NCBI GenBank assembly: GCA_031414775.1
Contig: JANOQI010000060.1
Coordinates: forward strand, 1-36,204
DNA length: 36,204 nt
Source of the DNA: Synechococcales cyanobacterium VAR_4_metabat_354
GTDB taxonomy: Bacteria > Cyanobacteriota > Cyanobacteriia > Cyanobacteriales > Chamaesiphonaceae
Direction: 5' to 3'
Below, piece after piece: positions 1 to 36,204 of this stretch (positions within the stretch are counted from its first letter, which is position 1; each line of letters opens with the position of its first letter). The notes under the pieces were generated by a model. That model did no database searches and had not been told where the DNA came from. It saw nothing but the letters and a program-made list of their open reading frames with translations. The position numbers and the translations under genes were made by a program.

Positions 1-84
1 TTGCGGTAATTTAGAGGCAACTCGTAATTCTTGCAGGGTTCTTTCTTGCTCTGAAGTGAGACTGATTCTGAGTGGAGCTGGCAT
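1..84 (-). CDS. IS630-family transposase, N-terminal HTH ORF (partial, runs off the window start)
   Basis: The reverse strand from ATG at 84 reads MPAPLRISLTSEQERTLQELRVASKLPQ, which matches the N-terminus of cyanobacterial IS630-family OrfA. Not in the ORF track. Confidence 0.75.
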   Translation of the reverse strand, partial: MPAPLRISLTSEQERTLQELRVASKLPQ

Positions 85-140
85 AACACTTAATTAGTTT
101 TTCTATCTTCATCATACTTTTATTGTGGGCATTCTACTTA
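1..140 (-). mobile_element. Left end of an IS630-family insertion sequence
   Basis: The minus strand from 140 reads TAAGTAGAATGCCCACAATAAAAG..., a TA-starting end of the type seen in cyanobacterial IS630 elements, 56 bp upstream of the transposase ATG. The other end is outside the window. Confidence 0.55.
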
Positions 141-250
141 TTGCTTGCTGCGAGTTAAATCTATCGACTCACATCCTGCACCAGGATTAGGTATTATTGT
201 AGATACTAGTGGGGCTGTGTGACCCGTACATCATCGCAAGGAGTTGACCA

Positions 251-499
251 ATGACATCTCACGACTCTCAGATGGAGACGCTCCGCCAACGAATCACCAT
301 TGAGCCAGGAAAACGCAGCGGTAAGCCTTGCATCAGAGGAATGCGGATTACCGTGTATGATGTGCTGTCATATCTTGCATCTGGGATGACATATCAAGAA
401 ATTCTTGAGGACTTCCCATATCTGACTCAGGAAGATATTCTAGCTTGTCTGAGCTATGCAGCAAATCAGGAACGTCAGACTCTATTAATTCAGGCATGA
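251..499 (+). CDS. DUF433 family antitoxin
   Basis: Motif RITIEPGKRSGKPCIRGMRITVYDVLSYLASGMTYQEILEDFPYLTQEDILACLSYAA. AAGGAG RBS at 238-243. Confidence 0.93.
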   Translation: MTSHDSQMETLRQRITIEPGKRSGKPCIRGMRITVYDVLSYLASGMTYQEILEDFPYLTQEDILACLSYAANQERQTLLIQA

Positions 500-828
500 A
501 GCTATTATTTGACCACAATTTATCGCCTCGTTTAGTCGATCGATTAGCGGATCTATTTCCTGGATCGACTCATCTCTACACATTGGGTATGGATCGCGAA
601 GAAGATCGCGAAGTTTGGATTTATGCCCAAAGCAATGATTTCACGATCGTCACCAGAGATGGTGATTATAACGAATTACTCGTTCTACGCGGCTTTCCAC
701 CTAAGATCGTCTGGATTCGGCGTGGTAACTGCTCTACAGCTGTAATTGAGGAGATATTGCGATCTCACATCGCAGATATTCAGGCACTAGCAACCGATCC
801 AACTCTCGGAATTTTGACATTGTACTAA
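496..828 (+). CDS. DUF5615 family PIN-like toxin (VapC45-like)
   Basis: MKLLFDHNLSPRL...DREVWIYA...TIVTRDGDY...PPKIVWIRRGN. The true start is probably ATG 496, which overlaps the antitoxin stop (ATGA), rather than the track start at 445. Confidence 0.92.
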   Translation: MKLLFDHNLSPRLVDRLADLFPGSTHLYTLGMDREEDREVWIYAQSNDFTIVTRDGDYNELLVLRGFPPKIVWIRRGNCSTAVIEEILRSHIADIQALATDPTLGILTLY

Positions 829-829
829 C

Positions 830-1441
830 TTAATTCAAATTCTGTTCGCACAACCCAAAGAACACCCGCAATAACCCCAACAAGATCGACATTTCCCCAA
901 TCCCATGCAGCAGCGATTCTGACACCTTTCCATCTACCTGAAGCCGATAAAACTTCCAGCCCTCACCATTCGTCACAATCCCGTAAATCGCAATTTCTCG
1001 CCCCAACTGGCGATTTACCCACTGACAAGCCTGCATCTCCACCAAACACTGCGCCGCCCCCTGCTCAAAGTCATCCTTTTTCGCCTCGATTACACACACA
1101 TAGGGTGCTTCCAGATACCCGCGCCGCTCGGCTATTAGATAATCGGCATTGCCACAAGTTTTCTCACCTTCGAGATAAGCACCTTTCCACACCTTCAATC
1201 TGTCGAATCCCTCTAAGCCCTCCTCACAGATCGCATCAATTAGCAACGTCTTAGACACCTCTAAACTTTCTAGATCGAATCGCTGCAATCGTTCTAGCCG
1301 CTGTCTGAAAAAATCACTAATGGGTAAGGGTTCGGCTTCAATCTGCCAACGCTGTAATTCGTTCAATCCCAACTGTTTAAATGCCTCTTTATAGGTAAAG
1401 CTAGAAAAACTTTTTTTCCGTTCTTGAGTTACTTGAATCAT
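830..1441 (-). CDS. PD-(D/E)XK restriction-endonuclease-like protein (HsdR_N-like, cyanobacterial family)
   Basis: CGNADYLIA...VIEAKKDDFEQGAAQCLVEMQAC...IYGIVTNGEGWKF gives the D...ExK and GIVTNG motifs. Confidence 0.75.
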   Translation of the reverse strand: MIQVTQERKKSFSSFTYKEAFKQLGLNELQRWQIEAEPLPISDFFRQRLERLQRFDLESLEVSKTLLIDAICEEGLEGFDRLKVWKGAYLEGEKTCGNADYLIAERRGYLEAPYVCVIEAKKDDFEQGAAQCLVEMQACQWVNRQLGREIAIYGIVTNGEGWKFYRLQVDGKVSESLLHGIGEMSILLGLLRVFFGLCEQNLN

Positions 1442-1490
1442 TCAGATTTCTCCTGAGTTTTGTAGATGCGATAAGCCTATGATATTTATT

Positions 1491-4361
1491 TTAATTGAGA
1501 TACCAACGGATTTTAAATAAACATTTCAATTCACTTTTTTGCTCTAATTGCGACTCGATTTGAGCGATTAACTCATCTCGCTGTCGATCGACTTCATCCT
1601 GGGCATCAAATAGCGATCGCCGCTGTTGATTTCGCTGCGTCTCCAATGCCTTCACCTGCTTTTGTCCCGCCAACTTCGACTGTAGATCTACCGCCGCAGT
1701 TGCCGCTCGTTTCGCCTCCTTAATCTGTCGATCCATCTCCTTAATTTCCCGCTCCAATACTACCTTGAGATCGTCAGCCCAACCATCTAATTTCTTCGCT
1801 TCTGCCTCAAAGAAATTCGCATTTCGCTCGGCTACTCGTTGCTGAATTCGATTGACATCAGATTGGGTTTTAGTCTCTAATCTGGGATCTTTAAGCTCGA
1901 TCGATGGATTAATTATTCTCCCAGGTAAAGACATCAACCGTTTTGCTATCTCTGGATCTAATTCTTCGCCATCCTCAGTTACCGCTGCAAACACCAAATA
2001 ATCCTCTACCTGCCCCAGAGCTTCGATCGTAAATAGCGACAGACTCAGGATGCCGCTCATCCCCCCAAACGGCTCTAAAACCGTTATTTTACCCGCATAG
2101 TTACCATAATCAAACTGAACCTCAGCAGGGGCTAAAACTCGATTCTGAGCGCGTTCGACTAGCATTTCTGCTAACGGATGACCCATTCGATAGGTATGCG
2201 CTGTATCCGATCTACGCGGCAATTCATACAATCCCAACGGCACCGTTACTGTGGGTAATCCATCCGGCAACCGATCCAGCCGAAACGAATTCTCACTAAC
2301 AAACTCCGCATCCTGCGCTAACTCATAGCGAGTCAAATCGATTAAAAGCTTCTCGAATCTATCTAATACCTTGTCCGATCTTTCTTTGCGAACCTTGAGT
2401 TTTTCACGTACCTCATCATCAAAGTTATCTAATAACTTTTGGCGCGTTTGCACCATTGTTTTATTAATCTCAAAACTCAATTCCTGCTGAAGCTTATCGA
2501 AAGCTGCATCGATCTCTTCTGGTTGTCGGCACCGCTGATAAATCTCGGCAATCCGCTTCTCAAAATCTACACCAGACTCGATCGATCCCAAGACCTCATC
2601 ACTACAACCAAACACCCCGTCAAATAACTTAAACTTCTGATCTAATAACTCAAAAACTCGCTTGTCAGCCGCATTTTTCTGATTTAAGAAATTGACTACC
2701 ACCACATCATGCTTCTGCCCATAACGGTGACATCTGCCAATCCGTTGCTCCACCCGCTGGGGATTCCAAGGCAGATCGTAATTAATAATCAACGAACAAA
2801 ACTGGAGATTGATCCCCTCAGATCCCGCCTCAGTCGCGATCATAATGCTCCCCTGCTCTCGGAAATAGTCCACCAAAGCAGAACGCATATCCGCTGTTTT
2901 GGAGCCAGTTAATTTATCAGTTCCTTGATGCTGATTGAGCCAATCGCGGTAAATTTGTTTCGATCGATCGTCCGTATTCGAGCCATTAAATAGTAATAAT
3001 CCCTCACTCCATTCACTATTCCCCAGTAGACTCAGTAGATACTCCTGTGTCCGCCGCGACTCAGTAAAAATAAGTGCTTTTCTAGCACCACCATATTCTT
3101 CTGTTCGCTTGAAAGCAACTTCCAATACCTTGAGCAAGGCTTCACCCTTCGCATTTTGTTGGATCGAAACAGCTAAGTTGATAAATTCATCTAGCTCTTT
3201 AATTTCACTCTCGATCGCATTACGTTCTAATCCAGATAACGTTTCATCCAGCTCATCCTCACCCCATTCATCGATCGTTTCGTCTAGTTCTTCATAATCT
3301 TCAGCTAACTCCTCAGATAGCCTGCGGGCTGGTTCCTGCTGGGTGAGTTTTGCTTTGAGTCGTGTGGATAGAGAAGTTAATGTTTTAGCGATCGCAAATG
3401 TCGAAGAAGCTAATAGTTTACGCATCACCAATGTCATCAATGCTTTTTGACTGGTTGGTAATGCCTGAAGATTATCCCGACGTAAGTAATCAGAAACTAG
3501 ATTGTAGAGTTTTTCCTCATCCCAACTGGGCGTAAATTCCTCACAAATGGCATGACGCTGAGTAAACGGTACATAAGCAGTTACCTGTCGGCGCAATGTC
3601 CGATGACAAATCGGCTTGAGCCGTTCCTTGAGATCAGCTATCACTGTTTCTCCGTCTACCTTAGCAAACTGGGTGCGAAAACTTTTGAGATCGCCAAAGA
3701 CTCGATCGTCAATAAAACTCACCAACCCAAATAACTCCAACAAAGAGTTCTGTAATGGTGTTGCTGTCAGCAAAAGTTTATGACGATTCTGAAGTATGCG
3801 TTTGAGCGTATTAGCAATAATATTGGAAGATTTATAAACATTTCTCAGACGATGCGCTTCATCAATTACCACTAAATCCCAAGCAACAGACTCTACATCA
3901 TTCGCTTTATTTCGAGCGAATTGATAAGAACAAATAATAATTGAATCCCCTAAATCAAAGGGATAATCGTTAATATCTCTAGCAATCTTTTTATAAGACT
4001 TCGACTCTAAAATCGTACAAGGTAGAAAAAACTTCTCACTTAATTCTTGTTGCCACTGTTTGCGTAAGTTAGAAGGTGCGATGACTAGAATTTTGCGTTT
4101 CCGTTCCGCCCATTTTTGGGAAATCACTAACCCAGCTTCAATTGTTTTCCCTAAACCAACCTCATCGGCTAACAGTGCCCCTTTCGATAGTGGGGAGCCA
4201 AAAGCAAATAGTGCCGCATCTAATTGATGCGGATTTAGATCGACCTTTGCCCCAGCGAAAGTACTCGCCAACTTTTCCAAACTATCGGCTGAGTAACGTC
4301 TAGTAAGTTCGTAGGCATAATATTTAGCGTGATAGTCAGTCAGAAAGGGAAGTACAGCCAT
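1491..4361 (-). CDS. SNF2/RapA-like helicase of the type usually linked to type III R-M or DISARM loci
   Basis: LLADEVGLGKT (Walker A), DEAH, LLLTATP, ATEAGSEGINLQ, YDLPWNPQRVEQRIGRCHRYGQ and a C-terminal coiled coil. Start taken as ATG 4361 (the track uses TTG 4382). Confidence 0.9.
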   Translation of the reverse strand: MAVLPFLTDYHAKYYAYELTRRYSADSLEKLASTFAGAKVDLNPHQLDAALFAFGSPLSKGALLADEVGLGKTIEAGLVISQKWAERKRKILVIAPSNLRKQWQQELSEKFFLPCTILESKSYKKIARDINDYPFDLGDSIIICSYQFARNKANDVESVAWDLVVIDEAHRLRNVYKSSNIIANTLKRILQNRHKLLLTATPLQNSLLELFGLVSFIDDRVFGDLKSFRTQFAKVDGETVIADLKERLKPICHRTLRRQVTAYVPFTQRHAICEEFTPSWDEEKLYNLVSDYLRRDNLQALPTSQKALMTLVMRKLLASSTFAIAKTLTSLSTRLKAKLTQQEPARRLSEELAEDYEELDETIDEWGEDELDETLSGLERNAIESEIKELDEFINLAVSIQQNAKGEALLKVLEVAFKRTEEYGGARKALIFTESRRTQEYLLSLLGNSEWSEGLLLFNGSNTDDRSKQIYRDWLNQHQGTDKLTGSKTADMRSALVDYFREQGSIMIATEAGSEGINLQFCSLIINYDLPWNPQRVEQRIGRCHRYGQKHDVVVVNFLNQKNAADKRVFELLDQKFKLFDGVFGCSDEVLGSIESGVDFEKRIAEIYQRCRQPEEIDAAFDKLQQELSFEINKTMVQTRQKLLDNFDDEVREKLKVRKERSDKVLDRFEKLLIDLTRYELAQDAEFVSENSFRLDRLPDGLPTVTVPLGLYELPRRSDTAHTYRMGHPLAEMLVERAQNRVLAPAEVQFDYGNYAGKITVLEPFGGMSGILSLSLFTIEALGQVEDYLVFAAVTEDGEELDPEIAKRLMSLPGRIINPSIELKDPRLETKTQSDVNRIQQRVAERNANFFEAEAKKLDGWADDLKVVLEREIKEMDRQIKEAKRAATAAVDLQSKLAGQKQVKALETQRNQQRRSLFDAQDEVDRQRDELIAQIESQLEQKSELKCLFKIRWYLN

Positions 4362-4625
4362 ACAATATGTCAACAAGCTCAATAATTGAGAATATTTTTA
4401 GCTAGAAACTCTATTGCCAATATAGATTTACTTAGCTAATGAGCCAAAATTCAATTTTGTCAGGTTTGTTTAATCAGAGTTCACATTATACCAATACCTT
4501 ACTACCGGATTAATGACATTGTCTCCAAAAAGTGGCTGGGAAAAACAATAATTGGGTGTGGTACGATGGCCGGTGGCCAAAATAGTCTAAATTAGGGTGG
4601 AACATTGCGATGATGGCAGACAAAC

Positions 4626-5615
4626 ATGCTAAGAGATTGGCTGCTCAATATATCTATCACCTTCGGGTTAGGGTTATGTCTAGGGCTAGTCTTTAACTCT
4701 GGGAATCCGCTACTCTCCGGTTTTCAAGCCGCCATCGCTGCTGCCATCGGCACCGCAATTGTTACCAGAGGTAAGAAAAGCCGCTTTCAGAAAAATTCCG
4801 CTGCTCTGCGATCGCAAATTTCTAGGCTCCAAAATAAATCCCACGCTCTTCAGCACAATATCCTCACCGCTACTGCTGAACAAACCCAGATAGCCACTGA
4901 GCTAGATTCTTATTATCAACGTCAGCAAGCTGCTAAGCAACATATCAGCGCCTTGGAAACTGCTCGCCAGCGGATGACCACCGAGTCACAGCAAGTGCAA
5001 GACCAATTGACATCATTGCAAGCAGAACGCACTAGCCTGAAAGACAACATTGCTAAAATCACCATCAATCGTCAGCAACTACTGGGTGACAAACGAGAAC
5101 CCACTTCCGGACTAAGTAATTCTAACCAACGGCTAGAGTCAGAAAAACAGGAATTAAGCACCATTATTACCCAGTTAGAATCCCAAAAGATGAAGAGCCT
5201 TTCCGAGTCGCGCCAGCTGGAAGCGGACGTGGCTCAACTTGCTACGCATAAGCAATCACTGGAATTAGAGGTAGAACGGCTCCAACAAAAAATCGAGGAT
5301 AATCAACGATTAATTACTACAGCGACTCAGGCAATAATTAGCCCCCACAATCCTGAACCAGCACAATCAACTGTCCCACCAATGGCTGAAGAAAATTGGC
5401 AAGATCGCTTCGATGATGGGATGGTTCGATCGATCTTCATCCAACTGCAAAAATATGGTTCTGTCACCGAAGCTGAACTGACCCAAATGCTGGCCGGAAA
5501 TCCCCGTAAAGCCCGCCAATTTGCCCTGAAGTTTGAGGAATATTTAAAACTAGTCCCGTTTAATGCCAGAGTTGAAATCGCCGCTAGCGGTAAACGTTAC
5601 GTGCGCGAATGGTAG
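4626..5615 (+). CDS. Membrane-anchored coiled-coil protein with a small C-terminal globular (wHTH-like) domain
   Basis: Two N-terminal hydrophobic segments, about 180 aa of heptad Q/E/L-rich coil, a Pro-rich linker (PHNPEPAQSTVPP), then a domain of about 72 aa ending SGKRYVREW. Confidence 0.7.
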   Translation: MLRDWLLNISITFGLGLCLGLVFNSGNPLLSGFQAAIAAAIGTAIVTRGKKSRFQKNSAALRSQISRLQNKSHALQHNILTATAEQTQIATELDSYYQRQQAAKQHISALETARQRMTTESQQVQDQLTSLQAERTSLKDNIAKITINRQQLLGDKREPTSGLSNSNQRLESEKQELSTIITQLESQKMKSLSESRQLEADVAQLATHKQSLELEVERLQQKIEDNQRLITTATQAIISPHNPEPAQSTVPPMAEENWQDRFDDGMVRSIFIQLQKYGSVTEAELTQMLAGNPRKARQFALKFEEYLKLVPFNARVEIAASGKRYVREW

Positions 5616-5910
5616 ATCAAGCCAGGTGAAACATAGAATTAGTCAATCCACCGATTTGAATCTTCTCGATGCAATGTTATACTTCACCTGTATTTCAGAA
5701 AGATTAACTGTGAGAGTTGAAAAAATTAACTACCAGATTGCGTCATTGGTATAGCCTATCTCCATTAAGAATAACCTTTCTAGAGAACAGAGACCTGACT
5801 TGTTAAATGATGTTTGCGATTAGTTTTTTATAGCTGACAATCTGTAACTTATACAAAAAATCCAAAAGAAATAAGAATCATTAAAACAGCATCATGACTT
5901 GGGTACTTAA

Positions 5911-7263
5911 ATGAAAATTGTTGACTTGTGGACAAAGTTAACTAAAGGATCTGTCAACCGCCAAATTTTTGGTTCTGCCATCATTGTCGCAGCGGGAACA
6001 ACCTTTGTGAAGGCAGTTGCCGTTATTAAAGAATTAGTTGTAGCTTGGCAGTTTGGAACAGGAGCCGATCTAGATGCTTTTTTAATTGCGCTAATCGTTC
6101 CTTCTTTCATTATCAATGTTATATCTGGAGCACTGGCAGCAGCTTTTATTCCTACTTATATTAAAGTACGAGAAAAGCAAGGGGCAGCCGCTGCACAACA
6201 GCTGTTTTCCGGTGTCATGTTTTGGACGAGCGGCCTGCTGTTACTAACAGTGGCGGCAATGCTACTGACAGCCCCACTTTATTTACCACTGATTGCAGTA
6301 GGTTTCAGTAGCGAAAAATTGAAACTCACTTTCCATTTGTTTTTCATTTTAGTTCCATTAGTTATAATTAACGGAATAAGTGTTATTTGGGGAGCTGTTT
6401 TAAATGCTGGAGAGCGTTTTGTGTTAGTCGCTTTACTACCGATTATCACCCCGGCCTTTACTATTTTATTGCTGCTATTTGGCAATTCTTTAGGTGTTGA
6501 TGTGTTAGCCTTGGGAATGGTTTTTGGAGCGGCGATCGAAAGTGTTATCCTGGGTATTACCCTAGTCCGCAAAGGCATACCTGTTTGGCCCCAGTGGCGA
6601 GGATTTGATGCCAATCAAAAACAGGTTATTGATCAATATGCCCCCATGATGGCTGGAGCATTGTTGATGTGTAGTACCTTTATCGTAGACCAATCGATGG
6701 CTGCAATGCTGCCATCCGGGAGCGTTGCCTCCCTGAACTATGGTAGTCGAATCATTTCTTTGCCCATTCTCATCATCAGTACAGGCTTAGGCACGGCAGT
6801 AATCCCATATTTTTCTAAGCTACTGGCTCAAGAAGATTGGAATACCGTTCGTCATACCCTAAAAAAATATTTACGCCTTGTTTTTGCCATTAGTATTCCC
6901 CTCACGGGTCTAATTATCCTATTTTCAGAACCACTTGTTCGTGTTCTTTTACAACGGGGTTCTTTTACAGCTAGCGATACCACTCTAGTGTCACAAATTC
7001 AATCTTGCTTTGCGCTGCAAATCCCTTTTTATCTAGGCTGTAGTTTGGTAGTTCGCCTAATTGCTGCTATGCAAAGTAATCATTTGATGATGTGGGGTTC
7101 AGGCTGTAATCTAGCTATTAATATTGGTTTGAACTATTTATTTATGCAATGGTTGGGGGTGGCTGGTATTGCCCTATCAACAAGTATTGTTTACTGCTTT
7201 AGCTTCCTATTTTTATGGTTTTTTGCAAATAGACTTTTACAAAGATCAACAGCTACAGCCTAA
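5911..7263 (+). CDS. MurJ/MviN-like (MOP superfamily) flippase, probably the polysaccharide flippase of this cluster
   Basis: KELVVAWQFGTGADLDAFLIA, AAFIPTY, SLNYGSRI, LLQRGSFT, GIALSTS, with many TM helices. First gene of a GT cluster. Confidence 0.85.
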   Translation: MKIVDLWTKLTKGSVNRQIFGSAIIVAAGTTFVKAVAVIKELVVAWQFGTGADLDAFLIALIVPSFIINVISGALAAAFIPTYIKVREKQGAAAAQQLFSGVMFWTSGLLLLTVAAMLLTAPLYLPLIAVGFSSEKLKLTFHLFFILVPLVIINGISVIWGAVLNAGERFVLVALLPIITPAFTILLLLFGNSLGVDVLALGMVFGAAIESVILGITLVRKGIPVWPQWRGFDANQKQVIDQYAPMMAGALLMCSTFIVDQSMAAMLPSGSVASLNYGSRIISLPILIISTGLGTAVIPYFSKLLAQEDWNTVRHTLKKYLRLVFAISIPLTGLIILFSEPLVRVLLQRGSFTASDTTLVSQIQSCFALQIPFYLGCSLVVRLIAAMQSNHLMMWGSGCNLAINIGLNYLFMQWLGVAGIALSTSIVYCFSFLFLWFFANRLLQRSTATA

Positions 7264-7308
7264 AATATCGACCTAATCAGTAAAGCTCCTTCTTAATATC
7301 CAAAGATT

Positions 7309-8415
7309 ATGAAAATCACTCTCGTTATTCATGCAATGGGCTCTGGTGGTGCCGAACGGGTTATGTCTATTATTGCCAACTACTGGGCAAGTTACGGGTG
7401 GCAGGTTACACTCATGACCTTCGTGGGGCCATCTCAACCCTCTTTTTATACACTAGATTCCAGAATCAATGTTCAACAGTTAGACATCGCTGGCAGCTCA
7501 GCGAATGCGATCGATGCCATCGTAAATACTTGGCAGCGGATTAGAGCTTTACGAGCAGCAATTATTGCTAGTAAACCTAATGTTGTGATTAGCTTTATGA
7601 ATACAGCCAATGTCCTAACAATCATGGCTTGTTGGAATTCAAATATTCCTGTAATTGTCAGTGAGCATACTTATCCAGCTTTTGCAGATACGGGCAAGGT
7701 CTGGAAGCTATTGATGAAACTCACTTATCACCGGGCTGATTTAGTGACATTATTAACCCAGGATGCTTTGCCATTTTACCCAACAACCCAAGGATATCGA
7801 TCGATTGTGATGCCCAATCCGATCATCACCCCATTAGTAGAAGTTACAACAGAAAAATTATTACCTAGTCCGACTCTAATTGCTATTGGTAGGCTTCACT
7901 CAGTCAAAGGATTCGATATTTTAATCCAAGCCTTTCACCAAATTCATAATAAGTATCCTGATTGGCATCTAAGCATTCTGGGTGAAGGTTCCAGCCGACC
8001 AGAATTAGAAGAATTGCGAGCAAAACTACAATTAATTAACCGAGTCCATCTTCCTGGGCAAGTTCAAAATGTCAATGCTCACCTGCATCAAGCAGATATA
8101 TTCGTAATGTCATCTCGATCCGAGGGATTTCCTATGGCGCTATGTGAGGCAATGGCTTGCGGCTTGCCGGTAGTATCTTCAGACTGTCCCAGTGGTCCCC
8201 GCGAAATTATTGAGAATGGAGTCAATGGAGTATTAGTTGTTACAGAGAATGTTGATGAACTAGCAAATGGATTAGATGTCTTAATGTCCGACCCTATAAA
8301 ACGCCAAAAACTAGCTCAAGCAGCCCCCCAAGTATTGAAGAGATTTGGACTAGAGCAAGTGATGGTGTTATGGAAAGAGGCCATCAAACAAGTGATCGAT
8401 CGCCAAAATCGTTAA
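7309..8415 (+). CDS. Glycosyltransferase family 4 (AmsD/PglH-like)
   Basis: SGGAERV, GRLHSVKGFD, SRSEGFPMALCEAMACG, DCPSGPREII. Confidence 0.92.
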   Translation: MKITLVIHAMGSGGAERVMSIIANYWASYGWQVTLMTFVGPSQPSFYTLDSRINVQQLDIAGSSANAIDAIVNTWQRIRALRAAIIASKPNVVISFMNTANVLTIMACWNSNIPVIVSEHTYPAFADTGKVWKLLMKLTYHRADLVTLLTQDALPFYPTTQGYRSIVMPNPIITPLVEVTTEKLLPSPTLIAIGRLHSVKGFDILIQAFHQIHNKYPDWHLSILGEGSSRPELEELRAKLQLINRVHLPGQVQNVNAHLHQADIFVMSSRSEGFPMALCEAMACGLPVVSSDCPSGPREIIENGVNGVLVVTENVDELANGLDVLMSDPIKRQKLAQAAPQVLKRFGLEQVMVLWKEAIKQVIDRQNR

Positions 8416-8455
8416 ACAGTTAGACAATTGTTTTTTCAATAATTTTAAAAACCAT

Positions 8456-9721
8456 ATGCCTTCCCCGAAACATGTTGATTCAAATAAATTATTAGGGTTT
8501 TTTGACTATTTCAAACAATCTCTGAAAATGGCACCTATGCCAGTCATTGCTTTAATTATTTATATGAGCCTGCGTAGTACTTCCTTTTGGGTTAACGAGA
8601 CACTACCCCCTGGTGAGCTGTGGCATCCGGCATATTTAGGATGGTACGATTTCTTATTATTATTTTCTATTCTAGGGAGCATGATAAATAGATCTATAAA
8701 AATGGATGGAAAAGATCTATTGATTTTTTCGTTACTACTAATAATAATTCTATTAAGCTTTTGTAGTGGTCGAAGGATAGATATTAAATATGTAATAGAC
8801 TGTAGCGTTTTCTTACTGAGAGTATTCTTAAGCTTTTCTTTTGCAAAGGGACTGGTTCTTCGTCGAGGTGTCCGAGTAGTAGAAAGTATTCTAATGATTC
8901 TGTTCATCATTCTATCAATGAGTGCTCTATTTGTGTATCAATTACAATTTGGAGAAAATAACAGAATATTTGCAGCAGCGATGACTTCTCCCAGCTTTGC
9001 CCAAGTAGCTGTAATAGTTTTTCTAATAGCTGTAGTTAGAAAATATAATAAAATGACAATATTTTCTCTAATTTTTTTATTTCTTACATTTAGTAGAACA
9101 TCTGTTTTATTATTAGTTATTCTATTAGTTATTTATTCAAGAAGACTTCCATTGAAAACAACGCTGAAATATTTCACTATATTATTAGGGACTATTGCTA
9201 TTGGGGCTTTTATTATTATTAACTTTACAGGAGATGCCTTTACTTATGTAATAGCCGAGCGCACAGATATGGGAGGAATTGCTACTTTGAATTCAAGAGA
9301 TATTATATGGGAAACTGCTGCATCTATCATAAATAATGGAGATATTCCACTATTTGGTATTGGATTGAATGCCACTCCATCATTACTTCAGTATGTGAAT
9401 AGTTTAGATGTTATTACTGACGAAGTAGAAATTAAATCCATCTCACATTTTCATAGTATTTTAATAGAATACTATTTTGGATTAGGATTTTCATCTTTAT
9501 TTTTATGGTTATACTTCATTAGAAGAATTCTTCAAACCCTTTATCATCAATGCTATCCATCATTTTTTATTTTTGTATTCTTTATAGTATGTCAGTCAGT
9601 AGATTTTACTTTTTATAATCCGAAAGAGTTAGTTATTTGGTCGCTAATGCTAGGCATTGCTGAAGGTCAATGGATAAGTGAGAACGGAACGTTCTCAAGT
9701 AAAGAAAGAATTGCACAGTAG
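8456..9721 (+). CDS. Wzy-like polymerase / O-antigen ligase family protein
   Basis: Polytopic membrane protein with LTFSRTS, NSRDIIW, PLFGIG and HFHSILIE motifs. Very AT-rich (10/60 GC in line 9061). Confidence 0.8.
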   Translation: MPSPKHVDSNKLLGFFDYFKQSLKMAPMPVIALIIYMSLRSTSFWVNETLPPGELWHPAYLGWYDFLLLFSILGSMINRSIKMDGKDLLIFSLLLIIILLSFCSGRRIDIKYVIDCSVFLLRVFLSFSFAKGLVLRRGVRVVESILMILFIILSMSALFVYQLQFGENNRIFAAAMTSPSFAQVAVIVFLIAVVRKYNKMTIFSLIFLFLTFSRTSVLLLVILLVIYSRRLPLKTTLKYFTILLGTIAIGAFIIINFTGDAFTYVIAERTDMGGIATLNSRDIIWETAASIINNGDIPLFGIGLNATPSLLQYVNSLDVITDEVEIKSISHFHSILIEYYFGLGFSSLFLWLYFIRRILQTLYHQCYPSFFIFVFFIVCQSVDFTFYNPKELVIWSLMLGIAEGQWISENGTFSSKERIAQ

Positions 9722-9812
9722 TTAATAGAATTTTTTCACTTCATGTTAGAGTCAGTTCATTGCTAAATTAATCTTTTCATAATAGATAAATCATAAGTAT
9801 AGAGTTTCTCCC

Positions 9813-10382
9813 ATGATTACTTCCCACTCCGACTATCTATCTTATTTGGAAGCTGATCGCATTGCTATGGGTCGTTCGGGAAGAGTTCCATTTCTTTTGG
9901 TTCAAGATCCGACTTGGCATTATCAACGCCAGCTGCGCAAATATGAATTTTTCCTCAACTGTCGTAAGTCCTGGATTTGGTGGCCATTACGACGGTGGTT
10001 AACGTATCGGTATCTTTCTACCAGTTTGCGACTCGGGTTTACAATTCCGCCGAATGTGATCGGGCCAGGATTGAATCTTGTACATGCGGGAACCATCCTA
10101 ATCAACGACAAGGTTAGGATCGGCAGCAATCTGAGGATGAATATAGATGTTGTAATTGGAGCGGGGGTAGATAAAAACGCGGTGCCGGTGATTGGTTGCA
10201 ATGTAGTAATCGAACCGGGGGCCAAAATATTTGGTGCCATTACTATCGCTAACTGGACCCATATTGGTGCCAATGCCGTTGTCAATAAGTCTGTGACAGA
10301 GCCAGGTATGGTTGTGGCAGGTGTCCCAGCCCGTATTATTAAACATAATTCACTCTACATAAATCCAGTTGATGCAGCTTGA
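9813..10382 (+). CDS. Hexapeptide-repeat (LbH) serine-acetyltransferase-like O-acetyltransferase
   Basis: LGFTIPPNVIGPGL, PVIGCNVVIEPGAKIFGAITI, IGANAVVNKS, VAGVPARII. Confidence 0.88.
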   Translation: MITSHSDYLSYLEADRIAMGRSGRVPFLLVQDPTWHYQRQLRKYEFFLNCRKSWIWWPLRRWLTYRYLSTSLRLGFTIPPNVIGPGLNLVHAGTILINDKVRIGSNLRMNIDVVIGAGVDKNAVPVIGCNVVIEPGAKIFGAITIANWTHIGANAVVNKSVTEPGMVVAGVPARIIKHNSLYINPVDAA

Positions 10383-10475
10383 ACTTTGGACAAAATCCAG
10401 ACTGAAGAGGCAGGGTAAACGCATCGACTTAAATACTATTAAAGCAGTTTGCAAGAGTAAAACTTTTAGAAGATA

Positions 10476-10900
10476 ACGCGATGTGCGACTAAGTCATGGC
10501 AAGAAAAGTCCCACCGGGCAATGCTAGAAGTAAAAACTATAGATTCCATGGTCATTTACTTATTAGTAGTACTGAGGTGATTACCGGATTTAGTCTTACT
10601 CCGGCTAATGGCAGTGAGCGGGAAGCGCTCTGGGATATAGTTCACCCGATTCAGGGTTTAGTGATTGGGGACAAAGGATATATCTGCGCTATTCTCCAAC
10701 AAGAATTACGAACCAAGAATATTGAGTACTAGATGACAATTAACTGAAACTGCTATTGGTCAACTAGTCGGGCGCTTTTCCATAGAGAAAGTTTGGGCAA
10801 GAGATCTGTAGCATCTAACTAGTCGGCTTAATCGTCATCATCCTGAACCATTACAATTTGAGCAGCTTTTGACTGAATAAATTCTAGTCGCACATCGCGT
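10476..10900 (+). mobile_element. Internally deleted IS982-family element (425 bp, non-autonomous/MITE-like)
   Basis: Perfect 16-bp TIRs ACGCGATGTGCGACTA (10476-10491) and TAGTCGCACATCGCGT (10885-10900). 7-bp direct repeat GAAGATA at 10469-10475 and 10901-10907. The interior encodes IS982 transposase fragments. Confidence 0.9.
10496..10880 (+). pseudogene. IS982-family transposase remnant (C-terminal part, with stops and deletions)
   Basis: FHGHLLISSTEVITGFSLTPANGSEREALWD...IGDKGY, then in a shifted frame ETAIGQLVGRFSIEKVWARDL*HLTSRLNR...EPLQFEQLLTE*. Confidence 0.85.
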
Positions 10901-11231
10901 GAAGATAGTCATTGTCCATTGCGGCATTAAATCTCTTCAGAGGGCATCTGAGAAGTCCAGAGATAGCTAATAATCTTCACTATTCATTACTTTTTCCATC
11001 TTTAATTCTATCTTGACGGTTTATGCCTCTTTAAGTCAGTTTTGTTACTTTTCTCCAAAATGGGATACACCCGGTTAGATTGGTGTTCTTCACTATTTAG
11101 AATGAGAAATTTTCGAATTCAGACTTTTTTATCAGTATTTTAACTGATGCCTTTATCCTAAGACTAGTGTATTAGTTTAAGACAAGTTGATTAAAGCATC
11201 TACAAGTATTCATCAAAATATCAATGCTCTT

Positions 11232-12329
11232 ATGACTCAGAAACGAATCACTTTTTTCTTGGATGCTCTGCACGGTGGGGGAGCAGAAAAAGCAGTTGTC
11301 AATATGCTGCAAGGGCTATCCAAAAGAGATTTTATCCTAGACTTAGTTCTGGCTAAGATAGAAGGGCCATATGTTGAAATGGTACCAAAGGAAGTCAACA
11401 TGATTGACTTGGGTACGGGAAGAGCCATGAAATCTGTCTTCCCCCTAACGAGTTATCTGAAGCAAAATAGACCTTGGGCTTTGGTTGCCAATATGGGTCA
11501 TGTGAATGTGGCAGCAGCGATCGCCAAAGAATTATCGGGCATATCAACACGATTAGTCTTGGTTGAGCAAAATAATATATCTGCTCATCCTCCTTCCATA
11601 CCTAGAGCTAAGTTGATTAAACCCTTAGCCAAATGGTTATACCCTCGCGCTGATATTGTAGCGGGCGTATCTGCCGGAGTTGCTAGAGATATTGAATATC
11701 AGTATGGTCTAACAGCAGGACGCGCTCTAGTTATCAACAATCCGGTGGTAGATGAAACGCTCTTTATCAAAGCCAAAGAAACTCCCGACCATCCTTGGTT
11801 TCAAGATCAGGACATTCCAGTATTTTTGGCAGTGGGCAGATTAACTGAGCAAAAAGATTTTCCCAATTTGCTCCAGGCTTTTGCGCTCGTGAGAGCCAAG
11901 CAAGCAGCACGCTTAATTATTTTAGGAGAGGGTGAGGATCGATCGAAACTAGAAGCAGAAATTAACCGGTTAGGAATAGCAGCAGATGTATTAATGCCTG
12001 GTTTTGCGGCCAATCCGTATTCTTATATGAGCCATGCCCGGGCGTTGATTTTATCTTCCAAGGAAGAAGGCTTACCCACTGTTTTAATTGAGGCGCTGGG
12101 TTGTGGTTGTCAAATTGTGTCTACTAATTGTCCGAGTGGTCCTGATGAAATTTTAGAAGGGGGCAAATTTGGTATTTTGGTACCGGTTGCTGATAGTAAA
12201 GCTTTATCAGAAGGAATGTTGAATAGTCTCAACAGTAAGCTCTCTAAGGAAGTTTTGGTGGAAAGGGCACGATATTTTTCCACAGATAAAGTCGTCGCTA
12301 AATTTTTAGACCTTTTGAATTCTTTATAA
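11232..12329 (+). CDS. Glycosyltransferase family 4 (CapH/PglJ-like)
   Basis: LHGGGAEKA, VGRLTEQKDF, SKEEGLPTVLIEALGCG, NCPSGPDEIL. Start taken as ATG 11232. Confidence 0.92.
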   Translation: MTQKRITFFLDALHGGGAEKAVVNMLQGLSKRDFILDLVLAKIEGPYVEMVPKEVNMIDLGTGRAMKSVFPLTSYLKQNRPWALVANMGHVNVAAAIAKELSGISTRLVLVEQNNISAHPPSIPRAKLIKPLAKWLYPRADIVAGVSAGVARDIEYQYGLTAGRALVINNPVVDETLFIKAKETPDHPWFQDQDIPVFLAVGRLTEQKDFPNLLQAFALVRAKQAARLIILGEGEDRSKLEAEINRLGIAADVLMPGFAANPYSYMSHARALILSSKEEGLPTVLIEALGCGCQIVSTNCPSGPDEILEGGKFGILVPVADSKALSEGMLNSLNSKLSKEVLVERARYFSTDKVVAKFLDLLNSL

Positions 12330-12353
12330 AAAAGCACAAAAACATTTTAGATT

Positions 12354-13544
12354 ATGACATTATCGTTAACTAAGTCTAGTACTGACCGCCAAACTGTAAA
12401 AATTGTTTTCATCATTAACTCTTTGAACACTGGTGGAGCAGAAATGATGCTCTACAAATTTCTCACCCGCCTTGATCGCAACCGATACACTCCCACAGTG
12501 ATTTCAATGTTAGATGGTGGTGTTTTTGTTGATCAGATCAAGGCTTTGGATATCTCAGTTCATGCACTGGGCATGGATAAATTGCCAACTTTCTCAGGAT
12601 TACAGAAACTCCGCAAAATCATCAATCAGGTACAACCAGATTTAATTCAAGGTTGGATGTACCATTCTAATTTGGCAGCACAGATTGCCAATTTCTTAGC
12701 AAAGCACAAAAAACCAGTCTTGTGGAGTATTCATCATTCGATCGCCTCTTTACGGGCTGAGAAAAAGTCGCTAGCGATCATCATTAAACTGACAGCTGCT
12801 CTATCGAACAAAGCTACTCAAGTAATTTTTTCTTCGAAAAAGGGTAGAGCACAACATTTGGCAGTAGGATATTGTGCCCAAAATTCTTTAACCATTGGTG
12901 ATAATTTCGATCTTACGAAGTACAAACCTACTGCCGGCTCACCAATGAACTTGCGAGCATCCTTAAATCTGCCCGAAGAGACAATTTTGATAGGTGCCAT
13001 CTCTCGTTACCATCCAATGAAAGATCATGCCACCTTTTTAAAGGCAGCTGCCAAGATTACTGCCAATTATCCAGTGGTACACTTTATCTTGGTCGGTCTT
13101 AATATTGACGATCAAAATCCTGATTTAACTGCACAAATTAAAATTTTGGGCATTAGCTCACAAACCCATCTTTTGGGACAGCGTCAAGATATTCCAGAGC
13201 TGATGGCCTCTTTTGATATTTTTACCTCTAGTTCAGCCTATGGCGAATCCTTTCCTAACGTATTGGGAGAAGCCATGTCTTGTCAAATTCCCTGCGTCAC
13301 GACCGATGTTGGTGATTCGGCAGTTATCGTTGGCGATACCGGCATAGTTGTGCCACCCAAAGACTCAGATGCTCTGGCGGCAGCCTGGCAGAAGTTGATC
13401 TTGATGGATAAAACAGCTCGACAAACTTTAGGAGAAAATGCTAGAAACCGGATCAAAGAAAATTTTGATTTAGATGCACCCAATTCTTTCGTAAAACAAT
13501 ATGAGGCGGCTTACGAACAAGCATTGTTCAAACCAGTGCGTTAA
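12354..13544 (+). CDS. Glycosyltransferase family 4 (WbnK-like)
   Basis: TGGAEMML, QGWMYHSN, RYHPMKDH, GESFPNVLGEAMSC, TDVGDS. Confidence 0.92.
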   Translation: MTLSLTKSSTDRQTVKIVFIINSLNTGGAEMMLYKFLTRLDRNRYTPTVISMLDGGVFVDQIKALDISVHALGMDKLPTFSGLQKLRKIINQVQPDLIQGWMYHSNLAAQIANFLAKHKKPVLWSIHHSIASLRAEKKSLAIIIKLTAALSNKATQVIFSSKKGRAQHLAVGYCAQNSLTIGDNFDLTKYKPTAGSPMNLRASLNLPEETILIGAISRYHPMKDHATFLKAAAKITANYPVVHFILVGLNIDDQNPDLTAQIKILGISSQTHLLGQRQDIPELMASFDIFTSSSAYGESFPNVLGEAMSCQIPCVTTDVGDSAVIVGDTGIVVPPKDSDALAAAWQKLILMDKTARQTLGENARNRIKENFDLDAPNSFVKQYEAAYEQALFKPVR

Positions 13545-13560
13545 GGCGATACCACCTACG

Positions 13561-13590
13561 AAAAAGCGGACAACATATTGTTCGTTTTTT
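13561..13590 (+). terminator. Probable intrinsic terminator between convergent genes
   Basis: AAAAAGCGGACAA-CATA-TTGTTCGTTTTTT hairpin (two G-U pairs) with a U-tract, 16 bp after the GT4 stop and just before the galE stop. Confidence 0.6.
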
Positions 13591-13597
13591 CATGTTT

Positions 13598-14596
13598 TTA
13601 GGTATGGCGTTTCTGGTGCCAATTCCAAGCGTGTTGGAGAATCGATTGTAATTGCGGATATTGAGGCTGCCACTGCAACAGCTCCCGTGCCTTAGCAGCA
13701 CTGCCAATCAAAGCAGAGGGATCACCTGCGCGGCGCGGACATTTAATAACAGCCATATCTTTACCAGTGACCTGTTTGGCGGTATCAATTACTTCTTTCA
13801 CTGAAAAGCCATTACCGTTGCCCAAATTAAAAATCTCACTCACTTGATGCTGCCACAGATATTCCAAGCCCAAAACATGGGCTTCAGCTAAATCGGTAAC
13901 ATGGATGTAGTCCCGTAGGCAAGTGCCATCGGGAGTGTCGTAATCTGTGCCAAAAATAGAGACGGAATCACGCTGGCCACCAGCAGCTTGCAGCACCAGG
14001 GGAATTAAGTGGGTTTCTGGGTTGTGGTCTTCTCCGAGGTAGCCATCCGGATCGGCTCCAGCAGCATTAAAGTACCGGAAAATAATTGATTTGACACCAT
14101 AGGCATGGTCGTAATCCTGGAGCATCCGCTCGATGACTAACTTACTGAAACCATACGGATTAATAGGATCCTGAGGATGGGTTTCTTCGATTGGACTGTG
14201 CTGAGGCATTCCATACGTAGCACAGGTAGAAGAAAATACCAGATTTTTGATGCCATGTTCGCGCATTCCATCCAAAAGTCCGATCGTCCCGACAACATTA
14301 TTTTGATAGTATTTGGCAGGATCTGTGACCGATTCACCAACATAAGCATAGGCCGCAAAGTGCATGACTGCCCCAATTTTGTGGGCTGTAAAAATCTTAT
14401 TCAAAAGGTTTCGATCGCTAATTTCACCAGCTATTAATTCAGCTTTAAAATTAGCCTCTACGATATCGCGATGTCCATAGACTAAATTATCTAAGATAAT
14501 TACCTTCAATCCTCTAGCTTCTAAAGCTTTGACTGCATGAGAGCCAATGTATCCGGCTCCGCCAGTGACTAATATTGTTCGATCGATTGAATTCAT
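13598..14596 (-). CDS. galE: UDP-glucose 4-epimerase
   Basis: ILVTGGAGYIGSH, HFAAYAYVGES, FSSTCATYG, YGFSK (YxxxK), RYFNAAGA, GTCLRDYIHV. Confidence 0.96.
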   Translation of the reverse strand: MNSIDRTILVTGGAGYIGSHAVKALEARGLKVIILDNLVYGHRDIVEANFKAELIAGEISDRNLLNKIFTAHKIGAVMHFAAYAYVGESVTDPAKYYQNNVVGTIGLLDGMREHGIKNLVFSSTCATYGMPQHSPIEETHPQDPINPYGFSKLVIERMLQDYDHAYGVKSIIFRYFNAAGADPDGYLGEDHNPETHLIPLVLQAAGGQRDSVSIFGTDYDTPDGTCLRDYIHVTDLAEAHVLGLEYLWQHQVSEIFNLGNGNGFSVKEVIDTAKQVTGKDMAVIKCPRRAGDPSALIGSAAKARELLQWQPQYPQLQSILQHAWNWHQKRHT

Positions 14597-14823
14597 AATG
14601 GTTATTTTACCGTTACACTTAGCCTGAGAGTTCGTACTGACATTGACTTTCGCTACTGAATCAACCGCTCAATCTGGAGACTTTGCTCATTATCATTCTA
14701 TCCAAGGATGGACTTTTTCCAGCATAAACCTGTCGGTTTCAGTTTAGTTATAAATATCCAATCAACTTCAGCGCGAACAAAAGAGAGTAAAATATTTAAC
14801 AAGTAGGGATAAACCTGAATCTG

Positions 14824-16494
14824 ATGGTCAACATATTTCTAACGGAGATGTGCACAAACGTGATCAAAAAGTTTTATATCGGTCAACGCAAACTATTGAC
14901 ATGGACTGTGTTGTCTCTATTCGGTTTTCTGTCATTTTTAATCATTCACATCCTGCCTAATTCGGCCTCTGCGATCGATCCCATGGTTTCGCTCCTCCCT
15001 AGCTTAGAAAGAGTGGGGAGAACAGAAAATATCAAGGGCAGTAAGGCAATTAATTTATTCGCAGCGCGGGGAGAGTCCGAATCTTTTCAGGTCGTAGTCA
15101 CCGCACCCCGCAAAGGAATGACTAATGTTAAGGTTTCAGTCTCAGACTTGCGCTCTGCCAGTGGAAAAAGCATCTCTAAAAAAAATATTACGCTCTACCG
15201 AGAACACTATGTTTATGTCCAGCAGCCAAGCCCCTACTTTAGCGGCCATACCAATATCACTTTGGGTAAGGGTTGGTATGCGGATGGGCTGATTCCCTTT
15301 ATTGATCCCAATACGCAGTCGCCACCTGCCACAGCCCCGTTACGAGCCGTTCCTTTTGATGTGGCATCATCCAACAATCAACCGATCTGGGTCGATGTCT
15401 TTGTTCCCATAAATACAGCCCCGGGACAATACACTGGGAAAGTGAGTATAACCAGCAATCAGGGTAAACAAGAAGTCAAAGTAGCCCTGCGGGTCGGAAA
15501 ATTTGCGTTGCCCCTTAAGCCTTCCCTCGATTCTTCCTTTGCCTTTTGGGCGGCCAAAAGCAGAGCCAACAACGTGGAGCTGCTCAAGCACAAACTGATG
15601 CCCCGGACGGTAGCGCTGGGGGATGAAAAATATTTACAGTCCCAATGGGGTTTGATCTCCACTGACCTGGGTTTTTGGAGTGGTGCTAACGTAACTACTT
15701 GCCGGATGAATCCTGTTCCCAGTGTTCAGGAGTTGAAAAAGAAGGCATCCCAACATGTGGCCGGATTGAAAGTTTATAACTATACTGCTGACGAAATCGA
15801 TCGTTGCCCCAATCTAGACCAACCACTGAAGCAATGGGCAGACAATCTACATCAAGCGGGTGTCAAAAATTTGGTAACTATGAAACCCAAACCAGGACTT
15901 TACCTGAATTCCAGTCAAGGTAAATCAGTGGTGGATATTTGGGTACTGTCGCCTAAAATGTATGATGCGGCGCTTGCTCAGGTGGCACAGGTGATCAAAA
16001 AAGGCGATCGAGTGTGGTCTTATAACACTTTGGTGCAAGATGACAGTTCTCCCAAATGGGAAATAGATTTCCAGCCGATCAACTTTAGAATTCAACCCGG
16101 ATTTATTAATCAAAGTTTGGGGATAACTGGCTTACTCTACTGGCGAATTGACCAATGGACAAAGGATCCCTGGCATGACATTCAAACCTTTAAAAATGAA
16201 GAAAATTACCATTTCCCCGGAGAAGGAATGTTAGTTTATCCCGGTCAGCAAGTGGGCGTGAGTGGAGTTGTGCCTTCTATGAGGCTGAAATGGTTGCGGG
16301 ATGGGGTGGAAGATTACGAGTACATCGAAATCTTGAAAAAGCTCGGTCGCGGCAATTGGGCATTACAAGTCAGTCGATCGGTCGGTCGAGATTGGACAAA
16401 CTGGAATCGAAATCCAGGCGCTATAGAATCGGCACGCATGACCTTAGCAAGAGAGATCGAAAGACTTTATGCTCAGCAAAAAAATAGTGGGTGA
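14824..16494 (+). CDS. Exported glycoside hydrolase family 123 / DUF4091-like protein
   Basis: N-terminal hydrophobic anchor or signal, AARGESESFQ, NQPIWVDVFVP...APGQYTG, YTADE (adjacent DE pair), GLLYW, GEGMLVYPG...PSMRLKWLRDGVEDYEY. Start codon uncertain. Confidence 0.78.
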   Translation: MVNIFLTEMCTNVIKKFYIGQRKLLTWTVLSLFGFLSFLIIHILPNSASAIDPMVSLLPSLERVGRTENIKGSKAINLFAARGESESFQVVVTAPRKGMTNVKVSVSDLRSASGKSISKKNITLYREHYVYVQQPSPYFSGHTNITLGKGWYADGLIPFIDPNTQSPPATAPLRAVPFDVASSNNQPIWVDVFVPINTAPGQYTGKVSITSNQGKQEVKVALRVGKFALPLKPSLDSSFAFWAAKSRANNVELLKHKLMPRTVALGDEKYLQSQWGLISTDLGFWSGANVTTCRMNPVPSVQELKKKASQHVAGLKVYNYTADEIDRCPNLDQPLKQWADNLHQAGVKNLVTMKPKPGLYLNSSQGKSVVDIWVLSPKMYDAALAQVAQVIKKGDRVWSYNTLVQDDSSPKWEIDFQPINFRIQPGFINQSLGITGLLYWRIDQWTKDPWHDIQTFKNEENYHFPGEGMLVYPGQQVGVSGVVPSMRLKWLRDGVEDYEYIEILKKLGRGNWALQVSRSVGRDWTNWNRNPGAIESARMTLAREIERLYAQQKNSG

Positions 16495-16575
16495 GGGTTT
16501 AAATTAGGAGCGAGATCCTCGGAAAGTCTTCCCTCCAGCCCTACAATGATCAGATAGCTTTATTCATCTTTGCGC

Positions 16576-17265
16576 ATGGCTCTTCAAGCAGTTTTATTCG
16601 ACTTTAACGGCACAATCATCAATGATGAATCTATCCGTCGCCAGCTAATCGATGAGGTGTTGCTATCTGAAAATCTGCGGCCAGCGGCTAGATCCTACCG
16701 CAAAATTTGTTTAGGCAAGAGCGATCGATCGTGCCTGTTAGACTTATTTGCCGCACAAGGTCGATCGATCAATGAGCTGCAATTACAAAAAATCTTAGTG
16801 AGCAAAGCGAAGGCTTACCAACAGTGCGTAGCAGACCTAGCGGAGTTGCCCATCTACCCAGATCTCATTGATTTTTTAGATCAACTTCAGTCAGCAGGTA
16901 TGAAGCTGGGAATTGTGACTGGGGCACTGCACATAGAAGTGGAAACTGTCTTGAAACAAAGTGGATTGATTGATCGATTTGCCGTAATTGTAGCTAGTGA
17001 AGATGTCCCCGCCAGTAAACCCGCCCCCGATGGCTATTTACTCGCTGCCTCTAAATTAGGTGTTCAGCCCAGTGAGTGCTTAGCAATCGAAAATACTTTC
17101 CCAGGAATTAAAGCAGCTCAAGCGGCCTGTATATCAGTAGTAGGGATTGCCCACACCTACCCATTCCATATGATGCAAAGACAGGCTAACTGGGCAGTGG
17201 ATTGCTTTTCCGACTTGGAATTACAAAGAATTCGATACACCTACTCAGCCACTGAAATTATTTAA
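16576..17265 (+). CDS. HAD-superfamily hydrolase (beta-PGM/CbbY-like)
   Basis: VLFDFNGTII, GIVTGA, SKPAPDGY, CLAIENTFPGIKAA. Confidence 0.88.
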   Translation: MALQAVLFDFNGTIINDESIRRQLIDEVLLSENLRPAARSYRKICLGKSDRSCLLDLFAAQGRSINELQLQKILVSKAKAYQQCVADLAELPIYPDLIDFLDQLQSAGMKLGIVTGALHIEVETVLKQSGLIDRFAVIVASEDVPASKPAPDGYLLAASKLGVQPSECLAIENTFPGIKAAQAACISVVGIAHTYPFHMMQRQANWAVDCFSDLELQRIRYTYSATEII

Positions 17266-17283
17266 ATTATCAAGACAGTAATC

Positions 17284-18384
17284 GTGAGTACTAAGTTAAG
17301 AGAACTAGCCAGCGTTTTCCTAAAACTCGGTTTCACCGCCTTCGGTGGCCCCGCAGCACACCTAGCCATGATTGAAGCAGAAGTAGTTGATCGTCAGCAG
17401 TGGCTGACCCGCGAACACTTGCTCGACCTACACAGCATGACCAACTTAATCCCCGGTCCCAACTCCACAGAGTTAGTGATGCATATTGGCCAAGAACGAG
17501 CAGGCTGGAAGGGTTTAGTGGTAGCCGGACTAAGTTTTATCTTGCCCGCCATGACAATTGTTTGGGTGCTCGCGATCGTCTACACCAAATATCAAACCCT
17601 GCCCAATGTTGGTCATATTTTGGCTGGCATCAAGCCGGTATTACTAGGATTAATTGGTCAAGCTCTCTGGAAGCTCGGTCGATCGGCTATCCAAGATAGG
17701 CTGACTGGTAGTATTGCCATTCTCACACTCCTGGCCTGTGCGGTAAGAGTAAACGAAGTGCTGTGGCTACTGCTGATGGGAATCGCGGTGATGTTGTGGC
17801 GGAACTGGCAGCAGCTCAAAAATACGAATTTTGCAGTGGCTAGTTTACCGCTGGGATTATTACCCACTCCGGAATTGTCAATTTTCGGCCTGTTTCTAAA
17901 GATTGGATTGGTAATGTATGGGGGCGGCTATGTATTGATTGCTTTTTTGCAGCGGGATTTAGTCGATCGACAGCATTTGCTAACCAGTCAACAGTTGCTA
18001 GATGCGGTGGCAGTTGGTCAAGTTACGCCAGGACCATTGTTCACTACAGCCACTTTTGTCGGCTATTTACTGGCTGGTCATGGCGGCGCGTTCGCCGCCA
18101 CGGTGGGAATTTTCTTGCCGGGATTTTTGTTAGTGGCGCTGCTCCATCCCTGGGTAGGTAAAATGCGTCAATCACCCTGGGCTAGAGGTTTTTTGGATGG
18201 TATCAATCCAGCCGCTTGGGGTTTGATGGCAATCGTTAGCTGGCAACTGGCTACTACTAGTATCTACAGTTGGGTTACTGGACTGATATCGATCGTTAGT
18301 GTAGGGATTTTGCTCAAATGGCGCATTAATTCTTTGTGGCTGGTCGGAGTCGGCGGTATTTTGGGCGGTCTGCTGCAAATTTAA
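17284..18384 (+). CDS. chrA: Chromate efflux transporter
   Basis: FLKLGFTAFGGPAAHL, LIPGPNSTE, YGGGYVL, GQVTPGP (two CHR repeats). Confidence 0.93.
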   Translation: MSTKLRELASVFLKLGFTAFGGPAAHLAMIEAEVVDRQQWLTREHLLDLHSMTNLIPGPNSTELVMHIGQERAGWKGLVVAGLSFILPAMTIVWVLAIVYTKYQTLPNVGHILAGIKPVLLGLIGQALWKLGRSAIQDRLTGSIAILTLLACAVRVNEVLWLLLMGIAVMLWRNWQQLKNTNFAVASLPLGLLPTPELSIFGLFLKIGLVMYGGGYVLIAFLQRDLVDRQHLLTSQQLLDAVAVGQVTPGPLFTTATFVGYLLAGHGGAFAATVGIFLPGFLLVALLHPWVGKMRQSPWARGFLDGINPAAWGLMAIVSWQLATTSIYSWVTGLISIVSVGILLKWRINSLWLVGVGGILGGLLQI

Positions 18385-18481
18385 GTGCGATCGAATGGCG
18401 AAGGAAAGGTGATCAGCTACTAAAATAGTGGGTGTGGCCAGCCCTCGTCGGTGGTCAAAAAATTTCATAGAGGAGTAGTAC

Positions 18482-19099
18482 ATGCATTTCGATTTCAATG
18501 TGAGAGAACTAATTCAATCATTAGGATATTGGGGCTACATAGCTGTCTGGTTAACAATTTTTCTGGAAACCGGGTTTTTCTGCTTCTTCTTACCCGGTGA
18601 CAGCTTACTATTTACTACTGGCTTTTTGTGTTCAATCCCTAACTCTCCATTAAACATTTTTGTCATGTCTTTTGGTTGTTTTGTAATGGCTGTTACTGGC
18701 GATTCATTGGGATATTACCTTGGTAAACGCTATGGTCGCCAACTTTTCGATCGAGATTCTTTTGTATTTAAGAAAAAATATCTGCAAGCCGCTGAAGAAT
18801 TCTATGAGAGGAAAGGGTCGATGGCCATTATTGTTTCTAGATTCTTGGCTATTGTGCGTACTTTTGTCCCCTTAGTAGCTGGCATGGCGGCCATGCGCTA
18901 TCGGACTTTTATCTCTAGCAACGTAATTGGTGGCTTGCTTTGGGCAGTGGGTCTGAATTTGTTAGGCTATTTTTTGGGTAAAAAAATGGACCCCGAGGTT
19001 TTAGATAAATATTTAGTGCCAATTACAATCGGAGTGATGATCTTGTCGTTTGTTCCATCTATTATTCATTTAATTCAAGAAAAAACAAAAAAACACTAA
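18482..19099 (+). CDS. dedA: DedA family (VTT domain) membrane protein
   Basis: IFLETG...FLPGDSLLF, GDSLGYYLG, SRFLAIVRTFVP. Confidence 0.92.
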   Translation: MHFDFNVRELIQSLGYWGYIAVWLTIFLETGFFCFFLPGDSLLFTTGFLCSIPNSPLNIFVMSFGCFVMAVTGDSLGYYLGKRYGRQLFDRDSFVFKKKYLQAAEEFYERKGSMAIIVSRFLAIVRTFVPLVAGMAAMRYRTFISSNVIGGLLWAVGLNLLGYFLGKKMDPEVLDKYLVPITIGVMILSFVPSIIHLIQEKTKKH

Positions 19100-19164
19100 T
19101 ATTCCTGACAAGCTAAATTAAAAGAATCGCAACTTATCAATATCCCAAAATTCCCTTCAATTTT

Positions 19165-21225
19165 ATGACTAACAACAATCCCTTACTGATTGGCCAAGGT
19201 TTACCACCATTCACTGAAATTCAGGTTGACCACGTTGTCCCTGCGATCGAACAACTCTTAACGACCGTCGATGCCCAGCTTACCGAGCTAGAAAAAAACA
19301 TCGTACCGACTTGGGCTGGATTGATAGAACCGATCGATCGCCTCAGTGAAAAGTTGAACTGGGCATGGGGAATTGTTGGTCACTTAATGGGAGTCCAAAA
19401 TAGCCCAGAACTACGCACTGCCTATGAAGCTAGCCAGCCAGAGGTAATCAAATTCTTTATGCGCTTAGGTCAGAGTCAAGCCATCTACCAAGGATTGAAA
19501 CAGATCGCAACCAACGCCGACTGGGCAAAAATGAGTACGGCTCAACAGCGTATCATTACTGCCGCCATCCGCGAAACTGAACTATCTGGGGTGGGCTTAG
19601 AGGGTGAAAAAGCCGACAGGTTTAATGAGATCCAACTAGAACTAGCCGAACTCACCACCAAGTTTTCTAATAATGTCTTGGATGCCACCAAAGCCTTTAA
19701 TTTAGATCTCACCCAACCCGAAGATGTTGCAGGCTTGCCACCCAGCCTCTTAGCCCAATCGGCTCAGGCCAGCCGAGCAGCGGGTCAAGATCAAGCTACT
19801 GCCGAAACTGGACCCTGGCGAATTACCCTAGACTATCCTAGCTATGTGCCCTTTATGCAACATAGCCAACAACGCCATCTGCGTGAGCAAGTTTACAAAG
19901 CTTTGGTCAGTAGAGCCGCTGGAGGTGAATATGATAACGCCGCTCATATTGAACGCATTCTGACTCTGCGGCGGGAAATGGCACAGCTATTGGGTTTTGA
20001 AAGTTATGCTGAAATGAGCCTCGCCAGCAAAATGGCTCCCAATGTCGCAGCCGTCGAAGATTTGTTGGAATCTCTGCGTCAGGCCAGTTTTGATGCCGCC
20101 CATCGAGAATTGGATGACCTGCGCGAATTTTCGCACACCACCGACTTACAGCCTTGGGATGTGGCCTACTGGTCAGAGCGGTTGCGGGAACAAAAGTATG
20201 ATTTTAACGCCGAAGAGCTGCGCCCTTATTTTCCCTTGGAGCAGGTACTGTCTGGTTTGTTTAACCTGGCCAACCAATTGTTTGGGATATCGATCGTTCC
20301 AGCTGATGGTCAAACTGCTGTTTGGCACAAAGATGTGCGCTATTTTCAAGTGAATAATGAACAAAATGAAGCGATCGCCTATTTCTTTCTAGATCCCTAC
20401 AGCCGCCCTGCTGAAAAGCGTGGTGGTGCCTGGATGAATGATTGTGTAGGCCGCGAGAAATTGGCTGACAAAGTGCAGCTGCCGGTAGCTTACTTGGTTT
20501 GTAACCAGAGTCCTCCAGTAGATGATCAACCCAGCCTGATGACTTTTGCTGAAGTCGAAACGCTGTTCCATGAGTTTGGACACGGCTTACAGCACATGCT
20601 CACCACCGTAGATTTCGCCTCGGCTGCCGGCATTAATAATGTGGAGTGGGATGCGGTAGAACTACCCAGTCAGTTTATGGAAAACTGGTGTTACCATCGC
20701 CCGACGCTATTGAGTATGGGCAAACATTATCAAACCGGGGAGCCATTGCCCGATCACTACTACCAAAAGCTAGTAGCTGCCAAGAACTTCATGAGTGGCA
20801 GTGGGATGTTGCGTCAGATCCACTTTAGCTGGGTAGATATCGAGTTGCATCATCGTTATCAGCCCAGTCATGGCCAATCAGCTAATGACGTGCGGCTGGC
20901 ACTAGCCAAGAAGACTACGGTATTAACTCCGATTCCAGAAGACCAGTTTCTCTGTTCCTTTGGGCACATTTTTGCGGGAGGTTATGCCGCTGGCTATTAT
21001 AGCTATAAATGGGCAGAAGTATTGAGTGCCGATGCTTTTGGTGCCTTTGAAGATGCTGGCTTAGATAATGTGGAAGCTGTCCAGCAGACGGGGCGACGCT
21101 TCCGGGATACAGTGCTAGCCTTAGGTGGTAGTCAGCCACCGTTGGAAGTCTTTAAGTCTTTCCGAGGTCGGGAACCAGAAGCGGCAGCGTTGTTACGTCA
21201 TAGTGGTTTATTGATCACTGTTTAG
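19165..21225 (+). CDS. prlC: Oligopeptidase A (M3A metallopeptidase)
   Basis: KRGGAWM, TLFHEFGHGLQH (HExxH), WDAVELPSQFME, GYAAGYYSYKWAEVL. Confidence 0.96.
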   Translation: MTNNNPLLIGQGLPPFTEIQVDHVVPAIEQLLTTVDAQLTELEKNIVPTWAGLIEPIDRLSEKLNWAWGIVGHLMGVQNSPELRTAYEASQPEVIKFFMRLGQSQAIYQGLKQIATNADWAKMSTAQQRIITAAIRETELSGVGLEGEKADRFNEIQLELAELTTKFSNNVLDATKAFNLDLTQPEDVAGLPPSLLAQSAQASRAAGQDQATAETGPWRITLDYPSYVPFMQHSQQRHLREQVYKALVSRAAGGEYDNAAHIERILTLRREMAQLLGFESYAEMSLASKMAPNVAAVEDLLESLRQASFDAAHRELDDLREFSHTTDLQPWDVAYWSERLREQKYDFNAEELRPYFPLEQVLSGLFNLANQLFGISIVPADGQTAVWHKDVRYFQVNNEQNEAIAYFFLDPYSRPAEKRGGAWMNDCVGREKLADKVQLPVAYLVCNQSPPVDDQPSLMTFAEVETLFHEFGHGLQHMLTTVDFASAAGINNVEWDAVELPSQFMENWCYHRPTLLSMGKHYQTGEPLPDHYYQKLVAAKNFMSGSGMLRQIHFSWVDIELHHRYQPSHGQSANDVRLALAKKTTVLTPIPEDQFLCSFGHIFAGGYAAGYYSYKWAEVLSADAFGAFEDAGLDNVEAVQQTGRRFRDTVLALGGSQPPLEVFKSFRGREPEAAALLRHSGLLITV

Positions 21226-21237
21226 AACCAAGGGAAA

Positions 21238-21258
21238 ACGGTGGGCAATGCTCACCGT
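21238..21258. repeat. REP-like hairpin of the GGTGGGCA-N-TGCCCACC type
   Basis: ACGGTGGGCA-A-TGCTCACCGT, a near-perfect inverted repeat (one G-U pair) 12 bp after the prlC stop. Confidence 0.6.
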
Positions 21259-21305
21259 AAAGTCTTGAAAGCCTTATCAATATTACATTCACTTTTGAAT
21301 CAGTA

Positions 21306-22523
21306 ATGATTAAAGTAAAATCCATCTCATTTAAAAACTATAAAGCATTTTTTGAAGAGCAAACAATGCAGCTGAAGCCAATTACTATTTTAATTGGTAA
21401 AAATAGCTCTGGCAAAAGTTGCATTGCCAAATTGTTCACCTTGATTGAAAACTCGCTTTCTGGCAATATAGAAGAACCATTGTTATTAAATAATTGCGGA
21501 GTCGAATTAGGTAATGACTTTGATAACCTATTTTTTGATAATAATCCAGGTGGGCTTCCTTTAACCTTCAAAATTATATTTGAGGATAACGTGGAAATGG
21601 AGATAAGTTTACTTAAGAAAGTAGAAGCATATGGATTAGATATTCTTCAATGGAGATATAAAGATAATAATAGGGAATTCAACCTTGAGCTTAATGATGA
21701 AGAGTATTTAGACACAATTACTGGGAAAACTTACAAGTGTAAATTCAATGGATTTACCCCTATTCAACTCATTGAAAATAACACTTCTGAGAACCTTTCT
21801 AACACTTTAAAAATAGGTCAAATTGATGTTGACTATATTGGACCATTTAGAATTTTACCTGAGAGATACTTCTATTTAACTGGGCAAACATATTTTCGGG
21901 ATACAGGTATCACAGGTGAAAATGCTTACACAATGCTCGGAATCAGTAAGCTAAAAAAAGATAGCAATTTACACAAAGATGTAGGAAAATGGTATAGAGA
22001 GCATTTTGATGGATGGGAGCTGAAAGTAGATGACAGAAGTGTAAAGCCTCTTTTTCAAATTTTACTTTCTAAAAATGAAACTGAGATAAATATTGTAGAT
22101 GTTGGGCAGGGAATGAATCAGGCTTTGCCTTTAGTCGTTCGAGCCAGTGTTACAGATAGACCTGATTCCATGGTAATTTTAGAACAACCAGAGCTACATT
22201 TGCATCCTGCTGCGCACGGTGATTTGGCAGAATTATTCGCTAAATCCACGAAAATCAATAACCAGGTTTTCATCATTGAGACTCACTCTGAAAACATACT
22301 CTTACGCTTCCGCAAGCTTATTATTGAGAATGATTTTGGATTTACACAAGATGATGTAATAGTTTATTGGTTAGAAGATGCTGAATCTAAAGGTCAACGA
22401 CTAATGGAAATTACAATTGATGAAAATGGGGTTTTGAGTGATTGGCAAGATGGAGTTTTTGATGAGGGATTGAAAGAAGTATTGGAGATACAGAAAGCTC
22501 TTATCAGAAAAGAAAAAAGATAA
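21306..22523 (+). CDS. ABC-type ATPase (AAA_21/AAA_15) with DUF3696-like C-terminus
   Basis: GKNSSGKS Walker A, YIGPFR, DVGQGMNQALP signature, ILEQPELHLHP Walker B, IETHSE H-loop, C-terminal IDENGVLSDWQDGVFDE. Confidence 0.9.
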   Translation: MIKVKSISFKNYKAFFEEQTMQLKPITILIGKNSSGKSCIAKLFTLIENSLSGNIEEPLLLNNCGVELGNDFDNLFFDNNPGGLPLTFKIIFEDNVEMEISLLKKVEAYGLDILQWRYKDNNREFNLELNDEEYLDTITGKTYKCKFNGFTPIQLIENNTSENLSNTLKIGQIDVDYIGPFRILPERYFYLTGQTYFRDTGITGENAYTMLGISKLKKDSNLHKDVGKWYREHFDGWELKVDDRSVKPLFQILLSKNETEINIVDVGQGMNQALPLVVRASVTDRPDSMVILEQPELHLHPAAHGDLAELFAKSTKINNQVFIIETHSENILLRFRKLIIENDFGFTQDDVIVYWLEDAESKGQRLMEITIDENGVLSDWQDGVFDEGLKEVLEIQKALIRKEKR

Positions 22524-23570
22524 ATGATTATATCTTTTAACCAATGTGTTTTTCAGAGTCAAGATATGGAAACACAAAAGACATTAGCTAAAATAATTAT
22601 GGCTTTGATGGAAAATCATCATCACCTTATAGATTTTAAAAGTATAAGGTCTGTCTTCTACAATGAAAATAATCAGTATGTTTTTGATTTAAATGAAATT
22701 TCTAATTTACATATGTCTGTTCTACAGAGAAGGATTTTAAAAGAATTTTTAAGTAAGGAAAGCCATAGAAATATTACTAGTTTACATAATCAACATCTGG
22801 TACGTATCATTGTTGGAATGGACGAAAAGAATAATGAAATTCATCCTTATAATGCACATAAAATTATTAAAGAGCGATCAAAAATTCTTGTAGAAAATGG
22901 AATTAATGATTGGAAATTTATCAAGGGCATTTGTCAGAAATACAGCAGTGCTAAAATAAAAAGGCGTTCGATATATAAAATGATAGACGAAGCTATAAAA
23001 AATGAATTCTTGGAGGCTGAACATTGCGGTGGTATTGGAGACATTAAAAAAATAACCCAAAAGTGGATAAATAGTTCCCGCTACAAAAGTATTTTCAAAT
23101 ATAAGCTAATGGCTGTTTTTGATAGTGATAGAGAAAAATCTGATGAAGTAACTAAACATAAAGACAAAATCAAATATTTCAAGCAATTAGAGAAAGAGAT
23201 AGAAAATATTATAAATTATGAATATGAGTTCAATGATCTGATAGTATGGCATGTTCTTTATAAAAGAAAAATTGAAAATTACATACCTTTGAGTATTTTA
23301 CTTAACCACCTTTCATCAATAACTCAAGTTCAGAAAAGAGACTTAGAGTCTAAAACTAATGAAGAATTAGATTTTTTAGAATATGGTGAAAATAATATAG
23401 GAATAGGAAAAAGTAAAATAAAAGATCAATTTCCTAGTATATTTTTACATAATTTTTCTTATCGTGATTTCGAAAAAAGATGTGAGCACCACAAAACTTT
23501 TCTTGAACTGGAAAGCGAAAATATATCGGAAATAGAACAAATTTTACTTAAAATCGTAAAAATATTATGA
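22524..23570 (+). CDS. Hypothetical protein with a TOPRIM-like (OLD/AriB-type) nuclease domain
   Basis: ILVENGINDWKFI (catalytic E...D), HCGGIGDI, AVFDSD (DxD), KRKIENYIP. Starts immediately after the ATPase stop codon. Confidence 0.65.
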   Translation: MIISFNQCVFQSQDMETQKTLAKIIMALMENHHHLIDFKSIRSVFYNENNQYVFDLNEISNLHMSVLQRRILKEFLSKESHRNITSLHNQHLVRIIVGMDEKNNEIHPYNAHKIIKERSKILVENGINDWKFIKGICQKYSSAKIKRRSIYKMIDEAIKNEFLEAEHCGGIGDIKKITQKWINSSRYKSIFKYKLMAVFDSDREKSDEVTKHKDKIKYFKQLEKEIENIINYEYEFNDLIVWHVLYKRKIENYIPLSILLNHLSSITQVQKRDLESKTNEELDFLEYGENNIGIGKSKIKDQFPSIFLHNFSYRDFEKRCEHHKTFLELESENISEIEQILLKIVKIL

Positions 23571-25153
23571 ATGAGAAAATTAATGTTAAACCTGATACTA
23601 TATATCTTGAAGATTTGTTAGATGATGTAGCTGATGGCAAGTATAAAATACCTGTATTTCAGCGAGATTTTGTTTGGAAATCTTCTCAAATGCTTGAGCT
23701 ATTTGACAGCATTTTAAAAGGATATCCAATAGGCAGTTTATTGTTCTGGAATACCAAAGAAAAATACAATATCAGACAAGAAATAGGCTTATACAACATT
23801 GAAGAAAATGACAATGAAGACACAAGATATGTATTAGACGGGTTTCAGCGTATATCCACTTTATTTGGAGTATTAACACATCCTAACAAATATCAACAAA
23901 GTGATATCGAAAGCCATAAAGAATTTTTAATTTACTTCGATAGTAAAGAAAACAGTTTTACTTATATCAGAAATAAAAAAGAAAAAAGTATATTTTCAAT
24001 TCCTCTTTACGTAGTTTATGATAATCGTGAATTGTTTAATATTATTAGATCTTTGGATGCTGAAGAATTCTCAAGTCTTGAAAAAGAAAAATATATTGAT
24101 AATATAAGAAATTTACATGATGTTTTACATAAATATAAAATACCATATGTAGAAATAAAGGGAGGAAAAATAAAAAATGCTGTTGAAATTTTTTCAAGAG
24201 TCAATTCGACTGGCACAGAAATTTCCGAGGACTTTATGCTTTCAGCATTAAGCTACAATGTAGATACAAATTTTTTGCTTAGTGAATCAATTACTGAGTT
24301 TCTAAATAGTTTGAATATTTACAATTTTGAAAATTTAAAAAGAGACACTATTTTAAATTGTATTTCTAATGCAAATGGTACAATTTATTTTGATGTAAAA
24401 ATAGAAGACTTGTTGGATAAAGGAATAACACCAGATTTAGAGTCTGTTGTAAAAAATACGTACATACACATTAAAAAAGCCGTAAAATTTTTATATCACC
24501 ACTTATCAGTAATTGATTTTCGTTTACTACCTTATCCAGCTCAGTTAATTTTCATTTCTGAGTATTTTAGGCTGAATCCATCTCCTACACTCAATCAAAT
24601 TGATTCTTTGGAAAATTGGTTTTGGGTAACAACTTATTCCAATTATTTTACAATATATTCTTTAAGCCAGCATAGAGCTTCTTACATAGAATTCTGTAAT
24701 TTTGCGAGGGGAGAACATCCTGATGGAATTTACAAAGTGAATAGTGATATGCAATTCAGCACCGCGAAGTATCCAGATAAGTTGAATTTTAAAGGTGTCA
24801 GACCAAAGGCTCTACAACTATTTTATCTAAGATCAATAGTTGAGAATAGTGTTATTCAGGATAAGGAAGGGATAAAAGAAATATTCATTTCAACTTCTTC
24901 GAAAAAAGATAGAACCCCAGCTAATATTATTCTCAGGTTGTCATCCGAATTCGAAAAAGACCAGAGTCAAAAACAACCTGAAGTGTTTATTAAAAAGTCT
25001 GGCGCTGACGTCTTAAATCAACATTTTATAAAGCCAGAAATGGTTGAATTATATGAAAGCGATATAGAGAGCTTTATTTGTGAAAGAGAAATATATTTAA
25101 AATCAAAAGAAAAACAGTTTGTGGAGAAGTTCGGAATTAGATATACAGATTAA
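23567..25153 (+). CDS. DUF262 (ParB-like/GmrS) domain protein
   Basis: IPVFQRDFVW, LFDSILKGYPIGSLLFW, VLDGFQRISTL, IFSRVNSTG. ATGA overlap with the upstream gene. Confidence 0.92.
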   Translation: MNEKINVKPDTIYLEDLLDDVADGKYKIPVFQRDFVWKSSQMLELFDSILKGYPIGSLLFWNTKEKYNIRQEIGLYNIEENDNEDTRYVLDGFQRISTLFGVLTHPNKYQQSDIESHKEFLIYFDSKENSFTYIRNKKEKSIFSIPLYVVYDNRELFNIIRSLDAEEFSSLEKEKYIDNIRNLHDVLHKYKIPYVEIKGGKIKNAVEIFSRVNSTGTEISEDFMLSALSYNVDTNFLLSESITEFLNSLNIYNFENLKRDTILNCISNANGTIYFDVKIEDLLDKGITPDLESVVKNTYIHIKKAVKFLYHHLSVIDFRLLPYPAQLIFISEYFRLNPSPTLNQIDSLENWFWVTTYSNYFTIYSLSQHRASYIEFCNFARGEHPDGIYKVNSDMQFSTAKYPDKLNFKGVRPKALQLFYLRSIVENSVIQDKEGIKEIFISTSSKKDRTPANIILRLSSEFEKDQSQKQPEVFIKKSGADVLNQHFIKPEMVELYESDIESFICEREIYLKSKEKQFVEKFGIRYTD

Positions 25154-25200
25154 TAGATATGCACAAGGATCAAATTCTGTAAATGAGGTAACTCCACCAT
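25150..25200 (-). pseudogene. Possible 5' remnant of a LysR-family regulator gene
   Basis: The minus strand from 25200 reads MVELPHLQNLILVHIY*, similar to the LysR start MELRHLRYFIAV. It is divergent from the SnoaL gene and next to a T-N11-A dyad. Confidence 0.4.
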
Positions 25201-25210
25201 CAACTAGGTT

Positions 25211-25231
25211 TCAATAGATAAACATAATTGA
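25211..25231. promoter_or_regulatory. LysR-type T-N11-A operator
   Basis: TCAAT-AGATAAACATA-ATTGA dyad. TATAAT -10 box at 25266-25271 and GGAGG RBS at 25284-25288 precede the SnoaL-like gene. Confidence 0.55.
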
Positions 25232-25295
25232 CTTAGTCTATTATATCTAATGCTTGATTTGTGATTATAATCCAACATACTTTGGAGGCGAAATA

Positions 25296-25652
25296 ATGCT
25301 GACTAAAAACCAAGCGCAAACATTTGCAGAAGAATGGGTGCAAGCCTTTAATTCCCATGATCTCGATCGTATTCTCTCCCACTATCATGAAGATGTGGTG
25401 TTAGTTTCTCCGATCGCCGCCCAAATTTTAAACGATCCCAATGGCACAGTTCGAGGTAAAAAAACACTCCGCGCCTATTTCCAAAAGGGGCTAGCCGTCT
25501 ATCCTGATTTGAAGTTTGAATTGCTAGATGTAATGTGGGGGATCTCCAGTGTGGTTCTTTACTACATCAACCAAAAAGGTACCAGGTCTGGGGAATTGAT
25601 GGAAATCGATGCCGCTGGCCAAGTCACCAAAGTAATCGCTAACTACAATTAA
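25296..25652 (+). CDS. SnoaL-like / NTF2-family protein
   Basis: FAEEWVQAFNSHDLDRILSHY...GKKTLRAYF...YPDLKFEL. ATG 25296 follows GGAGG. Confidence 0.88.
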   Translation: MLTKNQAQTFAEEWVQAFNSHDLDRILSHYHEDVVLVSPIAAQILNDPNGTVRGKKTLRAYFQKGLAVYPDLKFELLDVMWGISSVVLYYINQKGTRSGELMEIDAAGQVTKVIANYN

Positions 25653-25661
25653 TCAAAACTA

Positions 25662-26564
25662 ATGACTATACCTACCCAGTCTCGGCAAGAATTTCTCGGT
25701 TTTGCCTATGGGTTTCTTGGCATCCTCATTTTCAGCATAACTTTACCTGCAACCAAAATGGCAATCGCAGGCGGCTTCGATCCGGTATTTGTCGGTCTGG
25801 GTCGCGCAGTAGTGGCCGCGATGCTGTCATTGCTTTTGTTAATTGTTACTCGTCAAACCATCCCACCCTGGCGATTTCTACCGAAATTTGCCATTGTAGT
25901 AATTGGTGTAGTTATTGGGTTTCCGTTATTGTCAGCGCTGGCCATGCGCGATGCCCCAGCGTCTTATGGAGCAGTCATTACCGGGTTATTACCTTTAGCA
26001 ACTGCGGTGTTTGGCGCTTGGCGCGCTGGCGAACGACCATCTTTACCCTTTTGGATTTGGGCGGTAGTTGGTAGCGGTTTGGTGGTAACTTTTGCGTTGA
26101 TTTCTGGTACTGGTGGACTGCGGTTTGCGGATTTAGCCTTGCTGGGAGCCGTCGCTGCTGCGGGGTTGGGCTATGCCGAAGGCGCAGTGTTAGCGAAGAC
26201 TTTTGGTGCTTGGCAAGTAATTTGCTGGTCGTTAGTACTGTCAGTGCCAATACTGCTGCCAATTACGCTGCAACATCTACCAAATTCTGGTGTTGTAATT
26301 ACTAGTAGCGCTCTGTGGGGATTTCTGTATATCAGCGTTTTCAGTATGTTTCTGGGGTTTTTCGCTTGGTATCAGGGGTTGTTGTTGGGTGGTATTGCGC
26401 GGGTAGGTCAACTACAACTTTTTCAGCCTTTTCTGACCATTTTGGCATCGGCACTGCTATTGGGCGAAAAGCTATCGATCGATACCCTCGGTTTTGCAGT
26501 GGGGGTGATTTGCTGTGTGGCTTTGGGCAAACGAACCCAAATCAAAAAATCATCCCCTTTGTAG
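25662..26564 (+). CDS. DMT/EamA family transporter
   Basis: About 10 TM helices; FSITLPATK, GLLPLATA, FFAWYQGL...GIARVGQLQLFQP, LLGE. Confidence 0.92.
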   Translation: MTIPTQSRQEFLGFAYGFLGILIFSITLPATKMAIAGGFDPVFVGLGRAVVAAMLSLLLLIVTRQTIPPWRFLPKFAIVVIGVVIGFPLLSALAMRDAPASYGAVITGLLPLATAVFGAWRAGERPSLPFWIWAVVGSGLVVTFALISGTGGLRFADLALLGAVAAAGLGYAEGAVLAKTFGAWQVICWSLVLSVPILLPITLQHLPNSGVVITSSALWGFLYISVFSMFLGFFAWYQGLLLGGIARVGQLQLFQPFLTILASALLLGEKLSIDTLGFAVGVICCVALGKRTQIKKSSPL

Positions 26565-26636
26565 GTCGATCGTAGCTGTCATTTAATACTGGGCAGTTGC
26601 TTTTAGTTGTGCGGTGAACATCATTATATTATCTTT

Positions 26637-26885
26637 TTATGGCTTTGAGATTGCCGTTTGGGGTTGTCCGAGAGAGAGATGTTCCCGATAATGACTATCT
26701 AGCCAGCAGATGGGTAATGCTTCTCCAGAGGGAAATCCCATTTCTACTTTGGGAAATAAGGCGGGATCTTGCAGTTCTTCTCCGGCATGACTCATGCCGA
26801 GTACTTCAGTATCAAAGGGATCGAAAAGATCGCCTAAGTTAAGAATTTCAACAAGCACTTGAGTTGGTCGATGTAGTAAAAACAT
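26637..26885 (-). CDS. Conserved small cyanobacterial protein (function unknown)
   Basis: LVEILNLGDLFDPF...HAGEELQDPALFPK...FPSGEALPICWLDSHYR, a recognisable conserved family. AGAGAGG upstream on the minus strand. Confidence 0.75.
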   Translation of the reverse strand: MFLLHRPTQVLVEILNLGDLFDPFDTEVLGMSHAGEELQDPALFPKVEMGFPSGEALPICWLDSHYREHLSLGQPQTAISKP

Positions 26886-27220
26886 AGAGACCTCTCTTTG
26901 TAGGGATATGATGATAGATTGCCCACCACTGATTTCCGTACGACTGTCACCAAACCTAGTTGGGGCTTTCTACCTCATACTGTAGATGAAAAACTTGAGG
27001 ATTTTGTGAGGACAAGTTTGTTTCATAGAGACTATTTGACATCTTTAATATTTCGTATGCCCTTGGATGAATAACTCCACAGCTTTATCATCAAATTTGC
27101 GAGAGCGAAGCCTACCTAAAAATGAACAATCTGTGGCGCACAATCTGAAATAGCCCGCCGTTTGTCGATTTTTGCTACAAATTTCCGAATTAAAGAAAAG
27201 GTCTTGTACACTTCAGAAAT

Positions 27221-27249
27221 ATCAAGTTTGACAAGCTGTCAAACTTGAT
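27221..27249. promoter_or_regulatory. Perfect 13-3-13 palindrome, candidate operator upstream of the multicopper oxidase
   Basis: ATCAAGTTTGACA-AGC-TGTCAAACTTGAT, with TTGACA on both strands. Confidence 0.5.
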
Positions 27250-27316
27250 GGAATTCAACACCTATTTGGAACATCGAGAAGCAAAATCTAAACCATCATT
27301 GATAGGAGCTTTGGCT

Positions 27317-28960
27317 ATGAAAATTACAAGACGTGAAGCAATCAAGCTGGTAGGGAGTGGCATCCTGATATCTCCCTTAAGTTTTCCTCAGCCAGCCCTA
27401 GCTCAGTTTAGCCCTACTTTCCCGCGATTCCAAAGACCGCTGAAACTACCACCTTTACTTCTTCCCACCAAAAGCAACACCACTGGCAAGCGCCCGATCG
27501 ACTACTACGAAATCAACATGCAGAAAGCAGAAGTCGAAATACTACCGGGGCTGATGACCAACATGTGGTGTTACGTCGGTAAAGGATTGTCTCCTGCTGC
27601 CGTCGGTCCAATCATTCGGCATCACGGCGGAGTAGAGCCAGAAGACGAAGGCCGTACCTCGGTAATTCGGTTTATCAACAATTTGGGAACAACTATTGAG
27701 CAGGGCATGGAAAAGCCGATCGACACTTCCATTCACCTGCATGGGATGGCATCACTGCCCGAATATGACGGATATGCCACCGACTTGATTTCACCTGGTT
27801 ATTTTAAAGATTACTTCTATCCCAACGATCGAGCGGCAACACTCTGGTATCACGATCATGCTGTCCACAAAACCTCGCGCAATGTTTATATGGGCTTGGC
27901 AGGCATGTATGTGGTGGATGATGCCAAAGACCGAACCCTCAATTTGCCCAAAGGGGAATATGACATTCCCTTAATCATTCAAGATAAAAAGTTCGATCCA
28001 ACAGGGCAATTAATCTTTAACGATCGCCAACAACGCAGCGCCTATGGCGATGTAGTATTGGTCAATGGCACACCATTTCCTCGCCTGAAAGTGAAGCGGC
28101 GGAAATATCGCTTCCGGGTACTGAATGCCTCCCCATCGCGCGTCTATCAATTGGTGTTGAGTCAACAAGAAAACACCTTAACAAAAGGAAATTCTTTCTA
28201 CGTTATTAGTACTGATGCCGGACTGTTGGAAAAGCCGATAAGAATGGAATCTCCGCTCAATTTACTGCGGATCGGGGTGGGCGAACGCTATGGCATAGTG
28301 ATTGATTTTAAAGACTATCCTAGCGGTTCCCAGCTCTATCTACATAATCCAGCATTTCCTAACAACGTGGATACGAACAACCAAACTGGTGTAATTATGC
28401 GGTTTGATATTGAGGAAGAAGCGATCGATGACAGCTCCCTGCCCACTATTTTGCGCCAACCCTTTGAACGCTTAGTCGATCAAATCCAGCCCGGTCAAAC
28501 TATTCCCACTCGCACCTTTCGGTTTGAGCGGAACGGCGGGGAATGGAAGATTAATAATAAAGTCTGGGACGAAAAACGCATAGATGCCAATCCTCAGCCA
28601 GGGGCAATCGAGATCTGGAAATTTGTAAACGCTGGCAGCGGTTGGGTGCATCCAGTGCACATTCACTTTGTTGATTTGCAAATGATCGATCGCAATGGAT
28701 TGCCACCCCGCCCCTACGAACGCGGCTGGAAGGATGTATTTCTCCTCGATGATTTTGAAACCATTAGAGTCATCGCCAAGTTTAGTGCACCGATCGACCC
28801 CACCCCTGGTAAAAGTCCGATTAAGGGCAAGTATATGATGCACTGCCATAATTTGGTGCATGAAGACCACGACATGATGACCCAGTTTGAGATTGGCTCC
28901 GGTGGCGATAGTCCTAAATCAGCTCCAGCGCAGCCCATCTCAGTGATGAAACCATTTTGA
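27317..28960 (+). CDS. Tat-exported multicopper oxidase (bilirubin oxidase/CotA-like)
   Basis: TRREAIK twin-arginine signal with ALA cleavage site, and all four Cu motifs (HLHG, WYHDH, HPVHIH, HCHNLVHEDHDMM). AGGAG RBS at 27304-27308 supports ATG 27317. Confidence 0.93.
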   Translation: MKITRREAIKLVGSGILISPLSFPQPALAQFSPTFPRFQRPLKLPPLLLPTKSNTTGKRPIDYYEINMQKAEVEILPGLMTNMWCYVGKGLSPAAVGPIIRHHGGVEPEDEGRTSVIRFINNLGTTIEQGMEKPIDTSIHLHGMASLPEYDGYATDLISPGYFKDYFYPNDRAATLWYHDHAVHKTSRNVYMGLAGMYVVDDAKDRTLNLPKGEYDIPLIIQDKKFDPTGQLIFNDRQQRSAYGDVVLVNGTPFPRLKVKRRKYRFRVLNASPSRVYQLVLSQQENTLTKGNSFYVISTDAGLLEKPIRMESPLNLLRIGVGERYGIVIDFKDYPSGSQLYLHNPAFPNNVDTNNQTGVIMRFDIEEEAIDDSSLPTILRQPFERLVDQIQPGQTIPTRTFRFERNGGEWKINNKVWDEKRIDANPQPGAIEIWKFVNAGSGWVHPVHIHFVDLQMIDRNGLPPRPYERGWKDVFLLDDFETIRVIAKFSAPIDPTPGKSPIKGKYMMHCHNLVHEDHDMMTQFEIGSGGDSPKSAPAQPISVMKPF

Positions 28961-28965
28961 TGGTT

Positions 28966-29325
28966 TCATTTCGGTTCTTTTCCTTTCATTTCCCCATAAG
29001 TCTGGCGATTACTTTCCCGAATGGCATCGTAGTCGTATGGATCGTAGGGAACTGAAGGGTCTGCCTGGGTAACTGGAGGATCTTTCTTTTGTGTACCATC
29101 TGGGGCTGGACTGGGCTTACCTGCCTGGGGAGGGTTAGGCGGAGTCGGATCAGCCGCATTCACTGCTAGGTAAACGGGAATATGTTCGAAAATGAGTATA
29201 CTGCTGGATAACGGGCTGCTCATGGCCACCCTTGTTGTCAGTATGATCGCAGCGAAACACAATAGCAGGGTTTGTAAAATTCGTTTTACCATAAGAATTT
29301 TGTAGTTATCTGTTACTTCCATCAT
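28966..29325 (-). CDS. Small Pro-rich, probably exported hypothetical protein
   Basis: Signal-like N-terminus, P-rich linker, C-terminal PYDPYDYDAIRESNRQTYGE. Confidence 0.6.
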   Translation of the reverse strand: MMEVTDNYKILMVKRILQTLLLCFAAIILTTRVAMSSPLSSSILIFEHIPVYLAVNAADPTPPNPPQAGKPSPAPDGTQKKDPPVTQADPSVPYDPYDYDAIRESNRQTYGEMKGKEPK

Positions 29326-29465
29326 ATCAGCAACAATCGAACCCGGTTAATGGAAACTCACTGCCATAATCACAACCTTTTCGGGGCGAGGTTAGCCCAA
29401 CTGGAGGTCTAAAAATGATACTGTGAGGGTATTTAATTATTACCTAGGCCACAGCGATCAAAAGA

Positions 29466-32400
29466 GTGCAAAATCAGTCTTTGTTAAAAAGCATCGATAC
29501 ATTACTGGTGTCCCACGGTCTTTTTGGGCTTAATGACGTGCAGATGACCGTCTTAGAAAGTACTTTAGCCGGGGAATCTTACCCAGAGATCGCTGATCGA
29601 TCGACCTATACACTGGAATATATCAGGGAAGTCGGCGCGAGACTTTGGCAGCTATTGGCTCAAGCATTAGGTGAACCAGTTAGTAAAAAAAATATTCGAT
29701 CGGTTTTACAGCGGTATCAACAGTCTTTAGCGGTAGTGGAATTAGAGCGCCAGTACTCTTGGGGTGAATCGATCGATGTCTCGATTTTCTATGGCCGTAC
29801 GCAAGAGCTGAAAACACTAGATAAATGGATTACCAAAGATCGTTGCCGCCTCATTGAAATTCTGGCGATGGGTGGGATGGGCAAGACGGCGCTGGCGGTG
29901 AAATTGGCGCAGCAGCTGCCCACCGAATTTGATTTTGTGGTGTGGCGATCACTACGTAATGCTCCGCCGTTGTCGGATATTTTGGCGGACACGATTGCTC
30001 TGCTTTCACAGCAACAGGAAATTGCCTTAACTGTAGACCCTGCTATCCATCTGGCTCGGCTGATCCACTATTTGCAACAACATCGCTGTCTGTTGATCTT
30101 CGATAATGTAGAGTCGATTTTGGAGGGTGGCAGTTCCCGCCAATATTTAGCGGGTTATGAAGGTTATGGAGAGCTATTTCGACGAGTAGCCGAATGCTCT
30201 CATCAAAGCTGTGTCTTGTTGACTAGTCGCGAACAAATCGCTGAAATTGGCAATTTTGCCGGAGATAATTTACCGGTAAGGACATTGCCGCTGGGTGGAC
30301 TATCGATCGAGGCGGGGATGGCGATCTTAGATGACAAAGGTTTGCCACTGACGATCGATAAAGGGCAAGAATTAGTTGATTTATATGCAGGGAATCCACT
30401 GGCGCTGAAGATTATTTCCACTTCGATTTTGGAAGTGTTTGACGGCCAAATCCAAGAATTTTTTGATCAGGGTACTGCTGTTTTCAATGGGATCAGAATG
30501 TTGCTGGAGCGTCAATTTGAGCGACTGTCGTCGATCGAACAGCAGGTGATGTTTTGGCTGGCAATTGAGCGGGAATGGGTGTCGGTGGGAGATCTCCAAG
30601 CAGATATATTACCAGCGATTTCAATATCACAGTTATTGGAAGCGTTGGAATATTTGCAAGGTCGATCGCTGATTGAGGTGAAGGCTGGTCGATTTACGCA
30701 GCAGCCGGTAGTAATGGAGTATGCGATCGATAAATTATTAAGGGCGATGCGCACGGAGATTTGCGATCAAACACCCCAGCTATGGCTGACTTATGCGTTG
30801 ATGAAGGCGCAGTCTAAGGACTATGTGCGGGATAGTCAAATTCGGGTAATTGTTCAACCTTTGTTGGCGATGTTGGCTTCAGATTTAGGTGGAGAGGGAT
30901 CGACTATCCAGGTTTTGAAAGGGTTGTTGTCGGGTTTGGCGGCAGATGCGTTGGCGGCGGCTAGTTATGGGGCGGGTAATTGTTTGAATTTGCTTGGTCA
31001 GTTGCAGGCTGATTTAACGGGGTTGGATTTGGCGGGATTAAGTATTCGGCAGGCTGATTTGCGGGAGGTGTCGCTGGCTGGGGTGAATTTGACGCGGGCT
31101 AATTTGGAGACTTCGTTGTTTGCGGAATCGATCGGCGATGTTTTTAAAGTTGCCATTAGCCCGGACGATCGGCTCATTGCTAAAGGTGGAAGTGACGGTA
31201 AAATTACCATTTGGGAATTAGGAACTGGTCGAAATATTTATAGTATCAAAGCTCATGATAGTTATGTTGCCAGCTTAGTTTTTACGGCGAACAGCAAAAA
31301 ACTTATCAGTTCGAGTTTTGATGGTTCGATCAAAACTTGGGATCTAGAAAGTGGATTCTGTTTACAAACGTTACAGCTACAAGCGCCTGTTTACCGGATC
31401 GCTCTAAATCAGAACAGCACCATTTTGGCTAGTGGTAGTAATTGTGGTGACATTCTATTGTGGAATCTAGCGACTGGAGAAATTTCAAAAAGGCTTGTTG
31501 GCCATAAATTAACTGTTGTAGATATGTCCTTTCAACCACAAGGACAGTTACTTGCTAGTAGTAGTTTTGATACCTCTATTAAAATCTGGAATCTGGATAC
31601 AGAAGATTGCGTGAATACCCTCACTGGACATACTGAACTCGTTTCATCAGTAAATTTTAATTCTTTAGGTACCCAAGTAGTTAGTAGTGGCTTGGACAAA
31701 TCTATTAAAATCTGGGATGTGGAGTCTGGTCAATGTTTGCAAACTATTCAAAAGCACAAAAAAACAGTTATTGACGTTCTATTTAGTCCCAATAGTCAGC
31801 AAATAATTAGTGGTAGCCAAGATTTGACCGTGCGCATTTGGGATGAGGTAACTTTTCATAACTGGGAATGCACTCATGTTTTACTAGGGCATGAGAATAC
31901 GATTTGGTCGATTGCTCTCAATACTACAGGTGAAACTTTGATTAGTAGCGATCAAGGCGGTATTTTAAAAGTTTGGGATGTGCAATTAGGGAAATGTATC
32001 AAAACTTTTGGTAGTATATCTAAAGTTTTTAGATCCTTAGCTTTTCACCCACATAAAAATCTGCTGGCCAGCAGTACTGAAAATCGCCAAATTCAGCTCT
32101 GGGATCTCTCTACTTATCAGTGTTTGAGTACTATGGTGGCTCATGAAATTGCTGTTTGGCAAGTTGCATTTTCACCTAATGGTGATGCGCTGGTTAGTTG
32201 CGGTATGGATGGGGTAGTCAAGATTTGGGATATCACTGAAAATTCTACTTTTCAAAAATACCATCAACTCACTCAGCAAATTTTACGACCGATTTTTACG
32301 ATTGCTTTTCATCCCAATGGCAAAATTTTAGCCACAGGCACTGTTGATAGTATTTGTCTTTGGGATTATCCTTCTGGTCGGTTGTTGAAAAAGTTAGATC

Positions 32401-33026
32401 GATCAGGATTAGGACATGTAGCTTTCCATCCAACCGGCCAACAATTGGCAGTAGCTGACCATGATCCTAATATCAATATTTGGAGTTTAGGAACAGGAGA
32501 TAGCGATCTCGAAGTATCTTACTGGCTGAAATGCTCACTACAGGGGCATAGAAGTGAAAATTGGGCGGTGGCTTTTCATCCCCATGGCTGCTTGTTAGCC
32601 AGTGGTGGAGAGGATCGCGACATTCGTATTTGGGATATTGACATGGGTGAGTGTCGCTATGTTTTGAGCGAACATATTGCACCTATAACCTGTCTAGCAT
32701 TTAGTCCTGATGGAAATTATTTAGCCAGTAGTAGTAAAGATCGCACGATTCGAATTTGGGAAGTATCTACTGGAAAATGTATTAGAACACTAACAACTCA
32801 CACGGATTTAGTTAATTTTGTGGTTTTTCATCCTGATGCAAAGCGACAATTACTAGCCAGTTGTAGTCATGATGAAACAATTCGATTATGGGACATGGAT
32901 TTCTGGTTGTGTACCAAGACATTACGACAACGAAGAATCTATGAAGAAATGAATATTACCGGAGCCACCGGACTCTCCCTGCCTCAAATAGCGACGCTCA
33001 AAAACTTTGGTGCCATTACAAACTAG
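29466..33026 (+). CDS. STAND NB-ARC ATPase with N-terminal HTH, pentapeptide linker and WD40 repeats
   Basis: FYGRTQEL, AMGGMGKT, WRSLRNAPP, LLIFDNVE, LLTSRE, GNPLALK, ADLTGLDLAGLSIRQADL, roughly 14 WD repeats, YEEMNITGATGL C-terminus. Confidence 0.93.
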   Translation: MQNQSLLKSIDTLLVSHGLFGLNDVQMTVLESTLAGESYPEIADRSTYTLEYIREVGARLWQLLAQALGEPVSKKNIRSVLQRYQQSLAVVELERQYSWGESIDVSIFYGRTQELKTLDKWITKDRCRLIEILAMGGMGKTALAVKLAQQLPTEFDFVVWRSLRNAPPLSDILADTIALLSQQQEIALTVDPAIHLARLIHYLQQHRCLLIFDNVESILEGGSSRQYLAGYEGYGELFRRVAECSHQSCVLLTSREQIAEIGNFAGDNLPVRTLPLGGLSIEAGMAILDDKGLPLTIDKGQELVDLYAGNPLALKIISTSILEVFDGQIQEFFDQGTAVFNGIRMLLERQFERLSSIEQQVMFWLAIEREWVSVGDLQADILPAISISQLLEALEYLQGRSLIEVKAGRFTQQPVVMEYAIDKLLRAMRTEICDQTPQLWLTYALMKAQSKDYVRDSQIRVIVQPLLAMLASDLGGEGSTIQVLKGLLSGLAADALAAASYGAGNCLNLLGQLQADLTGLDLAGLSIRQADLREVSLAGVNLTRANLETSLFAESIGDVFKVAISPDDRLIAKGGSDGKITIWELGTGRNIYSIKAHDSYVASLVFTANSKKLISSSFDGSIKTWDLESGFCLQTLQLQAPVYRIALNQNSTILASGSNCGDILLWNLATGEISKRLVGHKLTVVDMSFQPQGQLLASSSFDTSIKIWNLDTEDCVNTLTGHTELVSSVNFNSLGTQVVSSGLDKSIKIWDVESGQCLQTIQKHKKTVIDVLFSPNSQQIISGSQDLTVRIWDEVTFHNWECTHVLLGHENTIWSIALNTTGETLISSDQGGILKVWDVQLGKCIKTFGSISKVFRSLAFHPHKNLLASSTENRQIQLWDLSTYQCLSTMVAHEIAVWQVAFSPNGDALVSCGMDGVVKIWDITENSTFQKYHQLTQQILRPIFTIAFHPNGKILATGTVDSICLWDYPSGRLLKKLDRSGLGHVAFHPTGQQLAVADHDPNINIWSLGTGDSDLEVSYWLKCSLQGHRSENWAVAFHPHGCLLASGGEDRDIRIWDIDMGECRYVLSEHIAPITCLAFSPDGNYLASSSKDRTIRIWEVSTGKCIRTLTTHTDLVNFVVFHPDAKRQLLASCSHDETIRLWDMDFWLCTKTLRQRRIYEEMNITGATGLSLPQIATLKNFGAITN

Positions 33027-33070
33027 CATTTTGTGGATACTATTATGAAGCGAGGCATAGGCGTATTGTT

Positions 33071-33925
33071 TCAAAAGAATGGGTGTTTTTGAATATGCTT
33101 AAAGATCTCATCTCTAACTATTTGAGGAGCATCTTGTACTAATGTGTGCCCAGCATCGATTTCAATTAATTGATAATCTTGTGTCTCCATGTAATTTCTA
33201 GTATCCTTAATACCTGAAGGAGCAAAAGCAATATCTTTATTCCCCCAAATTAGCACAGTTGGGACGGATACCTTGCCGTAAGGAATTGGTAGTTTGTAGT
33301 TCGCCCTATACCAATTAATAATAGCTTTCCGTCCATTGAACTTACTGAAAACATCTAAATAAGCTGTCGTGTTAGATTCTTCCCAAACAAATTTACGAAG
33401 ATATGGAATAGAAATAACAATGCCCAGAAAAAGTTCAGGAATAATTGGCAACTGAAATAATGTTATGTACCAACTTAGCTTAATCTGATCACAATTGTTC
33501 TTTTTAGCTTTGTACCATGCCTCCATATGTGGCACAGAGAGAACCGTCCAACTTTTTACGAGATGAGGATGTAACTCCACTATAGTCCAGCCACAACCAG
33601 CTCCCCAATCATGAGCTACTAAATGGAATTTCTTAAACCCTAAGACATCTGCTAACTCAACTACATCTGAAGCGATTTTGTCGATACGGTATTTTTTAAT
33701 ACCTTGAGGTCTTGCTTTTGGACTATAGCCGCGCAAGTCTGGAGCAAAGCATCGATAACCTTGAGCCACCAAAAACTCTAAAATATTTTCCCACATGTAA
33801 GAACTTTCTGGAAAACCATGCAACAAAATTACTGGTTCTCCATCATTATCTAATCCACAGACCCGGCAGTGAAATGTCATACCATTTGCCATGAATTCTT
33901 TGATTTCAACTTTATTATTTTTCAT
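33071..33925 (-). CDS. Alpha/beta hydrolase (epoxide hydrolase/haloalkane dehalogenase-like)
   Basis: LLHGFPES, APDLRGYS, AHDWGA (Asp nucleophile), WGNKD, DAGH. Confidence 0.9.
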   Translation of the reverse strand: MKNNKVEIKEFMANGMTFHCRVCGLDNDGEPVILLHGFPESSYMWENILEFLVAQGYRCFAPDLRGYSPKARPQGIKKYRIDKIASDVVELADVLGFKKFHLVAHDWGAGCGWTIVELHPHLVKSWTVLSVPHMEAWYKAKKNNCDQIKLSWYITLFQLPIIPELFLGIVISIPYLRKFVWEESNTTAYLDVFSKFNGRKAIINWYRANYKLPIPYGKVSVPTVLIWGNKDIAFAPSGIKDTRNYMETQDYQLIEIDAGHTLVQDAPQIVRDEIFKHIQKHPFF

Positions 33926-34124
33926 GAATTCTCTCTAATGACATTTTATGTACGTTTGCTTATTTTAAGACTGAATCCGTTTAACAAAAAAGCTTGAAAT
34001 TTTGCTCTTGCTAAATCATAGCGGTAAAATGTTTTATTCTGTGATTCTTTTTCTCAAGATTATCATGGATTTATTTTCATATTCCCCCCTACTTTGGCGG
34101 CAACAAAATCCACCCAAATAGCAA

Positions 34125-34320
34125 ATGCCTCACAAAGAATTGCCACTGGCAGAAAGACAACTATTAATTAGACAGCTAATGCGCAAACTAGGTGAAACTA
34201 ATCATGAAACGATCGATTCGATCGATCAGCTCACTCTCGAACAGTTGGAATCGCTAGGTGATGCTCTGTTGGACTTCAATGCGATCCGAAGATCTGCATT
34301 TATGGCTAAATGACAGTTAA
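34125..34320 (+). pseudogene. Stand-alone DUF4351 domain with a +1 frameshift
   Basis: LLIRQLMRKLG...QLTLEQLESLGDALLDF. Removing one C at 34286/7 restores the typical ending AIEDLHLWLNDS* (TAA 34318-34320). Confidence 0.75.
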
Positions 34321-35009
34321 GAATTTTCCGGAGGCAGCTCGCCAAAACGTTGTTGATACATTGCTAGCTGTGCCTCTAATTCATTCGATCGTTGAATTTC
34401 TCTAGCTAAGGCTAGGTCTAGTTCAGCTGGGGGCAATAATTTTTCTCCGTTATCTAACCGATGGAAAGCGATGGTTTTGTCTTCTACGGTGATCTGAAGT
34501 TGGAGGGGCTGACTGTGACCATCAGTGATTGGAAAATAAGTCTGTTCTCCGGCTCCTTGCAACCTGAAACCGCGCAGTTTTTCGGGAATCCATTCGCCAC
34601 GCGGGTCAAACTGCCAATACTCGGTCACACCAATGCTTTCGTACAGATTTTTTTTATCAATATCATCTTGTAAGCGGGTACCGGGTGAAGTCACTTCAAA
34701 TACTACAGCTGGCACCTGGCCTTCTTCCCAGGTTTTATAATTATCGCGGCCGCCTGGCTGGACGTTAAAGATCACCATGACATCTGGAGCGACTCGTAAG
34801 CGGGGAAACCCTTGAGCGTAGTACAAATATTGATCGGCTAGGACGGTGGCTGGTTGGCCTCTGAGGTAATTCATGAGCATGGCCACGGTGGTCATGATTA
34901 CGTATAAGTGGTCAAAGGTTTCAGCCAAGGGTGCTCCGTCTGAGCTGGGGTATAAGATTTCAGGGCGCGGGGCCGGGTTGGAAATGGCGCTGATTAATCC
35001 TACTGTCAT
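34317..35009 (-). CDS. Uma2 family endonuclease-fold protein
   Basis: YPSSDGAPLAETFDH, VAPDVMVI, VFEVTSPGT, GVTEYWQFDP. Confidence 0.93.
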   Translation of the reverse strand: MTVGLISAISNPAPRPEILYPSSDGAPLAETFDHLYVIMTTVAMLMNYLRGQPATVLADQYLYYAQGFPRLRVAPDVMVIFNVQPGGRDNYKTWEEGQVPAVVFEVTSPGTRLQDDIDKKNLYESIGVTEYWQFDPRGEWIPEKLRGFRLQGAGEQTYFPITDGHSQPLQLQITVEDKTIAFHRLDNGEKLLPPAELDLALAREIQRSNELEAQLAMYQQRFGELPPENS

Positions 35010-35187
35010 AAAGTTTTTCTCCGCGATCGAATCTCGATTTTAGCATTGGTGTTGGGATCTGCTGATTTTGAGTTCGATCGGTTTCAAGGATTTACAAAAA
35101 TTCATAAAACAACTTACTTTTTCCTACTGATCGCTGATTAATTATCAAATACCATATTGCTAAACAAATTGAGTGCAGGAATAAGAA

Positions 35188-36204
35188 ATGCGATTTGGAA
35201 AAGTTCTAATTAGTTGTCTGGTGACAGCTACATATACAATTGGCACAAGTCTGAGTTTTCCAGTACAAAAAACTTCTGCTCAATCCACACCTCGTCCATA
35301 TGTTGTATTAGTTAATGGCTATAATGATTGCTGTGCATGGAATATGGAAACAGCGGTTAGTGAACTAAAAAAAAACGGTGCAGAAATTCGACTAGTTCCA
35401 TGGGATGGATTTGAAGATGGGGGAAAAGAGAAAAGCCGCACTTCCAATGATGCTACTTTTTTAAGTGAAGCTGCTGATTTCATCAATAATAAACTTGATC
35501 CTAATCGACCTCTGGTCATGATTGGACATAGCTTTGGTGGAGATTCTTTACTCAGCCTGGCACCTCGAATAAATAGACGCATTCAATTTTTAGGGGTTAT
35601 TGATCCTGTAGCTGCTGGCGGTCTACGTCTACCAGTAAAGGGTCGTGGCGTTCCATCGAATGTAGATTATTTCTTCAATAGATGGCAGAAAAATGGTTTG
35701 AATTTGAGAAATGTCGTTCCATTTGATAGTCGAACTGTCAATGGTTCTATTTTTTCTTGTCAAGCTAAAATTTGCGATCAGGAGGAGCAAAATCTAGCCA
35801 GAAATAGTGATGGCTTAGAAAATAGAGTTTCATGTGGAGCACATGAAATAAGTTGCTCTGGTTGGAGGCTACCTGGTTGTAATTTTAGAGGATGTTGGAA
35901 GGGTTCAAATGGAACTAAGTCAAAACGCCTTGATCACAATGACATGCCATTAGATGGACTGATTCAGAGTCAAATTGCAGTTAATGCACGGAGTGCTGTA
36001 AGAATCTCTTCTACTTCGCTGCGAGGACAATCCGATAGAATTGATCCTCGCACTGCCTACCAGAAATATCGATTGAACCAAGTCAGTGCCTTAGATCAAA
36101 TAGGTAATAATTTTGCTTTTAGTGCCTTGCCCAATGGCGATTTGTTAGCCATCAAGAAATCCGGGACTGCAAGTGGCCATGTTGAGGTTCATATTCTGAC
36201 AGCC
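35188..36204 (+). CDS. Secreted Cys-rich alpha/beta-fold hydrolase with C-terminal FG-GAP/VCBS-like repeats (partial, runs off the window end)
   Basis: Hand-translated open frame of 339 codons from ATG 35188: signal MRFGKVLISCLVTATYTIGTSLSFPVQKTSA, VVLVNG, MIGHSFGG (GxSxG), GVIDPV, LDHND, then DLLAIKKSGTASGHVEVHILTA. Absent from the ORF track. Confidence 0.8.
   Translation, partial: MRFGKVLISCLVTATYTIGTSLSFPVQKTSAQSTPRPYVVLVNGYNDCCAWNMETAVSELKKNGAEIRLVPWDGFEDGGKEKSRTSNDATFLSEAADFINNKLDPNRPLVMIGHSFGGDSLLSLAPRINRRIQFLGVIDPVAAGGLRLPVKGRGVPSNVDYFFNRWQKNGLNLRNVVPFDSRTVNGSIFSCQAKICDQEEQNLARNSDGLENRVSCGAHEISCSGWRLPGCNFRGCWKGSNGTKSKRLDHNDMPLDGLIQSQIAVNARSAVRISSTSLRGQSDRIDPRTAYQKYRLNQVSALDQIGNNFAFSALPNGDLLAIKKSGTASGHVEVHILTA

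Follow-up and report, generated by a model that had tools for sequence, protein, structure and literature searches.

The locus described here raises the question of whether three AT-rich, closely packed genes in a cyanobacterial genome form an anti-phage system and, if so, of what kind. The genes lie on contig JANOQI010000060.1 (assembly GCA_031414775.1), within a window of 36,204 nucleotides, by which we mean the whole stretch of DNA that was analyzed. A first-pass annotation had read them as a horizontally acquired defense cassette and possibly an undescribed subtype related to Menshen or PARIS. The features of the cassette and its surroundings are as follows.

19165 to 21225, plus strand: oligopeptidase A (prlC), host gene of the left flank (Pfam Peptidase_M3; conserved in relatives)
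21238 to 21258, no strand: short imperfect palindrome in the prlC/gene A gap, close to the insertion's left edge (sequence)
21306 to 22523, plus strand: gene A, 405-aa ORF; OLD-type ABC ATPase with C-terminal DUF3696 (PDC-M55A; NsnB-like; Pfam, PADLOC profiles)
22524 to 23570, plus strand: gene B, 348-aa ORF
22524 to 22865, plus strand: N-terminal domain of gene B, residues 1-114, no fold assigned (model)
22866 to 23570, plus strand: TOPRIM nuclease domain of gene B, OLD/Gabija/AriB type (PDC-M55B; fold alignment, motifs, profiles)
23567 to 25153, plus strand: gene C, 528-aa ORF
23567 to 24241, plus strand: DUF262/ParB-like NTPase domain of gene C with intact QRxxxW, DGxQR and FxxxN (Pfam GmrSD_N, residues 14-225)
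24242 to 24793, plus strand: helical middle domain of gene C, GmrSD-M/ParBDB-like, predicted to bind DNA (model)
24794 to 25153, plus strand: degenerate DUF1524/HNH-like domain of gene C, lacking HHxxP and the second Asn (alignment with HNH-bearing sisters)
25254 to 26564, plus strand: SnoaL-like and EamA, host genes of the right flank (Pfam)

The tight coupling reported at first pass was confirmed, as the three open reading frames are present, the TAA of gene A abuts the ATG of gene B at 22523/22524, and genes B and C overlap by an ATGA at 23567-23570. The GC content of the cassette is 0.298, whereas the remainder of the window stands at 0.432 and the genome at 0.456; the 3848-bp stretch with the lowest GC in the 3.56-Mb assembly is the cassette itself (0.297; next 0.325). 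Earlier counts illustrating this drop, 12/60 in the line starting at 23161 and 32/60 in the line starting at 20041, were correct. Likewise, CGATCG sites are common elsewhere and missing from the cassette, with 69 in the window and none in the cassette; the genome-wide rate would give 9.1 there, and among 3355 genome segments of that size, 14 have none. The cassette's own base composition predicts just 0.22 sites, however, and thus the absence of CGATCG is not independent of low GC and was rejected as separate evidence. A promoter and terminator scan gave matches at chance level, and an NCBIfam profile search returned no family at cut-off.

The cassette is missing at the same site in two congeners: the SnoaL gene lies directly 3′ of prlC in G007, and the EamA gene does so in G001. 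Contigs of relatives begin to diverge from this locus at about 21281-21285, and the palindrome upstream has 10 strand-matches genome-wide (at most two mismatches; palindromes counted twice). Both the prlC-cassette and the cassette-SnoaL junctions are spanned by contigs from public DNA runs; these come from a study that may be the source of the assembly and from a second study, one bridging contig of which covers 21176-24981. This argues against an assembly chimera. Within the window, Pfam identified no other defense genes in the flanks of the cassette. We conclude that the cassette is an insertion whose horizontal acquisition, as proposed earlier, is supported by the lowest GC in the assembly and by the empty site in two congeners.

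The best profiles for the three proteins are PDC-M55A, PDC-M55B, and PDC-M55C of PADLOC (Payne et al., 10.1101/2024.01.29.577857), and the genes are adjacent, on one strand, and in A-B-C order, as judged from gene positions. By profile, the cassette is PDC-M55, a catalogued phage defense candidate, so its family is already listed and the term "undescribed" is not supported. PDC-M55 is unnamed in the main text of that paper, and no description of it was found in the papers searched. Conserved linkage of the three genes, which the first-pass annotation had anticipated, was borne out across phyla. In loci from seven phyla, the ATPase gene is upstream of gene B in 55/55 and a DUF262 gene is downstream in 56 of the 57 that could be assessed, with the overlap or abutment of B and C preserved across all seven. 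Among 301 cyanobacterial genomes, every top-tier C match has B upstream (7/7), and a conjugative enterobacterial IncFII plasmid, whose copy comprises WP_230431586.1, WP_230431587.1, and WP_172693805.1, keeps the A-B-C order next to a recombinase. A-B pairs occur without C in L078 and in L198, a Bacillus plasmid, and L037, L058, and L064 have only a short DUF262 protein (232-258 aa); C is therefore not universal, nor is its dead HNH domain. A further locus, L077, was set aside because its OLD-like gene is unrelated. Most loci, including that of the window, sit among ordinary genes, and of the 94 flanking ORFs scanned, 80 were without a PADLOC match at 1e-25; the nearest large neighbor was a clear restriction or defense gene in at least 10 loci, a count from the 94 flanking ORFs made with no control.

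The domains called at first pass all stand: Pfam supports the ABC ATPase with its DUF3696 and the GmrSD_N/DUF262 domain, and structure supports TOPRIM. Gene A matches Pfam AAA_15, AAA_21, and DUF3696 (residues 348-394), and it matches PDC-M55A (E 6e-74 over residues 4-403), NsnB (8e-52), and AriA (2e-21). Its ATPase motifs are intact, and G31, G36, K37, R182, G267, G269, E293, and H327 are invariant in 48 homologues. Gene A carries features of the NsnB type, namely, DUF3696, a GxG signature, R for Q, and a non-DE Walker B, and scores 175 bits against the NsnB profile versus 348-435 for canonical NsnB. In trees that were quick searches on chosen subsets (66, 35, 44, and 47 rows, leaving out near-duplicates and the transposon-split L052), A proteins formed one group with support of 99 on a branch separate from NsnB.

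The TOPRIM motif of gene B is also intact, with E124, D200, and D202 kept in 141/141 homologues. Residues 115-348 align with the C-terminal region of OLD (6NK8; Z 12.7, rmsd 3.4 over 185), and the TOPRIM fold aligns with GajA (Z 8.7) and AriB (Z 7.8-8.6). The PDC-M55B profile is matched by 130 of 141 homologues; for the B protein of the window, the match (E 4.5e-15) is limited to residues 119-268. Foldseek with B gave no match at an E of ≤0.001, PDB sequence searches gave nothing useful, a plasmid search with the window's B found no match, and neither did a phage search with the plasmid-borne B. Among the data sets listed as carrying the sequence, none was of RNA. The N-terminal domain is modeled with confidence (pLDDT 96.8) and occupies the position of the inactive-PIN (inPIN) docking domain in Menshen NsnC. 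By hhalign it had no profile match to two groups of NsnC N-terminal domains, a comparison between sequence-divergent families, as inPIN families have little sequence in common (PMC12065111). An Atlas search reached a best score of 0.84 (below 0.9), and fold searches barely covered residues 1-114.

The structure predicted for the product of gene C is that of a type IV restriction enzyme of the GmrSD/BrxU kind, complete in length but without the HNH catalytic motif. Residues 7-523 of the model align with residues 1-582 of BrxU (7P9K; Z 16.1, 468 aligned, rmsd 14.9; Foldseek E 1.4e-13), residues 218-528 align with the C-terminal part of SspE (7DRI; Z 7.5), and PDC-M55C matches along the full length (E 3e-98). 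The NTPase motifs QRxxxW, DGxQR, and FxxxN are all present in 39/39 diverse homologues and in 114-115 of 115 close ones. The HNH catalytic motif, in contrast, was found in none of the same homologues (0/39 diverse, 0/115 close). The C-terminal domain is poorly conserved, and hhalign relates it to the HNH-bearing sisters with a probability of 88.6% (E 2.6e-6), compared with 0.3% for a reversed control. The first-pass annotation rightly noticed the unusual length of the DUF262 protein and missed its cause, a degenerate GmrSD HNH domain. By analogy with the GmrSD-M/ParBDB-like domains discussed in PMC12065111, the middle domain is predicted to bind DNA. In BrxU, the DHIYP motif is required for cutting and dispensable for NTP hydrolysis (PMC8565348). 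The disarmed HNH domain of PDC-M55 C is new here and undescribed in the literature examined.

Loss of the motif extends beyond the cassette. Among 63 related full-length proteins, 23 are HNH intact and 40 are HNH-less; a TOPRIM module, HipA kinase, or RelA-like gene adjoins 39/40 of the HNH-less and 0/23 of the intact proteins, in a tally that is non-independent, contains many close kin, and covers flanks of about 1.5 kb. Of the HipA cases, 21/24 come from one Myxococcota sample with near-identical loci, and the 13 TOPRIM cases include 3 that are either the query itself or members of its alignment. HipA kinases and RelA-like enzymes are not known as DNases, which favors signaling to a growth-arrest toxin. 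HNH status required three changes on the free tree, and repeated independent loss of the motif was rejected as a conclusion because a single loss was not rejected (P = 0.46). Literature searches returned no description of inactive-HNH GmrSD sensors or of DUF262 proteins with HipA or RelA, neighborhoods that supplementary lists might hold. We tentatively propose, at somewhat less than even confidence, that the nuclease was lost in a type IV restriction lineage, whose members turned into plug-in sensors of infection connected, in different bacteria, to three toxins of unrelated kinds, an ATPase-TOPRIM pair, HipA, or a RelA/SpoT-like enzyme, giving a family of guard systems that bridges restriction and abortive infection and in which PDC-M55 may be a GmrSD-Menshen intermediate.

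For the cassette itself, we give even odds to an abortive-infection system, PDC-M55, in which a disarmed GmrSD protein senses infection, signals via the ABC ATPase, and releases or activates the TOPRIM nuclease. C would bind modified or otherwise foreign DNA through its DUF262 and middle domains and would change state upon NTP hydrolysis, like BrxU. A dimer of A may grip B by its DUF3696 tails, an arrangement also predicted in WonAB and in the NsnB-NsnC pair of Menshen, until C signals through A and B is released or activated. Once free, B would cut nucleic acid of the host, with tRNA, the substrate of AriB (PMC11464382) and OLD (10.64898/2026.07.10.737580), as its likeliest target, and the infected cell would be arrested. 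Against this reading, the ATPase is itself the sensor in PARIS (PMC11464382), TOPRIM domains of this type are also able to cleave DNA, some A-B pairs lack C, and the cassette has no further defense genes beside it in the window.

The foremost rival, which we nonetheless consider unlikely, is that restriction has been outsourced: C would recognize modified phage DNA, B steered by the ATPase would cut that DNA, and the cell would survive. The nearest folds of B, the OLD and GajA nuclease domains, suit such a role, as TOPRIM/OLD enzymes have been described as making DNA breaks (10.1101/2025.07.10.664194), and two-gene GmrSD systems with HNH in one subunit only exist (PMC12373910; PMC12137116). 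The in vivo target of AriB and OLD is tRNA, however, and the sister HNH-less proteins pair with HipA kinases and RelA-like genes, neither of which replaces a DNase. Second among the rivals, and also improbable, is that two independent modules travel together, A-B being self-sufficient and PARIS-like and C acting alone by nucleotide depletion, as a ParB-type nuclease, or as an antitoxin or regulator. ParB/Srx domains can themselves be NTPases and nucleases (PMC4619093; PMC10853773), and the A-B pairs of L078 and L198 are consistent with this arrangement; the B-C junction held across seven phyla, the 7/7 cyanobacterial matches, and the coherence of the C proteins as one group (support 95-98), like that of the A proteins, argue against it. 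Third, and likewise improbable, is a decoy, in which C baits phage inhibitors of GmrSD and the toxin is set off by inhibitor binding, not by DNA, much as Ocr sets off PARIS, a system that senses an anti-restriction protein (PMC11464382). A decoy would explain why C keeps the whole GmrSD shape, the useless HNH-like domain included, but a pure bait has no need of strictly kept NTPase motifs, and the C-terminal domain is poorly conserved and is missing in three loci. The least probable reading assigns the cassette no anti-phage role and takes it for a stress-response module or a selfish addiction module. The ordinary neighbors of most loci, the one plasmid-borne copy, and the ATPase-TOPRIM candidate HEC-01, which gave no defense on testing (10.1101/2024.01.29.577857), might speak for it, but the nearest tested relatives of every component are anti-phage proteins and PDC sets were selected because they lie within loci of BREX, DISARM, or type I RM.

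Where PDC-M55 had been catalogued as three profiles only, abortive infection triggered by a disarmed GmrSD protein offers a concrete candidate mechanism, and the enterobacterial plasmid copy suits a test in Escherichia coli. For Menshen, signaling from DUF262 sensor to ATPase is posed as a question in PMC12065111, and a recognizable disarmed BrxU, together with two-gene versions with HipA or RelA-like partners, should make it easier to test. If true, the proposal would show a route from restriction enzyme to trigger of a suicide response and would add two unlisted candidate systems, DUF262 with HipA and DUF262 with a RelA-like gene.

Compared with known systems, the cassette resembles Menshen in having a DUF262 and middle domain protein, an OLD-type ABC ATPase with DUF3696, and a two-domain effector. 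Menshen is ordered DUF262-ATPase-effector, both in PMC12065111 and in our control loci, whereas the cassette is ordered ATPase-effector-DUF262. The NsnA profile matches C at 3e-12, compared with 1e-120 or better in 4/4 true NsnA controls, and NsnC, DUF4276, and RloB profiles match 0/141 B homologues. NsnA, moreover, consists of DUF262 and ParBDB in about 360-420 aa with extras at the N terminus only, whereas C has 528 aa and a C-terminal HNH-derived domain. Canonical Menshen is thus rejected on the NsnA and NsnC profiles and on gene order. A TOPRIM effector is no mark of novelty, as DUF4276 and RloB are already reported for Menshen (PMC12065111). The initial reading therefore holds for acquisition, linkage, domains, and distinctness from Menshen, and gives way on "undescribed." A separate origin from Menshen is not supported by the trees: a single clade of C and NsnA was not rejected (AU test, P = 0.70), the tree so constrained scored 8 log units higher, and NsnA was placed on a very long branch. 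PARIS AriAB, OLD, GajA, and WonAB share with the cassette an OLD-type ABC ATPase and a TOPRIM or other nuclease partner, whereas the cassette adds to the plan of PARIS, OLD, Gabija, and WonAB a third gene, encoding DUF262, and a 114-residue N-terminal domain in B. PARIS has two genes, AriA and the DUF4435 TOPRIM protein AriB, with the TOPRIM fold in common; canonical PARIS was rejected on the three genes of the cassette, an AriA match of only 2e-21, and no AriB or DUF4435 match in 141 B homologues. Finally, GmrSD and BrxU (PMC8565348, 7P9K) have the three-part architecture and NTPase motifs in common with C along its whole length, but they have DHIYP/HHxxP and the second Asn, which C lacks, and they stand alone, whereas C is coupled to an ATPase-TOPRIM pair.

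The first-pass annotation proposed an AT-rich, horizontally acquired defense cassette between ordinary genes, and a check of the sequence bore out its three open reading frames, their tight coupling, and the fall in GC content. The relevant features of the window are as follows.

21306-22523, + strand: gene A, ABC ATPase (405 aa)
22524-23570, + strand: gene B, TOPRIM protein (348 aa)
23567-25153, + strand: gene C, DUF262 protein (528 aa)
1491-5615: SNF2-type helicase gene (963 aa) and a coiled-coil gene, oriented divergently
8456-9721: O-antigen ligase gene (Wzy_C by Pfam) in a polysaccharide cluster
29466-33026: 1186-aa WD40 protein
34317-35009: Uma2 putative endonuclease

The cassette is the most AT-rich 3848-bp stretch in the 3.56-Mb genome, which its homologues mark as cyanobacterial; a second GC dip, to 0.28, lies at 9001-9500. 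As had been noted by eye, the cassette has no CGATCG site, against 9 expected at the genome rate but only 0.2 expected from its own composition. Cassette DNA was not found in 30 related genomes beyond matches of 27 to 32 bases. Because prlC is followed closely in congeners by the SnoaL gene (~107 bases, G007) or the EamA gene (~119 bases, G001), with no cassette between, the cassette is an insertion, consistent with horizontal acquisition. Relatives' contigs part from the window at about 21281-21285, and an imperfect palindrome with a few copies elsewhere in the genome lies at the left edge (21238-21258). Contigs from two studies, the first possibly the source of the assembly, span the cassette and bridge both ends. 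In two public runs from the second study, X5 and X8, the cassette is >99% identical while prlC pieces are 5 to 9% different, a contrast that may point to recent transfer among related strains. The same runs have a 6-base in-frame insertion at 24846, in the degenerate C-terminal domain of gene C.

A species-genome scan gave 61 loci, 60 after removal of the unrelated L077, from what we take, by record titles, to be Cyanobacteria, Bacteroidota, Pseudomonadota, Myxococcota, Desulfobacterota, Acidobacteriota, and Spirochaetota. Linkage around gene B homologues, which the first-pass annotation had suggested surveying, was kept: an ATPase gene, sometimes broken, lay upstream in 55 of the 55 loci with room for one, and a DUF262 gene lay downstream in 56/57 (contig ends truncated 4, a transposon split 1, and 3 were short forms with DUF262 only). 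Intact close copies occurred in 7 of 301 cyanobacterial genomes, including that of the window; cyanobacterial gene C proteins nested among Bacteroidota ones in trees; and a Leclercia IncFII plasmid carried the A-B-C order adjoining a tyrosine recombinase. Among nearest flanking open reading frames, 14/94 matched PADLOC at 1e-25, 10 being clear restriction or defense genes, a count made without a control. We conclude that the cassette is real, mobile, and conserved.

Variants were also seen. An A-B pair without a DUF262 gene was present at L078:3130-5426 and on a Bacillus plasmid (L198:4199-6660), where it adjoins AbiG genes. A short variant (L037, L058, and L064) has ATPase and TOPRIM genes followed by a 232- to 258-aa DUF262-only gene. 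Decay was evident at L052:5752-9556, where a transposon splits gene C, and at L103, a remnant with ATPase and gene C fragments.

By Pfam, the gene A product is an ABC ATPase of the OLD type and carries DUF3696 as its tail, and its motif pattern is that reported for the Menshen ATPase NsnB (PMC12065111 section 12). Gene B matched no Pfam or NCBIfam family above cut-off. In its structure model (pLDDT 96.8), residues 115-348 align with the nuclease domain of OLD (Z 12.7, rmsd 3.4, 185 aligned) and also with GajA, AriB, and retron effectors, and E124, D200, and D202 are kept in 141/141 homologues.

In gene C, a DUF262 domain retains all three NTPase motifs. Residues 7-523 of its model (pLDDT 86.7) match BrxU, a type IV restriction enzyme (Foldseek E 1.4e-13; Z 16.1, rmsd 14.9), the rmsd suggesting that domains are shifted; the model also aligns with SspE and DndI. 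The closest relatives outside the family are stand-alone 520- to 560-aa proteins with an intact HHxxP..N..N nuclease (HNH) motif, and the C-terminal parts of the two groups are alignable (hhalign 88.6%; reversed control, 0.3%). All 39 diverse and all 115 close gene C homologues nevertheless lack the histidines and the second asparagine. The unusual length remarked on earlier is accounted for by a full-length BrxU-like architecture with a degenerate C-terminal part. Because the fold is BrxU-like, the HNH motif is lost, and the motif in BrxU is required for cutting and dispensable for NTP hydrolysis (PMC8565348), a disarmed GmrSD is the best reading of gene C. The genome of the window encodes a second, 567-aa DUF262 protein with an intact DHIMP motif (L002:121-1824), likely an active GmrSD-type enzyme.

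Three genome searches with a gene C profile gave 68 loci, best-scoring matches only, with 63 full-length proteins. Among these matches, none of the 23 HNH-intact proteins had a TOPRIM, HipA, or RelA-like neighbor within ~1.5 kb, and the 40 HNH-less proteins adjoined a TOPRIM gene (13, 3 being query or alignment members), a HipA kinase gene (24, 21 from near-identical Myxococcota loci), a RelA-like gene (2), or a contig end (1). With wider flanks at 20 hand-picked loci, a toxin-like gene was coupled to 11/11 HNH-less and 0/9 HNH-intact proteins. HipA identity held by Pfam in 4/4 tested; the RelA-like assignment comes from Atlas features and structure of one protein, which had no Pfam match. The free tree requires 3 changes for motif loss, and a single loss followed by partner swaps was not rejected (p 0.46).

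HNH-less, GmrSD-like DUF262 genes overlap HipA kinase genes in two-gene operons at L189:3430-6307, L190:3754-6641, L191:3584-7247, and L192:1634-4504, and also at L156-L176, in cyanobacteria, Myxococcota, and one gammaproteobacterial sample. Two such kinases tested had no PADLOC match at 1e-8, and the operon is a candidate unlisted defense or toxin-antitoxin system. RelA/SpoT-like genes likewise overlap the gene that follows them, which is either HNH-less or DUF262-only (L181:3755-6378, L182:3486-5905, and L196:4124-5606), and form another candidate unlisted system. Nuclease-less DUF262 partners are known from two-gene GmrSD systems (PMC12373910 and PMC12137116) and from ptuXYZ/Menshen. The literature searched, including the available portions of PMC4619093, PMC10853773, PMC12839542, PMC12704722, and 10.1101/2025.07.10.664194, yielded no account of toxins coupled to a full-length GmrSD whose HNH motif is dead, though Krishnan et al. 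2020 may list such neighborhoods. That a disarmed GmrSD serves as a sensor with alternative toxin partners is a tentative reading, somewhat short of an even chance; the sensor and its partners are of interest, and more so if that reading is true.

In the mechanism we propose, gene C would be the sensor, as DUF262 domains are reported to be in SspE and GmrSD (PMC12065111). By analogy with predictions for Menshen and WonAB, a gene A dimer would hold gene B through C-terminal tails. Activated gene B would cut host nucleic acid, probably tRNA (PMC11464382 and 10.64898/2026.07.10.737580). One rival is that gene B performs the restriction that gene C has lost; abortive infection is favored over such outsourcing because sister proteins pair with non-nuclease toxins. 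Alternatively, gene C may be a decoy for GmrSD inhibitors (PMC12373910), or the genes may act as independent modules. A cassette with no defense role is improbable. A defense role of some kind is very probable, while the full chain from sensing to host cleavage is evenly balanced between right and wrong.

The first-pass annotation suggested an undescribed subtype and a PADLOC search; PADLOC best matches for genes A, B, and C were PDC-M55A, PDC-M55B, and PDC-M55C, in the same order, so the cassette was already catalogued as an untested candidate. The PDC sets comprise 145 untested candidates that were detected inside BREX, DISARM, or type I restriction-modification loci (10.1101/2024.01.29.577857), and the name PDC-M55 was not found in the literature searched. 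The cassette resembles Menshen in its inferred mode of working, and TOPRIM effectors are already known for Menshen (PMC12065111 section 18), but it is not a full match: gene order differs, gene C scored 3e-12 with the NsnA (DUF262) profile, where four controls reached 1e-120 or better, and gene B failed the NsnC (effector) profiles. Li et al. gathered solely loci with NsnA and then NsnB (PMC12065111 section 16), a rule that leaves the order of the cassette outside. Gene C and gene A proteins each form a separate supported group in trees, and common ancestry of gene C with NsnA was not rejected. At L136-L138, further DUF3696 ATPases, with scores that fall between PDC-M55A and NsnB, precede Ntox17- or HEC-03A/PIN-like genes, one locus having an RNA ligase gene. 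We conclude that the cassette belongs to PDC-M55 and counts as a Menshen-like variant when compared with tested systems.
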